This document shows positions 1 to 64,000 of a stretch of 64,000 nt of DNA, piece after piece; the stretch's first letter is position 1, and each line of letters begins with the position of its first letter. Source of the stretch: Candidatus Harrisonbacteria bacterium RIFCSPHIGHO2_02_FULL_42_16 (lineage in GTDB: Bacteria; Patescibacteriota; Minisyncoccia; UBA6257; 02-FULL-45-10c). The position numbers were made by a program, and so were the translations under genes. The notes under the pieces are model-generated. The model was given only the letters and a program-made list of their open reading frames with translations. It was not told where the DNA came from and made no database searches. The stretch lies in the NCBI GenBank assembly GCA_001818695.1, contig MHJG01000009.1:309-64308 (forward strand). Reading direction: 5' to 3'.

Positions 1-357
1 TACCGCGCTGGCGGCCAACAGCAAGGACTTTCCGGCGCAAGAGAAGCGCATCCGTTCTGCCAAGGAGTAATTTCCGGCAAAATTACCATTAATACTGATA
101 TAAAATTTACGGGTCCGGCGACAGATGTAATCAGAGCGCAAATTCCTTCTGGTTCTGTTTCCGGATCTGTCTGCACCAGCTGTAAAAATAACGCCAGCCA
201 AAAAGAAGTCCGCGGCGAATGCTCTTGCAACGAAGGTTACTTTGGATTCATTGATTCTATCCAAAGCGGAAGCAGTAAATGCCTAACCCAAGACGAGTGC
301 AAAAACAAAGGATATGTAATCGGTGCCGACGGCAAAAAATGCATACCGAAACCATAA
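1..357 (+). CDS. 3' partial CDS: cysteine-rich secreted protein C-terminus (EGF-like Cys spacing)
   Basis: Frame 1 is open from base 1 to TAA at 355-357. Repeated C-x-x-C / C-x-C spacing is present (..CTSCKNN..CSCNEGYFG..KCLTQDECKNKGY..KCIPKP*). The track ORF 279..572 is in a different frame. Confidence 0.35.
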   Translation, partial: YRAGGQQQGLSGAREAHPFCQGVISGKITINTDIKFTGPATDVIRAQIPSGSVSGSVCTSCKNNASQKEVRGECSCNEGYFGFIDSIQSGSSKCLTQDECKNKGYVIGADGKKCIPKP

Positions 358-363
358 TAAATT

Positions 364-1452
364 ATGAACTGGAAAGCTTATATAAAAATATTTTTAATAA
401 TAGCCATTCTCGCAGTAATCGCATTGGCGGCCTATTGGTTTTTCTCCCAGCCGAATACTCTGCAAAGCATAAATTCAGCTTTATTCGGCCAGAAAGAAAC
501 GCCAACCGGCAACGGAAAATCTTCCGTGGAAACCGGCGGGTTGAACCAGCTGACCGCCGAACCGATTTTTGATTATTGGATTAACGATAAGGATAATTCC
601 GTTTATTATTTGAACGAAGCCGGAAGCGTTTATAAAATTTCCGGAACAGAAAACAAATTAATTAATTCCCAAACCCTCGGCGGACTTAATAAAATCCAAC
701 GTTCGCGCGACGGCAATAAAATTTCCGCGAAGTTCAATTATCCGAATTTTCCGATTTTCAGCATTTTTGACGCTTCCTCCGCCAGCTGGCAGCCGATTCC
801 CGGAAATATATTGTCGCTTGCCTGGTCGCCGGTCTCCGATGAAATTATGTATCTGGACCATAACTCACTCAATATTTTAAATTTGACCACCCAAAAACCC
901 AAAAAATTGCTTGATATGACGCAAAAGGACTTAGAACTTAACTGGCTTTCCGACACCAAAGCGCTGTTTTCCACTACTCCGACTATATATATGCCGACTT
1001 CTGTTTGGACGCTGGACACCAATACAAAAACTATTACGGCTGTTGTCCAAAATGAATACGGCCTGACAGTAAATTGGCTCAAAAACGGTTCTGTTGGTAT
1101 TAAACTTAATAATATCCAAAGAAATCCGGTTCTTAGCGCCATAGACAAAGACGGCAACGCGCTGGCGACTTTTACCTTTGTAACCCTGCCGTCAAAATGC
1201 GCCGGCGAACTGGAAAAAATTTATTGCGCCATTCCCAAAAATATCCCCGAGGGCGCAAAACTGCCGGATGATTACTATAAAAAGGCGGTTTATTTTGACG
1301 ATGCTATCTACGCCATTGATATCAAGGCGGACACCGCCGAGCTGCTCTTTGACGAAAAATCCATTGACGCGGAACACCTGGAATTATTTAATAATACGCT
1401 CTTATTCAAAAATCGTTTGGACGAAAAATTATACAGCTTAAAAATAAAATAG
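364..1452 (+). CDS. hypothetical membrane-anchored protein (N-terminal TM helix, possibly beta-propeller-like periplasmic part)
   Basis: 362-aa ORF with one N-terminal hydrophobic helix (IFLIIAILAVIALAAYWFF). No recognisable catalytic motif. Confidence 0.55.
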   Translation: MNWKAYIKIFLIIAILAVIALAAYWFFSQPNTLQSINSALFGQKETPTGNGKSSVETGGLNQLTAEPIFDYWINDKDNSVYYLNEAGSVYKISGTENKLINSQTLGGLNKIQRSRDGNKISAKFNYPNFPIFSIFDASSASWQPIPGNILSLAWSPVSDEIMYLDHNSLNILNLTTQKPKKLLDMTQKDLELNWLSDTKALFSTTPTIYMPTSVWTLDTNTKTITAVVQNEYGLTVNWLKNGSVGIKLNNIQRNPVLSAIDKDGNALATFTFVTLPSKCAGELEKIYCAIPKNIPEGAKLPDDYYKKAVYFDDAIYAIDIKADTAELLFDEKSIDAEHLELFNNTLLFKNRLDEKLYSLKIK

Positions 1453-1474
1453 AATAGAATAGGATTTTCTTGCG

Positions 1475-1900
1475 TTAAAGCGGTTTTATTACTATGCGGC
1501 GGGCGGGTCCTTCGCCGATGCTTTCGGTCTTTAAGTCCGGCCTAGTAGCAAGCTCAATATGAACCAAACGCCTTTCATAAGCGTTCATCGCCGGCAATTC
1601 TATTGCTTCTTTTTGAAGCAAGGCCTTCCGCGCAGTTGCCTTGGCCAACTCGGTAATCAATCTTTCTCTTTCCTTTTTGTAATTATTTACGTCAACGCTT
1701 ATTTTTTCCAACTGCAATTTTTTTGCCATAATATTCACGATATGGTCCAAATCAAAAACCAATTTCGGCAATGATTCTTTTTCCGCGCTTTCATCGTGGA
1801 TAAAAATCCTAACCCGACGGGAATCAGAATCCAAATCAACCGAAAAATCAAATCCGCCGGCAGTAAGCAGTTCTTCAATTTTTTGTTTCAATAATTCCAT
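1475..1900 (-). CDS. jag: Jag/KhpB-type RNA-binding protein (KH + R3H domain)
   Basis: C-terminal R3H signature (YERRLVHIELA...GEGPARRIVIKP). Sits in the conserved position downstream of yidC. Confidence 0.7.
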   Translation of the reverse strand: MELLKQKIEELLTAGGFDFSVDLDSDSRRVRIFIHDESAEKESLPKLVFDLDHIVNIMAKKLQLEKISVDVNNYKKERERLITELAKATARKALLQKEAIELPAMNAYERRLVHIELATRPDLKTESIGEGPARRIVIKPL

Positions 1901-2606
1901 GTTCTTGTTTCTCTTTCTCTAAATTAAGCGTCTTATTTATATAAATCTGCTGGACTATGGAAAAGACCCCGGTTACCAGCCAATAAAGCCCGATAGCGGT
2001 AGGTAAACTGCTTAAAATAACAACGGTTAATATCGGGCCGAAATACACCATTTGCCTGCCAATTCTTTCCGGAGGCGATAATTCCTGCCCTTTCTTAATT
2101 TCCGGAAGCGTCAGCCGGCCCTGCCAATATTGCGCAATCGCCGCTAAACCAACCATAAGGATACTTCGTTTTTCCAAATCAATCAAGCCCAAAAACATAG
2201 GATTCAAGTGGGCAGGACTAACAATAAAACTATATAAATGAACAAAAATATCGGGAGAGAGTCCCTGTAAAAATACCTGATATAAAGCGATTAAAACCGG
2301 CAATTGAATAATAATCATCAAAAAACCGGAAAAAGGGTTTACTTCGTGCTTTTTATATAAATCCATCATCGCCGCAGCTTGTTTTTCCTTATTATCCTTA
2401 TGAGCATGCTGGATTTTTTTAATTTCCGGCTGAAGACGCTGTAAAATAATCTGATTCTTGGCGCTTTTATAAAAAAGCGGGGCAAAAATAAGCCGGATAA
2501 AAACAGTAAGCAGAATAATCGCTATTCCCAAGTCCTGAAAAGCGACGGTGTTGTATAAAAATACCAGCGCATTAATCAACGGATTATATAAAATTGTTTG
2601 AAACAT
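1875..2606 (-). CDS. yidC: membrane protein insertase YidC (short form)
   Basis: 243-aa multi-TM protein with YidC/Oxa1-like core, placed in the rpmH-rnpA-yidC-jag operon. Confidence 0.85.
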   Translation of the reverse strand: MFQTILYNPLINALVFLYNTVAFQDLGIAIILLTVFIRLIFAPLFYKSAKNQIILQRLQPEIKKIQHAHKDNKEKQAAAMMDLYKKHEVNPFSGFLMIIIQLPVLIALYQVFLQGLSPDIFVHLYSFIVSPAHLNPMFLGLIDLEKRSILMVGLAAIAQYWQGRLTLPEIKKGQELSPPERIGRQMVYFGPILTVVILSSLPTAIGLYWLVTGVFSIVQQIYINKTLNLEKEKQEHGIIETKN

Positions 2607-2629
2607 ATTTTGCGAATTTATTATTTGCG

Positions 2630-2980
2630 TTATCCGTTAGGCAGTATCTTACTTATGTATTCTTTTAATTTTTCTCCAACCTCTTCTTTTTTTAATTCTT
2701 TTATTGCCGGCGAAATAATTATCAAATAATCTTTGCCGCCTATTTTTTTACTATACGGCCTAACCAGAGAAAAAACCAGTCGGCGCAATTTATTCCGCCG
2801 TACCGCCAGACGCGCGATTTTCTTGCTGACAATTACGCCAAAGCGGCTGTAAGGAAGGGAATTTCTAAAGATTTTTATTAGAAAATACGGCGTTTTTACC
2901 GCCGTACTTTTTTCCTTCAACATTTTTTGTATCGGTAAACGGTATTTTTTTGACAGCATAAACCGCGCAACGCCGAACAA
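2630..2980 (-). CDS. rnpA: ribonuclease P protein component
   Basis: Small basic protein (KKYRLP..., RRNKLRRLVF...) immediately downstream of rpmH. The true start may be the internal Met (MLSKKYRL). Confidence 0.75.
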   Translation of the reverse strand: MFGVARFMLSKKYRLPIQKMLKEKSTAVKTPYFLIKIFRNSLPYSRFGVIVSKKIARLAVRRNKLRRLVFSLVRPYSKKIGGKDYLIIISPAIKELKKEEVGEKLKEYISKILPNG

Positions 2981-2988
2981 ATTAAATT

Positions 2989-3123
2989 TTAAACCGTCAA
3001 CCGCCGCCTTCCTTTTCTGCGCCTTCTGGACAAAACTCTGCGGCCCCCAAAAGTGCGGGCTCTCTTTAAAAATCCATGGACGCGCGCCCGTTTTTTCTTT
3101 CTTGGCTGGTAAGTTTGAGACAT
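2989..3123 (-). CDS. rpmH: 50S ribosomal protein L34
   Basis: Hand translation of the minus strand gives [44 protein letters not shown] (44 aa), a classic L34. It is not in the ORF track because it is under 60 aa. Confidence 0.85.
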
Positions 3124-3469
3124 AAATAATTATTAATTATAAAATGGTTATATTCCTTATTTACAGTATACGCTTATTCCTTAAAATTTTGCAAATTATT
3201 GAGCATCTCGCTGAAATTACTCGTGATTTCCCAATGTTTTTATGTTTTTGGCAATAAAACATGAACAAAAAGTGGGGTGTCGTTGCATAATTGTAAAAAG
3301 CGCGCTTTTTTCTTTTAAAAAATGTTTTCAACAGAAAATTAACAGCTTGTTCCATTTTTGCCATTTGACTATTAGGACGCTATAAAAGTAAAATTAAAAT
3401 ACTTGCGTAAATTTTTATCGGCTGCTTAAATACTTAAATTTTCTAAACCAATAACATCGTTGAAAAAAT

Positions 3470-4834
3470 ATGGAACACAATAAACTTTGGCAAACCGCTC
3501 TCGGAGAAATAGAGCTTCAAATTTCCAGGCCCAATTTTGTGACTTGGCTTAAAAACAGCCAGCTTATTGACAAACAAGACGGGGTCGCGTTAGTCAGCTT
3601 GCCGAATAATTTTTCTAAAGAATGGGTAGAAAATAAATATCAAAAAATAATCCTTGCCGCCATAAGAAATCTGGACGAAACAACAAAAACAATTAAATTT
3701 ACAGTCCATGGAAATTCTTCAAACGCAGGCTCTCTGAAAAATAAAAATTTGCCCGCTTCCGAAAAATATAAAGAGCAATCGTCTTTTGACGAATTAATAA
3801 TCAATCCGGACACCAATCTGAATCCGCGTTATAAATTAAGTTCTTTTGTGGTGGGAAAATCCAACGAATTGGCTTTCGCTGTCGCTACGGCAATAGTGGA
3901 AAATGTGGGTAAAAAATATAATCCTCTTTATGTTTACGGCGGCGTAGGCCTTGGAAAAACTCATTTAATCCAAGCGATAGGAAATGAAGTGTTGAAAAAA
4001 TACGACAACAAAGTCCGGGTTAAATATGTAACTTCTGAAAAATTTACCAATGATGTTATTTACGGCCTCAAAAATAGAAGGATGGAAGATATGAAAGATA
4101 AGTATAGAAGCGTGGACGTGCTGATTATTGACGATATCCAATTTATAGGCGGAAAAGCGGCAACCGAAGAAGAATTTTTCCATACTTTTAACGCGCTTTA
4201 CGATAATAATAAACAAATTATAATCTCTTCCGACCGGCCCCCGAAATTTCTTCCGGACTTAGACGAACGCCTCAAATCAAGATTTGAAGGCGGCATGAAG
4301 GCGGACATTGTTTTGCCGGATTACGAACTCCGAACCGCGATATTAAAAACTAAGCTATCGGAAAAAAATGAAGATTTACCGGAAAATATAATTGAATTAA
4401 TCGCCAATAAAATACAAAGAAACCTTCGGGAATTAGAGGGGGTTTTAAACCGGGTTATTTTCTATAAAAAAACGAAGTCGGCCGTTTCTTTAAAAATCGT
4501 TGAAGATATCATAAGCGATACCGTTAAACAACCGACTAAAAATATTAATCCGAACCAGATTATTAAAGCAGTTGCCGATTATTTTGATGTTTCTTCTGAA
4601 GAGTTAGCTGGCCGTTGCCGAAAAAAGAATATCGTTGAACCAAGACAAATAGCAATCTATCTTTTAAGGGATGTTTTGAATTTATCTTATCCTTATATTG
4701 GTGAACGGCTTGGAAAAAGAGACCATACTACCGCCATTTACGCCTATAAAAAACTTTCCGAAGAAATAAACAGAAATACCGATTTAAACCAAAAAATTAT
4801 GGCTATTAAAGATTTAGTTTATAAAGAAATATAA
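3470..4834 (+). CDS. dnaA: chromosomal replication initiator DnaA
   Basis: Walker A GVGLGKTHL, AAA+ box DDIQFIGGK, and a C-terminal DnaA-box-binding domain. Confidence 0.95.
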   Translation: MEHNKLWQTALGEIELQISRPNFVTWLKNSQLIDKQDGVALVSLPNNFSKEWVENKYQKIILAAIRNLDETTKTIKFTVHGNSSNAGSLKNKNLPASEKYKEQSSFDELIINPDTNLNPRYKLSSFVVGKSNELAFAVATAIVENVGKKYNPLYVYGGVGLGKTHLIQAIGNEVLKKYDNKVRVKYVTSEKFTNDVIYGLKNRRMEDMKDKYRSVDVLIIDDIQFIGGKAATEEEFFHTFNALYDNNKQIIISSDRPPKFLPDLDERLKSRFEGGMKADIVLPDYELRTAILKTKLSEKNEDLPENIIELIANKIQRNLRELEGVLNRVIFYKKTKSAVSLKIVEDIISDTVKQPTKNINPNQIIKAVADYFDVSSEELAGRCRKKNIVEPRQIAIYLLRDVLNLSYPYIGERLGKRDHTTAIYAYKKLSEEINRNTDLNQKIMAIKDLVYKEI

Positions 4835-5074
4835 AACTGTTAAATAATGTATTAAATAACTGTTGAAAACCAATATAAAATAATGTCAGTGATATCCGCT
4901 ATAAAATTAACTTAAATCTAAGCTCAATTTAAAAAAACAGGTTATGCACAAAAAACTGTCCGAATTTCCCCTGAATATAAATTAATTTTTGAAGGATTTT
5001 CATATTAAAACCGGGTTTTCCACAGAAATAACCGTTTACTACTACAACTACTTTTTATATAAACTAATAAATTT

Positions 5075-6181
5075 ATGAAAGTAATAATTTTAAAAGATAA
5101 TTTTCGCGATGGCTTAAACGCTGTGGAAAAAACAACAGCCGAAAACGTAAACTTGCCGATTTTAAAAAATGTTTTAATAAAAACATTTAATAATAGAATT
5201 CAAATATCAGCCACCAATTTAGAGTTAGCCGTTACAAAATTTATTTCCGGAAAAATAATTGAAGACGGAAGCATTACTGTCCCGTTATCGGCGCTACTTT
5301 CAATAATAAATAATTTAAACGCGGAAAGGGTAAATTTGGAGGTAAAAAATAATATCTTAACTTTAAAAACTGACAACTACGAAGCGATTATTCAAGGATT
5401 GCCGGAAGAAGAATTTCCAATTATTCCTAAAATAGAAAATACGGAAAATTATTTACGGCTGGATAATGAAATTCTTAAGGAAGGCCTTTTAAAAGTTATT
5501 AATGCCGTTCAGATTTCGGAATTAAGGCCGGAGCTTAGCGGTATCCTTCTGGATTTTCAAATAACCAATTTTAAATTAGCCGGAACGGATAGTTTCCGAT
5601 TAGCAGAAAAAACAATCAATGAAAATAATTTTAAATGCAATTTTTCTAAAGGATTTAAAATAATTATTCCTTTAAAAACAATCCAGGAATTTCTAAGAAT
5701 ACCAATTAGCGGAGAGATTACAATTTTAACCGACTTAAACCAGATATTATTTAAAAATGACGATTTGGAAATTATTTCCAGATTGATAAGCGGGAATTAT
5801 CCGGATTACGAACAAGTAATTCCCAAAACTTTGGAAAGCGAAGTAATTTTTGAAAGAGAGCAATTGCTAAGCGCGGTAAAATTAGTCAGCACTTTTAGCG
5901 GAAAAATAAACGATATAAAAATTAACGCGAAAGAAGGAAAAAAGTCGCTTGAAATTTATTCGGCAAACCAGTATTTGGGAGAAAATAAATATTTAGTGCC
6001 GGTGAAAATGAAAGGCGAAATTTTTAATCTATCGTTTAATTGGCGTTATTTTGTGGATGGATTAAAAAACTTTAACAACAGTGAGATTTTTCTTGGGGTT
6101 AGTGAAGGCAATCATCGGAGCATAATTAAAGACCCGAAAGACGCTTCGTATTTTTATATTTTAATGCCAATAAACCCTTAG
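5075..6181 (+). CDS. dnaN: DNA polymerase III beta sliding clamp
   Basis: 368-aa protein with three-domain clamp architecture, directly after dnaA. Confidence 0.9.
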   Translation: MKVIILKDNFRDGLNAVEKTTAENVNLPILKNVLIKTFNNRIQISATNLELAVTKFISGKIIEDGSITVPLSALLSIINNLNAERVNLEVKNNILTLKTDNYEAIIQGLPEEEFPIIPKIENTENYLRLDNEILKEGLLKVINAVQISELRPELSGILLDFQITNFKLAGTDSFRLAEKTINENNFKCNFSKGFKIIIPLKTIQEFLRIPISGEITILTDLNQILFKNDDLEIISRLISGNYPDYEQVIPKTLESEVIFEREQLLSAVKLVSTFSGKINDIKINAKEGKKSLEIYSANQYLGENKYLVPVKMKGEIFNLSFNWRYFVDGLKNFNNSEIFLGVSEGNHRSIIKDPKDASYFYILMPINP

Positions 6182-6193
6182 GCAGGAATCGCA

Positions 6194-8692
6194 TTATCTA
6201 AATAAAATAATTTCTTTTCTGTATTCTTTATCGGATATATCTGTTATTTTTAAAACCAAAGAGTTTTGTAATTCCGTATTTTTTGGCGAAATATCAAATT
6301 GATAAGAAACAACTTTCCCAAAATTTCCCAGTCGCTGGTCAACTAACTCATTATTAAAATAAAGTTGAATAGCCGCCACTTCGGTATTATTGACAATTTG
6401 CGCCCGAACAAGGACTTTTCCGCTATTAATAAATTCGCCGCTTTTGGGAGACAATAAATTTATGGTTATTTGTTCAGGGCCGGAATCGCTGATTTTTGCG
6501 CCTATCGGCAGGGGTTGGTTATAGTTTATAGAGAAATTTTCTATGGTTTGTTTTCCCCATTTTAGTATCGGAATCTCCCAATTTTTAAATTGAGAATCAT
6601 TTTCCGGTTTTTTTGGTTCAGGTCCTTGAGGATTATTTTTATCCAAATAATAAAGTATGGTATGGAGTTGGAGATATTCTTTTCCGCCGAAGTTATAATT
6701 TACCGCGTATTTTCCGTTTAAAACCGGCTTTTCATTTATGATGGGGTCGGGTTTATTAAATGAAATAAATTTATATTCTTTTAAGGCCTCTCTCATAAAA
6801 GAGCTCCAGATGGGGATAGCGGCTAAAATACTGGAACCGCTCCTTTCCATTTGGGTATTATCATTATTTCCCGCCCATACTCCTGCCACAAGCTGAGAGG
6901 TGTAGCCAATAGTCCAAGCATCGCGGTAATCATTGGTAGTTCCGGTTTTAAGAGCTACCTGATGGCCTGGAAAAATAGTTAAAGGCAAGCTAGAAATAAA
7001 AAGACCGGAACGCGCTTCGGTATCCGAAAGAATATCGTTAATCAGCCGGGCGTATTGTGAATCTAATGCTTGAGCCGGAGAGTCCTTGTATTCTTCAATT
7101 AAATTTCCGTCAGAATCCGTTATTTTAAGAATCATCGTTTGCCGGTGTTTTGTTCCGTCTTGGGCAAATACCGAATAAGCGCCCACTAATTCTTTTAAGG
7201 TTATTTCTCCTCCGCCCAAAACCAGCGACAGCCCATAACGTCCCCGTTCAGTTAAAGAATTAATCCCGAAATTTTTCGCTAATGCCAGCACTTTATCAAT
7301 GCCGGCTAAATAAAGCGTTTTTACGGAAGGTATGTTGATTGACTGGGCAAGCGCCGTACGAAGGGTAACTGGTCCGCGGAATTTGTTGTCAAAATTTTGC
7401 GGATGGAAACACTCTTTTTTTTCGTTGGAAAAATCAACTTCCAGCGGACAGTTCGGATTATCGGCCGAAAATTCGGTCGGAAGGTCAAATAACACGGTGT
7501 CCGGAGTAAATCCTTTTTCAAAAGCGGCGGCGTAAGCGAATGGTTTCATTGCCGAACCCGGCTGGCGCAGGCCCTGGGTAGCGACATTAAAATTGCCCTC
7601 AAACAAGCAGTTTTTTCCAGGCAGGCAATTTTCCGGTTCCGGCTCGCCGAAGTAATTTTTTGACCCAACCATAGCCAATATCTGGCCGGTAACAGCGTCT
7701 TGAGCCACCAAGGCCGCATTATGCCCTTTATAAAGGTCGGTATTTCTTTTAGCGCCTTCGGATACGGCTTTTTCAGCGATTTGCTGTAATTTCCAGTCAA
7801 GGGTGGTGATAACGCGCAATCCGGCGCTTTCCGTGTATTGCTCTCCGTATTTATTGTTCAGGTATTCCTGCGTTTCTAATACAAAATGGGTAGCTTTAAT
7901 TCCGGTAACCTGTTGTTCGAATGTCAGCTCAACTTTTTTAGCCCTGCCTTTTTCTTCGTCATCTATGTAGCCAAGCTGATTCATTTTTTCTAAAACATTG
8001 TCTTTTCTTTTAAATAATTCATCTAAATGTCTTCCCCAGGGAGAATAGTAAGTTGGCGCTTTTGTTAAACTGGCTAAAAGCGCCGATTCTGCCAAAGAAA
8101 GATTTTTGGCGGGCTTGTTAAAAAATGTTTGAGAAGCCGCTTCAATACCGTAAGCATTTCCTCCATAAGGTATTTGGTTTAGATAAAGATTTAAAATTTC
8201 GTCTTTGGAATAGCGTTTTTCCAATTCAAAAGCGATTACCAGCTCTTTGATTTTTCTGATTATAGTTTTTTCCGGAGACAAAAAAGCGTTTTTAGCAAGC
8301 TGTTGGGTAATGGTTGACCCGCCCTGCACCACCTTTCCTTTTATTAAGTCGGTTATTAAAGCGCGCAAAATAGCCCGCCAGTCAAATGCGGGATTGTTAT
8401 AAAAATTATCGTCTTCAATGGCAATAGTCGCCCATTTCACGTAATCGGGTATTTCTTCAAAAGGAATTACCGTCCTTTTTTCTTCGCCGTGGATTTCATA
8501 AAGAAGGGTTTCTCCGGTTCGGTCGTAAATTTTCGTGGACTGGGCAATCTGGCGATTTTCAAATTGTTCCGGATCCGGCAAGTTTTTTAAAATAACCGCA
8601 AAAATTACCAGCCCGGAAGTAAGCAAAAAAACCGTTATTAACAATAACGTCAGGGACAAGGAAATTGGTTTATTGCCGCGCGTTTTCGCCAT
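6194..8692 (-). CDS. class A penicillin-binding protein (glycosyltransferase + transpeptidase)
   Basis: N-terminal TM, GT51 motifs (EDxxFYxHxG-like: IAIEDDNFYNNPAFD), a transpeptidase region with SxxK (SAMKPF), and a C-terminal extension. Confidence 0.85.
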   Translation of the reverse strand: MAKTRGNKPISLSLTLLLITVFLLTSGLVIFAVILKNLPDPEQFENRQIAQSTKIYDRTGETLLYEIHGEEKRTVIPFEEIPDYVKWATIAIEDDNFYNNPAFDWRAILRALITDLIKGKVVQGGSTITQQLAKNAFLSPEKTIIRKIKELVIAFELEKRYSKDEILNLYLNQIPYGGNAYGIEAASQTFFNKPAKNLSLAESALLASLTKAPTYYSPWGRHLDELFKRKDNVLEKMNQLGYIDDEEKGRAKKVELTFEQQVTGIKATHFVLETQEYLNNKYGEQYTESAGLRVITTLDWKLQQIAEKAVSEGAKRNTDLYKGHNAALVAQDAVTGQILAMVGSKNYFGEPEPENCLPGKNCLFEGNFNVATQGLRQPGSAMKPFAYAAAFEKGFTPDTVLFDLPTEFSADNPNCPLEVDFSNEKKECFHPQNFDNKFRGPVTLRTALAQSINIPSVKTLYLAGIDKVLALAKNFGINSLTERGRYGLSLVLGGGEITLKELVGAYSVFAQDGTKHRQTMILKITDSDGNLIEEYKDSPAQALDSQYARLINDILSDTEARSGLFISSLPLTIFPGHQVALKTGTTNDYRDAWTIGYTSQLVAGVWAGNNDNTQMERSGSSILAAIPIWSSFMREALKEYKFISFNKPDPIINEKPVLNGKYAVNYNFGGKEYLQLHTILYYLDKNNPQGPEPKKPENDSQFKNWEIPILKWGKQTIENFSINYNQPLPIGAKISDSGPEQITINLLSPKSGEFINSGKVLVRAQIVNNTEVAAIQLYFNNELVDQRLGNFGKVVSYQFDISPKNTELQNSLVLKITDISDKEYRKEIILFR

Positions 8693-8799
8693 ATTTAAGA
8701 ATTACTTTATTATACTTTATTTTTTTCTGGAACATAAACAGCGCGGCCTTTGGCCGCGCTGTTTAATAAAACTGTTTTATATTGAATAAATAATATAAT

Positions 8800-8934
8800 T
8801 TATTCGGTTTCTTCCAGGTCTAAATCAGTATTCGAACCATCTTCTGTTTCGGTAGAATCCGGGGATTCAGCATCTCCTTCATCCCAACCGTCTTCTTTTT
8901 TTAATACCGGAGAAAAATCAGTTTCTAATAACAT
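8800..8934 (-). CDS. possible small acidic protein (44 aa)
   Basis: Minus-strand ORF MLLETDFSPVLKKEDGWDEGDAESPDSTETEDGSNTDLDLEETE between PBP and ruvC. No homology is recognisable. Confidence 0.2.
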   Translation of the reverse strand: MLLETDFSPVLKKEDGWDEGDAESPDSTETEDGSNTDLDLEETE

Positions 8935-9005
8935 TGCATTATAAAAAATATATTGCGACCTTTATTTACAGGATGTCTTATAGCAATTATTAAGTGAAAT
9001 ATATA

Positions 9006-9494
9006 TTAACGGAATAATTTGTCAACCCCCGTATCCGGCCTTTTTATGGCGGCGGTTATCGCTGTTGCTAAGGCATCTGACGCATCGTCGTAGCCGGTGA
9101 TATTATTCAAATTAAGGATTTTTGCGACCATTTTGGAAACTGCTTTTTTGTCGGCAAAACCGTAACCGGTAACGGCCAACTTTATTTCGTTCGGACCCAG
9201 TTCTTTTATGGGAATGCCGCGTTTGGCGATTTCCAGCATCAGCGCTCCCCGGGTTTGGGCAACTGCGATGCCGGTTTTAATGTTTTTGGAAAAATAAATT
9301 TTTTCAATGCCCGCCAAGCCAGGTTTGTATTTATTTAATAGTTTAGAAACTTTTTTTGAAATTTCCAGAATTGATTTGGCGGGCTCCCCTTTTGTTTCCA
9401 GAACTCCGTAATCCAAAAGTTTAAAATTTTTTCCGGATAAAATAAGGCCGTAACCGACTCGCTTACTGCCCGGGTCAATTCCAAGTATTACCAT
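9006..9494 (-). CDS. ruvC: Holliday junction resolvase RuvC
   Basis: MVILGIDPGSKRVGYG... catalytic acidic residues of RuvC. Confidence 0.9.
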   Translation of the reverse strand: MVILGIDPGSKRVGYGLILSGKNFKLLDYGVLETKGEPAKSILEISKKVSKLLNKYKPGLAGIEKIYFSKNIKTGIAVAQTRGALMLEIAKRGIPIKELGPNEIKLAVTGYGFADKKAVSKMVAKILNLNNITGYDDASDALATAITAAIKRPDTGVDKLFR

Positions 9495-9504
9495 AACTAA
9501 TTAT

Positions 9505-10029
9505 TTAGCCAATATTAGCTGTAATATTTTGTACATCGTCGTGCTCTTCCAGCGCCGCGATTAAATCCGACAATTTTTTCTTATTTTTATCGGAAATTTG
9601 TTGCGGGAATTTTGGCTTCCACTCCCCGTCTTTTTTTTCGAAGGCCCAGAGAACGGTTCCGGGATTCGCTATCTTAGCGCCGTTTTCAGACAAAATATGT
9701 TTTATTTCTGAAATAGTGCGGTTGCGATTGTCGGTAATCGCTTCAATTATCAAGGCTGCGCCTTCCGGGCCGTAGGCCTCAACGGTTAGGTCTTCCAGAT
9801 TTTTTTCTTCCGATGCTTTGCTGATTGCTCTTTCAATATTTTCCTGCGGCACATTGTTTTCCTTGGCTTTTTCCATAGCGGAACGGAGCCGGGGATTGAA
9901 ATCCGGATTGGATTCGGTTTTCGCCGCCGCCGAAATTGCTTTAAGCAGTTTGGAAAAAAGTTGGCCGCGTTTTTTGTCAGCCACGCCTTTTTGGTTTTTG
10001 ATTTGAGACCATTTATTATGTCCAGACAT
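9505..10029 (-). CDS. yebC: YebC/PmpR family protein (shortened, 174 aa)
   Basis: HNKWSQIK.. N-terminus and ..HDDVQNITANIG C-terminus typical of YebC. The middle region is shorter than canonical (about 240 aa). Confidence 0.8.
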   Translation of the reverse strand: MSGHNKWSQIKNQKGVADKKRGQLFSKLLKAISAAAKTESNPDFNPRLRSAMEKAKENNVPQENIERAISKASEEKNLEDLTVEAYGPEGAALIIEAITDNRNRTISEIKHILSENGAKIANPGTVLWAFEKKDGEWKPKFPQQISDKNKKKLSDLIAALEEHDDVQNITANIG

Positions 10030-10057
10030 ACTATTATTATATATTATATAAAATAAA

Positions 10058-10092
10058 AAACCCCCGCCATTAACTAATTGGCGGGGGCGGGT
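10058..10092 (-). terminator. intrinsic terminator (GC hairpin CCCCCGCC..GGCGGGGG + U-run) after lipoprotein gene
   Basis: aaaaaacccccgccattaactaattggcgggggcgggtt. On the minus strand the hairpin is followed by a T-run. Confidence 0.5.
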
Positions 10093-10104
10093 TATTGGGA
10101 AAGG

Positions 10105-10629
10105 TTACCATCCCCAACCCCAACCGGTTTTGCCGCATTGTTCCGAAAGATATCCCTGTGTTTCAACGTAATGCAGTTCGCGTTTTCCGAAATGAATATC
10201 CACGGAGACATCACGGTCAGGCGGCACATCAACATAACAGGTATAAGTGCCGATGAATTTTCCGGCTTTTTTAATCTCCAAAGATAAGGTTTCCCGGCGA
10301 TACTGCCCGGTTCCGTTCCAGGGCAGTGGCAGAGAATAATGATTTCCAAAACTTAACATCACTGCTTTTTGGTTAAGTTTTTCTCTGCCGAGCCATAATG
10401 ATTTCGGGTCTCTTTTTCCCGCAGTGTATTCAGAAATTATTCCATTGCCTCTGTAGAGCGGTTTTGCGGTGGTGCGCGGCGCGTCATTGTGAATCGTGAG
10501 CCAAGAGCGATACAGCGAGAACCCCGTTGTTGCTATCTTGACTCGCGTTCCTTGCTGAAGCGTTCCGCAACCAGTCATTCCCATTCCCAACAAAGCGAAC
10601 ATCAGAAGCCCAGTTAATTTTCTTTTCAT
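10105..10629 (-). CDS. lipoprotein (signal peptide with lipobox MTGC), C-terminal GWGWGW tail
   Basis: MKRKLTGLLMFALLGMGMTGC lipobox. No known domain is recognised. Confidence 0.55.
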   Translation of the reverse strand: MKRKLTGLLMFALLGMGMTGCGTLQQGTRVKIATTGFSLYRSWLTIHNDAPRTTAKPLYRGNGIISEYTAGKRDPKSLWLGREKLNQKAVMLSFGNHYSLPLPWNGTGQYRRETLSLEIKKAGKFIGTYTCYVDVPPDRDVSVDIHFGKRELHYVETQGYLSEQCGKTGWGWGW

Positions 10630-10760
10630 TTTGTTCCTCCTATTAAGAACCACTATAATAGTATCATAATGCAGAAGATTTGTCAAATTACGCCGGAAAA
10701 CCGCTATTTATTAACATTTTTATTTGCTTTTTGAATTAGCTTGGGAGTAATATACGGATA

Positions 10761-12449
10761 ATGGTTCAGGAAAACGATAGCGCTAAGCTAAAGGTTATTT
10801 TAGAAAAATCTCGGAGAGAAGCAGAGGAGCGGGACGCGCAACGACGCGCCGTTAAGGCGGGTGTTTTGTATATTAATTTGGCGGCCCAGCCGGTTGAGAC
10901 CGACGCTTTGGAATTGATTCCGGAAAAAACAGCCAGAGATGTTCAAGCGGCCACCATAGAAAAAAAAGGAGACCGGGTGGTGTTGGCGGCGTTCAATACG
11001 GACGAGCCAAAAACAAAAAAACTTATTGAGGGGCTCGCTTTTAATGGCTTAAAACTTAAATTATTTATTTCTTCATTGTCCAGCTTGGAACGGGCTTGGG
11101 AATTTTATAAATATACCGTTAAAAAAACCGGACCAATTACCGGGCGGATTGATATTGACAAAGAACGGCTCGCGGGCTTGGTTAAAAGATTGGTTGAACT
11201 GCCGATTGTCAAAAAAGAGATAGATAATTTTGATTTCAAAAAGTTGCCTACCGCCCAGATATTGGAAATTGTGCTGGCCGGCGCGCTTAGCAGTAGGGCT
11301 TCCGATATTCACTTTGAGCCCTCCCGTCTGGCAGTCAAGCTCCGTTATCGGATTGATGGCGATTTGAATGATGTAATGGATAATTTAAAATTACCCATTT
11401 ATAACCATATTGTGTCTCGCGTAAAATTATTGTCTAATTTAAAACTTAATGTCCGGGATGAGGCGCAGGACGGGCGATTTACCATCGGACTGGGAAAAAA
11501 AGAAATAGAGCTTAGGGTGGCGGTAGCGCCTTCGGAATTCGGCGAAGTGATTGTGATGCGCGTATTGGACCCGGACGCCATCAATTTAAGTTTGGAGGAT
11601 TTGGGATTTCGAAAAGATGACTTGGAAATAATTTTGTCCGAACTTAAAAGGCCTAACGGCATGATTCTTAATACCGGTCCGACTGGTTCCGGCAAAACTA
11701 CCACCCTTTACGCGTTTTTAAAATATAAAAATTCTCCGGAAATAAAAATTATTACCATAGAAGACCCGATTGAATATCATTTGGACGGCATTGAACAAAC
11801 CCAGGTTGATTTGAAAGCGAATTATAATTTTGCCAATGGCCTTAAATCCATAATGCGTCAAGACCCGGACGCCATTCTTATTGGCGAAATTCGGGATAAA
11901 GAAACCGCCGCTATCGCTATTCAATCCGCGCTTACCGGACATTTGGTTTTTTCCACGGTGCACGCCAATCAGGCCGCCGGCGCCATTCCCCGGTTGATTG
12001 ATTTGGGAGTAAGGCCGACCAGCATCGGACCATCGCTTAATTTGATTATTGCCCAACGTTTGGTTAAAAAATTATGCCCGAAATGCAAAATCGGGAAGAA
12101 ATTAGAGCCAAAAGAAAAATCCGCTTTGGAAAAATTTTTGGCTCATTTGCCGAAAAGAGTTAACCGGGACGGATATAAAAATTTTTCCGTTTTTGAATCG
12201 GCGGGCAAGAAAAATTGCAAAGAATGCGCCGGCGTCGGCTATAAAGGAAGAGTCGGCATTTATGAATTATTGCAGGTTACCAAAGAAATTGAGAATTTAA
12301 TGAATAAAAAAGCCGGCGAAGCGGATATTTATGATTTTGCCGTTAACCAAGGAATGGTGACTATGCAGCAGGACGGAATTTTGAAAGTGATTTCCGGAAT
12401 CACTACAATGGAAGAGGTTGAAAAATTAACCGGCCCGATAAATATATAA
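10761..12449 (+). CDS. GspE/PilB family type IV pilus / type II secretion assembly ATPase
   Basis: Walker A NTGPTGSGKTTTLYA, GspE_N-like N-terminus, C-terminal tetracysteine (CPKC...CKEC). Confidence 0.85.
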   Translation: MVQENDSAKLKVILEKSRREAEERDAQRRAVKAGVLYINLAAQPVETDALELIPEKTARDVQAATIEKKGDRVVLAAFNTDEPKTKKLIEGLAFNGLKLKLFISSLSSLERAWEFYKYTVKKTGPITGRIDIDKERLAGLVKRLVELPIVKKEIDNFDFKKLPTAQILEIVLAGALSSRASDIHFEPSRLAVKLRYRIDGDLNDVMDNLKLPIYNHIVSRVKLLSNLKLNVRDEAQDGRFTIGLGKKEIELRVAVAPSEFGEVIVMRVLDPDAINLSLEDLGFRKDDLEIILSELKRPNGMILNTGPTGSGKTTTLYAFLKYKNSPEIKIITIEDPIEYHLDGIEQTQVDLKANYNFANGLKSIMRQDPDAILIGEIRDKETAAIAIQSALTGHLVFSTVHANQAAGAIPRLIDLGVRPTSIGPSLNLIIAQRLVKKLCPKCKIGKKLEPKEKSALEKFLAHLPKRVNRDGYKNFSVFESAGKKNCKECAGVGYKGRVGIYELLQVTKEIENLMNKKAGEADIYDFAVNQGMVTMQQDGILKVISGITTMEEVEKLTGPINI

Positions 12450-12597
12450 AAACCTTTGTTCTGTGGGCAAGTCCCGTTAAGGGAAAAGTGGAACTTTTTT
12501 AAATAAATTTAAAAAAGGTTAGAATTGTCTTAAGGATAGACCTCGCCTGAGCCAAGTCGTCCATTAAGAATAATTCCCGCCCACAGAACAAAGGTTT
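12449..12597. repeat. 19-bp perfect long-range inverted repeat (AAACCTTTGTTCTGTGGGC / GCCCACAGAACAAAGGTTT) enclosing about 110 nt with internal palindromes
   Basis: Read directly at 12449-12468 and 12579-12597. The interior contains CTTTTTTAAATAAATTTAAAAAAG near-palindrome. Confidence 0.6.
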
Positions 12598-12665
12598 CTA
12601 TAAAATAAAAACTTAAACTGCTATTTTGGTAGTATAGCATAAAAAAAGTAGTATGTCAACCCCCA

Positions 12666-13673
12666 ATGCAAGTTAAAAAAGTCATAAATAAAACAGATAA
12701 TTTCCATGTTGATTTGGCGCTTCGGCCAACGAAGTGGTCGGATTATATCGGGCAGGAAAAGATAAAAAAGAATTTGCGCGTAATTTTGGATGCCGCCAGA
12801 AAACGGGAAGAACCAAGCGACCACCTTTTGTTTTACGGGCAGGCGGGATTGGGAAAAACCACGCTCGCCCATCTGGTTGCCAAAGAAATGAATGCCAGCT
12901 TGAAAGTTACTTCCGGCCCGGCGCTGGAAAAAATGGGGGATTTGGCCGCCATTTTAAGCAACCTGGAAAAAGGCGAAGTGCTTTTTATTGATGAAGCCCA
13001 TCGTTTGAACCGACAAATTGAAGAAGTGCTTTATCCTGCGCTGGAGAGCCGAAAACTTCATTTGATAGTCGGCAAGGGTCCGGGGGCGCGGATGCTGGCT
13101 TTGGATTTGCCTCCTTTTACTCTGATTGCCGCCACTACCCGGGCGAATTTGCTTTCCGGGCCGCTTCGTTCCCGTTTTGGCGCTTCGTTTAAGCTGGATT
13201 ATTACGAAGTTGCGGATGTGGAAGAAATTATTCGGCGTTCAGCCCAGCTTTTGAAAATGAATGTTTCCGGTGGCGCTGTTTCGGTTATCGCCAGAGCGGC
13301 TCGTTTTACGCCCCGGGTTGCCAATCGTCTTTTAAGACGGGTTAGGGATTATTCGGAAGTCAATAATTTAAACGAAGTTAATGAAGCGGTGGCGCAGGAC
13401 ACGCTGGCAATGCTGGAAGTTGATAATTTGGGACTGGAACCGACTGATCGCCAGCTTTTGAAAATTATCATAGATAAATTCCACGGCGGACCGGTAGGCA
13501 TCCAGACCTTGGCTGCCGCCCTGAATGATGACCAGGGAATTATTGAAGATGTTTATGAACCGTATCTTATGGCTATCGGGCTTTTGAACCGCACTCCGGC
13601 CGGCCGGATGGCAACTTCGGCGGCTTATAAGCATCTGGGCTATAAAGTAAGCGAGGAAAATTCATTAGTTTAA
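12666..13673 (+). CDS. ruvB: Holliday junction branch migration helicase RuvB
   Basis: Walker A GQAGLGKTTLA, sensor motifs, and a winged-helix C-terminus. Confidence 0.95.
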   Translation: MQVKKVINKTDNFHVDLALRPTKWSDYIGQEKIKKNLRVILDAARKREEPSDHLLFYGQAGLGKTTLAHLVAKEMNASLKVTSGPALEKMGDLAAILSNLEKGEVLFIDEAHRLNRQIEEVLYPALESRKLHLIVGKGPGARMLALDLPPFTLIAATTRANLLSGPLRSRFGASFKLDYYEVADVEEIIRRSAQLLKMNVSGGAVSVIARAARFTPRVANRLLRRVRDYSEVNNLNEVNEAVAQDTLAMLEVDNLGLEPTDRQLLKIIIDKFHGGPVGIQTLAAALNDDQGIIEDVYEPYLMAIGLLNRTPAGRMATSAAYKHLGYKVSEENSLV

Positions 13674-13708
13674 TTTATAAAAATTAGAACATAATTAAAT
13701 CAAATTAA

Positions 13709-14329
13709 ATGTTAAAGTCATCAGAAAAACCGGAATTTAAACAGAAATCTGCTGAATTATCGGAAAATCCGATAGAAAGATTGCGTCAGATAGCCGGGAC
13801 ACGGGAGAAAACGGAAACGCAAGAACAGGCGCTTCCAATGACCATTGGCAGAATGGAAGAATTTCATAATTTTATATTAAAATTAAGTCAAGATAAATTT
13901 TTAGGAGGAGACCTCCCTAATTATTATTCGAAATTTAACGAACCCCCTCAACGAACAACAGAAAAGCTTTATGAATTGGCAGAAGTAGAAGATTTTTGTA
14001 GAGAATTTTTAAATGCCAAAGAAAGCTTAGATTCTAATACTAAAAGAAAACTTTGGGAAAAAATTTATAAAGAAAATTGGCAGCCATATTTACAAAATAC
14101 TTTTACTATTCTTAAAAATGATTTGCAGGAATTAGAACTTAAGAAGAAAATGCGCCGTTCGCCAGAACAAGAAATATCTACGGAAGAATTGAATTTCCTA
14201 AGGTCAAACAAAAGCGACAAGCATTTAATTAATGAATTAAGTTTTGGAATCAGCCAACTCAAAAAATTCAGTTTTCCGGAAGAAAAATTAAAAGAGCTGG
14301 AAAATCAATTTAAAAAAGTTAAAAAATAG
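13709..14329 (+). CDS. hypothetical protein (charged, coiled-coil-like)
   Basis: 206-aa K/E-rich ORF. No known motif. Confidence 0.45.
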   Translation: MLKSSEKPEFKQKSAELSENPIERLRQIAGTREKTETQEQALPMTIGRMEEFHNFILKLSQDKFLGGDLPNYYSKFNEPPQRTTEKLYELAEVEDFCREFLNAKESLDSNTKRKLWEKIYKENWQPYLQNTFTILKNDLQELELKKKMRRSPEQEISTEELNFLRSNKSDKHLINELSFGISQLKKFSFPEEKLKELENQFKKVKK

Positions 14330-14390
14330 AAACTTGCATTATCACCATTGCTATTGACACCAAGTTTATCTTAAAGTAAACTTACATTAT

Positions 14391-14609
14391 ATGAATAATA
14401 TAGTCGGGTTAAAAGAATTAAGGCAAAATGTTGAACGTTATGCTTTGGCAATTCAAAAAGGCCAATCTTTTGTGATTGTCCGAAAATCTAAGCCGATTTT
14501 CAAAATTACTCCTTTTAAAGCAGAGGAAGGAGAGTGGGAAGAAGTCATTGATTTTACAAAAATCAAAAAAGGCGGGGTGAAAATTGACGACCTTTTGAAA
14601 AGAATATAA
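14391..14609 (+). CDS. type II antitoxin, Phd/YefM-like
   Basis: VGLKELRQNVERYALAIQKGQSFVIVRKSKPIFKITP matches the Phd/YefM pattern. Its stop overlaps the start of the next gene (TAATG). Confidence 0.55.
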   Translation: MNNIVGLKELRQNVERYALAIQKGQSFVIVRKSKPIFKITPFKAEEGEWEEVIDFTKIKKGGVKIDDLLKRI

Positions 14610-14854
14610 TGGATAAAATTGAAAAGGCCTTGAACAAATTGAGTGAAAAAGAAAAGGAGGCGATAAAAGAAATTTTGACCCAGCTACAAACTGGGTCTTT
14701 TAAAAATTTGGATATTAAAAAATTGAAAGGCAGAAACGATATTTTTCGGGCCAGAAAAGGTAAAATCAGGATTATTTATGCTATTGATAAAAATAAGGAA
14801 ACCCGTATTTTAGCTATTGAGCGTTGTTCCGAGAAAACTTATAAAAATTTATGA
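14609..14854 (+). CDS. type II toxin, RelE/ParE family
   Basis: LKGRNDIFRARKGKIRIIYAIDKNKETRILAIERCSEKTYKN matches the RelE/ParE core (..yRlRvGdyRiiY..i..I.hRk..Y). Confidence 0.55.
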   Translation: MDKIEKALNKLSEKEKEAIKEILTQLQTGSFKNLDIKKLKGRNDIFRARKGKIRIIYAIDKNKETRILAIERCSEKTYKNL

Positions 14855-15354
14855 TTATCAAAGAATTTCTTCCCAATCCGGTTGGTAGCGATAAAGAAGG
14901 AGAATATATAAAGATTTTTAATGACGGCGTGCCGCAAAATCTAAATGGTTGGCAAATTAAAGATGCCGCCGGAAAAAGTTTTAATTTAAGCGGCGAGCTG
15001 GCCTCTGGCCAAGAATTGATTTTGCCGTATTTCCAAACAAGAATTTCTTTAAATAACAACGGCGAGAAACTATTTTTGTACGATGCAACCGGAAAATTGG
15101 CAAATGAATTAAGTTATATCGGGCAGGCAAGTGAGGGGCGGGTGATAACTAAACAACAAATAACCACAGTAAACGACAAAATAACCACCAACGGCCTGAC
15201 TATGGATAATAACCAATTATTTAATTACCAAATTGCCAATTACCCGATTTCCAGGCCCCTTTTTATAGATTTTTTAATTGCCATAATTTTGGCTGGATTG
15301 GGGTTGTATATAATTTTACAATTAGAAAAGAAATTAGACATTAAACTATTTTAA
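14851..15354 (+). CDS. lamin-tail-domain (LTD) protein with C-terminal TM anchor
   Basis: EFLPNPVGSDKEGEYIKIFNDG...NLNGWQIKDAAGKSFNL matches the LTD consensus. Ends in a hydrophobic helix. Confidence 0.6.
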   Translation: MIIKEFLPNPVGSDKEGEYIKIFNDGVPQNLNGWQIKDAAGKSFNLSGELASGQELILPYFQTRISLNNNGEKLFLYDATGKLANELSYIGQASEGRVITKQQITTVNDKITTNGLTMDNNQLFNYQIANYPISRPLFIDFLIAIILAGLGLYIILQLEKKLDIKLF

Positions 15355-15407
15355 TTTTTTAAACACTCCCCGCTTTAACGCGTTAAAGTGTCGGAGTTTA
15401 GGTAAAT

Positions 15408-15917
15408 ATGTTAAGTAAATCAAAAATTCAAACCCAAAAATTGGCGGTTCGTTTTGCCAAAAAAATTCTACACTTTACACTTCACACCCCACACCCTAAA
15501 GCAAGTATAATTGCTCTTCACGGCGACTTGGGCGCCGGCAAGACCACCTTTATTCAGGGATTTATGAAAGCGCTTGGAGTAAAACAGCATATCACCAGCC
15601 CCACATTTGTGATATTTAGAAAATATTCAATAAGGGTTAGGGGTAGGGCCAAAAGCCAAAAGAAAAAATTTTTATCCCCTACCCTATTGGCTAGACCCTA
15701 TGAAAATGCATATCATTTTGACCTTTATCGTATTCATAAACCAAAAGAAATTTTAAATTTAGGATTCAAGAAAATCATAAGCGACCCGCGGAATATCATT
15801 TTAATTGAGTGGCCGGAAAGAATTAAAAAACTCTTGCCGAAAAATACCATTTGGATTTATTTTGAGCACGGGAAAAATGACAAAGAAAGGATTGTAAAAA
15901 TAAATAACAATTTGTAA
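15408..15917 (+). CDS. tsaE: tRNA t6A37 biosynthesis ATPase TsaE (with in-frame repeat insertion)
   Basis: P-loop GDLGAGKTTF, ..SPTFVIF..YHFDLYR..ILIEWPE TsaE motifs. An extra 25 aa (SIRVRGRAKSQKKKFLSPTLLARP) is encoded by the G-rich repeat at 15633-15698. Confidence 0.75.
   Translation: MLSKSKIQTQKLAVRFAKKILHFTLHTPHPKASIIALHGDLGAGKTTFIQGFMKALGVKQHITSPTFVIFRKYSIRVRGRAKSQKKKFLSPTLLARPYENAYHFDLYRIHKPKEILNLGFKKIISDPRNIILIEWPERIKKLLPKNTIWIYFEHGKNDKERIVKINNNL
15633..15698. repeat. G-rich TAGGG-type repeat element with imperfect terminal inverted repeats, in-frame inside tsaE
   Basis: agggttaggggtagggcc...aaaagccaaaag...tcccctaccctattgg. Confidence 0.7.
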
Positions 15918-15947
15918 TTAAGATTAGATATTGGTATCATAATAAAT

Positions 15948-16163
15948 ATGAAGAAACAATTTACCGCTGTCTATAAAAAAACTGGCAAATGGTATTCGGC
16001 TTGGGTGGAAGAAGTTCCTGGCGTAAATACTCAGGGCAAAACCCTTAAAGAAGCGAGGGAGAATCTTATTGATGCATTAAAAATTACCATTGAAACAAAT
16101 CGGCTTTTAACTTCCCGCGCTAATAAGGGTTTAGTTCGCGAAGAAATTGCAGTTTCGGTTTAA
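15948..16163 (+). CDS. type II antitoxin HicB-like (UPF0150)
   Basis: YSAWVEEVPGVNTQGKTLKEARENLIDALKITIE is the HicB fold signature. Confidence 0.6.
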   Translation: MKKQFTAVYKKTGKWYSAWVEEVPGVNTQGKTLKEARENLIDALKITIETNRLLTSRANKGLVREEIAVSV

Positions 16164-16359
16164 TGATTTAATGAAGAGAGTAAATTTTTTAAAGCATCTT
16201 AAAAAGGAGAAATGTCTTCTTTTGCGGGAAGGCGCTAGGCACAGCGTCTTTTTTAATCCAAAAATCAGACAAACATCAACGGTTCCAAGACATAATGAAA
16301 TTAATAATTTTCTCGCCAGAAAAATTTGTCGCGATTTAGGAGTAAGAGAGGTAAAATAA
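16147..16359 (+). CDS. type II toxin HicA-like mRNA interferase
   Basis: LKHLKKEKCLLLREGARHSVFFNP..STVPRHNEI...ICRDLGV is a HicA/YcfA pattern with Gly-x-His. It overlaps hicB by 17 nt. Confidence 0.6.
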   Translation: MQFRFNDLMKRVNFLKHLKKEKCLLLREGARHSVFFNPKIRQTSTVPRHNEINNFLARKICRDLGVREVK

Positions 16360-16364
16360 TTTAT

Positions 16365-17255
16365 ATGAAGAAGTTATTGCTTATTGACGCCAATTCGCTT
16401 ATTCATCGGTGTTTTCACGCGCTTCCTCCGCTGACCACGCCTAAGGGTGAGCCGATTAACGCGGTGTACGGGTTGTCCAGCATTCTTTTGAAGATTTTGC
16501 GGGAGCACCAGCCGGATTATGTGGCGGCGGCTTTTGACCGGCCGGAACCGACTTTTCGAGACGAGATTTTTAAAGAATATAAAGCCCATCGTCCGCCGAC
16601 CGCCGATACTCTTGTGCCGCAGCTTAAAGAAGCCCACAAAACATTTGAAAAATTTGGAATCAAAGTGGTGGAAAAAGCCGGTTTTGAGGCGGATGATGTC
16701 GTGGGAACGTTGGCCGAGCGATTTAAGGATTCGGAAGCCCTTCGGCAAGCTCAGGGTGATGACTTTGAGCTCAAAGTCATCATATTCTCCGGCGACAAAG
16801 ATAATTTACAGCTTATAGACGACGACAGAGTAGTGGTGGAACTTTTGAAAACTGGCGTCAGTAAAACCGTTACTTATAACAAGGCATTTTTTCTCCAGAC
16901 CTACGGATTTTCTCCGGAGCAATTAGTGGATTATAAGGCGCTGGTGGGCGACGCTTCGGATAATATTCCGGGCGTGATGGGAATCGGCCCGAAGGGCGCG
17001 ACCGATTTAATTAAGGAATACGGCTCGGTAGAAAAAATTTATGAAGAAGTCGGCTTGATTTCCAAAAAGGTTTTGCAGGAAAAATTGGAAAAAAATCGCG
17101 ACAGCGCTTTTTTATCAAAAAAATTGGCAACGATAAAACGCGATGTGCCGTTGGAAATAAATTTGAATGACTTAAAACAAGGCAGAATGAGCAAGGAAGA
17201 ACTCAAAAAATACTTTGAAGAGTTGGGATTTAAGAGTTTGACAGAAAGATTGTAA
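16365..17255 (+). CDS. 5'-3' exonuclease (Pol I N-terminal FEN domain as a stand-alone ORF)
   Basis: LLIDANSLIHRCFHA..., FEADDVVGTLA, IFSGDKDNLQL, and a helix-hairpin-helix region. Start taken at MKKLLL (SD upstream). Confidence 0.85.
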   Translation: MKKLLLIDANSLIHRCFHALPPLTTPKGEPINAVYGLSSILLKILREHQPDYVAAAFDRPEPTFRDEIFKEYKAHRPPTADTLVPQLKEAHKTFEKFGIKVVEKAGFEADDVVGTLAERFKDSEALRQAQGDDFELKVIIFSGDKDNLQLIDDDRVVVELLKTGVSKTVTYNKAFFLQTYGFSPEQLVDYKALVGDASDNIPGVMGIGPKGATDLIKEYGSVEKIYEEVGLISKKVLQEKLEKNRDSAFLSKKLATIKRDVPLEINLNDLKQGRMSKEELKKYFEELGFKSLTERL

Positions 17256-17306
17256 CGGTTTATATTTTGTTAAGTTGCACTTTGACCTGAAAACACGGAG
17301 GAAAAG

Positions 17307-17588
17307 ATGAAAAAAGCGGCGCTGGCAGTAGTTTTTGGATTGATGGTTTTAGTGTCGGTTCCGTCTGGTTTTTGCTTAAATAATAACAACCTGGAATCGC
17401 TTGAAAATCTTGAAAATGATGTCCTTCAACTTAAAAAAGAAATTGATAATCTTATTAAAGAAGTTAATAATCTTAACCTTAAAGTTAATAATCAGTTAAT
17501 AATCAGGAAAAAACTACTATTTTTCCCGTATGGGTCAATTATGACATTTCTGTGGAATCATTGGTTGTCCAGGGGAAATATGATTTGA
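17307..17588 (+). CDS. possible small secreted coiled-coil protein
   Basis: Signal-peptide-like N-terminus, then LESLENLENDVLQLKKEIDNLIKEVNNLNLKVNN heptads. The C-terminus runs into low-complexity sequence. Confidence 0.3.
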   Translation: MKKAALAVVFGLMVLVSVPSGFCLNNNNLESLENLENDVLQLKKEIDNLIKEVNNLNLKVNNQLIIRKKLLFFPYGSIMTFLWNHWLSRGNMI

Positions 17589-17983
17589 AGAGTAACGTCA
17601 TTACCGGTGAAAATTTTCCGACCACCAGAAAAGGCGAAGCCAACCTCATCTTGGAATTTGTGCAAGTTAGTAGCGAGGCGGTCACTTATGAAGAGGTGAT
17701 TGCCGGGCTTAAAAAGCGCGGTTTCCGGCCCGCCGAACTTCGCGAATTGCTCTCTTTTGGGGTTCAATACCCAAAGAAGTAGAGAAGAGATTACATTGTG
17801 GCGCTTGGTTCAGTTTGGCAGGACTGGCGTGGCGACCGGATCGTCGCATGTATCTACGGCGGTGCTGGCGGGCGTGGCCTGCTCTCGTGCTACCTCGATG
17901 GCAGGTGGAGCGGGAACTATTTGTTCTTGGTTACTCGCGAGTCCCAGTAAATTGGACTTTTGGAATATCGGACTTTTTTAAAA

Positions 17984-18020
17984 TTTTTTAAAACGGCTTG
18001 CTTCGGCAGCCGTTTTTTGT
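17984..18020 (+). terminator. intrinsic terminator (cggctgcttcggcagccg + T-run)
   Basis: aaaacggcttgcttcggcagccgttttttgtttttt. Confidence 0.5.
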
Positions 18021-18024
18021 TTTT

Positions 18025-18074
18025 TATAAATTATCTACTATCTATGCGATCGCATAGATAGTAGATAATTTATA
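18025..18074. repeat. 50-bp perfect palindrome (left copy) TATAAATTATCTACTATCTATGCGATCGCATAGATAGTAGATAATTTATA
   Basis: Read directly. The core 38 bp is identical to the right copy except at one central base. Confidence 0.9.
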
Positions 18075-18094
18075 GGAGACCAATTTTTCAATAC

Positions 18095-18676
18095 TTATTG
18101 CAATTGTTTTATAGTTCCGGTTTTGCTTATGGCAAAAATTTCTATATAAGGAAGAATATTCCAGCGCTGAAGATCGTTAAAAAATTCTTCCGGCAAAATT
18201 GTTTTTCCAATCCAAACGCTTTTTTGGAGCATTCTAAATTTCAGATTTTTTAATGCCTCTCTTAACCAATTACGCCCCATCTTTTTAGTTTCTGGTATAT
18301 CAAAGGCGACTATTTTAATTTCATTTGATCGTTCTATTTTATAATTTGGTTTGGAATTATATTTTTTCTTTATCATTTCACTTTTACCCCTTTCTGTAAT
18401 TTTCCAAAAAGTGGCGCCGGTTTTATTTTTTTCCTTTATAATTAAGCCAGCAGTTTTTAATTTGCATAGCAATTTACTGATTCGCTGTCTTTCTTCTAAG
18501 TTTTTAATAGTTTTTTGTAAAATTTGTTTCCTTTCCGGAATAAGAGATTTCATGCCCTTCATCCTTCGATATGTTTCGGTGTAACCAAAATAAGATATGG
18601 TATTTAAAATATCTTTGGTAATCATATCCCCAGCTTGAATTAACTTTAGAATCGTTAATGTTATATCGCCTTTCAT
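18095..18676 (-). CDS. hypothetical DNA-binding protein: N-terminal winged-helix, C-terminal Cas2/VapD-like motif (tentative, PaaX-like architecture)
   Basis: 193 aa. The C-terminal KIVAFDIPETKKMGRNWLREALKNLKFRMLQKSVWIGK resembles the Cas2 core (YDI...RR..L...G.R.Q.SVF). The gene is flanked by the two palindromes. Confidence 0.45.
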   Translation of the reverse strand: MKGDITLTILKLIQAGDMITKDILNTISYFGYTETYRRMKGMKSLIPERKQILQKTIKNLEERQRISKLLCKLKTAGLIIKEKNKTGATFWKITERGKSEMIKKKYNSKPNYKIERSNEIKIVAFDIPETKKMGRNWLREALKNLKFRMLQKSVWIGKTILPEEFFNDLQRWNILPYIEIFAISKTGTIKQLQ

Positions 18677-18724
18677 AGATTGATGTTAAAATTAATTTAA
18701 AATCATATTATCATAGAGTTATTA

Positions 18725-18766
18725 AATTATCTACTATCTATGCGACCGCATAGATAGTAGATAATT
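18725..18766. repeat. 42-bp near-perfect palindrome (right copy) ..TTATCTACTATCTATGCGACCGCATAGATAGTAGATAA..
   Basis: Read directly. One central mismatch relative to the left copy (GCGATCGC vs GCGACCGC). Confidence 0.9.
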
Positions 18767-18793
18767 ACTATTCTAATAAATTTTTATTAACGT

Positions 18794-20317
18794 ATGTTTG
18801 CAGATTTTAATCTTAAAGAAAAATTTAAAGAACTGAAAAAACAAGACAAGAAAATTCCAAAAGACCCCTCGGCCGCGCTCGGGGCAAGTTATTTTGATTT
18901 GGGCGTGGCATTTTGGATGCTTAATCCCGACGAAAAAGAATATACAGCGGAATTTTTAAGCAAGAAATATCTTAATAAAGAATACAACCCTTCGGTTGGC
19001 TCAGGGTTAAAGCAACTTTATGAAGTTGCTTTAAAAAAGTTAAAAGAATATAAATTGGAAGGGCTTTTTTATGATGTGGAAATGCCGCTGATTGAGGTAT
19101 TGGCGGAGATGGAATCGTTGGGCGTGAAGTTGAATGTGGGTGGCTTGAATAGCTTGGAAAAGAAATTAGAAAAAAATTTAAGCGAGCTGGCGAAGAAAAT
19201 TTATAAAGAAGCCGGCGCGCCGTTTAATATCAATTCGCCGAAACAGTTGGGAGAAATGCTTTTTCAAAAACTTGGCATTGACGCCGCTGGCGTTAAAAAA
19301 ACCAAAGGCGGCGCGATTTCTACCGACGTAGATACGCTTTTGACTATCAAGGACCGCCATCCGGTTGTTAAATATCTTTTGGAATATCGCGAATTATTCA
19401 AATTGCAAACAACTTATGTTCGGCCATTGCAGGCGCTCGCAGACAAAAAAGGCAGAGTGCGTACAACCTATATCCAAACCGGGACTTCTACCGGCCGGTT
19501 AAGTTCGCAGAACCCTAATTTACAAAATATACCGATTGGAAATAATTTAGCAACGGAATTGCGGAAATGTTTTGTGGCGGAAAAAGGATATTCGTTTATT
19601 TCTTTTGATTATTCGCAAATTGAATTGAGGGTATTAGCTTCGCTTTCCGGCGACCCCAAAATGATGGAAGCGTTTAATAATGATTTGGATATTCATAAAA
19701 TGACGGCGGCAAATGTTTTTAATAAACCGTTAAGAGAAGTTACGCCGGAAATGCGGCGGCTGGCGAAGACATTAAATTTCGGAGTGGTGTATGGAATGGG
19801 CGCGAACGCGTTTGCTAAAACCAGCGGTTTAAGCGTAACCGAAGCCCGTAAATTTATAGATGAGTATTTCAACGATTTTAAAAAAATAAAAGTATGGCAG
19901 GAAGAAATTAAAGCGCAGGCGCGGACTTTTGGTTATGTTACTAATCTAAATGGCCGCCGCCGATGGCTTTTGCAGGCGACCTCAATGTTCCGCGGAGAAG
20001 CCGCGGAAGCCGAACGGGCGGCAATCAATATGCCAGTGCAGGGATTGGCGGCGGATATTATTAAAATCGCGATGGTAAAAATATCAAAAGAAATTAAAAA
20101 ACAGAAATTAGAAAACAGCATAAAAATGCTTTTGACGATTCACGACGAATTGCTGTTTGAAATTAAGGACGAGGCGCTGGAAGAAGCCGTAAAAATTATT
20201 TCCGGAATAATGGAATCCGCTTATGAATTAGAAGTGTCGGTAAAAGTAACGGTTAAGGTTGGCAAGAACTGGGGAGAATTAAGCGCTTTTTTGAAAAGTG
20301 ATATTTTGATGATATAA
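18794..20317 (+). CDS. polA: DNA polymerase I, polymerase domain (with vestigial 3'-5' exo remnant) as a separate ORF
   Basis: Motif A DYSQIELR, motif B RRLAKTLNFGVVYG, motif C HDELLFE, O-helix. The N-terminal roughly 110 aa match only the end of the 3'-5' exo-like domain. Confidence 0.85.
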   Translation: MFADFNLKEKFKELKKQDKKIPKDPSAALGASYFDLGVAFWMLNPDEKEYTAEFLSKKYLNKEYNPSVGSGLKQLYEVALKKLKEYKLEGLFYDVEMPLIEVLAEMESLGVKLNVGGLNSLEKKLEKNLSELAKKIYKEAGAPFNINSPKQLGEMLFQKLGIDAAGVKKTKGGAISTDVDTLLTIKDRHPVVKYLLEYRELFKLQTTYVRPLQALADKKGRVRTTYIQTGTSTGRLSSQNPNLQNIPIGNNLATELRKCFVAEKGYSFISFDYSQIELRVLASLSGDPKMMEAFNNDLDIHKMTAANVFNKPLREVTPEMRRLAKTLNFGVVYGMGANAFAKTSGLSVTEARKFIDEYFNDFKKIKVWQEEIKAQARTFGYVTNLNGRRRWLLQATSMFRGEAAEAERAAINMPVQGLAADIIKIAMVKISKEIKKQKLENSIKMLLTIHDELLFEIKDEALEEAVKIISGIMESAYELEVSVKVTVKVGKNWGELSAFLKSDILMI

Positions 20318-20327
20318 TAAATAGAAA

Positions 20328-21650
20328 ATGCGGAAGTTTTTCAAAAATTTTAGGCAATATCTGAAATCGCCGGAGGTGAAAATGATGTGGCTGTTTTTGT
20401 TTTTGGTGTTGTTGATCGTGGCGATTGATATTTTTTTTCTTGAGCCGCTTTGGGCTGGCGTCAGCGCAACCATTTTAGTTTCCGCAGGCATTGTTATTTT
20501 GTTTGTTAATTTCCGTTCGGCAAAAACCACCGTTCAATTGCGGCTGGAAAAATCGCGGCTGGATAATGTAATCGCCGGCATAGATGATGGAATTATTATT
20601 TATGATGAAAATTTTCAGGTTTTGCTTTTTAATCCGGCCGCCGAAAAGATTTTTAATGTTAAAAAAGAAGCGTTGACAAGCGGCAAGCTTTCTCCGGAAA
20701 GCGTTCAAAATCCGAATTTATCCGTTTTAGCCAAAGTAATTTTTCAGTCGCTGGCGCCTTTGGTTGTGCTTCAATCGCCGGAGGGGGTCTATCCGCAGGT
20801 GGCGGATATTTCTTTTGAAGAACCGCGGCTTCAATTAAGAGTGTTAACCGACAGGATATTGGATGAAAACGGGCAAGTAACGGCATTTATAAAAATTGTC
20901 CGCGATCAGACACGGGAAGTGGAACTTTTGCAATCCAAAAGCGATTTTATCACCGTTGCCGCCCATCAGCTTAGAACGCCGCTTTCGGCGGTTAATTGGT
21001 CATTGGAATCGCTACAAAAAGAAAATCTTAATGGCGGCCAGAAGGAACTGGCGGAAACCGGATTAAGCGCCGCGAGAAATCTTTCCAAAATCGTGGAGGA
21101 TTTGCTTAATGTTTCTAAAATTGAAGGCGGCAAGTTCGGTTATAATTTTCAGCAGCTGGATATAGTGAAATTTTTGCAGTCGGCAGTTGAGCAGGCCTCT
21201 GTTGTCGCTAAGGATTATAAGGCGAGCGTTTATTTGGAGCCGCCGAAAGAACCGTCCATTATTTTGGAAGCCGATTTGGAACGGTTGGGTTTGCTGATGT
21301 CTAATCTTTTGGAAAATGCCATAAAATACAATGTGGAAAACGGCAAGGTGACGGTTAGCGTTGAGCGTAGGACAGACGCCCCCTTTATTCAAGTTAATGT
21401 CGCTGATACCGGAGTGGGCATTCCTCAGGAAGCGATGAATAAGATTTTCACTAAATTTTTCCGGGCGGAGAATGTGGCGGAAAAAGAAACAGAAGGGTCC
21501 GGTCTCGGCTTATATATCGCAAAAAATGTCGTCAATCGGCACGGTGGCCAGATTTGGGCGGAATCGGTTGAAGGACGGGGCGCGATTTTTCACTTTACTT
21601 TGCCAACCGACCCGCGATTGATACCGCAACGCGAGATAGCCAATAGTTAA
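20328..21650 (+). CDS. sensor histidine kinase (2 TM, PAS-like, HisKA + HATPase)
   Basis: H-box AAHQLRTPLSAV, N-box NLLENAIKYN, G-boxes DTGVGI / GSGLGLYIAK. No adjacent response regulator. Confidence 0.85.
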   Translation: MRKFFKNFRQYLKSPEVKMMWLFLFLVLLIVAIDIFFLEPLWAGVSATILVSAGIVILFVNFRSAKTTVQLRLEKSRLDNVIAGIDDGIIIYDENFQVLLFNPAAEKIFNVKKEALTSGKLSPESVQNPNLSVLAKVIFQSLAPLVVLQSPEGVYPQVADISFEEPRLQLRVLTDRILDENGQVTAFIKIVRDQTREVELLQSKSDFITVAAHQLRTPLSAVNWSLESLQKENLNGGQKELAETGLSAARNLSKIVEDLLNVSKIEGGKFGYNFQQLDIVKFLQSAVEQASVVAKDYKASVYLEPPKEPSIILEADLERLGLLMSNLLENAIKYNVENGKVTVSVERRTDAPFIQVNVADTGVGIPQEAMNKIFTKFFRAENVAEKETEGSGLGLYIAKNVVNRHGGQIWAESVEGRGAIFHFTLPTDPRLIPQREIANS

Positions 21651-21713
21651 GGTATAAGTTTTAAGTTTTGTCCCGTTTAACTTATAACTTAAACTTTTAT
21701 AACTTATAAAACT

Positions 21714-22640
21714 GTGCCCGAACTTCCAGAAGTACAAACAATTGTTAATGATTTAAATAAGAAAATTATCGGGTGCCGGATAACCGGCGTTTGGTTTGAT
21801 TGGCCGAAAATGCTGAAAGACCCGTTAGACCAGCAGCGAAATAAGGTGGCGCATAAGCAGGTGGCGGTTTTTGAAAAAACAATTAAAGGAAAGAAAATTT
21901 TAAGCGTCCAGCGCCGGGCAAAAAACCTTTTATTTTCGTTATCAAATAATTTGATGATGCTCATTCACCTTAAAATGACCGGACATCTTCTTATAGGAAA
22001 GTGGAATGTAGAGAAGCGACAAGGTAAAGAAAAAGCAATTCCGATTGAGCCGAAAGAAGCAGTTAATGACCCATATAATCAGTACATTCATCTGATTTTT
22101 TATTTGGATAACGGGAAAATGCTGGCGTTTTCGGATTTGCGGAAGTTTGGAAAAGTTATTTTGGGAACTAAAGAGCAGATTGAAAATTTGCCGGAATTGC
22201 GTAAGCTGGGGCCAGAACCATTAGATAAGAGTTTTAAGTTTGAGACGTTTGTAAGTTTAATGAGGGCAGAAAAACGGAAGGTTAAACAAGTTTTGATGGA
22301 CCAGGAAGTGATTGCCGGAATCGGCAATATCTATTCCGATGATATTTTATGGAAAGCAAGAATTCATCCTTTTAAGCCGGCGAATAAATTGAGTGGCAAA
22401 GAAATAAGAGACCTGTATAAGGCGACGAAACAAATTTTAGTTAAAGCGTTAAAGCTTCGGGGCACTTCCACCAGTGATTATCGTGATACGGCTGGCAAAG
22501 AAGGCGGCTATACCGATTATCGTTTAGTTTATCAGCGGGAAGGTGAACCCTGCCAAAGATGCAAAACTAAAATTAAAAGAGTAAAAATAGGAGGGAGGTC
22601 GGCGCATTTCTGTTCTAGATGCCAGAAATTAGGTAGATAG
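21714..22640 (+). CDS. mutM: formamidopyrimidine-DNA glycosylase
   Basis: N-terminal PELPEV (catalytic Pro2/Glu3), H2TH, C-terminal zinc finger CQRC...CSRC. Confidence 0.9.
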   Translation: MPELPEVQTIVNDLNKKIIGCRITGVWFDWPKMLKDPLDQQRNKVAHKQVAVFEKTIKGKKILSVQRRAKNLLFSLSNNLMMLIHLKMTGHLLIGKWNVEKRQGKEKAIPIEPKEAVNDPYNQYIHLIFYLDNGKMLAFSDLRKFGKVILGTKEQIENLPELRKLGPEPLDKSFKFETFVSLMRAEKRKVKQVLMDQEVIAGIGNIYSDDILWKARIHPFKPANKLSGKEIRDLYKATKQILVKALKLRGTSTSDYRDTAGKEGGYTDYRLVYQREGEPCQRCKTKIKRVKIGGRSAHFCSRCQKLGR

Positions 22641-22734
22641 AATTGAGAGGTTTAGACGGGTACGGGTACTTTACAAAAAAAATTTGTTGGTATAATATGA
22701 TATTAGTTATTTAATTTGATAGTAGGAGATAGCA

Positions 22735-23130
22735 ATGACTATTTTATTGAGCTATTTTTTCTTCTTTCTGGCTATGGTTTTATTATTATTGATTGTTGCC
22801 GGGTTGTTTGAAAAACGAGAAAAAAGGAAAAGAGCTCAATGCGAAAACGAAGGAGAGTTTATTGAATCTTCGGCTATGAGCCACCAAGATGAACTTGAGT
22901 CGGCGTTTGGAAGTTTGGTGTCAGAAATTATGTGGGATACTTTGCGGGATAGACGGAAATCGCGTGGTACAAAAAAAGAAGTCGGGACAAAATTTGGTGT
23001 AGAAGCCGCGTTTTTAGAAGCGGTTAAAGAAATTAATCTTGCGGAATCGCGGCGGGCTTGTTGTGATGAAACAACGCTTCTCAAGAGAATTCAAGATTTG
23101 GGGAAGAAATATAAAAACCAAACGCCCTAA
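22735..23130 (+). CDS. hypothetical membrane-anchored protein
   Basis: N-terminal TM (FFFFLAMVLLLLIVAGLF). Extended -10 (TGGTATAAT) and SD upstream. An intrinsic terminator follows. Confidence 0.45.
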   Translation: MTILLSYFFFFLAMVLLLLIVAGLFEKREKRKRAQCENEGEFIESSAMSHQDELESAFGSLVSEIMWDTLRDRRKSRGTKKEVGTKFGVEAAFLEAVKEINLAESRRACCDETTLLKRIQDLGKKYKNQTP

Positions 23131-23150
23131 CCAGGCGTTTTTTGTTTTCA
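23116..23150 (+). terminator. intrinsic terminator (aacgccctaaccaggcgtt + T-run)
   Basis: aaaaaccaaacgccctaaccaggcgttttttgtttt. Confidence 0.5.
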
Positions 23151-23197
23151 CAACTTATCCGTTGTAAGTTATAAGTTGTTTGTTATAAGTTAGAGGT

Positions 23198-24004
23198 ATG
23201 CTGATATTTTTGTATGGTCATGATTCTTATCGGCGGCAGGAAAAATTAAAAGAATATCTGGATAGATACAAGGTGAAGTATTCCAGTTTTTCTTGCGAAC
23301 GCTTTTATATTGAAGAAGACGGGCAATTTAACGCTTTGAAAGAATTTGCGAAATCGCAATCCCTTTTTGACAGCTCCCGGCTGGGAATAATTGTTGGTGA
23401 TTTGCCGGAAGAAAATAAATCCGAACGGAAGGAGCTCCGCCAATTATTAAAAGATAATTTGGAATCCAAGGACTTAACTTTATTGCTTATTTGGGATAAA
23501 AAACCGGCGGCCGATTTCAGTTTCTTATTAAAGAAGCCGGTTGTCGCGGAACAGTTTGAAAATTTAACCGGCGGCGAATTTTCGGATTTTTTGCAAAGCG
23601 AAGCAAGAAAACGGGGCATAAATTTAGACAAAGAAAGCCAAAGTTTATTGGCGCAAGTTTATAATGGCGATAGCTGGGGATTGGCCACCGAATTGGATAA
23701 ATTGTCGCTTTTTGACGAAAGAGATATTACTTTATCTATATTAAAGAAACACTTGCAGGCGGCATTTTCCGTAAATGTTTTTAACGAAATCCGTGGATTG
23801 AATTATTCGCGGGATTTCGGAGAGCGGCTTGGCATTTTAGAAAAGCTGTTCAGTTCCGGCGCCGATTCCGGAAAGTTATTCAATCTGGCGGCGGCATTTA
23901 TGAATTCGCCGGAAAGCAAAATTAAAGCCGCGGATTATGATGTGGCGGTAAAGTCCGGAAAATTGGAATACGAAGAGGCGTTAATTAGCTTAGTAATTGA
24001 GTAA
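23198..24004 (+). CDS. holA: DNA polymerase III delta subunit (probable)
   Basis: N-terminal IFLYGHDSYRRQEKLKEYL resembles the HolA start. Sits next to rpsT in the conserved holA/rpsT convergent arrangement. Confidence 0.55.
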   Translation: MLIFLYGHDSYRRQEKLKEYLDRYKVKYSSFSCERFYIEEDGQFNALKEFAKSQSLFDSSRLGIIVGDLPEENKSERKELRQLLKDNLESKDLTLLLIWDKKPAADFSFLLKKPVVAEQFENLTGGEFSDFLQSEARKRGINLDKESQSLLAQVYNGDSWGLATELDKLSLFDERDITLSILKKHLQAAFSVNVFNEIRGLNYSRDFGERLGILEKLFSSGADSGKLFNLAAAFMNSPESKIKAADYDVAVKSGKLEYEEALISLVIE

Positions 24005-24029
24005 CCGGGTAATTAAGTAATTAGAATTA

Positions 24030-24278
24030 CTAATTTATTAATTTTGTCAGCCGAGATTTAAGCCGCGCCGCTTTGTTCGGCTTTATGACTCCGGCTTTGG
24101 CGGTTTTGTCCAGCGCTTTATAGACATTGGATAGTTCGTTTTTAGCAGCCGCTTTATTGCTTGCCGCCATTTTTTTATAGTTTTTCAGAATTTTATGAAG
24201 CGTGTTTTTGCGCTGGAGATTTCGCGCTCTATGCCGCAGATTTTGCCTATATGCTTTTTTTGCTGATTTGGTAATCAT
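24030..24278 (-). CDS. rpsT: 30S ribosomal protein S20
   Basis: SAKKAYRQNLRHRARNLQRK... is a typical S20 sequence. Confidence 0.85.
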   Translation of the reverse strand: MITKSAKKAYRQNLRHRARNLQRKNTLHKILKNYKKMAASNKAAAKNELSNVYKALDKTAKAGVIKPNKAARLKSRLTKLIN

Positions 24279-24295
24279 AGTATGCGAATAATTAT

Positions 24296-24328
24296 TTAGG
24301 GTATAGGGTTTAGGGTATAGGTTATAGG
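24296..24328. repeat. G-rich TAGGG-type repeat block (intergenic copy)
   Basis: ttagggtatagggtttagggtataggttatagg. Confidence 0.7.
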
Positions 24329-24342
24329 AAAAAGAGTCAATG

Positions 24343-24371
24343 TTGACAAATAATTTTTAGTATGATATAAT
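24343..24371 (+). promoter_or_regulatory. consensus sigma70-type promoter (TTGACA - 17 nt - TATAAT)
   Basis: ttgacaaataatttttagtatgatataat: -35 at 24343-48, -10 at 24366-71. Followed by a G7 Shine-Dalgarno (aaggggggtga) and ATG at 24413. Confidence 0.5.
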
Positions 24372-24412
24372 TATACTGTTGTTTAAAAATTAAAAAAAAG
24401 GGGGGGTGATAT

Positions 24413-24625
24413 ATGGCGGATAATCAGAAGGGGAAGAAAAAAAAGGATGGTGGGAAGAAGGCCGGCCGGAACAAACGCTCCGTGGAGCGTTATTACAATT
24501 TCGGCGGATACGGCGGCGGTCCGGTGGCGCGCAAGCTTCGGCGGATTATCCGGTCGTCCGGTTTCGCCGAAGCGATGCGCTGGGCCGAGGAGCGCGGCGA
24601 AGTGGGAACGCTCCGCCATTTATAA
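24413..24625 (+). CDS. small basic Lys/Arg/Gly-rich protein encoded in a GC-rich (GC3-rich) patch; function unknown
   Basis: MADNQKGKKKKDGGKKAGRNKRSVERYYNFGGYGGGPVARKLRR... Codon third positions are mostly G/C, unlike the rest of the window. Consensus promoter, strong SD and terminator. Confidence 0.4.
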   Translation: MADNQKGKKKKDGGKKAGRNKRSVERYYNFGGYGGGPVARKLRRIIRSSGFAEAMRWAEERGEVGTLRHL

Positions 24626-24716
24626 GCAGAAAGGAAATTCGGTTCGCTGGATCGAACGCGCGGAGAAGCGCGCGTATGAGAAGTAGAACAAGGTTGCGTC
24701 CGCCTAAGACGTAATA

Positions 24717-24773
24717 AAAGCCCTTCCGACATTACCGTTACGGTAATCGTTCGGAGGGGCTTTTTGTTTTTTT
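24717..24773 (+). terminator. strong intrinsic terminator (GCCCTTCCGAC...GTTCGGAGGGGC + T9)
   Basis: aaaagcccttccgacattaccgttacggtaatcgttcggaggggctttttgttttttt. Confidence 0.6.
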
Positions 24774-24806
24774 AAATTAGTTTAGAAATCATATATAATA
24801 AGATTA

Positions 24807-25385
24807 ATGATTTATTCCGTAAAAGGATTGCTACGTCTTAAGAAACCTTCTTTTTTTGTGGTGGAGGTTGGCGGGCTGGCGTTTAAAATAAACAGTTCGG
24901 CTAATGCGCTGAAAAGTTTGCCGCGAGAAGGAGAAATAGTCAATGTTTTTACTTATCTTCATGTGCGCGAAGATGCTTTGGAGCTATACGGATTTTTAGA
25001 CGAAGCCGAACTTAATTTATTTTTATTGCTAATCGGAATTTCCGGAATCGGACCCAAATCCGCGCTTAGCATTTTGGGAATTGATAAAATAGAAAAATTA
25101 AAATCGGCGATTATTGAAGGCCGGCCGGAACTTTTGACTAAGGCGTCCGGAATAGGAAAAAAGACCGCTGACCGGATTATTTTGGAGCTTCGGACAAAAC
25201 TTAAACAGGAAGGAGCGGGCAGGATAGTCGGGCTGATGGAATCGGACCAGGACATTATTGAGGCGCTTTGCAATCTTGGCTATGCCAGAAACCAAGCCAG
25301 AGAAGCGCTTTCCAAAATTGATTCTCAAATTACCGCCGTAGATGAAAGAATTAAATTGACGTTAAAATTGTTGAAAAAAAATTAG
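24807..25385 (+). CDS. ruvA: Holliday junction DNA helicase RuvA
   Basis: OB-fold N-terminus IYSVKG..., two HhH motifs (GIGPKSA, GIGKKTA), domain III. Confidence 0.9.
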   Translation: MIYSVKGLLRLKKPSFFVVEVGGLAFKINSSANALKSLPREGEIVNVFTYLHVREDALELYGFLDEAELNLFLLLIGISGIGPKSALSILGIDKIEKLKSAIIEGRPELLTKASGIGKKTADRIILELRTKLKQEGAGRIVGLMESDQDIIEALCNLGYARNQAREALSKIDSQITAVDERIKLTLKLLKKN

Positions 25386-25395
25386 CAATTAATAT

Positions 25396-26616
25396 ATGAA
25401 ATTATTGCGTTCCTTATATCATTATTTATTGGCTTGGCTGGGTAGTGTCTGGTATGGCCATCCTTCCCGGCAGATTTTTGTTTTGGGCGTTACCGGCACT
25501 AAGGGCAAATCCACCGTTATTGAACTTATTAATTCTATTTTAACGGCCGCCGGAAAAAAAACCGCCGTTGTTTCTTCAGTGCGTTTTAAAAATGACACTT
25601 TAAGTAATCCTAATTTAACCGGAATGACTATGCCGGGAAGGTTTTTTATTCAAAAATTTTTGAAAGAAGCAGTAGAAAACAGTTGCGATTACGCTGTTAT
25701 TGAAGTTACTTCTCAAGGAATCCTTCAATATCGCCATAAATTTATTGATTTTGACGCGGCGCTTATTACTAATTTGGAAGCGGAGCATATTGAAGCGCAC
25801 GGTTCTTATGAAAATTACCGCAACAGCAAATTAAAATTTTTTGATTATGTCGCCAATAATTCCAAAAAAACACCGAGATATTTTTTTGTTAACGTTGACG
25901 CGCGGGATAATCAGTATTTTTTAAAGGCAGGGGAAGGGCGCGGACGCCTGATGCCTTACAGCCGGAAAGATGTCGCGAAAATAAAAATTAAGACCAAATT
26001 GCTGGGACAGTTTAATTATGAAAATATCGCCGCCGCCGTTGCTTTTGCCCGTTCGCAGGGTATTGATTGGGAGACCATTAAAAATGCCGTGGAGACATTT
26101 GACGGCGTTCCGGGCCGTTTGGAATTCGTCCAAAAAATTCCGTTTTCGGTGATTATTGATTACGCGCATACGCCGGATTCGCTGGAAAAAGTTTATCAGA
26201 CGGTTAAAAAAGCCGCCGCCAGAAGAAAAAACGCCGGCAGATTGATTTGTGTTTTTGGGGCGGCCGGTGGCGGCCGGGATGTTTGGAAACGGCCGGTAAT
26301 GGGGGGCATTGCCGCCAAATATTGCGATAGCATTATTTTGACCAACGAAGACCCGTTTGACGAAAATCCGGAGGAAATTTTGAATCAGATAGAAGCAGGG
26401 GTTTCTTTGATGGATAAGAAACCGATTGTGCAGAAAATAATTGACAGAAGAAAAGCGATAAGGCGCGCGATTCAAATGGCGAAAAACGGCGATACGGTGA
26501 TTATTACCGGCAAGGGGTCTGAGCCGTATATGCGAGTGGCTAACGGAAAGAAAATTTTTTGGAACGAGCGGGATATTGCGCTTAAAATTTTAAATAACGA
26601 AAAAATAGAAATATGA
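25396..26616 (+). CDS. Mur ligase family protein (MurE/MurT-like; N-terminal domain reduced)
   Basis: P-loop GVTGTKGKSTV, Mur ligase middle-domain motifs (ITNLEAEHIEAHGSYENY, NxxNA). Confidence 0.65.
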   Translation: MKLLRSLYHYLLAWLGSVWYGHPSRQIFVLGVTGTKGKSTVIELINSILTAAGKKTAVVSSVRFKNDTLSNPNLTGMTMPGRFFIQKFLKEAVENSCDYAVIEVTSQGILQYRHKFIDFDAALITNLEAEHIEAHGSYENYRNSKLKFFDYVANNSKKTPRYFFVNVDARDNQYFLKAGEGRGRLMPYSRKDVAKIKIKTKLLGQFNYENIAAAVAFARSQGIDWETIKNAVETFDGVPGRLEFVQKIPFSVIIDYAHTPDSLEKVYQTVKKAAARRKNAGRLICVFGAAGGGRDVWKRPVMGGIAAKYCDSIILTNEDPFDENPEEILNQIEAGVSLMDKKPIVQKIIDRRKAIRRAIQMAKNGDTVIITGKGSEPYMRVANGKKIFWNERDIALKILNNEKIEI

Positions 26617-27974
26617 AATTAACTTTTTACGGCGGCGTTAAGGAGGTGGCGGGAGCGAATTACCTTTTAGAGGCAAGTGACCCCTCGACAAGCTCGGGGC
26701 AAGCAAGAATTTTAATTGACTGCGGACTTCGCCAGGGTGGCGGTTTTTCCGAGAAGCGCAACTGGGAGCCGTTTAAATATAATCCAAAGGATATTTCGGC
26801 GGTTTTTGTCACTCATCCGCATATTGACCATATCGGACTTTTGCCGAAATTGGTAAAAGACGGGTTTGTCGGAAAAATTTATTCCACGCCGCCAACCAGG
26901 AACTTTGCCAATTTGCTTCTTCTTGATTCAGAGCATATTTTGATGCAGGAGGCGGAACGGCATAAGAAATCCCCGCTTTACGGAGTGCGGGAAGTGGAGG
27001 AAACGATGGCGCGCTGGGAGGGTCTACTTTATCACCAAGAAATTAAGCTCGGGCCGTTTAAAATTATTTTTTATAATGCCGGGCACGTTCTCGGGTCGTC
27101 CATTATATCTATTGAAGCTGATGGCAAGAAGGTGGTTTTTTCCGGCGATTTGGGAAACAGTCCGGCGCCGATTATCGGCAATAAGGAATTTTTGGACGAG
27201 GCGGATTATTGCGTTATAGAATCAGCTTACGGCAATCGCCTGCACGAAACTCTTCAAGACGGATTTATTGAGGATTTAATTGAAGAAGCCGTAAAATCAG
27301 GCGGCGCGCTGATAATTCCGGCTTTTGCGATGGAGCGCACCCAAAAATTGCTTTTTGACATCAACGAATTGGTGGAAAACGGCCGCGTGCCGAAGATTCC
27401 GATTTTTTTGGACAGCCCGCTGGCGATTAAAATTACCGAGGTTTATAAAAAATACGAAAATTATTTTGACGAAAACACCAAAAATTTGTTGAAAGGCGAC
27501 AATTTCCTTTTTGATTTTCCGGGACTTAAAAAAACTTTGACTGCCGAAGAATCCAAGGCGATTAATGCCGCGCCGCCGCCGAAAGTGATTATCGCTGGTT
27601 CGGGAATGATGCAAGGGGGCCGGATTTTGCATCACGCCAAACGGTATCTGCCGGACCCGAAAAGCGCGATTTTATTTATCGGTTATCAGGCGAAAAATTC
27701 TTTGGGCCGGCAGATTTTGGAAGGCGCCAAAGAAGTTAAAATTCATGGCGAAAAAATAGCGGTTCGCTGTAAGGTGGTAAATGTGGAGGGTTATTCCGCT
27801 CATGCCGACCAAAAACAATTATTAGAATGGCTAAGTCCGATGAGGTTGGGCCTAAAAAGGGTTTTTGCAGTGCAGGGCGAAGAAGAAGCGTCGGGCGTTT
27901 TAGTCCAAAAAATAGTCAACAATTTGGCGGTGCGGGCGGAGATTCCTCCGGAAAATCAAGCTATTGACATTTAA
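26613..27974 (+). CDS. metallo-beta-lactamase / beta-CASP ribonuclease (RNase J-like)
   Basis: HxHxDH = THPHIDH, beta-CASP motifs. Carries the GC-rich DPSTSSGQA patch at 26680-26704. Confidence 0.75.
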   Translation: MKLTFYGGVKEVAGANYLLEASDPSTSSGQARILIDCGLRQGGGFSEKRNWEPFKYNPKDISAVFVTHPHIDHIGLLPKLVKDGFVGKIYSTPPTRNFANLLLLDSEHILMQEAERHKKSPLYGVREVEETMARWEGLLYHQEIKLGPFKIIFYNAGHVLGSSIISIEADGKKVVFSGDLGNSPAPIIGNKEFLDEADYCVIESAYGNRLHETLQDGFIEDLIEEAVKSGGALIIPAFAMERTQKLLFDINELVENGRVPKIPIFLDSPLAIKITEVYKKYENYFDENTKNLLKGDNFLFDFPGLKKTLTAEESKAINAAPPPKVIIAGSGMMQGGRILHHAKRYLPDPKSAILFIGYQAKNSLGRQILEGAKEVKIHGEKIAVRCKVVNVEGYSAHADQKQLLEWLSPMRLGLKRVFAVQGEEEASGVLVQKIVNNLAVRAEIPPENQAIDI

Positions 27975-28183
27975 GATGTTGATAAAGTAAATTGAAACAA
28001 GAAGATTGATTTAAGAAAAGGAGATAAAAATGAGTAGGCGGGAAAATCCGATTCAAGCGGCTATTGAAAAAATTAAAGAAGCGGCTAAAACACTCACGAG
28101 TAGTGTTTTTTTGTTGGTTTGCCGAGCGAGAAATCAGTCATTACTTGATAATTTATTTAATTATTTGTGATATACTTATATTT

Positions 28184-28786
28184 ATGGCAACTAAACTTAC
28201 TCGCCGACAGCATTTAAAATATAAAATCTGCATTTCCGGAGCCGCGGACACCGGCCACTGCGCGATTGATGCGTCGGAAAAAGCCGAAGAAATGGGCCGG
28301 GAAATCGCCCGTCGGGGAATGGTATTGGTAACCGGCGCCACTGTCGGCATACCTTATTGGGCCGCTAAGGGAGCCAAAGAAGAGGGCGGAATTGTCATCG
28401 GGCTTTCGCCGGCCGCTTCGGAAGCCGCTCATGTTAAGTCCTATAAACTTCCCACGGATTATCATGATTTAATTATTTATACCGGTTTTGAGTATTCCGG
28501 CCGGAATTTGCTTTTGACCCGTTCCGCGGACGCAGTAATCAATATCTGCGGCCGGATGGGAACGCTTAACGAATTTACTATTGCTTTTGAAGACGAGAAG
28601 CCGATTGGCGTTTTGGAGGGCACCGGAGGAACCGCGGATGAACTTCGGGGAATTGTCGGGAAGATGCACCGCGGTCCCGGAAAAGTGGTATACTCAAAAG
28701 ACATAAAAGAATTGCTGGATAAAGTAGTGGCGGAAATAGACAAAGAAAAAAATAATAAAGGCGTCAGCAGATATACAAGGGGATAA
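28184..28786 (+). CDS. LOG / TIGR00725 family Rossmann-fold protein
   Basis: GGxGTxxE-like CGRMGTLNEF and a glycine-rich nucleotide-binding loop. Start taken at MATKLT (28184). Confidence 0.65.
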   Translation: MATKLTRRQHLKYKICISGAADTGHCAIDASEKAEEMGREIARRGMVLVTGATVGIPYWAAKGAKEEGGIVIGLSPAASEAAHVKSYKLPTDYHDLIIYTGFEYSGRNLLLTRSADAVINICGRMGTLNEFTIAFEDEKPIGVLEGTGGTADELRGIVGKMHRGPGKVVYSKDIKELLDKVVAEIDKEKNNKGVSRYTRG

Positions 28787-28808
28787 TAAGGTCGATATTA
28801 AATCTATA

Positions 28809-29114
28809 ATGAAGCGTATGTTAAAAAAATTATTAAAAGCGTTGGGTTTTTCTAAAAAAGTTTCAAGGCAGGACAAGCCGATTGGCGAAGTTACGCATTA
28901 TTATGGCAATTTAAAAGTTGCCATAGTCAGATTCAGTCAGGAAGTGCCGGCTGGCAAGAATGTTACTTTTCAGGGCGTTACTTCTGATTTTTCTCAAGAC
29001 CTTTCTTCAATGGAATTTGACCATAAGCCGGTTGTTTCCGCTCCGGCAGGAAAAGAAGTCGGCATTAAGGTTAAGGAGAAAGTCAGGGAAGGAGACAAAG
29101 TTTATTTGAATTAA
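28809..29114 (+). CDS. hypothetical small beta-barrel protein (EF-Tu domain-2-like pattern)
   Basis: GEVTHYYGNLKVAIVRF...AGKNVTFQG...GDKVY. Weak similarity only. Confidence 0.35.
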   Translation: MKRMLKKLLKALGFSKKVSRQDKPIGEVTHYYGNLKVAIVRFSQEVPAGKNVTFQGVTSDFSQDLSSMEFDHKPVVSAPAGKEVGIKVKEKVREGDKVYLN

Positions 29115-29116
29115 CC

Positions 29117-29575
29117 GTGGAGTATTTTGACCAGCATACTTTATCAATTTTTGGACGGCTGCTATTGGCGGCGGTTTTGGGCATTATTATCGGCATAGAA
29201 CGGGAATTAGCCCATAAATCCGCAGGAATGAGAACGCATTCTTTTGTCGCTTTGGGTTCGGCTTTGTTTTCCATTATTTCTATGTCGTTCAGCAGTCCCA
29301 CCGTTGACCCGACTAGAATCGCGGCTCAAATTGTAACCGGTATAGGTTTTTTAGGCGCGGGCATTATTATTTTTCATGATTCTCGGGTTCAGGGCCTGAC
29401 TACCGCCGCCGGCATCTGGGTGGCGGCGGCAATCGGAATGGCGATTGGATTTGGATTTTTAAAAATAGCGTTATTTACGGCCGCCCTAACCGTTTTTATT
29501 TTTGTCGTTGTCTGGCCGATAGAACAGCGTTTCGTAAAAAAATTCGCCAAAAATGAACGGAAAGATTTGGATTAG
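29117..29575 (+). CDS. MgtC/SapB family membrane protein
   Basis: IFGRLLLAAVLGIIIGIERE is the MgtC signature. Confidence 0.8.
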   Translation: MEYFDQHTLSIFGRLLLAAVLGIIIGIERELAHKSAGMRTHSFVALGSALFSIISMSFSSPTVDPTRIAAQIVTGIGFLGAGIIIFHDSRVQGLTTAAGIWVAAAIGMAIGFGFLKIALFTAALTVFIFVVVWPIEQRFVKKFAKNERKDLD

Positions 29576-29595
29576 GGAGGAACCAATTTTAATTT

Positions 29596-30723
29596 ATGTA
29601 TAAGAATATTATTCTGCCGGCCAGTATCTTGGCGGGAACAATTATCGGGGCAGGGATTTTTTCTCTGCCGTTTGTTTTTAATGCCGCCGGAATGCCCGCC
29701 GGCCTGTTCTATTTGTTATTTTTTTCCGTAATTTATATTTTTATCTATATTTTTTACGCCGATGTTATGTTAAGGACTTCGGGCGAGCACCGGTTTGTCG
29801 GCTATGCGAGGATATATTTTGGCAACTGGGGATTTTGGGCGGCGCTTTTATTCGGATTAGCCCAATTATTTTTTGTTTTGACGATCTATTTGATTCTGGC
29901 GCCCAGTTTTTCCGGATTATTTTTTCCGGACGATTATTTATCCCAGCTTCTGATTTTTTGGTTTCTTGGGTCAGCCGCGATTTTGTTTGACACCAAAAGA
30001 GTCGCTTCGCTGGAATTCATAATTGTGGCCGGAATTATCACAATTATTTTTTTGATTTTCGGTTTGGGCGCAAAAAGCGTTTTTTTCGTTAACTGGAGCA
30101 TTATTGGAGATTTTTCTTCTCGGAGCTTAGTTTTATTCGGGCCGGTTTTGTTCGCCTTATCTGGAAGTTTAGCGGTTCCGGAAGTGGTAAGTTATTTTAG
30201 GGAGTCAGGAATATCAATTTCTTTTTTAAAAAAGTCATTAATTCTCGGCAGTTTTTTGCCGGCGTTCATTTATGCCGCTTTTGTAGTTGGGATTTTGGGA
30301 TTATCGCCGAAAGTGTCTGAAGACGCGGTTTCCGGATTGGTTGGTTATGCGCCCTCATATATCTTGGTGTTCTTGGGGATTTTGGGATTTTTATCCCTAA
30401 TCAGTTCTTATATCGTGGCGGGACTTAATGCGAGAAGGGTTTTGCAATATGATTTGAATTTATCCGGCCGGTTGAGCAGATTTTTGGTAATTTTAATTCC
30501 TCTTGCCCTTTATTTTTTAGGATTTCAGAATTTTCTTGGATTGGTTACTTTTGTGGGGGCGGTATTTTTGCCGTTGGAAAGCATTTTTATAATATTTATG
30601 TGGTTGAGAGCCGATAAAGGGGCGGAAGCGCCGCCGATTTTAGTGGGCAATTTTGTTAGAACATCTATTCCGTTTCTGATTTTAGTTTTTTTAACAGGAT
30701 TGATTTATGTAATAATAAAATAA
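29596..30723 (+). CDS. amino-acid permease-like polytopic membrane protein (HAAAP-like)
   Basis: About 11 TM helices, N-terminal GAGIFSLP motif. Confidence 0.55.
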   Translation: MYKNIILPASILAGTIIGAGIFSLPFVFNAAGMPAGLFYLLFFSVIYIFIYIFYADVMLRTSGEHRFVGYARIYFGNWGFWAALLFGLAQLFFVLTIYLILAPSFSGLFFPDDYLSQLLIFWFLGSAAILFDTKRVASLEFIIVAGIITIIFLIFGLGAKSVFFVNWSIIGDFSSRSLVLFGPVLFALSGSLAVPEVVSYFRESGISISFLKKSLILGSFLPAFIYAAFVVGILGLSPKVSEDAVSGLVGYAPSYILVFLGILGFLSLISSYIVAGLNARRVLQYDLNLSGRLSRFLVILIPLALYFLGFQNFLGLVTFVGAVFLPLESIFIIFMWLRADKGAEAPPILVGNFVRTSIPFLILVFLTGLIYVIIK

Positions 30724-30729
30724 TAATTT

Positions 30730-30801
30730 GTCCTCATAGTACAATGGATAGTACATAGCCCTCCGAAGGCTGAGATTGTGGTTCAATTCCACATGAGGAC
30801 A
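30730..30801 (+). tRNA. tRNA-Arg (anticodon CCG)
   Basis: Folded by hand. Acceptor GTCCTCA/TGAGGAC, D-arm GTAC-AATGGATA-GTAC, anticodon stem TAGCC/GGCTG with loop CTCCGAA, T-arm TGTGG-TTCAATT-CCACA. 72 nt, CCA not encoded. Confidence 0.8.
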
Positions 30802-30805
30802 CAAA

Positions 30806-31243
30806 ATGTTTAAATTTTTAACCAAATTATTTTTTATCAGTTTTTTGCTTAATTTTGTTTGGGAAATAACTCAAATGCCGCTTTATGGCGAGATGGGAAT
30901 GGGTCTGCGGGATAATTATTTGGAGTTTTTAAAAATTCATTGGGAAGTGTCATTAAAAGACGCATTGATGGTAGTAGTAGCGTATTTGCTGATAGGATAT
31001 TTAGTTAAAAATTGGGAATGGGCTAAAACTTTTAATCACGGCTGGGTTTTGCTTTGGATTTCCTTGCCTTTATGGCAAGGAATCATTGAGTATTATTCGG
31101 TTTATATCTACTTCCGTTGGGAGTATGCGGAATCAATGCCGTTAATTTTCGCCATTGGCATATCGCCAATTTTACAAATGCTCATTTTGCCAAGTTTGGC
31201 TATTTTATTGTTTCGTCAAACCTTCTCTAATTCGATCGAATAG
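30806..31243 (+). CDS. hypothetical membrane protein (4 TM, Trp-rich)
   Basis: 145-aa hydrophobic ORF immediately after the tRNA. Confidence 0.45.
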   Translation: MFKFLTKLFFISFLLNFVWEITQMPLYGEMGMGLRDNYLEFLKIHWEVSLKDALMVVVAYLLIGYLVKNWEWAKTFNHGWVLLWISLPLWQGIIEYYSVYIYFRWEYAESMPLIFAIGISPILQMLILPSLAILLFRQTFSNSIE

Positions 31244-31279
31244 TTGAATAGTTAAAGTTAATTTGTTAAAATAAAATTT

Positions 31280-31540
31280 ATGAAAGATTTAGAGAAATTA
31301 TTAAAGGCGTTAGCTAATCGGCGCCGGCTGGCAATTTTAAAATATTTAAAAGATAACCGTGAAGCATCAGTGGGCGATATTGCGGCAGCGATTCACCTTT
31401 CATTTCAAGCAACTTCTAAGCATTTAAGCAGATTGTCGGCGGTGGATATTGTTGACAAAGAACAGCGAAGTTTGCAGATGTTTTATTTTTTAAATAAAGA
31501 GCAAAAAGCGGCTGTCCAACGTATACTTTTTCTTCTTTAA
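31280..31540 (+). CDS. ArsR/SmtB family transcriptional regulator
   Basis: LKALANRRRLAILKYLKDNREASVGDIAAAIHLSFQATSKHLSRL is an ArsR-type wHTH. Confidence 0.7.
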   Translation: MKDLEKLLKALANRRRLAILKYLKDNREASVGDIAAAIHLSFQATSKHLSRLSAVDIVDKEQRSLQMFYFLNKEQKAAVQRILFLL

Positions 31541-31612
31541 CTATTTTCTAATTATATCTAATAGTTGAATAGATAATATAGTTTATAGTTTACAGATATT
31601 TAAAATAGTTTA

Positions 31613-32548
31613 ATGGTGAAAATTAAAAAAAACATTTCTCTTAAAAATCTTTCCACTTTTAAAATCGGCGGACGGGTCAGGTTTTTTTGCGAAGTTAGAA
31701 ATGATAAAGAATTATTGGAATCGTTACGAATGGCAAAAAAGCTTAGGATTCCTTATAAGATTATTGCCGGCGGAAGCAATGTGGTATTTCCGGATAAAAT
31801 TTTAAATTGTTTGTTGATAAAAATAAAGAGCAATAGATTAAAAATAATAAAAAATAAAATTATTATTGATGCCGGCGTATCGCTCTTGCGCGTTATAGCG
31901 GCAGCCAATAGGCGCGGTTTGCGCGGATTAGAGACCTTAGCCGGTATTCCGGGAACTATCGGCGGCGCGATTGTCGGCAATGCCGGCGCTTACGGACATT
32001 CCATTTCGGAAGTAGTGGAACGGGTAGAAATGTTAAATGAGACAGGCGACAAGCGATGGGTTACAAATCGTAATTGTAAGTTTGAGTATCGAGAAAGTGT
32101 TTTTAAGAAAAAACCTTATATTATTTTGCGGGCGGTTTTTAATTTTCAAAAAGGCCTGCCTGCCGACGGGCGAGGCAATCCGGAAAAATTGCAGAAAATA
32201 TCGCGGAATATTATTAAAATCCGCCTTAAAAAATATAAGCCGGGACTTCGTTGTCCGGGGAGTTTTTTTAAGAATGTTTTAATATCCGGCATCTCTAAAA
32301 AATCTTTGGCGTTGATTGATAAAAACAAGATAATAGACGGAAAAATTCCCGCCGGCTATTTATTGGAGGAAGTCAGCGCCAAGGGAATGAAATTGGGCGG
32401 CACAAAAATCGCTGATTTTCACGGGAATTTGTTCGTTAATACCGGCGGCGCTAAGGCGGCCGAGGTAGAAAGATTGGCAAAAATTTTAAAAAGCAAAGTC
32501 CAAAAAAAATTCCATATTAATTTGGAAGAAGAAATCCACTATTTTTGA
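31613..32548 (+). CDS. murB: UDP-N-acetylenolpyruvoylglucosamine reductase
   Basis: FAD-binding N-terminus (LSTFKIGG..., IIAGGSNVV) and MurB C-terminal domain. Confidence 0.85.
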   Translation: MVKIKKNISLKNLSTFKIGGRVRFFCEVRNDKELLESLRMAKKLRIPYKIIAGGSNVVFPDKILNCLLIKIKSNRLKIIKNKIIIDAGVSLLRVIAAANRRGLRGLETLAGIPGTIGGAIVGNAGAYGHSISEVVERVEMLNETGDKRWVTNRNCKFEYRESVFKKKPYIILRAVFNFQKGLPADGRGNPEKLQKISRNIIKIRLKKYKPGLRCPGSFFKNVLISGISKKSLALIDKNKIIDGKIPAGYLLEEVSAKGMKLGGTKIADFHGNLFVNTGGAKAAEVERLAKILKSKVQKKFHINLEEEIHYF

Positions 32549-32620
32549 ATCAAATTGACAATTTTAATTTTTTAGATTACTATTTGTATAGATTTTGTAC
32601 CTTGTAAGGGAGAATAATCG

Positions 32621-34054
32621 ATGGAGCTTTTAGACGGGATTTTAATTTTTCTGCTGGCGCTGGCCGGCGCCGTTGTTTTATTTGTTTTGAGCGCGTTGGC
32701 TTGGATTGTCCGCAATTTTTTGAGATGGTCTTTCGTATTTTTATTTTTTTATGCCGTTATCATATGCTATAAAGCGCCATTTCAGAGCATTTATGTTCCA
32801 GAACCTGCGGCAGTTCCTGATAGATTATTCCGTTACGAGCAGGATAATTTTGGAGCTCAAATAAAAGCTGGTTTCGCGAAGCGGGATATTACTCCGCCGA
32901 GATTTTCTTGGCTGGCTGGTTATTACCCGCCGCACCCGGGAATTTTTATCCGGGAATGGCTTTGGGTAAAGAGTTTGGCGCTGAAAGACAGCGGTGGAAA
33001 CCGAATTGTAATTGTCTCCTGCGATTTAATCGGGCTTTTGCCGGATGAAATAGAAAAAATAAAAAATTTGGTGAAAAAAGCCGCGCCGGATTCCATATTT
33101 ATAAGCGCTACTCATACTCATTCCGGTCCGGACACCATAGGGCTTTGGGGAATACCGCCGTTTACCGGAAAAAATGAGAAATATATGGAATTTTTGCGCC
33201 GGCAAATAGCGGAAGTAATTGATGAATCAGTTTCTGATTTAAGCCAAGGGACAATCCGTTTTGGAGAAGGAGAATTTTCCGGATATGTTGGTGGACGCGA
33301 AGGAAATCCCCCGGACCCGGCTGTTTCGGTTATGCAGGTTTTGCTTTCGTCCGGCATTCCGGTAACTCTGGTTAATTTTGCCAGTCATGCGGATGTAATG
33401 AAAAGTTTTCGCATTTCCGCTGACTTTCCTTATTATCTTTATGAACGGTTGGGAAAATTGACGGGCGGAGAAGTTATTTTTATTCCGGGCGCCATTGGCG
33501 GAGTTCAGCCGAAAAGAAACGGAAATAAAAATAACCAAGACCGGTTTTTGGAAAGAGGATTGGGAGAAGATTTAGCTGACAGAGTATATAAAATTATGGA
33601 AAAGCCGATTGTTTCCGAAAACGCCAGTATTGCCGTAAAACAGGTTAAGATAATGGCTTCGCTTGAAAATAAAAAATTTTCTCAGGCGGCACGAATTGGA
33701 ATAGTATCTGATTTAGAAATTCCTATAAAAATTTCAGGGAAAATTAGCAATGATTTGTTTTATGCCGTTGAAGTGAAAGCAGTGGAAGCTCGGCTGGCAC
33801 AAATTAAAATAGGACCGGCGGAAATTATAACTATTCCCGGAGAATTGTTTCCGAGCATCTGGTGGGCGATAAAGCCGAAAATGCGCGGCAAACCGAAATT
33901 TATTTTTGGATTGACCAACGGCGAGCTTGGTTATATTCTTTCTCCAAAAGATTTTGATTCCGGGAAACATCCATATCATCAAGGAATGTCAATAGGAAAA
34001 GAATCGGGAGATTCCGTTGAAAAAGCTTTAGAGATACTATTAGACGGAAAATAA
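32621..34054 (+). CDS. membrane-anchored hydrolase, neutral/alkaline ceramidase-like (tentative)
   Basis: N-terminal TMs then GFAKRDITPP...SATHTHSGPD. Assignment is weak. Confidence 0.4.
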   Translation: MELLDGILIFLLALAGAVVLFVLSALAWIVRNFLRWSFVFLFFYAVIICYKAPFQSIYVPEPAAVPDRLFRYEQDNFGAQIKAGFAKRDITPPRFSWLAGYYPPHPGIFIREWLWVKSLALKDSGGNRIVIVSCDLIGLLPDEIEKIKNLVKKAAPDSIFISATHTHSGPDTIGLWGIPPFTGKNEKYMEFLRRQIAEVIDESVSDLSQGTIRFGEGEFSGYVGGREGNPPDPAVSVMQVLLSSGIPVTLVNFASHADVMKSFRISADFPYYLYERLGKLTGGEVIFIPGAIGGVQPKRNGNKNNQDRFLERGLGEDLADRVYKIMEKPIVSENASIAVKQVKIMASLENKKFSQAARIGIVSDLEIPIKISGKISNDLFYAVEVKAVEARLAQIKIGPAEIITIPGELFPSIWWAIKPKMRGKPKFIFGLTNGELGYILSPKDFDSGKHPYHQGMSIGKESGDSVEKALEILLDGK

Positions 34055-34112
34055 TCCCGCTTGGCGGGATTTTTTATTGCGTAAAATTAAGACGGGTATT
34101 ATAGTAAGATTA

Positions 34113-35378
34113 ATGAAATTTTTCGCTGACCTGCATATTCATTCTAAATACTCCCGCGCGGTTTCCAAGAGCATGGTTCTTGAAGAATTAGACCGCTGGG
34201 CGGATGATAAGGGAATTTTGGTAATGGGTACCGGTGATTTTACTCATCCGGCTTGGTTTAAGGAATTAAAACAGAAATTGGAACTGGCCGAGCCGGGGCT
34301 TTTTAAGCTAAAAAAGAAATTTAAATTGAAAACAATAAAAGGCACTTTTGCGGAAACCCGTTTTATGCTGACGGTGGAAATTTCCTGCATTTATACCCGC
34401 GGCGGCAGGGGGCGACGCGTGCATCATATTGTTTTTGCGCCGGATATTGAGACAGCAGAAAAAATCAACACCCAGCTTTCTTGGATTGGCAATTTGGCTT
34501 CGGACGGCCGTCCGATAATCGGTCTTGATTCCGAAGAGCTGGCTAAAATTGTTTTTAATGCTAATCCGCGTGCGGTTATTGTTCCGGCGCACGTCTGGAC
34601 GCCGTGGTTTTCGGTATTCGGCTCAATGTCCGGATTTGATTCGTTGGAAGAATGTTTCGGGGAATACGCCAAGAATATCTTTGCTATTGAAACCGGGCTT
34701 TCTTCTGACCCGCAGATGAATTGGCGGGTGAAAAGTTTGGATAAAATCGCTTTAATTTCCAATTCGGATTCTCATAGCTTGCAGCGCATCGGACGGGAGG
34801 CGAATGTTTTTGACACGGAATTATCTTATTCAGGAATTATGGACGCAATAAAATCACGCAATCCTAAAAAATTTTTAAATACCATAGAATTTTTTCCGGA
34901 AGAAGGAAAGTATCATTATGACGGGCATCGGGCTTGCGGCGTGGTGATGCCACCGAAAGAAAGCAAAAAGTTGAAAGATATATGTCCAAAGTGTGAAAAA
35001 AAGATGACACTTGGGGTAGTTTATCGAGTGGATCAACTTGCTGATTCTAAGAGGCCGGAAGGATATCAAGACCCAAAAAGAGTTCCCTATAAAAATTTAG
35101 TAACTTTGGATTCTATAATTGGAGAAGCGTTGGATGTCGGAAAGGCGGCGAAATCGGTGATGAAAGAATATGAAAAATTAATTAAGAATTTTAAGTCCGA
35201 ATTTAATATTTTGCTTAATGCTTCGGTTAAGGAAATTGCGCTTGCGTCCAAGCCGGAAATTGCCGAAGGGGTGGCAAGGGTGCGAGGCGGAAAATTAACC
35301 ATTAAGCCCGGCTATGACGGCGAGTTTGGCGTAATTAAGATATTTTCTGACGAAGACAGGAAAAAAATAGGCAGCTAA
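34113..35378 (+). CDS. PHP-domain nuclease, endonuclease Q (EndoQ)/TIGR00375-like
   Basis: ADLHIHSKYSRAVSK, GTGDFTHP, RRVHHIVFAP, PAHVWTPW, SNSDSHS...IGREANVF, and a zinc ribbon CPKCEKK, all colinear with the archaeal EndoQ motifs as I recall them. Confidence 0.55.
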   Translation: MKFFADLHIHSKYSRAVSKSMVLEELDRWADDKGILVMGTGDFTHPAWFKELKQKLELAEPGLFKLKKKFKLKTIKGTFAETRFMLTVEISCIYTRGGRGRRVHHIVFAPDIETAEKINTQLSWIGNLASDGRPIIGLDSEELAKIVFNANPRAVIVPAHVWTPWFSVFGSMSGFDSLEECFGEYAKNIFAIETGLSSDPQMNWRVKSLDKIALISNSDSHSLQRIGREANVFDTELSYSGIMDAIKSRNPKKFLNTIEFFPEEGKYHYDGHRACGVVMPPKESKKLKDICPKCEKKMTLGVVYRVDQLADSKRPEGYQDPKRVPYKNLVTLDSIIGEALDVGKAAKSVMKEYEKLIKNFKSEFNILLNASVKEIALASKPEIAEGVARVRGGKLTIKPGYDGEFGVIKIFSDEDRKKIGS

Positions 35379-35388
35379 AACGTGTTTT

Positions 35389-38300
35389 TTAGATTTTTTT
35401 GACCCCAATCCAAATTGGCTCTTCGTTAAGTTTTGAATTTAATTCCGCGTCAAATTTTCCGGTTTTTTTAAATTCAATTGATTTTGCGCCCACTTCTTTT
35501 TTAAGAAAATTCGCATTTTTTTCCAGCGTGGTCTTATACGCCTGGGTATCAATCATTAGCGCGATGGTGTCTTTGGGAATATAATTCGCGTCATGCCTGA
35601 GGCCCTGCACCATTCGTGCCAATTCTCTTAACAGTCCCTCTTCCTGAAGTTCGGGCGTAATTTTAAAATCCAGATTAACTTCATTTTTAATAACCATATT
35701 CCAATTAACTTTTTTTACGTTCACTTCATTTTTTATAACTTCTATCAATTCCGTGTCTCTTGCGTCAATTTTTGAACTTTTAATTTCCAGTGTTTGAAGC
35801 GGCTGGCGGACTTTAACGCCTTTTTCAGCGCGGAGCGCTAAGGCCAGGCCGGAAATTCGCCTAACTTCCTCCATTTTTTCCAAAAGCGAATAATCCATTT
35901 CTTTTTCATCGGCTTTGGGCCAGGCATCTAAATGTACCGAGTTTTTAATTTGCTGATTTTTATTTTTTGTTAAAGAAAGATAAAGAGCTTCAGCAAAGAA
36001 CGGCGTGAACGGAGCGATTAATTTGCTCAAAACAAAAAGCGAATAATAAAGGGTTTCGGAAGCCGATTTAAAGTCATTTTTATTTTTCGGTTTCTGCAAT
36101 CGGCTTCGGGAGCGCCGGATATACCACCTAGAAAGGTCGTCTACGAAGATTTCAATTGACTTGGCAGAGCCGCTAATGTCGTATTTTTCTAAATTTTCGG
36201 TTGCGTCCGCGGCGGTTTTATTAAGTTTTGATATAATCCAGCGGTCTAAAATATTTGTGCTTGGAGTCGGAAGCCGGGAGTTAGAAGTTTTTTCCGCGTA
36301 GGTATTCCAGAATACGAATGAATTATAAATAATCATTATAAATTTTCGCAAGGTTTTTCCCAAATCTAATTCGTCAAACACTTTCGGTTCTCCCGGAATC
36401 GTTTGGGTATAAAAATACCAGCGCAGGGTGTCTGCTCCGTATTTGTCCATCATTTCCCGCGGATTTATTGCATTACCTCTGGATTTAGACATTTTTTTTC
36501 CGAATTTGTCCAAAATATGGCCTTGAGTAACCACATTTAAATAGGGCGTGTTTTTTTTCAAAAGAGTGGCAATCGCCAGCAGGGAGTAGAACCAGCCGCG
36601 AGTTTGGTCGATTCCTTCGCTGATATAATCTGCCGGAAAAGCGAGCTGCTTATCAATTAAATCTTTATTTTCAAATGGGTAATGCCATTGGGCGTAGGGC
36701 ATGGCGCCGGAATCAAACCAGATATCGGCAACCTCTTTGACCCTTATCATTTTTCCGTCGCATTTAGCGCATTTTAAATGAATTTTATCCATATAGGGCC
36801 TATGTAAATCTAATTCTCCAACAGGATTATACGGCCAGTTATGCAATTCGGTTTTTTTAGCTATGCCATTAACTTTTATATAATTTAGCTTTAAAATTTC
36901 TTCATTGGATAATCCCCGCATCGCTCCTTCCAAAACCCAAAGCGGGTCGCCATGACTGACAATCAAAATATTTTTTCCATTATAACGGGAATTGATGTCT
37001 ATAATCGCTTCCAGCATTCTTTTTTTCACTTCATTTAAATTTTCTCCGCCCGGACAAATTTTAGTAAAGCGTTCCAGGTCGTTTTTGTGAAACTTATGGT
37101 GTTCTTCAACCGGGCGCCAATTAAAAATTCCGCAGTTTATTTCCGAAAGCCGTTTATCTATTATTACTCTGGATTTTGTGATTTTGGCGGCTATTTTTGC
37201 GGTTTCTTTGGTGCGGTTATACGGGGAAGCAAAAATAAAATCCAGTTTTTTATTGCCAAGCTCCTTTTTTAAATTTATAGCCGCCGATTCCGCGTTTTTT
37301 TTGCCTTTTATGGTAAGCCGGGAAATGTTTTTTCCGTGTTCCGGTCCGGAGGCGATAAGGTTGTTTAAATTATGTTCCGCTTCTCCATGCCGAAGTAGCC
37401 AAAAATTATTTTGGGAATATCTTAATTTGTCCAAATCCTCCAAACTTCCGATTACTTCCGTATGTCCACACTGTTCTTTTGTTCGCATGGGCGCGTTCGC
37501 ATTTCGCGAGGCCTTAGCCGAGCGAGCGCCATTCGCGTGCTGCCAGATTGGCAACGGCGTGCCCCAATAGCGATTTCTGGAAATTGACCAGTCCTTTACT
37601 TCCTTAAGCCATTCGCCGAACCGCCCCTGTTTTATATGTTCCGGAACCCAGTTAATTTTTTTGCCGTTGGCAATGATTTCATCGCGAAGCTTGCTCATTT
37701 CTATAAACCAGGAAAATTTCGCCATATAAAGAAGAGGGGTGTCGCATCGCCAGCAGAACGGATATTCGTGTTCATAACTGCCCGCTTTTAAAAGCGCTTT
37801 GGTTTTTTCTAAATGGCTGACAATATCCCGGTCGGCTGTTTTGGCCGGTTTGCCGGCTCCGGGCAAACCCTTTGCAACCATACCCCTGTCATCTACTGTA
37901 ATTGGGATATCATTAATTTTTAACTTTTCGCTTTTAACGCTTAATACTTCCTGCATAAGTTTCATATCGTTTTCGCCGAAAGCCGGAGCGATATGTACCA
38001 AGCCGGTGCCTTCTTCAGTAGAAACGAAGTCGGCGCCGCATACTTTAAAAAATTTGCTGTTTTTTTGCCAAGCCCCTTTTACGTTAAATAGCTGTTTATA
38101 TTTTAAGCCGATTAGTTTTTTTCCGGACATTTTTTCAATCACTTCATATTTAACATTATCTATTGTCGGCGGAGCGTTATATGACCACAAATATTCATTG
38201 CCTATCTTATATTTGGTATAGGTAAGCTTCGGATTAACCGCAATAGCGACATTTGCCGGCAAAGTCCACGGCGTGGTGGTCCAAATCAAAAGGTATTCAT

Positions 38301-38991
38301 TACCTTTTGATTTGCCCGCCGAAGCTTTAGTGAGGGAGGGTTTTAATTCAAATTTTACATATACTGACGGGTCTTTCACCTTATGATACGCGCCAGGCAT
38401 TCCAAGTTCGTGGCTGGAAAGAGGCGTTTGGCAGCGGGTGCAGTAGGGAACAATTTTAAATGATTGGGTTAGCAGGCCGCGCTTGGCGATTTCTTTGAAA
38501 ATCCACCACAAACTTTCTATATAATCTGGCTTATAAGTAATATAAGGATTTTTTAAGTCCAGCCAAAAGCCGATTCGGTCCGTAAATTTTTCCCATTCGT
38601 CCTGATATTTCCAAACCGACGCCTTGGCTTTTTCATTGAATTCCGCGATGCCGAATTTTTCAATTTCTTGTTTATTTTTCAAACCCAGCTCTTTTTCCAC
38701 CTCAATTTCTACCGGCAATCCTTGCGTGTCCCAGCCGGCTTTCCGGCGGACAAAAAATCCGCGCATGGTTTTATACCGGCAAATAATATCTTTAAAGGCG
38801 CGGCCTTCCGCGTGGCCCATGTGCGGCTGGCCGTTGGCTGTCGGTGGCCCTTCAAAAAACCTGAATACTTTCCGCGTTAATCCGCGCATATCCGCAGTTT
38901 GAGTTTTCTCAAAAATCTTATTTTCCTTCCAGAATTTAAGGACTTTTTCCTCTATCTCCGGCAATTTAAATTCTTTAAGCTTTTGTAACAT
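35389..38991 (-). CDS. ileS: isoleucyl-tRNA synthetase (type 2) with an in-frame histidine-phosphatase (PGAM-like) domain insertion
   Basis: HMGH (PHMGHAEGRA), CP1 editing domain, KMSKS (KMSKSRGN), anticodon-binding C-terminus. 1200 aa. Insert of about 237 aa lies between RYWGTPLPIWQHANG and ELDLHRPYMD. Confidence 0.9.
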   Translation of the reverse strand: MLQKLKEFKLPEIEEKVLKFWKENKIFEKTQTADMRGLTRKVFRFFEGPPTANGQPHMGHAEGRAFKDIICRYKTMRGFFVRRKAGWDTQGLPVEIEVEKELGLKNKQEIEKFGIAEFNEKAKASVWKYQDEWEKFTDRIGFWLDLKNPYITYKPDYIESLWWIFKEIAKRGLLTQSFKIVPYCTRCQTPLSSHELGMPGAYHKVKDPSVYVKFELKPSLTKASAGKSKGNEYLLIWTTTPWTLPANVAIAVNPKLTYTKYKIGNEYLWSYNAPPTIDNVKYEVIEKMSGKKLIGLKYKQLFNVKGAWQKNSKFFKVCGADFVSTEEGTGLVHIAPAFGENDMKLMQEVLSVKSEKLKINDIPITVDDRGMVAKGLPGAGKPAKTADRDIVSHLEKTKALLKAGSYEHEYPFCWRCDTPLLYMAKFSWFIEMSKLRDEIIANGKKINWVPEHIKQGRFGEWLKEVKDWSISRNRYWGTPLPIWQHANGARSAKASRNANAPMRTKEQCGHTEVIGSLEDLDKLRYSQNNFWLLRHGEAEHNLNNLIASGPEHGKNISRLTIKGKKNAESAAINLKKELGNKKLDFIFASPYNRTKETAKIAAKITKSRVIIDKRLSEINCGIFNWRPVEEHHKFHKNDLERFTKICPGGENLNEVKKRMLEAIIDINSRYNGKNILIVSHGDPLWVLEGAMRGLSNEEILKLNYIKVNGIAKKTELHNWPYNPVGELDLHRPYMDKIHLKCAKCDGKMIRVKEVADIWFDSGAMPYAQWHYPFENKDLIDKQLAFPADYISEGIDQTRGWFYSLLAIATLLKKNTPYLNVVTQGHILDKFGKKMSKSRGNAINPREMMDKYGADTLRWYFYTQTIPGEPKVFDELDLGKTLRKFIMIIYNSFVFWNTYAEKTSNSRLPTPSTNILDRWIISKLNKTAADATENLEKYDISGSAKSIEIFVDDLSRWYIRRSRSRLQKPKNKNDFKSASETLYYSLFVLSKLIAPFTPFFAEALYLSLTKNKNQQIKNSVHLDAWPKADEKEMDYSLLEKMEEVRRISGLALALRAEKGVKVRQPLQTLEIKSSKIDARDTELIEVIKNEVNVKKVNWNMVIKNEVNLDFKITPELQEEGLLRELARMVQGLRHDANYIPKDTIALMIDTQAYKTTLEKNANFLKKEVGAKSIEFKKTGKFDAELNSKLNEEPIWIGVKKI

Positions 38992-39144
38992 ATCTTTATA
39001 TAATAGGGAAAAATTAGCTTATTTTCAAATAAAAAACCGCTTCGCGAGAAGCGGCGTTACTTTGGAATTCTTTTATGCGCTTTTTTAAGACGCGCAATGA
39101 CTTTGTATAATCTTTTAAGCAGTTTAATTTCATCCTTTATAGAT

Positions 39145-39276
39145 TTAAAGATTACGAAATACTCTTTGGCTTTTCTCGCTTAAAGTATGATGAACTGCAA
39201 CATTTATTTGGGCCGCATCCACTTTATTGGGATGAGGAAAATTTATGATACTCCGACGTATTATTTCTTTTTTCAT
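39145..39276 (-). CDS. small hypothetical protein (43 aa) with G-rich SD and own terminator
   Basis: MKKEIIRRSIINFPHPNKVDAAQINVAVHHTLSEKSQRVFRNL. SD GAGGGG four nt upstream. Terminator at 39033-39067. Confidence 0.3.
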   Translation of the reverse strand: MKKEIIRRSIINFPHPNKVDAAQINVAVHHTLSEKSQRVFRNL

Positions 39277-39376
39277 TTGCCCCTCACTTTTGAGTTCTAA
39301 ATACAATAGTATATTGTTATGCCTATTTGTCAACAAAAAACCGCCTATTTAGAAAGCGGTTAAATTTGGAAGTGGT

Positions 39377-39682
39377 CTAATCAACTGTAAATAATCCCAT
39401 ATCTTCTTGTGATACTTTTCCGATGACAAGGCCTAAAGAGTTATCCCTCTCCAAATATTTATCAAGAGCTTCGTAGGATTTGCTGTAGGCAATTAAATAT
39501 TGGTATTTTTCTTCTTTCAAAAGAACTTCATACCAGCCAGTATGTTTAAAGTTTTTAAGTTTTTTGTATACTTGTTTGGATTTTCTTTGTCTTGATTGCG
39601 CGGATTCTTTTGGGTTCCACCGAAGCACAAAAACATCGGCTTCTCCGGTCGCATATCTTACTCTAACTCTTTTTTCTTTCAT
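39377..39682 (-). CDS. small basic hypothetical protein (about 101 aa)
   Basis: MKEKRVRVRYATGEADVFVLRWNPK... SD AGAGGGGGT. Own terminator at 39336-39362. Confidence 0.4.
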   Translation of the reverse strand: MKEKRVRVRYATGEADVFVLRWNPKESAQSRQRKSKQVYKKLKNFKHTGWYEVLLKEEKYQYLIAYSKSYEALDKYLERDNSLGLVIGKVSQEDMGLFTVD

Positions 39683-39791
39683 TTTTACCCCCTCTTTCGA
39701 AATTAATAGCAAAGACCTAATTTAATAATAAGGCAGATATTATTTTTGTCAAATAAAAACCGCTCTCATGGAAGCGGCGTTAAATATTACT

Positions 39792-40040
39792 TCAAACAAA
39801 TTCTTTTCGGATTGTTTTGGCTATTCTAATGAACGTAGCTTTATTCACCCACTGACCGTTATATTTTTTATGAAATCGCCACCAAGATTTATTTTTTCTA
39901 AGCGTTAAAAATCTAATCTCTCCTATATTATAATTTTCATCCTGAGTCCAAACTTCTATTCTGCCAGCAACATAACCAAAATAATTTTTATTCAATACTG
40001 CCTCTTCCACAAAAACGAGTAGATACTTACCTTTTTTCAA
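39792..40040 (-). CDS. small basic hypothetical protein (82 aa, TTG start)
   Basis: (M)KKGKYLLVFVEEAVLNKNYFGYVAGRIEVW... SD GGGAGGGG. Own terminator at 39750-39784. Confidence 0.4.
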   Translation of the reverse strand: MKKGKYLLVFVEEAVLNKNYFGYVAGRIEVWTQDENYNIGEIRFLTLRKNKSWWRFHKKYNGQWVNKATFIRIAKTIRKEFV

Positions 40041-40105
40041 TTTTAACCCCTCCCTACTAAGACGCTACATTCATTTAATCACGAAATTTAAATTTTTCAA
40101 AATTA

Positions 40106-41716
40106 CTACATTTTCTTCGGCTTGCTGATGCCGAGGATGCTAAATAGATTTTCCAGCGCGATTTTTGTCGCGGAAACGAGCGCGAGGCGCGCTTGAGCTG
40201 TCTCTGGCTCGGCATCAATAACCCGTTCTTTTTCATAAAAGTTATGGAATGAACGCGCCAGCCGGGCGGCGTATTCTGTTAACCGATGCACTTGGTAATC
40301 TTTCACGGTTTGCGCCAAAACATCCGGAAATTTCATCAATTCCAGCATAAGCTTAATTTCAGTGATAGAATTTAGCATTTTTAAATTATTATTTGTCGCT
40401 TGTCGCTTGTCGCTTGTCGCTTTTCGTAAGATGTGTAAACATCTTACGAAAGCGTACTGAACATAATAAACCGGATTTTTCTGCGAACGTTCTTTTGCCA
40501 AATCCATATCAAAATCCATATGCGTGTCCAAAGAGTGCATTAAAAAGAAAAATCTGGCGGCATCCAAACCGACTTCTTTTAGCAAATCATCCAGCGTTAC
40601 AAATTCACCGGCGCGCTTGGACATCTTCACTTCTTTTCCTTTGCTTATCAGCCGCACTAATTGGGTAATTAAAATTTTAAGCCGTTTCGGTTTTACGCCC
40701 AGCGCTCTAATGCCGCTTTCCATTCGCGCTTTATAGCCGTGGTGGTCTGCTCCCCAGATATCAATCGCCAAATCAAATTTTCTTTTTAAAAATTTATCGT
40801 AATGATAAGCCAAATCCGCTAAAAAATAAGTCGGATTGCCGTCGGATTTTATCAAAACAGCATCTTTTAGCCACATAGCCCCATCTTTTTCATAAACCAC
40901 CTTTTTTCCCTTGAGAAATTTTAATGTTTTTTTGAGCTCTCCTTTTTTATGTAAATTTTTATCTTCCGAAAACCAAATATCGTGCTTGATGCCCGCATTT
41001 TTAAGAGATTTTTTTATTTCTTTAAATAAAATTTTAGCCGCTTCTTTTCCGATTTTTTCGCCATCGTAATTTTTTACTTTTAACTTTAAACTTTTAACTA
41101 AGTCCTTGACGTATTCTCCTTTATAATACTCATCTTTCCAGGGAATTTTTCCTTCAGCCGCCAAAATGCTTTCTCCCAAGAGCTTGATTTGATTGCCGGC
41201 ATCGTTAATATAGTATTCTCGCGTTACTTTATGGCCGGAATTTTCTAATACATTCGCCAGAACATCGCCATAAAATCCGGCGCGGCCGTTGGCCATAGTC
41301 AGCGGACCGGTTGGGTTGGCGGAAACGAATTCAAGGTTTATTGTTCGATGTTTGGTGTTTGGTGTTTGGTGTTTTAAACTGCCATATTTATTTTTTTGTT
41401 TTAGTATTGCTTTCAGTTCATTCTGCAGAATTTCCGGTTTCAGCCAAAAATTTACGAAACCCGGCGACACCGCTTCGATTTTAGCAAAAATCGATTTTGA
41501 GCTTGTTGGGGGGCTACTTAATTTTGATGCTATTTCTTTTGCGATTTCAAACGGCGTCTTTCCCGCCATCCCCGAAGAAGCTTTGTTTGTCGGGGTAAAC
41601 TTAAAAGCCATATTTGTAGAATAGTGTCCAAAATTTTCCTTTTCGGAAGCAAAAACTTCAATACCTATTTTTTCTTTAATTGCTTTTTGAAGCTGGTTTT
41701 TGATTTGCTCAATCAT
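40106..41716 (-). CDS. argS: arginyl-tRNA synthetase
   Basis: ArgRS N-terminal add-on domain, catalytic core SANPTGPL(TMAN)GR in place of HIGH, KMSKR, DALR anticodon-binding domain. Confidence 0.9.
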   Translation of the reverse strand: MIEQIKNQLQKAIKEKIGIEVFASEKENFGHYSTNMAFKFTPTNKASSGMAGKTPFEIAKEIASKLSSPPTSSKSIFAKIEAVSPGFVNFWLKPEILQNELKAILKQKNKYGSLKHQTPNTKHRTINLEFVSANPTGPLTMANGRAGFYGDVLANVLENSGHKVTREYYINDAGNQIKLLGESILAAEGKIPWKDEYYKGEYVKDLVKSLKLKVKNYDGEKIGKEAAKILFKEIKKSLKNAGIKHDIWFSEDKNLHKKGELKKTLKFLKGKKVVYEKDGAMWLKDAVLIKSDGNPTYFLADLAYHYDKFLKRKFDLAIDIWGADHHGYKARMESGIRALGVKPKRLKILITQLVRLISKGKEVKMSKRAGEFVTLDDLLKEVGLDAARFFFLMHSLDTHMDFDMDLAKERSQKNPVYYVQYAFVRCLHILRKATSDKRQATNNNLKMLNSITEIKLMLELMKFPDVLAQTVKDYQVHRLTEYAARLARSFHNFYEKERVIDAEPETAQARLALVSATKIALENLFSILGISKPKKM

Positions 41717-41797
41717 GATTAAATTGTATCACTGCTTGACATTAAAATTAAACTTCAATAAACTACTAAATAGTTCAACAAATATTAGGAGTAGTGT

Positions 41798-41926
41798 GTG
41801 CCAAAAACATTGCCTAAACTGAATCGTGTAAAAAGAAAAAAGAGGGGATCAACTAAACGTAAGTTAAAAGATAAAGAAACTTTCTCAATCCTGCGTCAAA
41901 TGCTTACACATTCGGGTCTGCCCTGA
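41798..41926 (+). CDS. possible small basic protein (42 aa, GTG start)
   Basis: VPKTLPKLNRVKRKKRGSTKRKLKDKETFSILRQMLTHSGLP. AGGAG six nt upstream. Stop sits inside terminator hairpin TCTGCC..GGCAGA + T6. Confidence 0.3.
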   Translation: MPKTLPKLNRVKRKKRGSTKRKLKDKETFSILRQMLTHSGLP

Positions 41927-41968
41927 CCGGCAGATTTTTTATTCTCTCAAATAGCTTACAATAAAGGT

Positions 41969-42409
41969 ATGAAATATTTATCGGAAAATCGGCGAGTGCG
42001 GTTTGATTACGAGATTTTGGAGACATTTGAAGCGGGAATGGTTTTGACCGGACAGGAAGTGAAATCCATAAAATCCGGACGCGCGAACTTAACCGGCGCT
42101 TATGTGGTCGTAAAGCCGGATAACGCTGTACTTTTAAATTGCCAGATTTCTCCATATCAGCCGAAAAATATGTCAGTTGATTATAAGCCAGACAGAACCC
42201 GCCAACTGCTTTTAAACAAAAAAGAACTTGATTATTTATTCGGAAAAACCAAAGAAGGTTTGACGATTGTGCCGTTGTCGCTGTATAATAAAGGTCGTCG
42301 AATTAAACTATCTATTGGCCTCGCGCGGCACAAGAAAAAACAGGATAAAAGGGGTAGTATAAAGAAAAGGGAATTTGAAAGAGAACGGGGAAGAACTTTA
42401 AAATCTTAA
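41969..42409 (+). CDS. smpB: SsrA-binding protein
   Basis: Typical SmpB sequence with a basic C-terminal tail. Confidence 0.9.
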   Translation: MKYLSENRRVRFDYEILETFEAGMVLTGQEVKSIKSGRANLTGAYVVVKPDNAVLLNCQISPYQPKNMSVDYKPDRTRQLLLNKKELDYLFGKTKEGLTIVPLSLYNKGRRIKLSIGLARHKKKQDKRGSIKKREFERERGRTLKS

Positions 42410-42412
42410 AAC

Positions 42413-42753
42413 GGGAGTGAAAAGCTTCGACAAATTATTTTCTATCAAATTAGCAAGCGGAGTGGCAACCTCATTAAAAGTTGCAAAACAATAAGTGCAA
42501 ACTTATTCAACAAACAGCCAGCTTTAGCTTACGCTTAACTGGCCATCGCTCAACTAAAGCTTGATAAGTTATTAAGCGGTGTCAAACATCAAGCTCTGCC
42601 TTGATACGCTGATATTCAAGGCGAAACTAATCAGCACAAAGTTTAAAGTGTTTTGTTAGATTATAGCTTTAAATTTTTCAAAATAATCTGACTAAGCTTG
42701 TAGAAAATTTGATAGTAATAATTTGGACGCGGATGCAATTTCCGCCACTTCCA
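42413..42753 (+). ncRNA. ssrA: tmRNA (transfer-messenger RNA)
   Basis: Starts 4 nt after the smpB stop. 5' GGGAGUG pairs with 3' CACUUCC (G3:U wobble as in tRNA-Ala), then discriminator A. T-arm GCGGA-UGCAAUU-UCCGC. Tag ORF GCA AAC UUA UUC AAC AAA CAG CCA GCU UUA GCU UAC GCU UAA (ANLFNKQPALAYA*) has the same ..AAUARGUNGCAAAC.. context as E. coli. Confidence 0.65.
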
Positions 42754-42825
42754 CTCCTTCGCTAAAACTACGGAGTGCGAGCACTACTTCAATAAAAAGT
42801 GCGAGCATTATTAGCTTTACCAAAA

Positions 42826-42856
42826 AATCTCGGCATTACCGAGATTTTTTGTTTTG
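42826..42856 (+). terminator. intrinsic terminator after tmRNA (atctcggcattaccgagat + T-run)
   Basis: aaaaaatctcggcattaccgagattttttgtttt. Confidence 0.6.
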
Positions 42857-42897
42857 CGAAGGAGTGTCCTCCGAAGCCTTGGCGTAGGAGGACAACT

Positions 42898-43153
42898 ATG
42901 TTAATAATTCTGTATGTCCTACGTCTATATTTTATAAAGCCAAAAAGATAAAAGTTATTACACTGGTGTTACAGAAAATTTGTCAGAAAGATTAAAAGCC
43001 CATAACTGGCAGACAGTAAAAATAACTAAATCAAAAACTCCTTATGAAATAGTTTGGTTTTGCGCTTTTGTAGATAAAAATAAAGCAATGGATTTTGAAA
43101 AATATTTAAAATCTGGATCAGGCATAGCCTTTCGTAATAAACATTTACTTTAA
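42898..43153 (+). pseudogene. GIY-YIG (UPF0213/YhbQ-like) nuclease-family gene interrupted by a frameshift in an A5 run
   Basis: Frame A: MLIILYVLRLYFIKPKR* (42898-42951). The -1 frame continues KDKSYYTGVTENLSERLKAHNWQ...SGSGIAFRNKHLL* to 43153. GIY..YIG..N.E.RL..H is the family signature. Confidence 0.5.
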
Positions 43154-43315
43154 TAAAACTTTATTTATCGCTTATTTTGGGTTTTCCAGAATTTACAAAA
43201 GATATCTAAATAAAGAGGAATGATTGACAAGAGTTTAATTTATAACACTTAAATCTTGACTTATAAAATTATCTAAGCTAATCTGTAAAAAGGATCATTT
43301 ACAAAATAACATTGA

Positions 43316-43771
43316 ATGAAACAGAAAAAAGAATATTGGATTTCTTGTTTAGTAAATAAAAATCCTGCGCCAGTTGTGTTTTCAAGCGAAAGAATGGTTG
43401 TGATAGATTATTTAGATAGAAATCAACCGCAGTGGATTATCATTCAGTTAAGAAATGTAATCGAAGCAGGAAACTTTAGTAAGTTTTCCGACGAACTCAA
43501 TTTACTTATTCCGGCTTATATTTTAGTAACGCCAACGCAAAAAGATAAAAAAAATGTTTTTGTTTTTTTACATGATATTGATTGCCGCTCTGTCTGCTTA
43601 CCTATAAAACTTTTAATTCATGAAACAAGAGAAAATTTGCAACGATTACTAAATGTTTTAGATTCCGTTGAATCGTTTACTAAAAAATGGTCTAAAAATA
43701 ATATTCAAATAGTTAATTCTGATTTAGTATTTGATTTACAAAAAGGTAAATTGAAAAGAAAAAGAGCTTAA
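43316..43771 (+). CDS. hypothetical protein (ORFan, AT-rich islet)
   Basis: 151-aa ORF in a very AT-rich stretch downstream of ssrA. No recognisable domain. Confidence 0.4.
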   Translation: MKQKKEYWISCLVNKNPAPVVFSSERMVVIDYLDRNQPQWIIIQLRNVIEAGNFSKFSDELNLLIPAYILVTPTQKDKKNVFVFLHDIDCRSVCLPIKLLIHETRENLQRLLNVLDSVESFTKKWSKNNIQIVNSDLVFDLQKGKLKRKRA

Positions 43772-43998
43772 AACTCTTTTTTATTTTATTTATCGCATAT
43801 ATAATACAAAAACATTAAACAAAATCCGACCCCGTGTATCCCAAGACAAGGAATTCATAAATCTCCCGAACGCTTCGACTTGGTTCGACTTAGCTCACCA
43901 CGAGTAGCTCAGCGCAAGCAAAAGTTTTCCACCCACCCCGATTCATTCCATAAAAATATCTAAAAGAAAAAATAAACAGGTCTTATCGTCGCTGCTTA

Positions 43999-44024
43999 GC
44001 TTGGTTCTAATATTAGAACCAAGC
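43999..44024. repeat. 26-bp perfect palindrome GCTTGGTTCTAATATTAGAACCAAGC (candidate operator) upstream of 44178 ORF
   Basis: Read directly. Confidence 0.8.
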
Positions 44025-44177
44025 AATAAATGATCGATGAGAAATTAACCCTCTCTATATACAAAATAAATTTTAATCTTATTTATCACAATTCGCGTAG
44101 AGATTTGACTTTATTTTTGATATGGAAGTAATATAGCAGGTAGTTTATTTCTAGTAGAAAAGGAGGAAAAGAGCGCT

Positions 44178-44459
44178 ATGAAATTTCCTGAATTTGCCGA
44201 TGCGATGGAAAAAGTTGGTTTTCGGAACGATGAGCCGCTTGCGCCGAAATTTAAGCTGAATAAAAGTGATCTGCAGGACCTCGCATTCAAAGATAGCCAT
44301 ACTAAAGTGGTCGGTTTTTATCGTGTCATAAGTATTTGGTCCGAAGGCGGAGAAGTTGCGTTATGGGCCCAAGAAGACAAGAGCGGCACCAAACTTTTTC
44401 CTTTCCAAAAAGAAGAGGTTGAATTTTTGGTCAAAAGAAACAAATTTAAGAAAAACTAA
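44178..44459 (+). CDS. hypothetical protein (93 aa) with strong SD
   Basis: aaaaggaggaaaagagcgct ATG. No recognisable domain. Confidence 0.45.
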   Translation: MKFPEFADAMEKVGFRNDEPLAPKFKLNKSDLQDLAFKDSHTKVVGFYRVISIWSEGGEVALWAQEDKSGTKLFPFQKEEVEFLVKRNKFKKN

Positions 44460-44591
44460 GGCATTATATTAATTTTTGCTCCTGACTTCGGTTGGGGGCT
44501 TTTTCTTTTTATCCCGAACAAAATCTAACTCTGTGTATTCTAAAAGAAAGAGGGCTATACAAACAAAAACAATTTTGCTATAATTTCTTAA

Positions 44592-45089
44592 TTGATTAGA
44601 ATAAACGAAAAAATAATCGCGACAGAATTATTGGTAATTGATGAGGCCGGCGAGAAGGTTGGCGTATTGCCGTTGGCGGAAGCGTTGGCGCTGGCTAAAG
44701 AGAAGGGCCTGGATTTGATTGAGGTGGCGCCGATGGCGAATCCTCCGGTGGCGAAGATAATGAATTTTGACAAGTATCGCTATCAGGAAATCAAGAAACA
44801 AAAAAAACAGCGCGCCCAGCAGAAAGTTCAGGAATTGAAACAAGTAAGAATCAGCGGCCGTTCCGCCCAGCACGACCTTGAGGTTAAAGCCAAAAGAGTA
44901 GATGAATTTTTAAACGAAGGCAACTTGGTAGAAATTCAATTGACGCTTAAGGGCAGGGAAAAGGCCCACAAGGACTGGGCGAAACAAAAATTGCTGGACT
45001 TCATTAAAATGATTAATCCTGAACATAAAGTGATTTTAGAGCCGAGATACGGCGGCAGGGGTTTTAGCATGCAGGTGATTAAAAAATAA
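44592..45089 (+). CDS. infC: translation initiation factor IF-3
   Basis: INEKIIATELLVIDEAGEKVGV... is IF3 N- and C-domain sequence. Non-ATG (TTG) start, as usual for infC. Confidence 0.85.
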   Translation: MIRINEKIIATELLVIDEAGEKVGVLPLAEALALAKEKGLDLIEVAPMANPPVAKIMNFDKYRYQEIKKQKKQRAQQKVQELKQVRISGRSAQHDLEVKAKRVDEFLNEGNLVEIQLTLKGREKAHKDWAKQKLLDFIKMINPEHKVILEPRYGGRGFSMQVIKK

Positions 45090-45204
45090 TGACCGATTCA
45101 AACTTACAAACTTTTATCCAAATCTACAAACGGTATGTGAATGGCTTAATAAATGGCCATATCTTTGTAGATTCGGATGTTGTTTGTAGGTTTGGATCGC
45201 TACT

Positions 45205-45378
45205 ATGAGAAAAAGTTTTAAAAAAAGATTAAAAATAACGAGAACCGGAAAATTGGTGCGGAGGAAGATGGGTCAAGGCCATAATCGCGCCAAAAAAAGC
45301 GGAAAGCAGATACGCAATAAAAGAAAAGAATTGTCTTTAGGGACATCGTTTGTTAGAATTTTTAAAAAATACACCTAA
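45205..45378 (+). CDS. rpmI: 50S ribosomal protein L35
   Basis: Hand-translated MRKSFKKRLKITRTGKLVRRKMGQGHNRAKKSGKQIRNKRKELSLGTSFVRIFKKYT (57 aa). Missing from the track because it is under 60 aa. Confidence 0.8.
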   Translation: MRKSFKKRLKITRTGKLVRRKMGQGHNRAKKSGKQIRNKRKELSLGTSFVRIFKKYT

Positions 45379-45381
45379 TTT

Positions 45382-45726
45382 ATGAGCAGAGTAAAACGGG
45401 GCGTAATTGCCAATAAAAAAAGAAAAAAGATATTAAAATATACCAAGGGGTTTCGATGGGGCAGAAAGTCCAAAGAACGCGCCGCCAAGGAGGCCCTGCT
45501 TCATGCTTGGAGTCATGCGTTTCGCGGCCGTAAAGAAAAAAAGCGGAATTACCGCCAGCTTTGGAATGTTCAGATAAACGCCGGCGCGCGCGCCAATGGA
45601 ATGAAATACAGCGAATTGGTTAATAAGCTGAAAAAGGCGAAAGTTAAGCTGGACAGAAAAATACTTGCGGAGCTTGCCCGAACCGAACCGAAAGTGTTTG
45701 CGAAAGTATTAGAGGCAGTAAAGTAA
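45382..45726 (+). CDS. rplT: 50S ribosomal protein L20
   Basis: MSRVKRGV...KRKKILK..KGFRWGRK is a typical L20. Followed by terminator AACCGC..GCGGTT. Confidence 0.9.
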   Translation: MSRVKRGVIANKKRKKILKYTKGFRWGRKSKERAAKEALLHAWSHAFRGRKEKKRNYRQLWNVQINAGARANGMKYSELVNKLKKAKVKLDRKILAELARTEPKVFAKVLEAVK

Positions 45727-45751
45727 AAACCGCTCTAAAAATAGGGCGGTT

Positions 45752-46939
45752 TTATGTCAAAAGAGCTTTAGTAAGAAATTCTTTCGCGTCTTCTAAGTTC
45801 TTTTTTCCAAAAATATCAAAATCTTTTTCCATGGTTTCTTTATTAAAACCCAAAAGGCCAAGATTGGGCATCGGATATTTTGGCGTGATAAGAATTACTT
45901 TTTTATGTTGTTTTTCAATGCCTTCCGGGCGTTTAATATCTTTTAGATATTTTGGGAGATGGGAAATTTTTGATGACTTATTAAACGGGTCATCCGAACG
46001 GGGGTCGGGATTATCAATTTTAGAAATAACCGAGTCCGGATTATTGCAGAAAATTTTATATCCATTGGCATGGGCATAATTTAATTCTTCAACCAGGCGG
46101 GAATTAATAGTGGTATGGAAATTTGATATTAGCCGTTGCAGTATAGTTTGCTTGGAAACTATTTCTTCGGTAAGCGTACGGGCTAATTGACCGCCGAAAA
46201 ATACGATAATTGTTTGGTATCCTTCGGCAATAAATTCGCTTAAAATCAGCTCTTGTCCATCCGTGTGCACTTCTCCGAAAATGATTTTGTGTTCAACGGC
46301 TGGTACCAAACACATGGTTCCGACCATAACATCTCTTAATATGTTTGGGCTTACCCATGGGTCGCGGGTAGACCAGATTGTTGGTCCGCAACGGGTTTCG
46401 TTTCTGGTGATAATTTGAAGTTCTGGTAAATTTGGATTAACTAATTTGGTAAAATCAATTTGCAAATCTTCATCAATAAGCCGTTCTAACGGTTCGTGAG
46501 AAAGTAAATATGGTTTTTGATAGGCCTTTAACAAGCCCTTAACTCTTTGCATTTGTTCCAGCAGATTTGCATATTCTTTAAAATTCGTTAATTTTTTAAT
46601 GCCCTTAAAAGTTAATCCATCCAGATTGAATTTAGATATGTATTCAATAGACATTTCTACCGAGTTAATTAATTCGTATAACTCCTTAAAGACATTAGGC
46701 CCGCCGGCAATAACTTTTCTTAAGATTTTATTTATTTCTATTAAATTGAAGTTGGTTTCTATGAGTTTTGCGCCTAACAGCGCGCCAGAAGATACGGTTT
46801 GAATAACATCAACCGAAACTCCAAGTTCCGCAATTGCAGCGGTTAACCAGAAAATTTCCAAAATACTGTATCCGCCGCCGCTAATCCCAACTAAGGTTTT
46901 ACCGGTTTGTTTAATAAAGCATTTGTCCGGGGATTCCAT
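45752..46939 (-). CDS. patatin-like phospholipase family protein with about 100-aa C-terminal extension
   Basis: GxSxG nucleophile elbow (VGISGGGYS) near the N-terminus and a downstream DG(Q) motif (EVHTDGQ) consistent with the Ser-Asp dyad. Confidence 0.6.
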   Translation of the reverse strand: MESPDKCFIKQTGKTLVGISGGGYSILEIFWLTAAIAELGVSVDVIQTVSSGALLGAKLIETNFNLIEINKILRKVIAGGPNVFKELYELINSVEMSIEYISKFNLDGLTFKGIKKLTNFKEYANLLEQMQRVKGLLKAYQKPYLLSHEPLERLIDEDLQIDFTKLVNPNLPELQIITRNETRCGPTIWSTRDPWVSPNILRDVMVGTMCLVPAVEHKIIFGEVHTDGQELILSEFIAEGYQTIIVFFGGQLARTLTEEIVSKQTILQRLISNFHTTINSRLVEELNYAHANGYKIFCNNPDSVISKIDNPDPRSDDPFNKSSKISHLPKYLKDIKRPEGIEKQHKKVILITPKYPMPNLGLLGFNKETMEKDFDIFGKKNLEDAKEFLTKALLT

Positions 46940-47045
46940 TGCTCCTCCTAAATTTTCAACGAACTTTATATTACCTATAAAATAGCTCTTTTAAAATAAA
47001 AAATCAACTCCGCAAAACGGGGTTGATTTTTAACATATTATTTCC

Positions 47046-47552
47046 TTACTCAAACTTAACTTTTAATTTTTTTGTTTTTTGGCGGTTGAGCTTCGGTAAT
47101 TTTATGGTTAGGACCCCGTTTTTAATCACGGCGGTGGAATTATCGGCGTCCACTTCCTGCGGAAGGATGATGGAGCGGGAAAATTTACCCCAATAGCATT
47201 CCTGATAAAAATAATCTTCTTCCGAAACCCGTTTTTCTTTAACTCGTTTGCCGCGGATAGTTACGGATTCGTTGGTGATGTCCACATCCAAGTCCTCCGG
47301 ATTAACTCCGGCAATAGTGGACTCCACCACTATTTCATTGGGCGTTTGGTAAACATCAATAGTCAGCTGGCCTTCGCCTTCGTCTAAGAGTTCTGATAAA
47401 TCTTCCGAGCTTGAAATAGCCCTTGAAGATTTTTTTTCTTTAACTGGCAAAGACACCGAAGCAAGGTTTGCTTCCGGCTCCAAAGACGTCACTTTATTTT
47501 CTTCTCCCACCTGGGAAAGTTCTTCAAAAAATTTTTCGGTTTCTTTATCCAT
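47046..47552 (-). CDS. Hsp20/alpha-crystallin small heat-shock protein
   Basis: ACD core ...VTIRGKR...GKFSRSIILP...AVIKNGVLTIKLPK. Own terminator downstream. Confidence 0.85.
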   Translation of the reverse strand: MDKETEKFFEELSQVGEENKVTSLEPEANLASVSLPVKEKKSSRAISSSEDLSELLDEGEGQLTIDVYQTPNEIVVESTIAGVNPEDLDVDITNESVTIRGKRVKEKRVSEEDYFYQECYWGKFSRSIILPQEVDADNSTAVIKNGVLTIKLPKLNRQKTKKLKVKFE

Positions 47553-47639
47553 GCGTTTCTCACTCGAATGATTATCTAATAATAACGAATTGAGATCTAA
47601 TAAATTAATAGTTCGGTAGATATTAAATTATATTCGTAT

Positions 47640-48302
47640 TTATTCGAGCGACGTTCGTTTTTTTAGTTTTTCAAAATCGTAGAGGATAAATATGGCTAAA
47701 ATTGTCAGGAAGATAGTCGGAATAACCGATGGTTCATATCTGATTATAAGGGAATTGAAGAAAGCATGCAAGGCCGTAGCCAGTGCAAAACCTGTTAATA
47801 ATAGCCATTTTTTATTCAATGACATGGCTTTTGCCCAGTAATATCCCAATAAGCCGGAGCTTAGGGTATGAAGGAGGGTTGCTCCTATGAATCTTAAGGT
47901 GGTGGTCTCAAATGCCAGCGAACCGGTTTTAACAGCGGCGGCGACATTTTCCACGGCGGCAAAGCCCAAAGCGGCGACTATCATATAAATCATTGCGTCC
48001 ACCGGCTCGTCAAAGTCCTTTGGGTGTTTGCCGATTACCAGCCGCGCCGCCCCGAATTTAAAAAATTCTTCAATGCCCGCCAAAACTATAAAAGAAATAA
48101 AGCTGTATTTTATTATGCCGTTAAAATTAGCCCAGTCGTTAAATAAAATCTGAACCTGGAGAACGATAAAGGTGCTTAGGGCTCCGGCTAAGAAGACCTC
48201 AAAAAGAAGTTTTTTCGGCTCTGGATGCGGGTCTTCTTCCAAATAAAAAATCAGCCAAGCAAATGACGGCAGAAGGCCAAGTATGAGAGGGAGAGTTACC
48301 AT
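47640..48302 (-). CDS. PrsW-family intramembrane metalloprotease (M82-like)
   Basis: EExxK (IEEFFK), FxxxE (FAAVE) and HxxxN (HAFFN) motifs within TM helices. Confidence 0.55.
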   Translation of the reverse strand: MVTLPLILGLLPSFAWLIFYLEEDPHPEPKKLLFEVFLAGALSTFIVLQVQILFNDWANFNGIIKYSFISFIVLAGIEEFFKFGAARLVIGKHPKDFDEPVDAMIYMIVAALGFAAVENVAAAVKTGSLAFETTTLRFIGATLLHTLSSGLLGYYWAKAMSLNKKWLLLTGFALATALHAFFNSLIIRYEPSVIPTIFLTILAIFILYDFEKLKKRTSLE

Positions 48303-50437
48303 TTTTCTATCATTAAAAATTCTTTATTTTTATTCGGCAGGTTTTGATAAATTTCTTCCGTAAGATGCGGCATAAACGGATGGAGCATTTTTATGACTTC
48401 TAAAAGCGCGTTATTCAAAACTATTTTTACTTCTTCGTCATTTCGCCCCTTGCTTGATTCAATATATTTATCCGCGAATTCATGCCAGACAAAATCATAT
48501 AAAGAATGAAGCGCTTGTCCGAATTCATAAGTGTCAACTTGTTTAGAAACCTGTTTTTTAGTTGTATTAAGTTTTTTAATAAATTCTTTATCTTCATCAA
48601 ACGCTGATTTGCTCGGATTGCCGCGCTGATTTTCGCCGATATTTTTTCCGCGTGTATCCGCATTTGAGTCCGTGTTAATCTGCGAAGGTTTATTCATTAG
48701 AATAAATCTGGCAACATTCCATACCTTATTCGCGAATTTTTTTCCCGCTATAACCGCATTTTCATCCCAGTGGATATCTTGATTGCCCATGGCCTGCCAG
48801 ATTAAGCCGAAACGGGTGGCATCCGCTCCGTATTTTTCAATTAAAATCATCGGGTCAATGCCGGTGCCGAGCGACTTGGACATCCGTTTGCCGTCTTTGG
48901 TGAGAATGGTGCCGTGGATAATTACATCGGAGAACGGTTTTTGTCCCGTGAATTCTAAGCCGGAAAAAATCATTCTGGCTACCCATAAATTTATAATATC
49001 TCGGGCGGTGGAAATGACTTGGGTTGGATAAAATTCTTTTAAATCTTTGGTTTTGTCCGGCCAGCCAAGCGTGGCAAACGGCCAAAGCGCGGATGAAAAC
49101 CAGGTATCCAAAACATCTGTTTCTCCTTCAAGCGGAATTTTGTGTCCCCACCATATTTGGCGGGAAACATTCCAGTCGCGGATATTTTCCAGCCAGCTAA
49201 AATATATTTTTTCCCAATTTTTCGGATGGAATTTCACTTCGCCGCTTTTTACCGCTTTAATCGCCAGCTTCGCCAATTCGTTCATTTTTAAAAACCACTG
49301 CAAGCTCGGCTGGGGTTCAATCACGCCGTTACAGCGATAACAAACCGCGACATTGTGATTATAGTCCTCTTCCTTTTCAATTAGATTTTGGTTTTTTAAT
49401 TCTACCATTACTTTTTCGCGGCACTCTAAAACTTTCAGTCCGGCGCAAAGCTGGCCGGCTTCCGGCGCCATTTTCCCTAGCGGGCCGATTACTTTATATA
49501 CGGGCAGTTTATGTTTTTCTCCTATGCGCGCGTCCAATAAATCATGAGCCGGCGTTAATTTTACCGCGCCGGTTCCGAATTCCATGTCAATTTCTTCATC
49601 GGCGATAATCGGAATTTCGCGATTTTGAATCGGCAGTAAGACCTTTTTACCGATTAAATTTTTATACCGCTTATCTTTTGGATTAACCGCTATCGCGGAA
49701 TCGCCGAGCATCGTTTCCGGCCGAGTGGTGGCAACGATAATAAATCCTTTTTCGTTTAATAGCGGATATTTGATATGCCATAATTTACTTCTCTCCTCCT
49801 TATATTCAAGTTCCAAATCTGACAAGCTGGTTTGGCACCGGACGCACCAGTTGATTACCCGTTCGGCTTTGTAAAGCCATCCTTTTTTATAGTAACGCAG
49901 AAACGCCTCATTGACCGCTTTCTGGTATTGCTCATCCATCGTGAAACGGACGCGCGACCAATCCATAGAACAGCCGAGTTTTTTGAATTGATTTAAAATA
50001 ATGCCGCCGTATTTTTCTTTCCATTCCCAGACCTTTTCTAAAAATTTTTCCCGCCCCAAATCATGGCGAGATACATTTTGTTTTTTCAGTTCTTTTTCCA
50101 CGACATTCTGGGTGGCAATGCCGGCGTGGTCAGTGCCCGGAAGCCAGAGGGTCTTATAGCCCTCCATCCGTTTTTTCCGGATTAAAATATCCTGAATGGC
50201 CGCGTTAAGCGCGTGTCCCATATGGAGCGAGCCAGTCACATTCGGAGGCGGCACGACAATAGTATAGCTTGACACTTGTTGCTTGATGCTTGATGCCGCC
50301 GGAAGATTGTCCGGATTAAAATAGCCGGATTTTTCCCAAAGCTGATAAATTTTATCTTCTACTTCTTTCGGATTGTAGGTCTTGCTTAATTCTTTTGGCA
50401 TTGATATAATCTTAAAAGATTTTTTATTCTTTAACAA
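48296..50437 (-). CDS. valS: valyl-tRNA synthetase (short form lacking C-terminal coiled coil)
   Basis: HMGH (SLHMGHALN), KMSKS, ValRS-type N-terminus YNPKEVEDKIYQLWEKSGYF, CP1 editing domain. Confidence 0.85.
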   Translation of the reverse strand: MLKNKKSFKIISMPKELSKTYNPKEVEDKIYQLWEKSGYFNPDNLPAASSIKQQVSSYTIVVPPPNVTGSLHMGHALNAAIQDILIRKKRMEGYKTLWLPGTDHAGIATQNVVEKELKKQNVSRHDLGREKFLEKVWEWKEKYGGIILNQFKKLGCSMDWSRVRFTMDEQYQKAVNEAFLRYYKKGWLYKAERVINWCVRCQTSLSDLELEYKEERSKLWHIKYPLLNEKGFIIVATTRPETMLGDSAIAVNPKDKRYKNLIGKKVLLPIQNREIPIIADEEIDMEFGTGAVKLTPAHDLLDARIGEKHKLPVYKVIGPLGKMAPEAGQLCAGLKVLECREKVMVELKNQNLIEKEEDYNHNVAVCYRCNGVIEPQPSLQWFLKMNELAKLAIKAVKSGEVKFHPKNWEKIYFSWLENIRDWNVSRQIWWGHKIPLEGETDVLDTWFSSALWPFATLGWPDKTKDLKEFYPTQVISTARDIINLWVARMIFSGLEFTGQKPFSDVIIHGTILTKDGKRMSKSLGTGIDPMILIEKYGADATRFGLIWQAMGNQDIHWDENAVIAGKKFANKVWNVARFILMNKPSQINTDSNADTRGKNIGENQRGNPSKSAFDEDKEFIKKLNTTKKQVSKQVDTYEFGQALHSLYDFVWHEFADKYIESSKGRNDEEVKIVLNNALLEVIKMLHPFMPHLTEEIYQNLPNKNKEFLMIEKW

Positions 50438-50727
50438 CGGAGGGATTATGGAATTAAAATCTCAAACTAGATTTTTGCAGGTTCGCATTGAAGACGACCA
50501 AGGCGAGAGGGTGGTTATTTCTGCAAGGTAAAAGGATGCAACGCCGATGTACGGCGATGTTTCTAAAAGCCAGCTTCAAGCCAATTTATTGCCGGTGAAG
50601 ATTTTGAAAGAAACAGAAACCGATGCGCTGATTAGCTGGCCGGTTCAATGCTGCCGGATGGATGATAATTGCTGCGGCTGTGAATTTTGGGTAGATAAAA
50701 AATTCCTCATCTGAAGAGGAATTTTTA

Positions 50728-50952
50728 TTAATTTTTAAAGCGGTTATTGGGCCGCTTTTTCCTTTTGAATAATATTTTACGGGAAGCCGCCAATGCTTGT
50801 CTTTTGGTAAAAGTTACGTGTCCGCATTTTGAACACAACATTGCCCACACCCTATCAATCAATTTTAATATATTAACGTTCGTGATTAAGTTTGTGGCAA
50901 CCCAGTTTGATTTAAATAATCCGCCACAGCCGCATCTAAGCTTTTTTCTCAT
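50728..50952 (-). CDS. small zinc-ribbon protein with basic tail (hypothetical)
   Basis: CGCGG...CSKCGH Cys4 arrangement. Bidirectional terminator ttcctcatctgaagaggaa at its 3' end. Confidence 0.35.
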   Translation of the reverse strand: MRKKLRCGCGGLFKSNWVATNLITNVNILKLIDRVWAMLCSKCGHVTFTKRQALAASRKILFKRKKRPNNRFKN

Positions 50953-50998
50953 TCTACCCCCTCTTTTATGTTCTGATTATAGAATCATACTTTCTTTT

Positions 50999-52252
50999 TT
51001 ATAATGTCAAATTGCCGTTAGCTACTAATTGAAGACCTTTTTTCTTTTTTTGTAGTAAATTTATATACGCCGCGGCGGCAATCATGGCGGCGTTGTCGGT
51101 ATTATATTCATAGTCGGGGACTACAAAATTTAGTTTTAAGTCAAAAGTTGTAAGTTTTAAGGTTTCGCGCAAAGCGCGATTGGCGGAAACTCCGCCGCAT
51201 AATAATACGGATTTTGCTTTGAATTCTTTAGCGGCGCGGAGAGTTTTTTGCGTTAATACATCAATTACCGCTTTTTGGAAACTGGCGGCTACATTAGCAA
51301 GAAAATTATTTTTTTCCGAAACCTCCACAGCCGGCTTGGCGCGGCCCCCGCTATGCTGGGCAAGGCGGCGAGGACTAGCGAGTGAGTCGCTGGATGAACG
51401 AAGCGGGTTGAGGGAAGAATAATTTTCTTGCGAATGATCGCGGAGATAATAGAGAACCGAAGTTTTTAATCCCGAGAAACTGAAATTATACACATCTTTT
51501 ACATTTTTAGGATTTAGTAATGGGCGGGGGAATTTAATCGCGTCGGGATTGCCCCTGGCGGCGAGTTTCTGTATTTCCGGGCCGCCGGGATAAGGAAGTT
51601 TCAGCATTCGCGCCACTTTATCAAAGGCCTCTCCGGCAGCGTCATCCAATGTCTCGCCGAGCTTGGTCCATTTTGTGATGCTTTTCATATTTAATAAAAT
51701 AGTGTGCCCTCCGCTTACAATCAAGGCGACGGCGGGGAATTTTATTTTAGGGTTTAGGGTAGAGGGTTTAGGGTAGAGGGTTTTTGTATTTTTTTTAGAA
51801 ATTAGAAATTTGGAATTAGAAATTTCAGCTGTTTTTTTTGGTAAAAAACAGCTGTATAGATGCCCTTCCATATGGTTTACTCCGATAAGCGGCTTATTTA
51901 GTTTTTTGGAAAGTTCTTCGGTAAAATTGATTCCGGTCCAAAGCGCCGGTTCCAATCCGGGCCCGACAGTGGCAGCGATATAATCGGGGTTTAGGCCATT
52001 CGGCTCTGAGAGCCTCAGGCTCGTAGAGGTAGAGGGTTTAGGGTTTAGGGTTTTAAAAATTTTAGGCAAATTTTTCAGATGTTCTCTTTTCGCCAAATTT
52101 GGCACCACGCCGCCGAATGGGCGATGAACCGCTATTTGGGAAGAAACGATATTTTTTAGAACTTGAAATTTCGGGGATTTTAAACCGCCGCCGCATTTTA
52201 CCAAAGCGATGGATGTTTCATCGCAAGATGTTTCTATAGCAAGAATTTTCAT
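50999..52252 (-). CDS. tsaD: tRNA N6-adenosine threonylcarbamoyltransferase TsaD (Kae1/Gcp family) with two in-frame repeat insertions
   Basis: IETSCDETS, HMEGHL, ALIVSGGHT, DDAAGEAFDK and other conserved motifs. 417 aa instead of about 340. Extra loops NPKPSTSTSLRLSEPNGLNP and PKKTAEISNSKFLISKKNTKTLYPKPSTLNPKIK are encoded by the G-rich repeats. Confidence 0.85.
   Translation of the reverse strand: MKILAIETSCDETSIALVKCGGGLKSPKFQVLKNIVSSQIAVHRPFGGVVPNLAKREHLKNLPKIFKTLNPKPSTSTSLRLSEPNGLNPDYIAATVGPGLEPALWTGINFTEELSKKLNKPLIGVNHMEGHLYSCFLPKKTAEISNSKFLISKKNTKTLYPKPSTLNPKIKFPAVALIVSGGHTILLNMKSITKWTKLGETLDDAAGEAFDKVARMLKLPYPGGPEIQKLAARGNPDAIKFPRPLLNPKNVKDVYNFSFSGLKTSVLYYLRDHSQENYSSLNPLRSSSDSLASPRRLAQHSGGRAKPAVEVSEKNNFLANVAASFQKAVIDVLTQKTLRAAKEFKAKSVLLCGGVSANRALRETLKLTTFDLKLNFVVPDYEYNTDNAAMIAAAAYINLLQKKKKGLQLVANGNLTL
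51748..51784. repeat. TTTAGGG/TAGAGGG G-rich repeat block inside tsaD (copy 1)
   Basis: ttagggtttagggtagagggtttagggtagagggttttt. Confidence 0.8.
52025..52053. repeat. TTTAGGG/TAGAGGG G-rich repeat block inside tsaD (copy 2)
   Basis: agaggtagagggtttagggtttagggtttt. Confidence 0.8.
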
Positions 52253-52256
52253 TTAG

Positions 52257-52328
52257 TAGTCCCGACGGGAATCGAACCCGTATTCCCACCGTGAAAGGGT
52301 GATGTCCTAGCCGTTAGACGACGAGACC
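52257..52328 (-). tRNA. tRNA-Glu (anticodon UUC)
   Basis: Minus strand GGTCTCG-TC-GTCT-AACGGCTA-GGAC-A-TCACC-CTTTCAC-GGTGG-GAATA-CGGGT-TCGATTC-CCCGT-CGGGACT-A. Anticodon loop CUUUCAC. 72 nt. The 3' end is 5 nt from the tsaD start. Confidence 0.75.
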
Positions 52329-52410
52329 GTGTTTTTTTACATCCTGGTCTCCATAATAAGGGAGTTTTATCAGATTTTCAATCCCACTATTTTAATCCTA
52401 TGATATAATG

Positions 52411-52680
52411 GGAGAGCCGGATTCAAACTAACATCAATTTAGTGAGCCAATTCCCGTCCAGATTCAAGGCACGAGGAAGCGCAGTGTGCCAGTAGGCACA
52501 TAAGCGACGAGCAACGAAGAAGATGGATTGGAATTGGCTCACCCGAAGGGAAGAGAGAATTTGGCCAATTTCTTTGTCACTCCTCGTCGGGGTGCTTACT
52601 AGCACGACCCCCTCGTCGTTCCTAGAACTTGGCTTAAATTATCTCTTTTAAATTTGACGGTAGTTTGAATTCGGCTCTCC
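52411..52680. ncRNA. candidate structured non-coding RNA (unknown class) with nested inverted repeats; strand undetermined
   Basis: Outer IR GGAGAGCCGGATTCAAACTA / TAGTTTGAATTCGGCTCTCC (1 mismatch), inner IR GTGAGCCAATTCC / GGAATTGGCTCAC, hairpin GGGGTGCT-tact-AGCACGACCCC, CUUCGG tetraloop on the minus strand. GC well above background. Ends 6 nt before the eno start. Confidence 0.3.
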
Positions 52681-52685
52681 TAAAT

Positions 52686-53936
52686 ATGAAAGCCGTGATA
52701 AAAAATATTTTTGCCGAAGAAATTTTGGACTCGCGTGGCAATCCTACTTTGAGGGTGGGGGTGGCAACCGGCGCCGGAACGGGCATTTTTTCCGTTCCTT
52801 CCGGAGCGAGTACCGGCAAATACGAAGCGCTGGAAAAGCGGGACAACGACCCAGAGCGATTCCGCGGATTGGGAGTTAAAAAGGCGCTTGCCGCGATTGA
52901 AAAGGAAATCGCGCCTTGTTTGAAAGGATTTTCGGTTTTAGAACAAAAAAAAATTGACCGGGCAATGATAAAATTGGACGGCACCCCAAATAAGCGGCGC
53001 TTGGGCGGAAATGCTCTTATTGGCGTCAGTATCGCGGTTGCCAAAGCTGGAGCTTTAGCGAGCAAAAAACCGTTGTATAAATATCTGCATGATTCTTTTT
53101 TCCCGAAAGAAAAAATGGTCGCGCCGAAATTGTATATGAATTTAATCAATGGCGGCAAGCACGCGAAGAATAATCTGGCTTTTCAGGAATACTTGGTTGT
53201 TCCGCAAACCAATTTCGTAAAGGATGCGTTGAAATTCGGTTGCCGGGTTTTGGCGGAATTAAAGAAAATCGTTGTCAAGAAATATGGTAAGGCATCTTTT
53301 GAGATTGGAGACGAAGGTGGATTGGCTCCGGCAATTAGCGATGTTGAAGAGCCGTTGCGTTTATTGGCGGAGGCGGCGCGCAAGGTCGGCGGATTAAAAT
53401 GGAAATTGGCGCTGGATGTGGCCGCCACCAGTTTTTATAAAAATAAAAAATACACCATTGCCGGAAAAAAATTACCTGCGGAAAAATTACTGGAATTTTA
53501 TAAAAAAATAATAAATAAATATCCTTTACTTTCAATTGAAGACCCTTTTCAGGAGGAGGATTTTAAAAATTTTTCCAGATTTAAAAAAGAAACGGAGAAA
53601 AATGGAGTTTTTATTGTTGGCGACGACCTCACCGTTACCAATCCCAACCGTTTGCGGAAGGCAATCTTTGAGCAAAGCATCGGCGGGGGGATTATTAAGC
53701 CGAATCAGATTGGCACCCTGACCGAAACAATTGAAGCGATAAATTTAGCTAAAAAAAATAGAATTAAAATAATAGTCAGCCATCGGAGCGGCGAAACCAA
53801 TGACGATTTTATCGGGGATTTGGCGTATGCCTGCGGAGCGTTTGGGATTAAAGCCGGCGCGCCCCAGCCAAAGGAACGGCTCGCAAAATATAACCGCTTA
53901 TTGGAGATACAACGAATAACGAATGTGTACGAATAA
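52686..53936 (+). CDS. eno: enolase
   Basis: MKAVIKNIFAEEILDSRGNPT..., SGASTGKYEA, and catalytic motifs. Start taken at the internal Met at 52686. Confidence 0.9.
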   Translation: MKAVIKNIFAEEILDSRGNPTLRVGVATGAGTGIFSVPSGASTGKYEALEKRDNDPERFRGLGVKKALAAIEKEIAPCLKGFSVLEQKKIDRAMIKLDGTPNKRRLGGNALIGVSIAVAKAGALASKKPLYKYLHDSFFPKEKMVAPKLYMNLINGGKHAKNNLAFQEYLVVPQTNFVKDALKFGCRVLAELKKIVVKKYGKASFEIGDEGGLAPAISDVEEPLRLLAEAARKVGGLKWKLALDVAATSFYKNKKYTIAGKKLPAEKLLEFYKKIINKYPLLSIEDPFQEEDFKNFSRFKKETEKNGVFIVGDDLTVTNPNRLRKAIFEQSIGGGIIKPNQIGTLTETIEAINLAKKNRIKIIVSHRSGETNDDFIGDLAYACGAFGIKAGAPQPKERLAKYNRLLEIQRITNVYE

Positions 53937-54082
53937 ACGAATATACTAATATATTAATAATAAAATGCTTAAAACTATTGTTAAGAAACAAGATTTGTTG
54001 TATCCGGAACTCAGTTATAAAATTATAGTTGATTCGTTTATTCGTAAATTAGTAATAATTCGTTATTCGATGATTTTATAAT

Positions 54083-54877
54083 ATGGCGTCAGTTGCGCAA
54101 ATAATCGCGACCATCGGGCCCGCGAGTAAAAATAAAAAAGCGATTAAAGAGATGATAAAACATCAAATGGATGCGGCGCGGCTTAATTTTTCCCACGGCA
54201 CTTATAAAGAACACGCTTATTACATAAAAACTATCCGGGCGGCCGCCAAAGAATTGAAAAGAAAGATTCTGATTATTCAGGATTTATCCGGGCCGCGGAC
54301 ACAGAGAGGCAAAGAACATTTTTTCAATAAAAAATCAAAGTCCTTGATAACCGCCAAAGATAAAAAGGATTTGCGGTTCGGATTGGAAAACGGCATTGAT
54401 TATGTCGCGATGTCTTATGTCGGCGGCGCGGAAGACATAAAATCCTTGCGGGCGCTGATGAGGTCATTTAAAAAAAATAAGCCGGTTATCGCTAAAATTG
54501 AACGGCGGGAAGCGGTAAAAAATATAGATGCCATTATTAAATCCGCGGACGCGATTATGGTGGCGCGCGGCGATTTAGGCAATGCTTTTCCGTTAGAAAA
54601 ACTGCCGTTTCTTCAGAAAATGATTATTCGGAAATGCAAAAAAGCGGAAAAGCCGGTGATTACCGCGACCCAAATGCTGCTCTCTATGGCGGAAAATCCG
54701 GAACCGACCCGCGCGGAAGTGGAGGATGTGGCGCAGGCAATTTTGGACGGTTCGGATGCAGTGATGCTTTCGGAAGAAACTGCTATCGGAAAATATCCGG
54801 CGGAAGCCGTGCGAGTGATGGAAAGGATTGTTTTGGAATCGGAAAAACACGAGCGATTTAAAATTCATAAATTATAA
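54083..54877 (+). CDS. minimal pyruvate kinase-like protein (TIM-barrel A domain only; no B-domain lid, no C-terminal domain)
   Basis: [33 protein letters not shown] motifs. Only 264 aa. Confidence 0.65.
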
Positions 54878-54880
54878 CTT

Positions 54881-56467
54881 ATGGCAAAACCAGTAGTGCT
54901 TACAATTTTAGACGGTTTCGGAATTTCTTTTGAAAAAAAAGGCAATGCCCTTGCTTTGGCAAAGACGCCGAATTTTGACGAAATCAGCGAAAATTATCCG
55001 GGCGCGCTTCTTCAGGCGTCCGGCATTGAAGTCGGGCTGGATTGGGGAGAGATGGGCAACTCGGAGGTTGGACACGCTAATATCGGTTCCGGAACAGTGG
55101 TTTATCAAAATTTGGCGCGAATCAATTCGGCGATTAAAGACAAAAGTTTTTTTGATTTTCCGGTTTGGAAAAAAGCCGTTGCCCATGCGGAGAAAAATAA
55201 TTCCGCCATCCATTTAATCGGCCTTTTATCCAACGGCGGCGTTCATTCCCATATTACCCATTTGTTTGCGATTTTGCGGGCGATTAAGAATTTGGAATTC
55301 AGCGGCAGGGTTTTTATCCATATTTTTACGGACGGCCGGGACACGGCGCCGAAATCAGCGGAAAAATTCATCGGTTTATTGGAGGAAGAAATGGGAAGAT
55401 TAAAAATCGGAAAAATCGCCAGCATTGCCGGTCGTTACTACGCGATGGACAGGGATGAAAATTGGGAGCGAACCGGAAAGGCCTATCAAATTTTGATTGG
55501 CGGCGGAGGAGAAAAAGCCGCAAGCGCGCCAGCGGCGGCAGAAAATTTCTATAAAAATGGTTTGAGCGACGAGATGTTTGAGCCGACGACAATAATAGAA
55601 AAAGAAAATCAGCCGGTGGGCGCGGTACAGGACAACGACGCGGCGATTTTCTTTAATTTCCGGCCGGACCGCGCCCGCCAGCTGACGCAAGCGTTCATTG
55701 CTCCGGAATTTGGCGGATTTAAGAGAAAAAAACTGGATAATTTGCTGTTTGTAACTTTGACCCGATATGCCGATGATTATTCAGCGGAAATTGTTTTTGA
55801 ACCGCAGTATATCGCGGAACCGCTGGCTAAAGTTATTGCCGATGCCGGAAAAACCCAGCTGCATATCGCCGAGACGGAAAAATACGCCCACATCACTTAT
55901 TTTCTGAACGGCGCTACGGAAAAGGAATTTTCCGGCGAGGTTCGGATTTTAATTCCGTCCAAAAAAGTAAAAAGTTTTGACGAACAGCCGGAAATGAGCG
56001 CGTCGGAAATAACCGAAAAAATTATAGCGGCGATAAAAAAACAAGAATATGATTTTATCGCGGTTAATTTTGCCAATGCCGATATGGTGGGGCATACCGG
56101 CAATCTGGAGGCAAGCGTGAAAGCGGTAGAATTCTTGGATGAATGCGTCGGCAGGATAAAAAACGCGGTTTTGGAAGCGGGCGGGGTTTTGGCGATTACC
56201 GCTGACCACGGCAATGCGGAAGAAATGCTTAATTTGGCAACCGGGGAGATTGACAAGGAACACTCTACCAATCCGGTGCCGTTTTGGATTGTGGGCGCGG
56301 ACAATAAAATTACCGAAGGCCAAAAAAATTCTTTTCAGACAACGCCGCAGGGGATTTTGGCGGATGTGGCGCCGACTATTTTGGAAATTATGGAGTTGCC
56401 CAAGCCGAAAGAAATGACCGGCAATAGTTTGCTGAAAGGAATGAGCCGGTGTCCCCTGCCAAAATAA
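54881..56467 (+). CDS. gpmI: 2,3-bisphosphoglycerate-independent phosphoglycerate mutase
   Basis: VLTILDGFG..., NSEVGHAN, ITADHGN and metal-binding residues of iPGM. Confidence 0.9.
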   Translation: MAKPVVLTILDGFGISFEKKGNALALAKTPNFDEISENYPGALLQASGIEVGLDWGEMGNSEVGHANIGSGTVVYQNLARINSAIKDKSFFDFPVWKKAVAHAEKNNSAIHLIGLLSNGGVHSHITHLFAILRAIKNLEFSGRVFIHIFTDGRDTAPKSAEKFIGLLEEEMGRLKIGKIASIAGRYYAMDRDENWERTGKAYQILIGGGGEKAASAPAAAENFYKNGLSDEMFEPTTIIEKENQPVGAVQDNDAAIFFNFRPDRARQLTQAFIAPEFGGFKRKKLDNLLFVTLTRYADDYSAEIVFEPQYIAEPLAKVIADAGKTQLHIAETEKYAHITYFLNGATEKEFSGEVRILIPSKKVKSFDEQPEMSASEITEKIIAAIKKQEYDFIAVNFANADMVGHTGNLEASVKAVEFLDECVGRIKNAVLEAGGVLAITADHGNAEEMLNLATGEIDKEHSTNPVPFWIVGADNKITEGQKNSFQTTPQGILADVAPTILEIMELPKPKEMTGNSLLKGMSRCPLPK

Positions 56468-56492
56468 TATAATTTCTGCTAAACTGACAGTA

Positions 56493-58154
56493 ATGCAAAC
56501 AAAAAAACCATCTTTTTTATTCTATGGCGTTTTGTTGGCGATTTTAGCATTGGCAGGCATTGGAAAAATTGATTTAATTGGCCGTAAATCGCCTTACTCT
56601 TTGCTTACCGCTCAAGTCGTGGACCTTGACACTTCTGGCGCGGAAGATATTAATATTGGCGCCCCTCCTTCTTCATCGACTGATTTAACCGCGAGAAAAT
56701 GGGAAATCGGAACCGCTAAAATTATTAAATGGGAATGGCAAGACCTTGAAGAAGGCAAACGGTTTGATGTTGTGCTGGAGCCGGTTACGGCCGAAGAAGC
56801 GGAGGTAATTGTTGTAATAGAGGAAAAGAAAAAAGATGATTTTCCGATAATTGAAGACAAACTGCCAATAATAATAGATGATACTAAAAACGATTTTCCG
56901 ATAATTGAAGACAAACTGCCAATAATAATAAATGACCTTAATGACAAGGCAGAAGAACTTATTAAGGAAATCTGCAAGGAAGAAAAGTCATTTTTAAATG
57001 TTATTAGCGGCGGTTTGCTTGGAATATCTAAATGCGTAATTAAAGACACTCCGGAAACAATTGAAAAAGAAAAGCAATTGGAAAAGATTCTTGAGGAACG
57101 GCAAGATAAGCTGATTGATTTGATTAAAACCGACCCGGAAAAAATATCGGAAATAACTAATTTAGAAAAAGAGCGCGAAAAACTGCCGGATAATCTTAAA
57201 GATTTAATTGAAAAAGAAGTAAAAATTAATGGAGTATTGGAAATCGTTGGAGAAAAGTTTTCCATAATCAGGACCGACACGCCTGCGGGGAAGAAAAGAA
57301 TATGGATTTATTTTACCATTTCTCCCAAACTTGCTCCCGGAAGTAAAATTGAGGTTGTCGGAAAAGAGATAGGCGGCAATATTATTGTTTCTGCTTATAA
57401 AATTATTACCGGTCCCGAGCCGGAGACGCCGCAGATAATCGGCCTTGCTCCGTTCGGCGAGGTATTAGCCGGAACGGAAACATTGATTCGCTGGGAAAAT
57501 ATCGGCGAAGTTACGGATATAGTAAATATCTATCTTGTGAAAGTCGGTAGGGATTACAAGAACTCAATAAAGACCCTTTTATATTTTGAAATATACAATA
57601 GCGGAGAGGCGCTTTTGGATAAGGCAGTTTGGAACAAAATCGACAAAATAGAATCCGGAGAAAATTATTATCTCGCCGTGGAATGCGCGCCGTCCGTTGC
57701 TTGCGAGGGCTCTTTCTATTTTTTTACCATTAAGCCGGCGTTGCAGACAATTCTTTCTACCAAAGCAATTTTTACCAAGACAAAAGAAGAGCACAGATTT
57801 ATAGCTGTGAATTTACCCGCTAACAAGGGCTTTGATTTGGAAGAAATTAAGGCCGCGCAGAAGAATCCAGAATTGGAGAAAAATTTAAAAGGATTTGATA
57901 TAGGATTTGGGCCCAGCGCGGTATTGTTTGGATTCGGTGAATATGAATCAGATGGCTCAGTATTATTTGGAGGTCATTGCGGACCGGAAGTTCTTGGTTT
58001 TCAGAGTTACGCGCCTAAATTATGCCCGTGGTCAAAGTGTATTAGTACGGATTACAGTACCGATGAAATTACTAATAATTTAAGTATGGATTACGCAATG
58101 CCCATTTGGGAAGAAATTCGCAAAACTTACGCTTGCGAAGATAAAAATAATTAG
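56493..58154 (+). CDS. large hypothetical secreted/membrane-anchored protein with internal 45-nt tandem repeats
   Basis: N-terminal TM. DDFPIIEDKLPIII(D/N)D repeated (DNA 56835-56935). No known domain. Confidence 0.5.
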   Translation: MQTKKPSFLFYGVLLAILALAGIGKIDLIGRKSPYSLLTAQVVDLDTSGAEDINIGAPPSSSTDLTARKWEIGTAKIIKWEWQDLEEGKRFDVVLEPVTAEEAEVIVVIEEKKKDDFPIIEDKLPIIIDDTKNDFPIIEDKLPIIINDLNDKAEELIKEICKEEKSFLNVISGGLLGISKCVIKDTPETIEKEKQLEKILEERQDKLIDLIKTDPEKISEITNLEKEREKLPDNLKDLIEKEVKINGVLEIVGEKFSIIRTDTPAGKKRIWIYFTISPKLAPGSKIEVVGKEIGGNIIVSAYKIITGPEPETPQIIGLAPFGEVLAGTETLIRWENIGEVTDIVNIYLVKVGRDYKNSIKTLLYFEIYNSGEALLDKAVWNKIDKIESGENYYLAVECAPSVACEGSFYFFTIKPALQTILSTKAIFTKTKEEHRFIAVNLPANKGFDLEEIKAAQKNPELEKNLKGFDIGFGPSAVLFGFGEYESDGSVLFGGHCGPEVLGFQSYAPKLCPWSKCISTDYSTDEITNNLSMDYAMPIWEEIRKTYACEDKNN

Positions 58155-58159
58155 AAATT

Positions 58160-58531
58160 ATGATTAAGTCACTTGCTAAAAAACCAATTGTTTTTATGGG
58201 CGCGCTATCGGCGGTTTTGTTCGCGTCGGCGGTTATTTGGGCTGTTTTTGCCGCGCAATTAGTTGCCGGTCAAACTGAAACGCCGGCGGATTTTAAAATC
58301 GGCGAATTTCCTCAAAAAAAGGACTCAGGCAAGGCAAGAGAAAAAATTACGCTTCCCAATAACGCGCCCTTTGGATTTTATCGCGTTAAAGTAATTAGCT
58401 ATGGCGCAACCGGAACGCCGATTGCTTCTATCGTCGGTCAGGAAATATTTTCCGTTACGCCGTCTGATGATAAACTCCCCGAGGATAAACGTTACTCCGA
58501 GGATAAACGTTACCGCGAGCCACTTAATTAA
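58160..58531 (+). CDS. hypothetical small membrane-anchored protein
   Basis: N-terminal TM. C-terminal duplicated PEDKRYSEDKRYRE. Confidence 0.4.
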   Translation: MIKSLAKKPIVFMGALSAVLFASAVIWAVFAAQLVAGQTETPADFKIGEFPQKKDSGKAREKITLPNNAPFGFYRVKVISYGATGTPIASIVGQEIFSVTPSDDKLPEDKRYSEDKRYREPLN

Positions 58532-58538
58532 AGAAAGA

Positions 58539-61235
58539 TTATTGATTTAGCGACCGCATTTTAATATCAAAGGCGGCGAGTTGGGATTTAGAGATTTCCA
58601 AGCCAGCGGAACGGTATTCCTGATAGCCGGATTTGAAGCAGGTTAGGTAGTATTTGCCCGGCGCCACCAGGAAATTGAATCTACCTTGTTCGTCGGTAGC
58701 TTTGGTGGCGAGCAGCATATTTTTTTCTTGAGCAAAAATTCTTACCACTGCCAGCGATAACGGCGCTTGGGTAGTTTGGTCCAGAACTTTTCCGAACGGT
58801 TTGATGAGGTGGAAAGCGAAATAAATTTTCAGCGCATCCAGGATAATATAAACGGCAAATATGGCGTAATTCAGCCAGGTCGGGACGATAATCGCGGCGG
58901 TTAAGCTGATAATCGTTCCGAACGCCAGCAGGTAAGGATTGATTAAGTCAATAAATCTTTTGAGTGCGTCCAGAATTTTTATCCGCCAGATGTATTTCAG
59001 GTCAAATTCTTTTTGAATCGGCGTAAGGAAAAATTCCAGGTTTAAAATCTGGTCCGGTGAAGCGATATTTACGGTTTCGCTTTGTAATGGCTGGTAGCCG
59101 TCTTTGATTATTTTGAGATAGTAATTTCCCGGCGTTATCGTCGCTTCAAACCGGCCTTCGCCGTCGGTTACCCGCGTATCTTTGAGTTTTTGATATTCAG
59201 CGTCATAGATATAAACTACTGCCGAGAGTATTGGCTTATTGCTTAGTTTATCAAAAACTATGCCCCAGGGTTTTCTTTTTCGGAATCGCAAAAATCCGAA
59301 TAAATAAAATCGCGACAGATTTATAAATTGTGTTATTTGGGACAGTAAAGAAGCGGCGGTAGCGCTACCAGTGGAAGCGGCTACGACAAGCGAGCTGGCG
59401 CCGACCGCGGAAACAGCGACCGAGGCCGGAATCGCTACCTCTTTTACGGTATTAACCACCACCGGATTGGAGCGCAGTTCTCGGGTGACTCTTACTGCTT
59501 CTTTGGTAATTTCTTTATTAACTTTTTTTATTGCTTCAGGAACATCAGTGAGTTTAGTAATTGTTCCGGTCGCGATTATATTTTGGATTATTCCACCTCC
59601 TCCACCTCCGCCCCCGCCTCCTCCACCGCCGATTGTCTGAATAATAGTAATGATAGTTGTTATAACATCTGTATCCGCTTCATTATTATCCGAAACGCTT
59701 AAACATCCCGGGTCGTTCGGATAGTCAATTTTTCCGTCTCCGTCATTATCTTTGCCGTCAGAACATTGAAATACGGGCGGTGGAATAATTAAACAATCCG
59801 CCGAACAGTTTAGCGAAGTTTCTCCTTTATCTACTTCGCAGATATTATTGCCGCAAATAGTTTGTTGGCTGGCTACGCATTTATTGTTTTTGCATAGAAA
59901 ATCGGACGGACAATCGGAATCTTTAGTACAGGACGGCGCCGCTGCGCAATCCGTTGTGCAATTTAAATTGGTTTCGTCAGCTTCACAGACAAGATTGCCG
60001 CAAACAGATTTAGTGATATCTTGCGGGCATTCTGATGTGTTTTCATCTAATTCGCAAATAATCAACGCTCCAAGAAAAGGTTTTTTTGGTGGCGGGATCG
60101 GGTCGGTTTCGTCATTATCTGAAGCGCCGCCCGAGCATCCCGGGTCAGCCTTATCAATCAGGCCGTCGCCGTCATTATCTTCGCCATCGGAGCATTGGAA
60201 ATTAATAATGGCAACACAATCCCCGCATAGCCGAGTTTCCCCAGATTCGCAGATATTATTGTTATTACAAGATAGAGGAATTATTATATCGGTCTCATCA
60301 TTGTCAGTAGCAGAAGAACATCCCGGGTCATTTGGATAATCAATTTTTCCGTCGCCGTCATTGTCTTTGTTATCGGAGCATTGATAAGTAGGTGGAGGAG
60401 GGCAATCTGTGGTGCAACCACCTCCTTTGTTATGCGCCAGTATTCCTTCCGCGAAATAATTTTCTGTGTTTGAAACATGGAAATTGTACACTGCTATATT
60501 TTTTTCTATCCGTTGAAAATTTATGATTTCATCTGGGACAAGTTCGTCGTTGTTTAGGAAGAAAATAACATTACCATTTTGGAGTTCTTTAACCCGTCTA
60601 TAACCGGTTGACGTATAAAGCGGATGTTCCGCAGTTACGAAGATTTTCCTGCCGCTTGCCGTAGAAATATCGTAATAATGGTCGGATAGCCGCTTAAACG
60701 TTCTCAAGACCGTTACTTCTCTGGATTTGTTTGCGCTTAAATCATAGCCGATTACGCTATCGCCAATAAGCACATCTTCTACATTTTTAGTTCCGGTAGG
60801 GATAAGTATTTTTGTTCCTGCCAAAAAACTACCGTCCCCGCCCCCTTCAACCGTACAAACATTAGAACTTACATTTACGGTAATGTTTATAGTGCCGGCG
60901 CCGGACATAGAGCCGGTATCAATGGTCGCCGAAGATTCGGAAAGGGAGCAAGAGCGGCCGGTGTAGCCGGTGGTATTGGGGTCAAAAGTTAAATCCCGCC
61001 GGTCTGCAGACCTAACTTTCAGGTATTGGCCGGCGGCCATAGTAACCGTAAAACTGTTGCCGCTAAAAGTAATTTGATTTAGGGTGCCGGCGCTTCCTTG
61101 CACATCTAAAAGAACGCCATTCACGCTAAGCTGAATTTCGCCGGAATTTAACAGTAAATCCGCTAAAGCATTTTGAAAATAAAAAAGAGCGAAAATTAGA
61201 ACAATTATCCCCAAAAATCGTTTTTTAAGTTTCAT
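58539..61235 (-). CDS. large surface protein: signal peptide, Hint/bacterial-intein-like (BIL) domain, TSP3-like Ca-binding Cys repeats, poly-Gly linker, TM segments, two CarboxypepD_reg-like domains
   Basis: Hint blocks SFLAGTKILIPTG...TAEHPLYT...YNFHVSNTENYFAEGILAHN (ends HN, no +1 nucleophile). DNDGDGKIDYPNDPGC repeats x3. G13 run. VTDGEGRF..PGNYYLKIIKDGYQ x2. Confidence 0.65.
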   Translation of the reverse strand: MKLKKRFLGIIVLIFALFYFQNALADLLLNSGEIQLSVNGVLLDVQGSAGTLNQITFSGNSFTVTMAAGQYLKVRSADRRDLTFDPNTTGYTGRSCSLSESSATIDTGSMSGAGTINITVNVSSNVCTVEGGGDGSFLAGTKILIPTGTKNVEDVLIGDSVIGYDLSANKSREVTVLRTFKRLSDHYYDISTASGRKIFVTAEHPLYTSTGYRRVKELQNGNVIFFLNNDELVPDEIINFQRIEKNIAVYNFHVSNTENYFAEGILAHNKGGGCTTDCPPPPTYQCSDNKDNDGDGKIDYPNDPGCSSATDNDETDIIIPLSCNNNNICESGETRLCGDCVAIINFQCSDGEDNDGDGLIDKADPGCSGGASDNDETDPIPPPKKPFLGALIICELDENTSECPQDITKSVCGNLVCEADETNLNCTTDCAAAPSCTKDSDCPSDFLCKNNKCVASQQTICGNNICEVDKGETSLNCSADCLIIPPPVFQCSDGKDNDGDGKIDYPNDPGCLSVSDNNEADTDVITTIITIIQTIGGGGGGGGGGGGGIIQNIIATGTITKLTDVPEAIKKVNKEITKEAVRVTRELRSNPVVVNTVKEVAIPASVAVSAVGASSLVVAASTGSATAASLLSQITQFINLSRFYLFGFLRFRKRKPWGIVFDKLSNKPILSAVVYIYDAEYQKLKDTRVTDGEGRFEATITPGNYYLKIIKDGYQPLQSETVNIASPDQILNLEFFLTPIQKEFDLKYIWRIKILDALKRFIDLINPYLLAFGTIISLTAAIIVPTWLNYAIFAVYIILDALKIYFAFHLIKPFGKVLDQTTQAPLSLAVVRIFAQEKNMLLATKATDEQGRFNFLVAPGKYYLTCFKSGYQEYRSAGLEISKSQLAAFDIKMRSLNQ
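59594..59632. repeat. 13 consecutive glycine codons (CCN/GGN homopolymeric-like tract) inside the BIL-domain protein gene
   Basis: ccacctcctccacctccgcccccgcctcctccaccgcc on the plus strand = G13 on the minus strand. Confidence 0.8.
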
Positions 61236-61304
61236 AGAAAATGATATAATTAACAATGGATTATTATGCCTGTCAAATTGTGATATTGAAATTATAACAT
61301 TACG

Positions 61305-63611
61305 ATGCCTCATCAGAAAATAAATTTGTTAAAACCGCGTTCGCTGAAAAACAGCCCCTTTCCATATTGGGCCAGAATTTTAGCGTTTATTTCATCGGCA
61401 ACGCTCGCGACTTTATTTATCGTTTCGGTTATCGCCGCCAATACCACTATCGGCAATAATATTGAAACCAGCGGCACTTTGACAGTGGGGGGCGCTACTT
61501 CAACTATTGCCACTGCTTTGGGGGTAGCCACCACTTCCCCGTGGGGCATTTTTTCAGTGGAAATGGGCACAGTGAATCCCTCTTTTGTCGTATCTAATAA
61601 CGGCAGTTCTACTCCTTCTTTTTGGATTGGCGGCGTTAATCAAAACGGTTATATCGGCATTGGCACCACTTCCCCCAATCAAGCGCTGACAGTTGTTGGG
61701 AATATTTACAATACCGGAATTATTGGAATAGGAACAACAACCACCGACAGGGCTTTGTCAGTCCATGGCAATGCTTTATTTTCCGGCACTGTTATGGTGG
61801 CTAATTTAATCGCTACCGGGACGTTGACTTTAAGCGGCACTGGCACGACAACTTATTCAGGGGCATTGGGAGTGGCGAGCAGTACTCCTTGGGGCACCTT
61901 ATCTGTAGAAATGGAAGTCAACAACCCTTCTTTTATAGTTTCTAATGCCGGCAGTTCCAGTCCTTCTTTATGGGTTGGCGGAGTCAATCAAAATGGTTAT
62001 ATTGGTATCGGCACTTCTACGCCTAATGAAGTGTTGACCGTAGCCGGAAACATTGCTAATTTAGCCGCCACTTCAACAATGAAGTTAAGAGGTAGCGCAA
62101 CTCTTGGCAATACCCCAACCTCAATTAAAGTTGCGGGTCGTTATGCTTACGTGATAGATCGTGGCACCAGTGATTTAAGAATTTTTGACGTGTCCAGCAC
62201 TACCCCGGCTTTTGCCGGTTCAATAGGTTTAGACCTTACCCCTCAAGATATATATATTTCCGGCCGATACGCTTATGTAGTAGATGGTGCCAGCGATGGC
62301 CTTAAAATTATTGATATTTCTAATCCAGCCGCTTTATCAATAATGAGTTCTACCAGTTTAGCAACAATTGGGGACGGGAGCAGTAATCCGTTGGGGATTT
62401 ATATTTCTGGCCGATATGCGTATGTGGTAGATAGTGGCGATGGTTATCTTAAAATTATTGATGTTTCTGATCCGGTTAGGCCATCAATCGTATCTATGTT
62501 GACGGCGGGTTCTGGACCGACGAGCGTATTTGTGTCCGGCCGTTACGCTTATGTGGCTGGTCAACAAAATAGTAGTAGTATAATTATAGATATATCCGAC
62601 CCATTTAATCCAAAAAATATGGGAAGCATCACTAGAACATCTCAGGGCATCAATCTTGACATTAAAATTTCGGGAAACTATGCCTATGTAAATGATAATC
62701 CGAATTTACGAATTATAGATGTTTCTGACCCAGCTAATTCGCAATCAATAGCAACTATATCTTTGGGCGTCAGCCCCACCTTATCTAATTTACAGGTATC
62801 CGGACGCTATGTTTATGTATTTAATTCTGGAGATGGTAAAAAAGAACTTATTGCCATTGACGTTTCTATACCGGATTCACCGGTGATTGTTTCCAGATTA
62901 AATATCGCCGTAGGGGGAACTTCTCCGTATTTATATGTTTCTGGTCGATATGCTTATGTAGCAAATGGCACCAATTTTTCAGTAATAGATATTTCCGGCA
63001 TAGAAACTACTTCTGCCATTATTCATTCTTTAGAGGCCGGCAATCTTCAGGTTAGGAGCGATGTTTTAGTTGGTAATCAGCTTACAGTAACCGGCGGATT
63101 AACTGTTGGGCAGGGCGGAATCTTATCCACTGGGCCATTGGCAGTCAGCGCCACCACTTCCAAAAGTGTTATTTTAGGCGGTTTGATAATCGGCACTTCT
63201 ACTCCGGCTACCACCTCGCCAAACTCGCTTGCTTTTTATCAGTCCGTTTTTTTGGTGGAAGCTACTTCTTCTGCGTCTATTCCATTTACTATCCGAGGCG
63301 CCGGCACCCAGTTAGGAAATTATTTGCAAATTCAAAGTTCTACCAATACCAGTCAGTTGGTGCTTAGCAGTTCTGGAAGGTTGGGTATCGGCACTTCTAC
63401 TCCGGCAACGGAATTAGCAATTTCTTCTTCTGCCACTACCACTATTTATCTTGATTCCTCCGTTACTACCAAAGGCAGTTGTATCCAATTAAAGTCAGCT
63501 ACCAGTTCGGCGGTTTATCATCTGTACATTGGCGCCAATGATGTGGCATCCACTACCTCTGACGGCCGGTCCGGCTTAATTCCGATATTTGAATTTGGCG
63601 CTTGCAAATAA
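61305..63611 (+). CDS. LVIVD-repeat beta-propeller surface protein with N-terminal TM and GIGTTSP (tail-fibre-like) repeats
   Basis: About 7 repeats of SGRYAYVVD..DGLKIIDISNP.. (LVIVD consensus). Upstream IGIGTT(S/T)PNxALTVxGNI repeats. Confidence 0.7.
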   Translation: MPHQKINLLKPRSLKNSPFPYWARILAFISSATLATLFIVSVIAANTTIGNNIETSGTLTVGGATSTIATALGVATTSPWGIFSVEMGTVNPSFVVSNNGSSTPSFWIGGVNQNGYIGIGTTSPNQALTVVGNIYNTGIIGIGTTTTDRALSVHGNALFSGTVMVANLIATGTLTLSGTGTTTYSGALGVASSTPWGTLSVEMEVNNPSFIVSNAGSSSPSLWVGGVNQNGYIGIGTSTPNEVLTVAGNIANLAATSTMKLRGSATLGNTPTSIKVAGRYAYVIDRGTSDLRIFDVSSTTPAFAGSIGLDLTPQDIYISGRYAYVVDGASDGLKIIDISNPAALSIMSSTSLATIGDGSSNPLGIYISGRYAYVVDSGDGYLKIIDVSDPVRPSIVSMLTAGSGPTSVFVSGRYAYVAGQQNSSSIIIDISDPFNPKNMGSITRTSQGINLDIKISGNYAYVNDNPNLRIIDVSDPANSQSIATISLGVSPTLSNLQVSGRYVYVFNSGDGKKELIAIDVSIPDSPVIVSRLNIAVGGTSPYLYVSGRYAYVANGTNFSVIDISGIETTSAIIHSLEAGNLQVRSDVLVGNQLTVTGGLTVGQGGILSTGPLAVSATTSKSVILGGLIIGTSTPATTSPNSLAFYQSVFLVEATSSASIPFTIRGAGTQLGNYLQIQSSTNTSQLVLSSSGRLGIGTSTPATELAISSSATTTIYLDSSVTTKGSCIQLKSATSSAVYHLYIGANDVASTTSDGRSGLIPIFEFGACK

Positions 63612-63640
63612 AAAATCCGGCGATATTTTATCGCCGGAAA

Positions 63641-64000
63641 TTACTCTGTTTTCCTTCTATTTTTTTTACAGTCCTCGTCGGTATTTTCTAAGGAATTTCT
63701 TTGAGCCACTCCATTATTATTGAAATATTCATCAGTGATAGTGGTATATAGCTTTAGATCGCCGGTTTCTATCATTTTGCAGTGGTCAAAGGTGTTGATA
63801 TTCCCGAATTCTTTTATTAAATTGACGCACTCGGTCATATTATAAAAATTTTGGCAATGCTTATCCGCAGAGACGCCTTTTTCTTTGTTCAAATACCCGT
63901 GTTCTTTTTTATAAACATCATCATAATTCGCATGAAGCAGTTCGTGGATGCCCGTATTGTAAACCTGCGCTTCAAAGGTATTTTGGTCCCAGTTGTATTT
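63641..64000 (-). CDS. 5' partial CDS: HExxH zinc metallopeptidase (continues beyond window)
   Basis: Minus-strand frame open to the window edge: ...NTGIHELLHANYDDVYKKEHGYLNKEKGV... contains HELLH. Confidence 0.45.
   Translation of the reverse strand, partial: KYNWDQNTFEAQVYNTGIHELLHANYDDVYKKEHGYLNKEKGVSADKHCQNFYNMTECVNLIKEFGNINTFDHCKMIETGDLKLYTTITDEYFNNNGVAQRNSLENTDEDCKKNRRKTE

Follow-up and report, generated by a model that had tools for sequence, protein, structure and literature searches.

The 64-kb stretch of DNA analysed here, referred to as the window, carries a short GC-rich gene at 24413..24625 on the plus strand, which as present encodes a 70-aa protein predicted to consist of a basic disordered N-terminal tail and three helices. 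The gene is preceded by a sigma-70 consensus promoter (24343..24371, plus strand) with TTGACA at 24343-24348, a 17-nt spacer, TATAAT at 24366-24371 and a TG at 24363-24364. This promoter scores 12/12 and is the sole perfect match within the window, in which three matches with at most one mismatch were seen against 0.44 expected and none of 100 shuffles reached three. Judging from the position of the -10 element, transcription would start near 24378 and give a short A-rich 5' leader (24378..24412, plus strand), which contains the very strong Shine-Dalgarno sequence AAGGGGGGGTGA at 24398-24409; the run of seven G residues at 24400-24406 is followed by TGA, three further nucleotides and the ATG at 24413. 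Downstream of the gene, an intrinsic terminator (24716..24775, plus strand) combines a 21-bp-class GC-rich hairpin (24716-24764) with a U-tract and reaches -31 kcal/mol in the minimum free energy (MFE) fold; a simple terminator scanner missed this hairpin because of its stem and loop limits. The gene is monocistronic, and its transcript is predicted to have a length of about 390 nt. The initial annotation had described a textbook promoter, a G7 Shine-Dalgarno sequence, an open reading frame of 70 codons and a strong GC hairpin terminator, and all four stood up to the analysis. Start codon, Shine-Dalgarno sequence, promoter and terminator are moreover conserved among relatives: the upstream regions of the orthologues contain TTGACA or TTGACT together with a good -10 element and a GGAGG-type Shine-Dalgarno sequence at equal distance from the start, and every orthologue has an equivalent hairpin and T-run downstream of the gene.

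The region between the gene and the divergently oriented rpsT contains two further elements. An inverted repeat GTCAA-TG-TTGAC, read directly from the sequence, is located at 24336..24347 and overlaps the -35 box. The pattern GTCAA-N(2-5)-TTGAC with a variable spacer is present in the window and in the related loci L009, L010, L012, L013, L015 and L016, and it is degenerate in L002 and L007. Since the spacer varies in length, two separate -35 boxes are a better fit than a dimeric operator, and the repeat probably represents two back-to-back -35 elements of the divergent promoters for rpsT on the minus and the small gene on the plus strand. The second element is a tandem heptamer TAGGGTA with 4.6 copies at 24297..24328 (Tandem Repeats Finder, TRF: period 7, 88% matches), and identical or variant heptamers (TAGGGTA, TAGCGTA, TAGCTTA) occur at the equivalent place in L009, L010, L012 and L013. 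On the minus strand the units read TANNNT, which resembles a -10 element, and they may contribute in this way to the transcription of rpsT.

Of the relative genomes that were fetched, six contain a homologue of the gene in the same slot, namely between rpsT on the minus strand and uvrB or ruvA, and a seventh (L016) has an unrelated small basic frame there. The complete order is fpg, a weak Hda_lid hit that is possibly holA, rpsT (minus), the small gene (plus), uvrB (minus, not in all loci), ruvA and a Mur ligase gene, and it holds in L002/3/4, L007/8, L009, L010/11, L012, L013 and L015. Both the window and L007 lack uvrB at this site. In the slot, the window gene has a TTGAC promoter and an intrinsic terminator of its own, and the RuvA proteins of the relatives are 61-73% identical to that of the window. 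The close relative L047 is represented by a short fragment that does not extend to the neighbouring genes.

To judge the coding status we rely on the substitution pattern and on homology. Window and L047 differ at 44 positions, distributed 4/9/31 over codon positions 1/2/3, with a dN/dS of 0.12, and this pattern indicates translation of the gene and purifying selection on it. More distant orthologue pairs yield dN/dS values of about 0.2-0.55, and differences at third positions predominate in all pairs but one. The 70-aa product is identical to the hypothetical proteins OGY64117.1 and OGY67143.1 of Candidatus Harrisonbacteria, and exact database matches to this allele were found on 15 contigs and in two NCBI MAGs. 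The search with the peptide proposed in the initial annotation uncovered a family that comprises about 15-20 of 5.8 billion protein clusters, each annotated as "hypothetical" and restricted to Ca. Harrisonbacteria or Paceibacter-like Patescibacteria; it includes UniRef100_A0A1G1ZJW7, OGY64117.1 and P0122-P0141 (phmmer and profile searches, E = 2e-6 to 1.7e-31). Its members share the motif RKLRRIIxSSGFxEAxRWAEKxG, which is conserved across at least 16 proteins with invariant L, R and G residues, and the window protein belongs to the family by homology including this core. Outside the family, neither single proteins nor profiles matched Pfam, NCBIfam, PHROG, PADLOC or PDB sequences, and scans of viral, genome and metagenome collections with a back-translated pattern of the 70-codon frame returned no relatives. 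A degenerate DNA pattern of the motif gave 30 matches in species-representative genomes, of which three were true loci and 27 were chance matches in GC-rich genomes.

The 70-aa protein is a shortened form of the family product. Alignment with the intact allele of L047 revealed a 2-nt deletion at 24613..24614 on the plus strand (CTC--CGCC versus CTCATTGCC; its position can be fixed only to within a few bases), which shifts the frame into the TAA at 24623-24625. This model replaced an earlier one of a 1-nt insertion in the TTT at 24619-24621. Adding back two nucleotides restores a 91-aa open reading frame that can be aligned over its whole length with P0141 (90 aa). The ancestral product had 90-91 aa and was truncated here to 70 aa. 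The lost C-terminus is still readable as an out-of-frame remnant at 24614..24686 (plus strand), which ends in the +1 frame with ...IAIYKQKGNSVRWIERAEKRAYEK and the stop codon TAG at 24684-24686; these remaining 73 nt of coding sequence are intact, and the GC3 phase moves to the +1 frame after about 24610. The tail of the remnant agrees with P0141 (RQKGNLVRWIERAEKRAREK) as well as with the C-termini of L009, P0122, P0127 and P0129, profile matches span residues 5-90 of the composite query, and the remnant encodes the fourth helix of the family with its RWIxRK motif. The window gene therefore lacks an in-frame C-terminal helix with (V/P)xWIxRK and is a truncated member of the family. The roughly 90 nt of GC-rich sequence noted past the stop codon in the initial annotation do exist, but they are the frameshifted C-terminus of the same gene and not an additional element.

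According to AlphaFold2 models, family members would start with a disordered Lys/Gly/Arg-rich tail of about 30 residues with a conserved AG[RK], followed by a compact bundle of three to four short helices (four in the full-length form), the C-terminal one carrying RWIxRK. For P0122 the pLDDT is 85-93 over residues 31-87. The truncated product is predicted to retain the tail and three helices (36-48, 51-61 and 64-69) with a pLDDT of 84-92 over residues 41-70, while the N-terminal tail reaches only about 50. A structural comparison of the predicted fold gave no significant match. The protein probably binds nucleic acid and, to judge from the sequence signals of its gene, may be abundant. In such a scenario it could act as a ribosome- or nucleoid-associated factor, whose tail would make contacts with the backbone and whose helical bundle would be the source of specificity.

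The base composition sets the locus apart, with about 60% GC compared to 40% for the window. Windows of 200 nt peak here at a GC content of 0.63, which is the maximum of the whole stretch (mean 0.40, sd 0.064, z = 3.6). GC1/2/3 of the frame 24413-24625 are 0.61/0.48/0.70, whereas the long open reading frames of the window average 0.46/0.35/0.42 and the top GC3 among the sets of long frames examined is 0.54. The proposal of a GC3 unlike that of all other genes is correct for the intact ones, but not without exception, as a second GC-rich coding-like island is present at 17552-17950. When the protein's own amino acids were combined with the codon usage of the host, a GC3 of 0.44 (sd 0.054) was expected and about 0.71 observed, a value reached in 0 of 5000 simulations; the GC3 statistics suggested earlier thus confirmed the excess. 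It follows from the expected value that about half of the GC excess is due to the Gly/Ala/Arg-rich composition and about half to synonymous codon choice. Lysine, for instance, is encoded by AAG in six of nine codons and glutamate by GAG in three of five (host fraction 0.19 in both cases).

The relatives share this codon usage. Across the homologues of the six relative genomes, the L016 frame and the L047 fragment, the gene has a GC content of 0.535-0.667 versus 0.385-0.543 for its locus, GC3 ranges from 0.63 to 0.95, and in all seven genes tested GC3 lies above the prediction from host codon usage (z = 3.7-9.6). In genomes that are AT-rich elsewhere, the family maintains synonymous codons rich in GC. 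The initial annotation had named homologues with normal AT-rich codons as the observation that would speak against its reading; homologues exist, yet they have retained the GC-rich codons. We rejected codon bias linked to expression as the cause, since GC3 of the adjacent rpsT, the sole highly expressed control, is at or near the level of host genes in all loci. It seems feasible that the GC-rich codons are maintained by selection on the mRNA. Candidate reasons would be transcript stability against AU-directed RNases or, alternatively, the avoidance of slippery poly-A lysine runs. An excess of mRNA folding over shuffled controls was inconsistent among the orthologues.

Taken together, we assume with a probability of roughly 85% that the locus is a monocistronic, vertically inherited gene whose small basic product is restricted to the lineage of Candidatus Harrisonbacteria and its close relatives among the Patescibacteria. 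Of the two options offered in the initial annotation, a strongly signalled gene for a small basic protein is thus borne out by the shared motif, the dN/dS of 0.12 and the conserved promoter, Shine-Dalgarno sequence and terminator; its horizontal acquisition is not. A recent transfer from a GC-rich donor or a mobile element, with a composition still unameliorated, would explain the sharp compositional island, a codon usage different from that of the host and an orphan gene without wider homologues. However, the orthologues are syntenic in six relative genomes and equally GC-rich although dS between them exceeds 1 and synonymous sites are saturated, which refutes a recent acquisition, since a foreign composition would have eroded by now. 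Promoter and terminator are AT-rich and like those of the host, the borders of the locus contain neither repeats nor a tRNA nor an integrase or other mobility genes, searches of phage, plasmid and viral collections (by tblastn for phages and plasmids) returned no hit, and GC-rich genomes yielded nothing except the chance pattern matches. Neither absence from relatives nor a donor homologue nor mobility genes, as expected for a recently transferred islet, were found, so that such a transfer is scarcely credible and foreign origin does not explain the GC-rich codons. The other option, a transcript of about 390 nt that is mainly a structured non-coding RNA (6S-like, RNase P-like or of a new class) or a dual-function RNA with an incidental or secondary reading frame, is likewise highly improbable. 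A GC content far above that of the genome, as seen here, is commonly found in structural RNAs of AT-rich genomes, but the tmRNA of this genome has just 36% GC. The MFE fold is stable relative to dinucleotide shuffles (z = -5.1, and -2.7 without the terminator), but the z-scores of orthologues are inconsistent (+1.0, -0.3 and -4.7) and the long hairpin at 24525-24575 occurs in the window but in none of the orthologues. The 5'/3' closing helix proposed earlier does appear in the MFE fold with GGCGGAU at 24415-24421, but its partner GUCCGCC is located at 24698-24704 instead of 24696-24702, and the consensus fold lacks the pairing. This RNAalifold consensus of seven loci reaches only -3.1 kcal/mol with an unfavorable covariation term of +0.74, limited in power by seven divergent sequences, and shares nothing but the terminator and a motif-encoded hairpin among the loci. 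Rfam 15, weighed for 6S, RNase P, SRP, tmRNA, riboswitches and ribosomal-protein leaders, gave no match at the gathering threshold for the window and eight related loci, in line with the failure to recognize RNase P, SRP or 6S motifs by eye; at E<=10 the region 24250-24850 returned only noise on the terminator, and the best local score was 20 bits against thresholds of 40-114, with such hits mostly over the terminator hairpin. Two points that an RNA could claim, namely the GC-rich cassette with a different frame in L016 and a synonymous GC enrichment lacking another demonstrated cause, are to be set against substitutions that are codon-phased with a dN/dS of 0.12.

Two further explanations concern the frameshift, not the family. 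Compared with the intact allele of 90 aa, two nucleotides are deleted here, so the truncated allele may be non-functional and the local copy could be a dying pseudogene; alternatively the deletion could be an assembly artefact with the real gene being intact. One might also point to the independent contig L001, which differs from the window only at 24600 and 24603, 10-13 nt upstream of the deletion, a possible sign that the sequence is variable or prone to errors at this place. The 70-aa allele on 15 contigs and in two NCBI MAGs makes a one-off assembly error unlikely, although the error could be systematic. Against a pseudogene stand the perfect promoter, Shine-Dalgarno sequence and terminator, a dN/dS of 0.12 over the 70 upstream codons without further lesions, a conserved core that is kept by the truncated product and confidently modelled, and the 67-aa family member P0128, which naturally ends at the same point and likewise lacks the C-terminal helix. 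We therefore consider a pseudogene or artefact unlikely, although among the alternatives it deserves to be kept in mind. Programmed +1 ribosomal frameshifting, as in prfB, could join both frames into a full-length product, and the downstream frame is indeed intact and coding-like; in addition, the stop codon is preceded by a G-rich stretch that resembles a Shine-Dalgarno sequence (GGAGGGGG in L001). But CAU-UUA-UAA offers no slippery codon able to re-pair in the +1 frame, and neither a slippery or hungry codon at 24614-24625 nor a conserved shift in the orthologues was found. Every intact orthologue, the close relative L047 included, is encoded in a single frame, which identifies the shift as a strain-level deletion and not as a conserved recoding site. 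We give such recoding practically no credence.

The locus L016 contains an unrelated 63-aa small basic GC-rich frame in the same promoter/terminator slot, and a scrambled or frameshifted family member was rejected there by hhalign and six-frame tblastn. Either L016 has undergone a replacement of the gene, or conservation of the slot or of its composition extends past the protein family. It is an improbable but thinkable extension that the presumably selected synonymous GC, which is found across the clade in just this one small gene and also in the L016 frame, marks a second layer of function, such as an unusually stable or structured dual-function RNA or a hitherto unrecognised ribosomal or nucleoid protein of CPR bacteria that binds AT-rich nucleic acid. 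In the latter case its own gene would have to stay GC-rich to escape its product. GC islands in AT-rich genomes are usually read as foreign DNA or structural RNA, and the vertically inherited, fast-evolving small protein gene with conserved atypical codon usage described here is neither. The genomes of CPR organisms are minimal, and very few of their lineage-specific proteins have been characterised. For their biology, the locus provides a Harrisonbacteria-specific candidate for an abundant small basic protein, driven by the strongest promoter of the window and paired with rpsT. For codon-usage theory, it provides a synonymous GC content about 25-45 points over the genomic expectation across saturated divergence, which mutation bias and recent transfer do not explain. 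Current views are not overturned by the locus.

Compared with known systems, the protein recalls small basic tailed ribosomal proteins like bS21 and eL36, but the family is confined to one small clade, in contrast to ribosomal proteins that are universal. A resemblance to bS21 was rejected, as none of 12 family members hit Pfam Ribosomal_S21 (PF01165) at E<=1 and hhalign of the family against E. coli bS21 gave a probability of 0.15%; matches to the eukaryotic eL36 remained at E ~1 and a TM of about 0.32. Small HTH or winged-helix proteins (MarR-type wHTH, MCM C-terminal WH, SpoIIID) and basic nucleoid-associated proteins with H-NS/Lsr2-type AT-hook-like tails are among the closest known systems. 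With prfB-type genes the locus shares two consecutive frames that encode one conserved protein with an in-frame stop at the junction, and it differs from them by the missing slippery site, single-frame orthologues and a 2-nt deletion specific to a strain group. SgrS/SgrT and RNAIII/hld are similar in that a short, independent and strongly terminated transcript contains a small open reading frame and has a composition beyond coding needs; in contrast to these RNAs, no conserved structure or covariation was found here, and conservation lies at the protein level.

The small basic protein is encoded by a real gene, which has already been deposited as a hypothetical protein and belongs to an uncharacterised, clade-specific family. 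Each element listed for this locus, namely promoter, Shine-Dalgarno sequence of seven G, ORF, GC-rich composition and terminator, was found in the sequence. The promoter (+) combines TTGACA (24343-24348) and TATAAT (24366-24371) over a 17-nt spacer, matches the consensus at 12/12 positions and carries a TG two bases 5' of the -10 element. A scan of the whole window identified it as the sole perfect consensus match, and 3 sites with at most one mismatch were found versus 0.44 expected. The run of seven G (24400-24406, +) is followed by TGA, 3 nt before the ATG at 24413, and the ORF (+) extends to TAA 24623-24625, encoding the 70 residues quoted in the initial annotation. The terminator hairpin at 24716-24764 (+), which folds at -31 kcal/mol, is followed by a U-tract.

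L047, the contig encoding the family member P0141, can be aligned to the window over the whole stretch between the promoter and ruvA. Across the gene both sequences differ by 44 substitutions, distributed 4/9/31 over codon positions 1/2/3 (dN/dS 0.12), and we take this codon phasing as decisive evidence for translation. Just 5' of the stop codon the GC3 phase moves to the +1 frame, which reads ...YKQKGNSVRWIERAEKRAYEK and ends at TAG 24684-24686, and 2 nt are missing at 24613/24614 relative to L047 (CTC--CGCC vs CTCATTGCC). A 91-aa ORF (...GTLIAIYKQKGNSVRWIERAEKRAYEK) results when they are restored, and its alignment with P0141 (...GTLIAIQRQKGNLVRWIERAEKRAREK) covers both proteins from end to end. 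Therefore, the GC-rich sequence of about 90 nt reported behind the ORF is indeed present, but it is the gene's own C-terminus, recently put out of frame, and not something separate from the coding region. Programmed frameshifting that joins the two frames is unlikely, because the junction has no slippery codon and every orthologue is encoded in one frame. The 70-aa allele resulting from the 2-nt loss is probably real, as it recurs in independent assemblies. The independent 744-nt contig L001 shows only two differences to the window, at 24600 (A>G) and 24603 (T>G) (GAAGTGGGA vs GGAGGGGGA), 10-13 nt 5' of the deletion, where the sequence may vary locally or be prone to errors.

When the 70-aa product served as query in a word-indexed search of 5.8 billion proteins, only one 97%-identical copy was returned. 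With both parts joined into a 91-aa query, an exhaustive phmmer search retrieved eight more proteins (E = 2e-6 to 9e-4), several of which match across both parts. The exact 70-aa sequence, seen on 15 contigs, is deposited at NCBI as OGY64117.1 / OGY67143.1 (hypothetical protein, Candidatus Harrisonbacteria); the 90-aa P0141 falls into the same 90%-identity cluster. A profile search led to a family of about 15-20 clusters; these lack a name or are called "hypothetical", and every one comes from Candidatus Harrisonbacteria or Patescibacteria. In the family alignment the N-terminus is rich in Lys and contains a conserved AG[RK]; it is followed by the core RKLRRIIxSSGFxEAxRWAEKxG, a linker that varies and, at the C-terminus, a helix with (V/P)xWIxRK. 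The homologous family and the codon-phased substitutions confirm the earlier reading as a small basic protein gene.

The gene ruvA (24807-25385) is located just 3' of the small gene, and RuvA places the organism as Harrisonbacteria-like within the Candidate Phyla Radiation. Contigs of relatives with a RuvA 61-73% identical to that of the window share a recurrent block of fpg, a 268-aa gene (possibly holA, judging from a weak Hda_lid match), rpsT (-), the small ORF (+), usually uvrB (-), ruvA and a Mur ligase gene. Six relative genomes encode a family member as the small ORF of this block, and each copy has a TTGACA/TTGACT promoter with a good -10 element, a GGAGG-type Shine-Dalgarno sequence and a hairpin-plus-T terminator. 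A comparison of window positions 24279-24806 with the loci L002, L009, L010, L012, L013, L015 and L016 revealed that uvrB lies between the small gene and ruvA in most relatives; it is missing there in the window and in L007, and in the window the terminator of the small gene runs straight into a promoter-like site of ruvA (24771-24799). In L013 only, a 194-aa reverse-transcriptase (RVT_1) gene or fragment (1938-2522, -) separates the holA-like gene from the gene neighbouring fpg; possible identities of this insertion are a group II intron, a retron and a DGR remnant.

The -35 element of the small gene belongs to an inverted repeat, GTCAA-TG-TTGAC (24336-24347), present in 7/9 loci with a spacer of 2-5 nt; two back-to-back -35 boxes, one for rpsT and one for the small gene, agree better with this variable spacing than an operator does. 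A tandem heptamer, TAGGGTA x4.6 (24297-24328), is located between this shared repeat and the start codon of rpsT and is kept in position as TAGCGTA or TAGCTTA upstream in L009, L010, L012 and L013. On the rpsT strand its units take the form TANNNT, and they may represent -10-like elements or belong to the leader of rpsT. In L012 and L013 the conserved promoter is also separated from the family gene by a GC-rich leader of 220 nt, and a 58-aa upstream ORF with its own GGAGG (MEIRQKFCG...GEPVVFRKIR; L012 3809-3985, L013 3805-3981) is conserved in both; it is absent from the window and has no Pfam match.

The 200-nt GC maximum of the window (0.63 versus a mean of 0.40, z = 3.6) is located at the small gene. 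GC1/2/3 of the small ORF are 0.61/0.48/0.70, compared with an average of 0.46/0.35/0.42 for the long ORFs of the window, and GC3 never exceeded 0.54 in the long-ORF sets examined. The amino-acid composition accounts for part of the GC-rich codon usage; the host itself favours GGC, GCG, CCG and CGG for Gly, Ala, Pro and Arg. When the amino acids of the ORF were assigned codons drawn from host usage, a GC3 of 0.44 ± 0.054 was predicted, whereas 0.71 was observed, a value reached in 0/5000 simulations. The true departures concern Lys, Glu, Ile and Val: pooled over seven family genes, AAG (0.74 vs 0.19 in the host), GAG (0.62 vs 0.19), ATC (0.73 vs 0.18) and GTG (0.58 vs 0.23) are preferred.

The initial annotation explained this composition by horizontal acquisition or, alternatively, by a structured RNA. 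Across relatives the family gene reaches an overall GC content of 0.535-0.667 against a locus background of 0.385-0.543 and a GC3 of 0.63-0.95 against 0.30-0.48 in the long ORFs of each locus; the GC3 excess over each host's own codon usage was found in 7/7 genes tested (z = 3.7-9.6), and the divergent rpsT is at or near host-gene level in every locus. Orthologue pairs show a dS from 1 to saturation with dN/dS about 0.2-0.55. This synonymous turnover is too great for an imported composition to persist, so the GC-rich codons are being maintained and a recent horizontal transfer is refuted. Homologues were detected neither in the phage, plasmid and viral collections nor in the GC-rich genomes searched. 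As the edges of the GC-rich block coincide with those of the coding sequence, now-untranslated tail included, the pattern points to selection on mRNA or translation and not to a regional process like biased gene conversion. As candidate reasons, such codons might protect the transcript from AU-directed RNases or keep slippery AAA runs out of the Lys tail.

The structured RNA does not hold either. The proposed pairing between 5' and 3' parts of the transcript is present, with the 3' arm at 24698-24704, which differs by two bases from where it had been placed. The Rfam scan of the transcript detected no known RNA family: at threshold nothing was found at the small gene, a permissive scan of 24250-24850 gave only noise, mainly over the terminator, and eight related loci gave no match. 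The only Rfam families in the window are two tRNAs (30730-30801, +; 52257-52328, -) and the tmRNA (42413-42756, +; 136 bits), which with just 36% GC indicates that structural RNAs are not necessarily GC-rich in this organism. The RNAalifold consensus of seven loci reached -3.1 kcal/mol with an unfavourable covariation term, and apart from the terminator the only structure shared by these loci is a weak hairpin that the conserved motif encodes; the long hairpin of the window (24525-24575) was not found in orthologues. Folding z-scores of the coding regions were -2.7, +1.0, -0.3 and -4.7, those of neighbouring genes -1.4 to +1.0.

In L016, a relative with a RuvA 66% identical, the same promoter/terminator cassette after rpsT contains a 63-aa basic ORF (2953-3144; GC 0.65, GC3 0.86), and no frame gave detectable homology to the family. 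This sequence comparison suggests gene replacement within a conserved expression slot, so that slot and composition may outlive a particular protein. A second GC-rich island of the window (17552-17950, +; GC up to 0.595) contains ORFs of 76 aa and 50 aa in one frame, split by an in-frame TAG (17780-17782), the latter with a GC3 of 0.71. A hairpin terminator follows 3', and then a 46-nt near-perfect palindrome (~18030-18075). These ORFs had no Pfam or phage match and are not among the called proteins in the protein collection; the island may be a pseudogene or a readthrough gene.

AlphaFold2 with the family alignment modelled the intact member P0122 as a basic low-confidence tail followed by helices at 32-44, 47-57, 60-68 and 72-86 (pLDDT 85-93 over residues 31-87). 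Three of these helices are kept in the model of the 70-aa product (pLDDT 84-92), and the truncated form may still be functional, since P0128, a natural 67-aa member, ends at the same point. We infer a nucleic-acid-binding role, putatively ribosome- or nucleoid-associated, since the tail is basic and disordered, the helical core is compact and has an invariant Gly where one helix turns into another, the promoter is the strongest of the window, and the gene is paired with rpsT among DNA-repair genes. A presumed resemblance to bS21 (LRRFKRS) was dropped at an hhalign probability of 0.15%. Profile comparison with Pfam, NCBIfam, PHROG, PADLOC and PDB revealed no relative. Mechanistically the locus adds nothing new, and it is the conserved codon anomaly together with the strong expression signals that is worth noting.

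Follow-up and report, generated by a model that had tools for sequence, protein, structure and literature searches.

The locus and its surroundings

Endonuclease Q (EndoQ) is a DNA-repair nuclease that nicks DNA beside deaminated or missing bases. In the window, by which is meant the whole 64-kb stretch of DNA that was analysed, a complete coding sequence of the EndoQ family is located at positions 34113-35378 of the + strand, as delineated by the list of open reading frames, phmmer, the TIGR00375 profile, an AF2 model and Foldseek. The frame is unbroken from the ATG at 34113 to the stop codon at 35376-35378 and specifies 421 amino acids. An alternative in-frame start, the TTG at 34077, lies upstream and would yield a protein of 433 aa. 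The ATG was preferred, since the homolog consensus begins with MKF and a hairpin at 34053-34071 overlaps the longer start.

This hairpin, together with the T-run that follows it, forms a predicted terminator-like element on the + strand (34053-34076), identified by a consensus scan and characterized by an 8-bp stem with five G-C pairs followed by TTTTAT. It is placed between the upstream gene, whose stop is at 34054, and the EndoQ start, and its position directly upstream suggests independent transcription of the EndoQ gene. A sigma-70 promoter read by eye at 34077-34105 (TTGCGT-17-TATAGT) was not reported by the consensus scan and is not claimed here. The G+C content of the gene is 0.41, matching that of the window.

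By residue mapping onto the P. furiosus enzyme (PfuEndoQ), the predicted protein comprises three domains with approximate boundaries, all encoded on the + strand: an N-terminal PHP nuclease domain of about residues 1-251 (34113-34865), a Zn-binding domain of about residues 252-330 carrying a His-Cys3 knuckle (34866-35102), and a C-terminal helical domain of about residues 331-421 (35103-35375), which aligns with PfuEndoQ residues 304-400 and bears the precomputed Pfam label PF27218 MJ0043_C, an entry newer than the local Pfam copy.

The neighbours of the gene are housekeeping genes, namely MurB, IleRS, ArgRS and tRNA-Arg, and partial synteny around EndoQ is common to related Parcubacteria. The bacterial nature of the host, as proposed in the earlier note, is borne out by tmRNA, SmpB, DnaA and DnaN (the last at 5075-6181) in the window and by an identical protein from Candidatus Harrisonbacteria RIFCSPLOWO2_02_FULL_41_11. 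Two further genes on the + strand are putative downstream partners, both genetically unlinked to EndoQ: a stand-alone 5'-3' exonuclease or flap endonuclease at 16326-17255 (Pfam 5_3_exonuc_N, E 5.8e-50; 5_3_exonuc, E 7.9e-35), and a family A DNA polymerase reduced to its polymerase domain at 18794-20317 (DNA_pol_A, E 7.4e-141), a candidate for resynthesis. Neither a ligase nor a UDG or AP endonuclease was encountered within the 64-kb window, which leaves the pathway context dependent on housekeeping genes unlinked to EndoQ.

The earlier note had also set the gene alongside mutM. A mutM/fpg gene is indeed present at 21714-22640 on the + strand (Pfam Fapy_DNA_glyco, H2TH and zf-FPG_IleRS; N-terminal (M)PELPEV), but it is unlinked to EndoQ rather than adjacent, being situated 11.5 kb upstream with around a dozen housekeeping genes and a tRNA in between. 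The lesion class of MutM differs as well, comprising oxidised purines. An operon link between the two genes was rejected in view of this distance, the intervening genes and the terminator-like hairpin.

In 16 of 81 EndoQ loci, a PolX gene is found on the same strand at 0.4-5 kb from EndoQ (15 downstream, 1 upstream). This proximity is taken as lineage synteny of uncertain significance. In the window itself, neither PolX nor UvrD was detected by tblastn.

Profile, fold and residue evidence

Among PDB sequences, phmmer recovered PfuEndoQ (5zb8/7k30) with an E-value of 3.8e-49, aligning query residues 5-413 with chain residues 5-385. The best profile was TIGR00375 (E 4.1e-52), covered over positions 2-374 of 374. 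Its score of 177.8 bits falls below the curated cut-off of 326.6 bits, which makes the protein a homolog and family member and not an equivalog of the seed sequences, that is, archaeal and Bacillus EndoQ. The AF2 model reached a pLDDT of 84.9 and a pTM of 0.87, and when compared by Foldseek with 5zb8/7k30 it gave TM values of 0.80-0.86 (E 2e-33) over about 421-428 alignment columns. The next matches were generic PHP proteins, with query-normalised TM of 0.35 at most. Low-confidence loops of the model (residues 164-170, 262-266 and 401-404) adjoin, by alignment, active-site or DNA-binding elements, and specificity could therefore differ.

The motifs from which the earlier note had recognized the family are all present and colinear: ADLHIHSKYSRAVSK at aa 5-19 (34125-34169), GTGD at aa 39-42, RRVHHIVFAP at aa 101-110, PAHVWTPW at aa 158-165, SNSDSHSLQRIGREAN at aa 216-231, and CPKC at aa 291-294 (34983-34994). 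A single correction concerns the spacing between HS and GRE in the fifth of them, which is four residues and not three. Inteins of homologous proteins interrupt the motifs at PAH|VWTPW, ETGLS|SD and SNSDS|H, as would be expected of functionally critical sites.

The metal ligands and the lesion pocket of EndoQ have been defined previously (PMC5961232; PMC8307549). Residue mapping places the metal ligands H8, H10, E89, H104, H160, D219 and H221 of the query upon H8, H10, E76, H84, H139, D193 and H195 of PfuEndoQ, where mutation of E76, H84, H139 or D193 nearly abolishes activity (PMC5961232). The pocket is equally present, with T163, E193, G195, L196, S197 and N217 corresponding to Pfu T142, E167, G169, L170, S171 and N191. 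Each of these ligand and pocket residues is kept in 136-150 of 150 diverged 50%-identity representatives. Pfu L168, which contributes to the pocket through its main chain only, is replaced by Thr in the query.

The closest characterized likeness is P. furiosus EndoQ itself (PF1551; PDB 5zb8, 7k30-7k33), a member of the archaeal "family 1". It shares with the query the PHP/Zn-binding/C-terminal helical architecture over the full length, at 33% identity, and the residues of the metal site and the lesion pocket are the same in both proteins, as are the GKYH motif and the CPxC half of the knuckle. The query differs from it in having His rather than Cys as first Zn ligand, in ending without a C-terminal PIP box, and in two short stretches inserted into the PHP domain near residues 66-100; its host, a mesophilic, small-genome bacterium, is also unlike P. 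furiosus. Bacillales EndoQ (B. pumilus and B. subtilis, active in vitro; PMC5961232), represented in this comparison by Brevibacillus laterosporus WP_031414379, is a stand-alone protein of some 390-420 aa, like the query, and has the catalytic and pocket residues in common with it, as well as a Zn knuckle in the colinear position. However, the two share just 25% identity, less than the query shares with PfuEndoQ; the Bacillales protein has a Cys4 knuckle and the insertion "GGTMSGKAVKITAS" after HIH, and its genomic context, nudix-endoQ-spoIIM-fur-xerD, differs from that of the window. These differences place the window protein in another bacterial clade.

The local Pfam scan returned PHP_C alone, at an E-value of 0.0016 and under the cut-off. 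This weak match, as well as the sub-threshold TIGR00375 score, would suit a generic PHP phosphoesterase resembling histidinol phosphatase or RNase AM, in which DNA nuclease activity specific for lesions would be absent. Proteins of that class (TM0559, 2anu; BAD_1165, 3e0f; RNase AM, 7ug9; the PHP domain of Pol III alpha) do have a PHP barrel with His/Asp/Glu metal ligands in common with the query, but they possess neither a Zn-binding nor a C-terminal helical domain and reach TM values of only 0.26-0.35 at about 13% identity. The EndoQ match, on the other hand, extends through the Zn knuckle and every one of the three domains, the query retains the pocket residues specific to EndoQ, and the precomputed PF27218 label agrees, which leaves a generic phosphoesterase highly improbable. 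The identity proposed in the earlier note, an EndoQ-like PHP nuclease, has thus held in the two comparisons it had called for: TIGR00375 is the best profile, if below its cut-off, and PfuEndoQ provides the best structures and an end-to-end alignment in which the Zn-finger region is free of gaps. The best match is not a generic PHP protein lacking this finger, which the note had named as the outcome that would overturn its reading.

The sequence and the model together make it very probable that 34113-35378 encodes a full-length, three-domain, stand-alone bacterial EndoQ homolog that is apparently active, its activity being a prediction. The family is already known, bacterial members included, and the window gene is an ordinary, mis-annotated and slightly reduced member of it.

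The mis-annotation is found in the public record, in which the identical protein is named "DNA helicase UvrD" at NCBI and several homologs are named "DNA helicase II / PcrA" at JGI. Were these names correct, the product would be a UvrD-type DNA helicase. The 421-aa protein has neither a UvrD-helicase or UvrD_C domain nor a match to a Walker motif, and the name is accounted for by annotation transfer from the EndoQ-UvrD fusions described below. Judged by domain content, the helicase name is a mis-annotation that is already refuted, and there is next to no chance that it is right. Newer NCBI annotation of close homologs reads "endonuclease Q family protein", and the practical outcome for the window is a corrected annotation, from "DNA helicase UvrD" to endonuclease Q family nuclease.

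Zinc knuckle, C-terminus and distribution

The predicted four-ligand Zn site is formed by H272 (34926-34928), C275 (34935-34937), C291 (34983-34985) and C294 (34992-34994), with the spacing H272-x2-C275...C291-x2-C294, aligned without gaps with C249, C252, C268 and C271 of PfuEndoQ. All four residues are invariant among 31 close homologs. The first position is His in 145 of 150 diverged representatives and Cys in P. furiosus and Brevibacillus, and His as the first predicted Zn ligand is a signature of the clade. With His272 as first ligand, the knuckle is not the Cys4 site of archaeal "family 1".

The other difference concerns the C-terminus. Archaeal EndoQ carries a C-terminal PIP box through which it binds PCNA (PMC4858679). 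In the window protein, which terminates in ...IFSDEDRKKIGS, the PIP box (Qxxhxxaa) is missing. Of 80 GTDB relatives, 56 carry a C-terminal QxxLF, compared with a per-position background of about 1e-4. The window protein ends in ...GYDGEFGVIKIFSDEDRKKIGS with no clamp-binding motif, and the beta-clamp motif QxxLF/QLxLF is likewise missing in its nearest relatives (L001, L002, P0004, P0006 and P0017). Translation past the EndoQ stop codon revealed no QxxLF that could be reached by read-through. Compared with its relatives, the window copy has lost the predicted beta-clamp motif in which most of them end, and it probably acts without clamp tethering.

The EndoQ literature describes an essentially archaeal enzyme that has "a limited number" of homologs in bacteria. 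The earlier note had likewise regarded EndoQ as rare in bacteria, which is true only for the cultured bacteria covered by the papers of 2015-2018 (PMC4357722; PMC5961232). Two narrow peptide patterns alone recovered the family from at least 593 GTDB species-representative genomes; clustering of the family at 90% identity gave at least 8000 clusters, and at 50% identity 1024 (E <= 1e-30). The carriers are mostly Patescibacteria, and include Omnitrophota, Nitrospirota and others. The published EndoQ classification includes bacterial "families 2 and 3", and Shiraishi 2017 is reportedly the key paper on the bacterial families. Reports that connect EndoQ or TIGR00375 with Patescibacteria or CPR were not found in the searchable literature.

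The description of the repair route as "archaeal-type" was overstated, given a large, diverged bacterial clade with a His-Cys3 knuckle of its own and a gene whose G+C content equals that of the window. Window-like composition and placement of the protein in a bacterial clade give no sign of a recent archaeal transfer.

A nuclease of the EndoQ fold might also serve mainly in defence, restricting foreign DNA, such as that of phages, which contains uracil or other non-canonical bases. Several observations speak against this role. PADLOC gave no relevant match for the protein, only a weak and irrelevant one to Cas10; the neighbours are the housekeeping genes listed above, in partial synteny with related Parcubacteria; 50,697 phage records held no homolog; and the sole plasmid homolog belongs to a 733-kb Brevibacillus replicon, where its context is of chromosomal type. 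The replication-clamp motif of most relatives, moreover, suits a function in replication or repair. Defence is accordingly an improbable main function, and repair is the reading retained below.

Predicted incision and processing of the nick

Following the P. furiosus enzyme, the window protein would most likely bind and bend duplex DNA, and an abasic sugar or a deaminated base (uracil, hypoxanthine or xanthine) would be flipped out into a narrow pocket adjoining the metal site. Cleavage would then fall directly 5' of the lesion, where hydrolysis of the phosphodiester bond would generate a 3'-OH and a lesion-bearing 5'-phosphate, and by the same analogy no glycosylase would be required for this incision. 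To complete repair, the nick would serve as the start of strand-displacement synthesis, after which the 5' flap would be removed and the strand ligated, with the PolA and the 5'-3' exonuclease/FEN of the window as candidate partners. We infer substrate range, cleavage position and these downstream steps, the first two purely from conserved residues by analogy. The active EndoQ enzymes of B. pumilus and B. subtilis set a precedent for a functional bacterial EndoQ (PMC5961232; PMC6202378). Identity to the characterized enzymes is low (33% to Pfu, 25% to the Bacillales type), and a search of the accessible literature returned no assayed enzyme from the His-Cys3 clade.

A different fate of the same nick is suggested by gene fusions. 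The nearest 50%-identity representatives are mostly proteins of about 1000-1200 aa, from uncultivated bacteria, in which an EndoQ module within the first ~420 aa, 48-55% identical to the query and sharing its His-Cys3 knuckle, is followed by UvrD-helicase, UvrD_C and UvrD_C_2. A full SF1 UvrD/PcrA helicase is thus added, as is a QLxLF clamp motif at the very end, and the query has neither. Gene fusion is a classical sign of a functional link, and the stand-alone gene could be the split form of these fusions, the EndoQ nick being processed in trans by a UvrD/PcrA-type helicase instead of Pol I/FEN, with the nicked lesion strand unwound in the way that follows incision during mismatch or nucleotide excision repair. 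The fusions terminate in QLxLF, and P0124 bears a relic of it, "QISFF", at the junction. Against this, the tblastn search for UvrD-like genes in the window was negative, and a UvrD-like ORF lies within 6 kb in only 4 of 80 related loci. All 120 of 120 close relatives and all 80 of the 80 best GTDB loci are stand-alone, and at least one EndoQ-UvrD fusion is encoded on a 4.79-Mb contig, which is not a Patescibacteria genome. Processing by a helicase in trans is on balance unlikely for the window gene, and Pol I/FEN completion remains the preferred reading; the two routes can coexist and are not mutually exclusive.

More widely, and only as a tentative proposal that is on present evidence doubtful, the His-Cys3 clade may constitute a major bacterial nucleotide-incision repair system undiscussed in the searchable literature, usually clamp-tethered, repeatedly fused to UvrD, and in streamlined genomes replacing the UDG/AP-endonuclease branch of base excision repair. 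The clamp-less form of Harrisonbacteria would then be derived and replication-independent. If the clade is active, glycosylase-independent incision beside uracil or hypoxanthine would count among the common repair routes of bacteria, above all of Patescibacteria with their small genomes, and the UvrD fusions would hint at the processing of the nick, which the EndoQ papers leave unsettled. These wider features, namely the His-Cys3 knuckle, the clamp motif and the UvrD fusion, concern the clade and not specifically the window gene.

Identity of the protein and its gene

The assignment of the 421-aa protein encoded at 34113..35378 (+) to the endonuclease Q (EndoQ) family is right. All the EndoQ motifs listed in the earlier note were found in the same linear order: ADLHIHSKYSRAVSK (aa 5-19), GTGD (aa 39-42), RRVHHIVFAP (aa 101-110), PAHVWTPW (aa 158-165), SNSDSHSLQRIGREAN (aa 216-231) and CPKC (aa 291-294). 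The pattern SNSD.HS...GRE is present with a corrected spacing, as four residues, not three, separate HS from GRE. In a phmmer search of all PDB sequences, the Pyrococcus furiosus enzyme (PfuEndoQ; 5zb8, 7k30-7k33) was matched at E 3.8e-49, query residues 5-413 aligning with chain residues 5-385, thus near end to end and without gaps at the Zn site; no other PDB sequence scored under E 0.7. The NCBIfam profile TIGR00375 was matched over its entire length (2-374 of 374 positions, E 4.1e-52) with a score of 177.8 bits, which lies below the curated equivalog cut-off of 326.6. A Pfam scan gave a sub-threshold match to PHP_C as its sole result, and a newer Pfam model, PF27218 (MJ0043_C), is recorded for the protein and all its relatives. 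An AlphaFold2 model built from 31 sequences (mean pLDDT 84.9, pTM 0.87) matched 5zb8/7k30 in a structure search with TM 0.80-0.86 and E 2e-33, and the next structural matches, generic PHP phosphoesterases, reached TM 0.26-0.35 only. A generic PHP phosphoesterase, the outcome that would have counted against the earlier claim, is therefore excluded by domain content and fold, EndoQ being the best match by profile, sequence and structure.

The NCBI record of an identical protein is named 'MAG: DNA helicase UvrD [Candidatus Harrisonbacteria bacterium RIFCSPLOWO2_02_FULL_41_11]'. A UvrD helicase is excluded on the same grounds of domain content and fold: Pfam and NCBIfam scans found no helicase domain in the 421-aa protein. 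Close homologs already carry the name 'endonuclease Q family protein' in newer NCBI annotation, so assignment to this family is not new; the gene is an ordinary, mis-annotated member of a known enzyme family.

The ORF is single and uninterrupted, and begins with ATG. An in-frame TTG at 34077 is a possible alternative start that would add 12 residues; ATG 34113 is preferred because the consensus of 30 aligned homologs, MKF(I/F)ADLHIHS, begins at this Met and because a terminator-like hairpin (34053-34071) with a T-run, directly past the stop of the upstream gene, occupies the preceding stretch. That upstream gene (32621-34054, +) encodes a 477-aa protein with hydrophobic segments near its N-terminus, whose one domain match, to the neutral/alkaline ceramidase N-terminal domain, falls below threshold (E 8.5e-5, 21.8 bits vs a cut-off of 32.1). 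Ten bases 3' of EndoQ lies the end of a convergent isoleucyl-tRNA synthetase (IleRS) gene, and the EndoQ gene therefore looks monocistronic. No terminator-like hairpin was found between the two stop codons (35376-35391), so that, given the 10-base gap, the two transcripts would overlap or terminate within the opposite gene.

The G+C content of the EndoQ gene (0.41) is the same as that of the remainder of the window, which is clearly bacterial and origin-proximal, with rnpA, yidC, jag, dnaA, dnaN, tmRNA and smpB among its genes. An SLOG/LOG-like gene, mgtC and a Trp/Tyr-type permease gene upstream (28064-30723) are also found close to EndoQ in 8-18 of the 81 related loci, which indicates partial synteny among Parcubacteria, not a functional link.

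Active site, lesion pocket and zinc knuckle

In PfuEndoQ, the metal ligands are H8, H10, E76, H84, H139 and D193, with H195 nearby; the lesion pocket is formed by H139, T142, E167, L168, G169, L170, N191 and D193; and activity is almost abolished by E76Q, H84A, H139A and D193N (PMC5961232). Thymine and adenine are kept out by H139, G169 and S171 (PMC8307549). By aligning the query with PfuEndoQ and 150 diverged representatives, the counterparts of the metal-site residues were mapped to H8, H10, E89, H104, H160, D219 and H221, and those of the pocket to T163, E193, T194, G195, L196, S197 and N217, each found unchanged in 136-150 of the 150. T194 replaces Pfu L168 at a position with a main-chain contact only. 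Inteins with LAGLIDADG homing-endonuclease domains occur in four homologs (P0121, P0122, P0154 and P0152, the last with two), and interrupt catalytic or pocket motifs ahead of query residues ~160 (PAH|VWTPW), ~197 (ETGLS|SD) and ~221 (SNSDS|H).

The Cys4 Zn site of PfuEndoQ (C249, C252, C268, C271; PMC5961232) aligns without gaps with H272, C275, C291 and C294 of the query, the first ligand being His where Pfu and a Bacillales-type enzyme have Cys. As H272 is invariant among 31 close homologs and His stands at this position in 145 of the 150 diverged representatives, it is not an error of the window copy. His-Cys3 is a standard Zn-binding set. We interpret it as this clade's version of the Pfu structural site, with Zn binding predicted from the ligands.

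A broad bacterial clade with helicase fusions

The statement that EndoQ is rare in bacteria, repeated in the earlier note, did not hold: at least 8000 90%-identity clusters matched in a word-indexed search, all at E <= 1e-5, and an exhaustive search of 50%-identity representatives returned 3735 clusters at E <= 1e-3, 1024 of them with E <= 1e-30. When one genome per GTDB species was scanned with just two narrow peptide patterns, at least 593 EndoQ stretches were confirmed. The best 80 of these loci are mostly from Patescibacteria (Paceibacterota, Nealsonbacteria, Staskawiczbacteria, Portnoybacteria, Gribaldobacteria and others), and about 24 are labelled otherwise (Omnitrophota, Nitrospirota/Thermodesulfovibrionales, Planctomycetota, Ignavibacteria, Thermodesulfobacteriota/Syntrophaceae and one Gammaproteobacteria MAG), with 53-57% identity to the query. 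Published statements of bacterial rarity reflect the cultured genomes then known; no link of EndoQ or TIGR00375 to Patescibacteria/CPR was found in the literature searched.

Biochemical evidence for bacterial EndoQ comes from B. pumilus and B. subtilis (PMC5961232, PMC6202378). In pairwise BLASTP comparisons, the query is 33% identical to Pfu (183 bits) and 25% identical to the Brevibacillus laterosporus protein (119 bits), a Bacillales-type enzyme with the gene context nudix-endoQ-spoIIM-fur-xerD that is itself 32% identical to Pfu. This places the window protein outside the bacterial clade with biochemical evidence, in a separate one marked by the His-Cys3 knuckle, UvrD fusions and frequent clamp motifs. 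A published classification of EndoQ recognises one archaeal family (1) and two bacterial ones (2 and 3) (PMC5961232); as Desulfovibrio homologs were mentioned in 2015-2016 papers (PMC4357722, PMC4858679) and Desulfobacterota MAGs are among the members of the clade, it may correspond to one of the two bacterial families.

Among the nearest 50%-identity representatives, proteins of ~1000-1200 aa form the majority, their first ~420 residues being an EndoQ module 48-55% identical to the query and the remainder a complete UvrD/PcrA helicase (UvrD-helicase, UvrD_C and UvrD_C_2 domains). In JGI these are named 'DNA helicase II / PcrA', and the name has evidently passed from the fusions to stand-alone EndoQs. 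One fusion comes from a contig of 4.79 Mb, which places at least some of them in non-CPR bacteria; another has a housekeeping neighbourhood of gyrA, aspS and transporter genes. Fusions (P0123-P0270; loci L081 and L082) outnumber every other form in the set of 50%-identity representatives and have QLxLF C-termini, and in P0124 the EndoQ/helicase junction retains a vestige of a clamp-like motif (QISFF). No discussion of such fusions was found in the literature searched. Together with the breadth of the clade in uncultivated bacteria, they are what goes beyond routine annotation, at the level of the clade and not of the window gene.

Predicted repair route and genomic setting

EndoQ cleaves immediately 5' of the lesion, leaving 3'-OH and 5'-phosphate ends (PMC4357722). 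Lesion-specific incision as in PfuEndoQ is the best-supported reading for the window protein, judged from the modelled fold, the active-site and pocket residues and the Zn-knuckle ligands: a dU, dI, dX or AP sugar would be flipped into the pocket and the bond immediately 5' of it hydrolysed to 3'-OH and 5'-phosphate. Strand-displacement synthesis, flap removal and ligation would then follow, as proposed for archaea (PMC4357722). Plausible partners are a stand-alone 5'-3' exonuclease/FEN (16326-17255, +) and a 507-aa family A polymerase with the polymerase domain only (18794-20317, +), both housekeeping genes unlinked to EndoQ; Pol I appears to be split between them. The two genes are separated by 1.5 kb, in which a PaaX-like gene is encoded on the opposite strand. 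In 16 of the 81 related loci, a gene for PolX with a C-terminal PHP domain (~560-650 aa) shares the strand of EndoQ at a distance of 0.4-5 kb. It is downstream of EndoQ in 15 of them (L001, L002, L009, L011, L018, L019, L021, L023, L033, L034, L036, L042, L044, L050 and L072) and upstream in L054. The two nearest GTDB relatives of the window gene, L001 and L002, are among these loci; no PolX was found in the window. The ORFs scanned in these 64 kb, a part of the genome, included no UDG, Xth, Nfo, Nfi or Nth.

Helicase-coupled processing of the nick is a live alternative, confined to the downstream steps: the EndoQ-UvrD fusions offer a lead in which the nicked strand would be removed by the helicase. 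No UvrD-like sequence was found anywhere in the window.

The earlier note had placed EndoQ alongside mutM and taken this as a sign of an alternative excision route. The mutM gene is real (21714..22640), but 11.5 kb separates it from EndoQ, with ruvA, a Mur ligase, a beta-CASP nuclease, the LOG-like gene, mgtC, the permease, tRNA-Arg, an ArsR regulator, murB and the ceramidase-like gene between. MutM acts on oxidised purines, a different lesion class, and its presence is uninformative about an EndoQ route.

A C-terminal PIP box links archaeal EndoQ to PCNA, which stimulates the enzyme, and beta-clamp motifs were noted at the C-termini of bacterial homologs (PMC4858679). In agreement with the latter, QxxLF occurs within the last eight residues of 56 of the 80 best GTDB relatives, with a looser variant in 9 more (background ~1e-4 per position in neighbouring ORFs), and a C-terminal clamp motif also in 70/120 close homologs and 85/121 long fusions. 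A role in defence against uracil-containing phage DNA, proposed for Bacillus EndoQ enzymes (PMC8307549), is not supported here, given this replication-clamp motif in most relatives, the housekeeping context of the gene, and the lack of a relevant PADLOC match or any phage homolog found for the window EndoQ. The window copy itself ends in GVIKIFSDEDRKKIGS before its stop codon, without QxxLF, and translating onward revealed no hidden motif. Its nearest relatives, L001 (81%), L002 (77%), P0004, P0006 and P0017, also lack it, and P0014, 82% identical in the alignment, retains it (...DSQNSLF); the absence is a lineage-specific loss. Thus, the window EndoQ probably does not use the canonical mode of binding to the clamp, whose gene, dnaN, is at 5075-6181.

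The neighbouring IleRS (1200 aa; 35389-38991, -) carries, between the two halves of its class I catalytic domain, a complete histidine-phosphatase domain of the PGAM/PhoE/PspA-like type with an RHGE motif (~36862-37434, aa 530-703; Pfam His_Phos_1, E 1.4e-28; best PDB match phosphoserine phosphatase 4ij5, E 7.5e-10), an unusual insertion in an essential enzyme. Elsewhere in the window, a 924-aa protein (58539-61313, -) combines an intein-like Hint/PT-HINT domain near its N-terminus with C-terminal CarboxypepD_reg domains, and adjoins the gene of a 768-aa LVIVD-repeat protein (61305-63611).

Follow-up and report, generated by a model that had tools for sequence, protein, structure and literature searches.

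A branch-1 histidine phosphatase nested in the CP3 subdomain of a type-2 isoleucyl-tRNA synthetase from Paceibacteria

What does a histidine phosphatase do inside an isoleucyl-tRNA synthetase (IleRS)? Aminoacyl-tRNA synthetases (aaRSs) are among the best-studied enzymes, and the accessory modules known in them are editing, tRNA-binding, membrane-anchor and signalling domains. The question is raised by one gene of the window, by which I mean the whole stretch of 64,000 nucleotides analysed here. An earlier note had described its product as a type-2 IleRS with an in-frame branch-1 histidine phosphatase (hereafter HP) inserted in the catalytic body, and a PF00300 search and IleRS alignments agree with that description. 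A full-text literature search found no paper on a phosphatase embedded in an aaRS, nor on the present architecture, in line with the note, which knew of no such domain. On balance I lean towards a functional type-2 IleRS with a competent HP nested in subdomain CP3, as a fixed partner of the synthetase.

The synthetase and its insertion point

The gene and the parts of the synthetase proper are the following.

35389..38991, minus strand: ileS, ORF of 1200 aa, type-2 IleRS with internal phosphatase
37540..38991, minus strand: IleRS N-terminal part, aa 1-484 (aligned with 1ILE residues 3-460), comprising the Rossmann half, CP1 editing domain, CP2 and CP2-3 linker
38812-38823, minus strand: HMGH motif, aa 57-60, Rossmann half
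38257-38283, minus strand: WTTTPWTLP, CP1 editing motif, aa 237-245
37975-38010, minus strand: GTGLVHIAPAFG, CP1 editing motif, aa 328-339
37543-37572, minus strand: RYWGTPLPIW, CP2-3 linker (motif position)
36826..37539, minus strand: extra segment, aa 485-722, in CP3 (phmmer against 1ILE and 8C8U; junction alignment against insert-less IleRS)
35389..36825, minus strand: IleRS C-terminal part, aa 723-1200 (aligned with 1ILE residues 483-821; Pfam), comprising the second Rossmann half, anticodon-binding domain and DUF5915
36787-36813, minus strand: LDLHRPYMD (motif position)
36481-36495, minus strand: KMSKS, aa 833-837, second Rossmann half

The 1200-aa ORF scores 863.6 bits with TIGR00392, the NCBIfam ileS equivalog (cut-off 621.4), in two stretches broken at aa 491, and Pfam recognizes tRNA-synt_1 (two halves), Anticodon_1, DUF5915 and His_Phos_1. 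Outside the insert it aligns over its full length with the type-2 enzymes 1ILE and 8C8U (E 4e-227 and 8e-218), with which it has in common HIGH, KMSKS, the CP1 editing motifs, the anticodon-binding domain and the distal CxxC of CP3. The residues flanking HMGH and KMSKS are invariant among 69 IleRS homologues, as are T238-240, H333 and D342 of the CP1 editing domain, which also matches the isolated editing-domain structures 1WK8 and 1UE0. The frame is continuous and the IleRS motifs, from HMGH and the editing motifs to KMSKS and the anticodon-binding domain, are all in place, as had been claimed; as judged from its sequence, the ORF is an intact type-2 IleRS, predicted to be fully functional. 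It falls short of the models for IleRS with an N-acetyltransferase domain (NF040702, ileS_w_GNAT, 287.6 bits for a cut-off of 1999) and for the mupirocin-resistance enzymes MupA/MupB (NF000257/8, 769.3 and 756.1 for 1900).

Alignment with Thermus thermophilus IleRS (1ILE) pairs aa 484 with residue 460 and aa 723 with residue 483, so that 238 residues here stand against 22 (461-482) in Thermus, and Priestia megaterium IleRS2 (8C8U) places the insert at the same position. The earlier note was thus right that type-2 enzymes normally have a short zinc-binding linker at this site and close in its count of about 237 extra residues, but the span it gave, 36817-37527, corresponds to aa 489-725 and has to be corrected to 36826-37539. 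CP3, as defined together with its zinc motif in the Thermus enzyme, is variable and tolerant of insertions, its topology differing between Thermus, S. aureus and Candida IleRS (PMC7191050). The phosphatase enters at the CP3 zinc knuckle, after the tRNA CCA-pocket segment: the insertion loop lies about 40 residues past the CP2-3 linker, a segment lining the pocket for the CCA end, and in yeast IleRS the linker sequence RNRYWG is part of the tRNA/reveromycin site (PMC7955072). Three features mark the knuckle.

36760..36771, minus strand: C741-x-x-C744, distal half of the CP3 zinc knuckle, both Cys in 121/121 homologues
37537-37539 and 37468-37470, minus strand: H485 and C508, proximal zinc ligands
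37471..37530, minus strand: GARSAKASRNANAPMRTKEQ, low-complexity GC-rich loop, aa 488-507 (20 aa), between zinc ligands 1 and 2

The proximal zinc pair, CxxC in 1ILE and 8C8U, is H...(22 aa)...C here; the ligand pattern is CCCC in 82 of 121 homologues and HCCC in the window's IleRS, and about one homologue in three has a degenerate knuckle. The GC-rich patch had been read as a mark of acquisition by insertion, which does not hold. The loop that it encodes (62% G+C, pLDDT below 50 in the AF2 model, predicted disordered) is absent from about 117 of the 121 phosphatase-bearing homologues, its alignment columns being gapped in 107-119 of them; it is common only to one of them (P0001), another (P0095) having a partly similar loop. 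By this alignment it is a secondary, lineage-private feature, separate from the phosphatase, whose own G+C content (39%, against 41% for the whole ORF) is host-like. A repeat search around the patch gave no significant repeat.

All of the 120 best IleRS homologues (52-66% identity, Parcubacteria/Paceibacteria), from many independent assemblies, carry a significant PF00300 match in the same architecture, and insert-less ileS genes occur in sister Patescibacteria lineages, as a survey of relatives suggested in the earlier note now shows. An independent ENA contig (P0001) encodes a protein 100% identical to the window's IleRS. Among GTDB species representatives there were 345 matches, and almost all of the best 80 have the domain embedded and belong to Harrison-, Lipton-, Colwell-, Brenner-, Azam-, Ryan-, Jorgensen- and Uhrbacteria and Paceibacterota. 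The observation goes far beyond what chance would give, and it is virtually certain that the nested phosphatase is a real, lineage-wide domain of IleRS.

Fusion artefact and intein, both dismissed in the earlier note, were considered again. Misassembly is excluded by the identical independent contig and by the same architecture in the 120 homologues. No Hint or intein Pfam match was found in the ORF, the junctions (...YSQNN/FW... and ...HNWPYN...) are without splicing residues, and the segment has a phosphatase fold.

Family, fold and catalytic residues of the phosphatase

The features of the HP domain are listed next; the fractions refer to the 121 embedded homologues.

36883..37404, minus strand: branch-1 HP domain, aa 530-703 (PF00300, AF2 and Foldseek)
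37369-37398, minus strand: LLRHGEAEHN, RHG motif
37387..37392, minus strand: R534-H535 of the RHG motif, with the predicted phospho-acceptor His (121/121)
37213..37215, minus strand: R593, second phosphate-pocket arginine (121/121)
37141..37143, minus strand: E617, putative general acid, equivalent to Glu89 of dPGM (E in 118, D in 3 of 121)
36952..36954, minus strand: H680, second catalytic histidine, SHGDPLW motif (121/121)
36931-36963, minus strand: IVSHGDPLWVL

The Pfam match to PF00300 (His_Phos_1; E 1.4e-28, 100.3 bits for a gathering threshold of 21.7, profile positions 1-170 of 194) falls between the two tRNA-synt_1 halves. The AF2 model of the insert alone (pLDDT 93.7, pTM 0.90) has PspA (4IJ6), PhoE (1H2E), HFP (9MMH) and CobC (6E4B) as its best Foldseek matches, and the probability of 1.00 obtained against PspA, PhoE, dPGM, CobC and TIGAR indicates an alpha/beta PGM-like fold; the modelled fold can be assigned confidently to the PhoE/PspA-like phosphatases. 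With PhoE/YhfR (1H2E, 1EBB), PspA (4IJ5/4IJ6), CobC (6E4B) and the riboflavin-pathway HFP (9MMH) the domain shares its fold (E 1e-12 to 1e-13, TM 0.64-0.70), the R-H / R / E / H constellation and a size of about 190 aa. It is only 22-27% identical to them, however, and is nested in an aaRS or encoded beside one. The RHG signature had been recognized correctly, though its position, given as 37381-37400, is nt 37369-37398.

R534, H535, R593 and H680 are invariant across all architectural groups, the free-standing copies among them; the position of E617 is occupied by D in most free-standing HPs and by Q in sulfation-linked relatives. Among the 121 embedded homologues T560, G563, S589, G621, E650 and R658 are also invariant, and mean pairwise identity is 51% for the HP against 49-70% for the IleRS's own domains. 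The HP has a signature of its own, N-x-[FY]-F-x-x-R-H and SHGDPLW. From these residues and the modelled fold, the domain is very probably catalytically active. A non-catalytic HP, whether it serves as a structural prop in place of a piece of CP3 or senses a phospho-ligand and so regulates IleRS allosterically, is hardly credible: some members of the superfamily are non-enzymatic, such as the TFIIIC subunit Tfc7, and the interrupted zinc knuckle is often degenerate, but the five catalytic residues together with E650 and R658 are invariant or nearly so at about 50% identity in embedded and free forms alike, and mere binding would give no reason to keep nucleophile, general acid and both arginines as a set.

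The insert falls below every NCBIfam histidine-phosphatase family cut-off, including those of CobC (TIGR03162, 67.3 against 162.9), PspA (NF045917, 55 against 350), SixA (TIGR00249, 31 against 74.5) and GpmB (NF002901, 65.1 against 261). Its best NCBIfam match, at 74.5 bits and far below the cut-off of 326, is the mycobacterial RNase H/acid phosphatase (PRK07238, Rv2228c type), in which a CobC-like histidine phosphatase is likewise joined to a nucleic-acid enzyme; that fusion differs from the present one in being end to end, in its partner, and in having no known link to aminoacylation.

The label 'PGAM-like' was apt for the fold but not if taken to mean a mutase. Phosphoglycerate mutase (PGM) went undetected in several shallow Parcubacteria clades (PMC7304191), and the insert belongs to Pfam's PGAM family and matches the dPGM models weakly, so that it might be the 'missing' cofactor-dependent enzyme of glycolysis. 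Its scores lie far below the cut-offs (TIGR01258, 45 against 81.7; NF038349, archaeal, 73.7 against 225), it is of the short phosphatase type (about 175 aa), and it has HGD after the second His in place of the HGN of dPGMs. In addition, the window contains a canonical iPGM clustered with enolase and pyruvate kinase, none of them part of the feature.

54881..56467, plus strand: iPGM (PF06415, E 8.4e-78, and PF01676)
52665-53936: enolase, in the iPGM cluster
54083-54877: pyruvate kinase, adjoining iPGM

This iPGM contradicts the 'missing PGM' reading for the present genome; a mutase role for the HP is exceedingly improbable.

Free-standing relatives and gene order

Relatives of the insert (40-47% identical, about 190 aa) also exist as free-standing proteins, in a family of at least 1302 matches. 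They lie upstream of insert-less ileS genes in the order argS-HP-ileS, an arrangement newly recognized here. It is found in the three contigs looked up (3/3), with a 4-nt overlap or a 4-nt gap between HP and ileS, and in 50 of the 68 free-standing metagenomic loci that have enough downstream sequence to be informative. In 47 of the 68 the ileS start lies within about 130 nt, mostly overlapping; in three a second HP gene stands between HP and ileS, and in the remaining 18 the HP does not adjoin ileS. Overlapping or abutting genes suggest translational coupling. The window has the corresponding order argS-ileS[HP], as do 48 embedded-type loci with argS upstream (gap of at most 160 nt in 19).

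40106..41716, minus strand: argS (ArgRS, 536 aa), synteny partner upstream of ileS (Pfam; gene order in relatives)

HP and ileS are linked in four topologies (HP-ileS, HP-HP-ileS, ileS[HP] and ileS-Sua5::HP, the last from one locus with a Sua5::HP fusion immediately downstream of an insert-less ileS), and the adjacency is kept across IleRS lineages only 36-60% identical. The junctions of all embedded forms fall in one and the same CP3 loop. At three loci (L159, L162 and L163) both proteins have their nearest relatives in adjacent-type lineages: the IleRS is 72% identical to these and at most 61% to embedded ones, and for the HP the two values are 63% and no more than 50%. On these sequence relationships the embedded and adjacent architectures have been exchanged at least twice, in the same loop each time; in the window's clade, the upstream HP gene would have moved into CP3 (argS-HP-ileS to argS-ileS[HP]). 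The family would thus be a natural example of a neighbour gene becoming an internal domain, more than once, at one permissive loop. Other non-canonical modules of class-I aaRSs likewise leave the core motifs intact: the N-acetyltransferase domain of NF040702, the CAAD insertions of cyanobacterial IleRS, ValRS, LeuRS and GluRS, which are membrane anchors, and the leucine-specific domain of LeuRS, which is non-enzymatic. To my knowledge none of these is a phosphatase and none has a free-standing, operon-linked precursor.

Does this linkage reflect function? The HP might be an ordinary housekeeping phosphatase for small molecules (PhoE-like, phosphoserine or sugar-phosphate) that shares an operon with ileS and was caught in a permissive loop, where capture would guarantee co-expression without any mechanistic tie to aminoacylation. 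Bacterial operons often mix unrelated functions, a quarter of free HP copies lie elsewhere in the genome, CP3 tolerates insertions, and the closest matches in sequence and fold are to generic enzymes (PhoE, PspA, CobC, HFP), all below family cut-offs. I nevertheless consider this unlikely, given the persistence of adjacency over such divergence and in four topologies, the repeated entry into one loop, the overlap or close spacing of the genes, fusion partners limited to adenylate-forming enzymes, and the consideration that reduced CPR genomes would rarely keep 190 extra codons in an essential enzyme unselected. The note's alternative, a parasite in a tolerant surface loop, is likewise not supported, since the catalytic residues are invariant, identity is like that of the IleRS domains, G+C content is host-like and sister lineages have a coupled upstream gene. 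The HP is probably coupled to IleRS functionally, as a fixed partner rather than a passenger. A conserved, apparently active phosphatase in the body of IleRS points to an unrecognized chemical step coupled to aminoacylation, with product removal, substrate repair and regulation as candidates; the nested phosphatase, which is spread over hundreds of species in one of the major uncultivated classes of bacteria, has gene-neighbour 'Rosetta stone' support.

Candidate substrates

The full-length AF2 model (pLDDT 86.7, pTM 0.80; 90-97 pLDDT over the HP) suggests that the HP has a defined orientation on the synthetase. A nucleotide-related substrate is plausible. Held beside the synthetic site, the HP would hydrolyse some phosphorylated compound that the adenylation/aminoacylation cycle either consumes or gives off as a by-product; that its substrate belongs to this cycle I regard as evenly poised.

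The fusion partners offer a clue. Fusions of the HP subfamily to ArgRS and to Sua5/TsaC (YrdC) occur as well, and a divergent branch is fused to ATP sulfurylase (PUA_2+ATP-sulfurylase). Because every fusion partner, IleRS included, makes an adenylate and releases pyrophosphate (PPi), the favoured candidate is PPi, whose removal would pull Ile-AMP formation forward. A published precedent is found in the stramenopile and haptophyte fusions of ATP sulfurylase with inorganic pyrophosphatase, where a phosphohydrolase is also joined covalently to an adenylate-forming, PPi-releasing enzyme, although there a canonical family-I PPase is attached end to end and here a histidine phosphatase of putative specificity sits inside a catalytic domain (PMC2275785). 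The fusions with ArgRS and Sua5 may have arisen simply because these genes adjoin ileS, and are therefore not independent evidence for PPi. By sequence the HP falls outside the canonical PPase families (family I, family II, membrane PPases). Histidine phosphatases are classically phosphomonoesterases, and I know of no branch-1 member that is a PPase, both of which count against PPi. This guilt by association leaves PPi a doubtful assignment.

The divergent branch calls for separate comment. The ATP-sulfurylase-linked HPs differ at key positions (E617 to Q, D682 to N, W685 to R), and free copies related to them adjoin sulfotransferases, enzymes that release pAp, not PPi, an observation that speaks against PPi.

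Could the substrate instead be an adenosine 3'(2')-phosphate end? The HP would then hydrolyse pAp or 3'-AMP, or repair damaged or toxin-modified tRNA by stripping A76 of a phosphate, or of the outer one where it bears a pyrophosphate, so that the tRNA becomes chargeable again. Pyrophosphorylation of the tRNA 3' end by toxSAS toxins does block aminoacylation; the insertion follows the linker that lines the CCA-end pocket; each of the partners IleRS, ArgRS and Sua5/TsaC is an enzyme of tRNA metabolism; the CCA-adding enzyme and TGT are encoded at one Sua5::HP locus; and the pAp produced by the neighbouring sulfotransferases is an adenosine 3'-phosphate. There is no evident reason, however, why repair should be tied to IleRS instead of to all synthetases, and the window's other class-I synthetase (48296-50437) is without a phosphatase domain. 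Free HPs are not consistently strongly basic at the surface (net charge between about -6 and +33), the catalytic pocket of the sulfation-linked relatives has substitutions, and no branch-1 histidine phosphatase is known to me to act on RNA ends. I judge this reading distinctly unlikely.

A protein phosphatase of the PGAM5/SixA/Sts-1 kind, lifting an inhibitory phosphate off IleRS such as a HipA-like kinase mark near the KMSKS loop, is most improbable. The superfamily does include phospho-Ser/Thr, phospho-His and phospho-Tyr phosphatases, the match to SixA is weak, phosphorylation by HipA-family kinases inactivates GluRS, TrpRS and LysRS, and CP3 interrupts the Rossmann fold close to its KMSKS-bearing second half. 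No linked kinase was seen in any locus context examined, though, I know of nothing on IleRS phosphorylation in bacteria, and the ATP sulfurylase and Sua5 fusions would be left without explanation.

To return to the fixed-partner reading, a tentative extension is that Paceibacteria possess a two-enzyme unit, in which an HP-fold hydrolase dedicated to adenylate-forming enzymes, either a pyrophosphatase or a tRNA-3'-end/adenosine-3'-phosphate phosphatase, docks at IleRS CP3 and has repeatedly turned from neighbour into internal domain. Such a unit would give an aaRS a catalytic accessory function not seen before and the histidine-phosphatase superfamily a new activity, and may bear on the handling of pyrophosphate or damaged tRNA by ultra-small symbionts.

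A minor observation concerns annotation. The nested proteins go by the name 'class I tRNA ligase family protein' and some free phosphatases by that of 'isoleucyl-tRNA synthetase', names that flag a problem in database annotation.

Location and integrity of the nested phosphatase domain

The window is a segment, typical in kind, of a low-G+C Patescibacteria (CPR) chromosome, and carries dnaA-dnaN, ruvABC, cell-wall genes, several aminoacyl-tRNA synthetase (aaRS) genes and a lower-glycolysis cluster. Four of its features are used below.

35389-38991, minus strand: ileS ORF, encoding an IleRS of 1200 aa
37471-37530, minus strand: private low-complexity loop GARSAKASRNANAPMRTKEQ of this IleRS (aa 488-507; 20 aa, 62% G+C)
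40106-41716, upstream of ileS: argS, the synteny partner of ileS in the window
54881-56467: canonical iPGM, adjoining enolase and pyruvate kinase

The ileS product matches the NCBIfam isoleucine--tRNA ligase equivalog at 863.6 bits (cut-off 621.4), the match falling in two stretches, and its Pfam domain order is His_Phos_1 within a split tRNA-synt_1, then Anticodon_1 and DUF5915. HMGH, the editing motifs of connective-peptide subdomain CP1 and KMSKS are all intact; an earlier note on this DNA had said as much of the motifs downstream of the insert, and the presence of KMSKS and Anticodon_1 bears it out. That note had also recognized a branch-1 histidine phosphatase (HP) in the extra segment, which the PF00300 match (aa 530-703, E 1.4e-28) confirms. 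A protein 100% identical to this IleRS was found in another assembly, and PF00133 and PF00300 occur together in 120/120 of the best homologues (52-66% identical, 1119-1219 aa); the arrangement is therefore not a fusion artefact. When one genome for each GTDB species was scanned with a pattern, 345 relatives were retrieved; the best 80 are almost all embedded in IleRS and come from many Parcubacteria/Paceibacteria candidate phyla. Recent horizontal acquisition was rejected because the G+C content of the HP domain (39%) matches that of the whole gene (41%).

The insertion point was located by alignment to type-2 IleRSs. Query residues 484 and 723 correspond to residues 460 and 483 of the Thermus thermophilus enzyme (1ILE), so that 238 residues (nt 36826-37539) stand in place of 22, and the alignment to Priestia IleRS2 (8C8U) agrees. 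In Thermus IleRS, CP3 is the subdomain that holds the zinc motif (PMC7191050), and the insert region is CP3, starting directly past the CP2-3 linker (...SRNRYWG...), a segment that helps to form the tRNA CCA-end/reveromycin pocket in the yeast enzyme (PMC7955072). HP lies in CP3, beside a segment of the acceptor-end pocket. The distal CxxC of CP3 (C741, C744) is invariant, while the proximal zinc-ligand pair is CxxC in most homologues and H485 ... C508 in the window. In IleRSs that lack the insert the CP3 linker is minimal (CxxC..IGSLxEL-DLHRP), and every embedded form breaks the IleRS at exactly this position. One IleRS fragment of 1087 aa, P0193, has two tandem His_Phos_1 domains (541-697, 749-900) at the same site.

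The GC-rich repetitive patch, regarded in the earlier note as a mark of acquisition, is a separate feature, unrelated to the phosphatase boundary. It corresponds to loop GARSAKASRNANAPMRTKEQ, which is predicted disordered (AF2 pLDDT below 50) and sits between zinc ligands 1 and 2, splitting the proximal CP3 pair. The loop is missing from about 117/121 homologues; it is shared with protein P0001 only, P0095 being partly similar (HAN...APMR.KE.C). A repeat search around the patch returned only short, chance-level repeats, and the insertion-scar reading was rejected.

Within the phosphatase itself, R534, H535, R593 and H680 are invariant across 121 embedded sequences, as are T560, G563, S589, G621, E650 and R658, and position E617, the general acid, holds E or D throughout the 121. 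Mean pairwise identity of the HP domain is 51%, inside the 49-70% range of the IleRS's own domains. The AF2 model of the insert, a confident one (pLDDT 93.7), has as its closest solved folds the small phosphatases PspA, PhoE, HFP and CobC; curated subfamily models (dPGM, CobC, PspA, SixA, GpmB) all scored under their cut-offs. The full-length IleRS-HP model is likewise confident, with a pLDDT of 86.7 and a pTM of 0.80. The phosphatase fold nested in IleRS is conserved and its active site complete, and on its residues the domain looks catalytically competent. A non-catalytic role is unlikely because the catalytic set is invariant. The view of HP as a mutase is contradicted by the canonical iPGM in the window, and on this ground HP was likewise rejected as the "missing PGM" of the organism.

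Free-standing counterparts and changes of architecture

The gene-neighbour counterpart of the nested HP is the key new result of this analysis. With the insert as query, an exhaustive HMMER search recovered many IleRS-embedded copies together with free proteins of ~190 aa, 40-47% identical to it; the free-standing family comprises at least 1302 matches. In 3/3 contigs looked up, the free HP gene lies directly 5' of an insert-less ileS (949-981 aa), with a 4-nt overlap or a 4-nt gap, and argS just precedes HP. In a metagenome scan, 68 free-standing loci extended far enough downstream to be counted: ileS starts within ~130 nt of HP in 47, mostly overlapping it, a second HP gene intervenes (HP-HP-ileS) in 3, and 18 form a subgroup placed elsewhere, not beside ileS. 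Embedded-type loci retain argS upstream of ileS (gap <=160 nt in 19 cases) and look as though an HP gene had moved out of the argS-ileS interval. Genomic coupling of HP to ileS persists in several topologies.

In the window itself, a search with the HP profile (E <= 10) found no second HP gene or remnant, including in the 1.1-kb argS-ileS spacer. No Rfam match to a leader RNA (T-box or other) precedes ileS, and the promoter/terminator scan upstream of it gave a result close to the shuffled expectation. The spacer contains a 111-aa ORF (39377-39712, minus strand) with no Pfam match, which is not an HP remnant; on the other side of ileS, 34077-35378 (plus strand) encodes a 433-aa protein, without Pfam match, whose N-terminus (DLHIHSKYSRA) looks PHP-like.

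Tandem free HP genes immediately 5' of ileS (L121, L138, L148, L149) recall the PspA/PspB-type pairs of the histidine phosphatase superfamily. The solo subgroup away from ileS, acidic or neutral (loci L104-L108, L111, L114, L115, L117, L119, L120, L122-L124, L128, L129, L146), may have diverged in function. Downstream of the solo HP in L106, L108, L115 and L129, a ~412-aa protein with, by eye, an FAD-binding-type N-terminus occurs in three of the four, two of which have a GTPase-like ORF as well; L129 has neither. An initial basic value (pI 10, net +24) proved to be lineage-dependent: net charge of ileS-adjacent HPs ranges from about -6 to +33, and basic charge was dropped as a sign of RNA binding.

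Changes between the two architectures were followed in two NJ trees, one built from the N-terminal 470 aa of IleRS and the other from HP. Most embedded sequences form one clade in both trees (63-69 sequences, window included). Three embedded loci (L159, L162, L163) nest, in both trees, among adjacent-type lineages, in which a free HP gene precedes an insert-less ileS: the IleRS of these loci shares 72% identity with adjacent-type sequences versus at most 61% with embedded ones, and the corresponding values for their HP are 63% versus at most 50%. There were thus at least two transitions between the adjacent and embedded states, all at the same loop. L068/L079 and L054 are candidates for further separate transitions, and the two trees conflict for some groups (L054, the L072 group). 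On the NJ trees, a change from adjacent to embedded and the reverse are equally parsimonious.

Among embedded loci, L068 and L074 belong to bins named 'Pacearchaeota archaeon' and 'Gammaproteobacteria'; many others bear the title 'uncultured Candidatus Saccharibacteria'. These titles probably reflect mis-binning or generic names, since the NJ tree groups the IleRS of L068 with those of Patescibacteria; L074 lies narrowly outside the main embedded clade.

Fusion partners and candidate substrates

The HP subfamily has other partners. P0203 carries it at the C-terminal end of ArgRS, ileS being no longer present in the locus; the ArgRS::HP fusion of L172 (5001-7070) lies in an otherwise conserved smpB / argS / recO / proS-like neighbourhood without ileS. 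Sua5/YrdC::HP fusions (P0156, P0216) are found as well, P0216 immediately 3' of an insert-less ileS. In L170/L171 (3116-7179) Sua5/YrdC::HP follows insert-less ileS, the two genes having one stop/start base in common, HP stands where the C-terminal SUA5 domain usually is, and a CCA-adding enzyme and TGT are in the vicinity. Finally, P0179 joins HP to PUA_2 and ATP sulfurylase and adjoins a sulfotransferase. In L169 (6001-7707), within a cluster for polysaccharide biosynthesis, the gene for an HP::PUA_2::ATP-sulfurylase fusion overlaps one for a sulfotransferase; in L166-L168 the HP genes are free and adjoin sulfotransferases. No APS kinase was found within 5-6 kb of these HPs. The sulfation-linked branch deviates in its pocket, with E617 -> Q (general acid), D682 -> N and W685 -> R. 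A profile of the fused HPs, used to look for more fusion partners in a search limited by its word index, retrieved mainly single-domain proteins and two PF00133+PF00300 IleRS fragments, its own queries not being recovered.

The comparative-genomic case for a functional link between HP and IleRS is unusually strong, and the biochemical question is directly testable. HP would act on something made or used by the synthetase; a rival view is that it is a housekeeping phosphatase unrelated to aminoacylation, taken up by a loop that is permissive. It is established biochemistry that aaRSs, TsaC/Sua5 and ATP sulfurylase all use ATP to make an adenylate, with release of PPi. Because this is common to all fusion partners, and because published fusions of ATP sulfurylase to pyrophosphatase (PMC2275785) provide a precedent, I favour PPi removal among the candidate activities, as a tentative proposal of rather low probability. 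Adjacency alone may account for the fusions to ArgRS and Sua5, and the ATP-sulfurylase-linked HP branch is divergent. A further caveat to the PPi reading is that branch-1 histidine phosphatases are classically monoesterases. Rival activities would be that of an adenosine-3'-phosphate or tRNA-end phosphatase and that of a protein phosphatase.

Annotation and other features of the window

IleRS-HP is of the general kind of known aaRSs with accessory modules; full-text literature searches found no description of a phosphatase-in-IleRS architecture. Embedded proteins bear the public names 'class I tRNA ligase family protein', used by NCBI, or 'isoleucyl-tRNA synthetase', and two free phosphatases of 189-202 aa (P0400, P0467) are called 'isoleucyl-tRNA synthetase' by JGI. 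The nested architecture has led to this misnaming through annotation transfer.

A second class-Ia synthetase (48296-50437, minus strand; 713 aa, tRNA-synt_1) is without a phosphatase domain and has a weak LeuRS-editing-domain match and a truncated Anticodon_1, being unusually short for a LeuRS or ValRS. A PaaX-middle/Cas2-like domain occurs in the 193-aa protein encoded at 18095-18676 (minus strand), where no CRISPR array was noticed nearby. The 924-aa product of 58539-61313 (minus strand) may be a surface protein of the polymorphic-toxin type: it has a pretoxin-HINT/intein-like segment at aa 173-297 and ends in CarboxypepD_reg domains.
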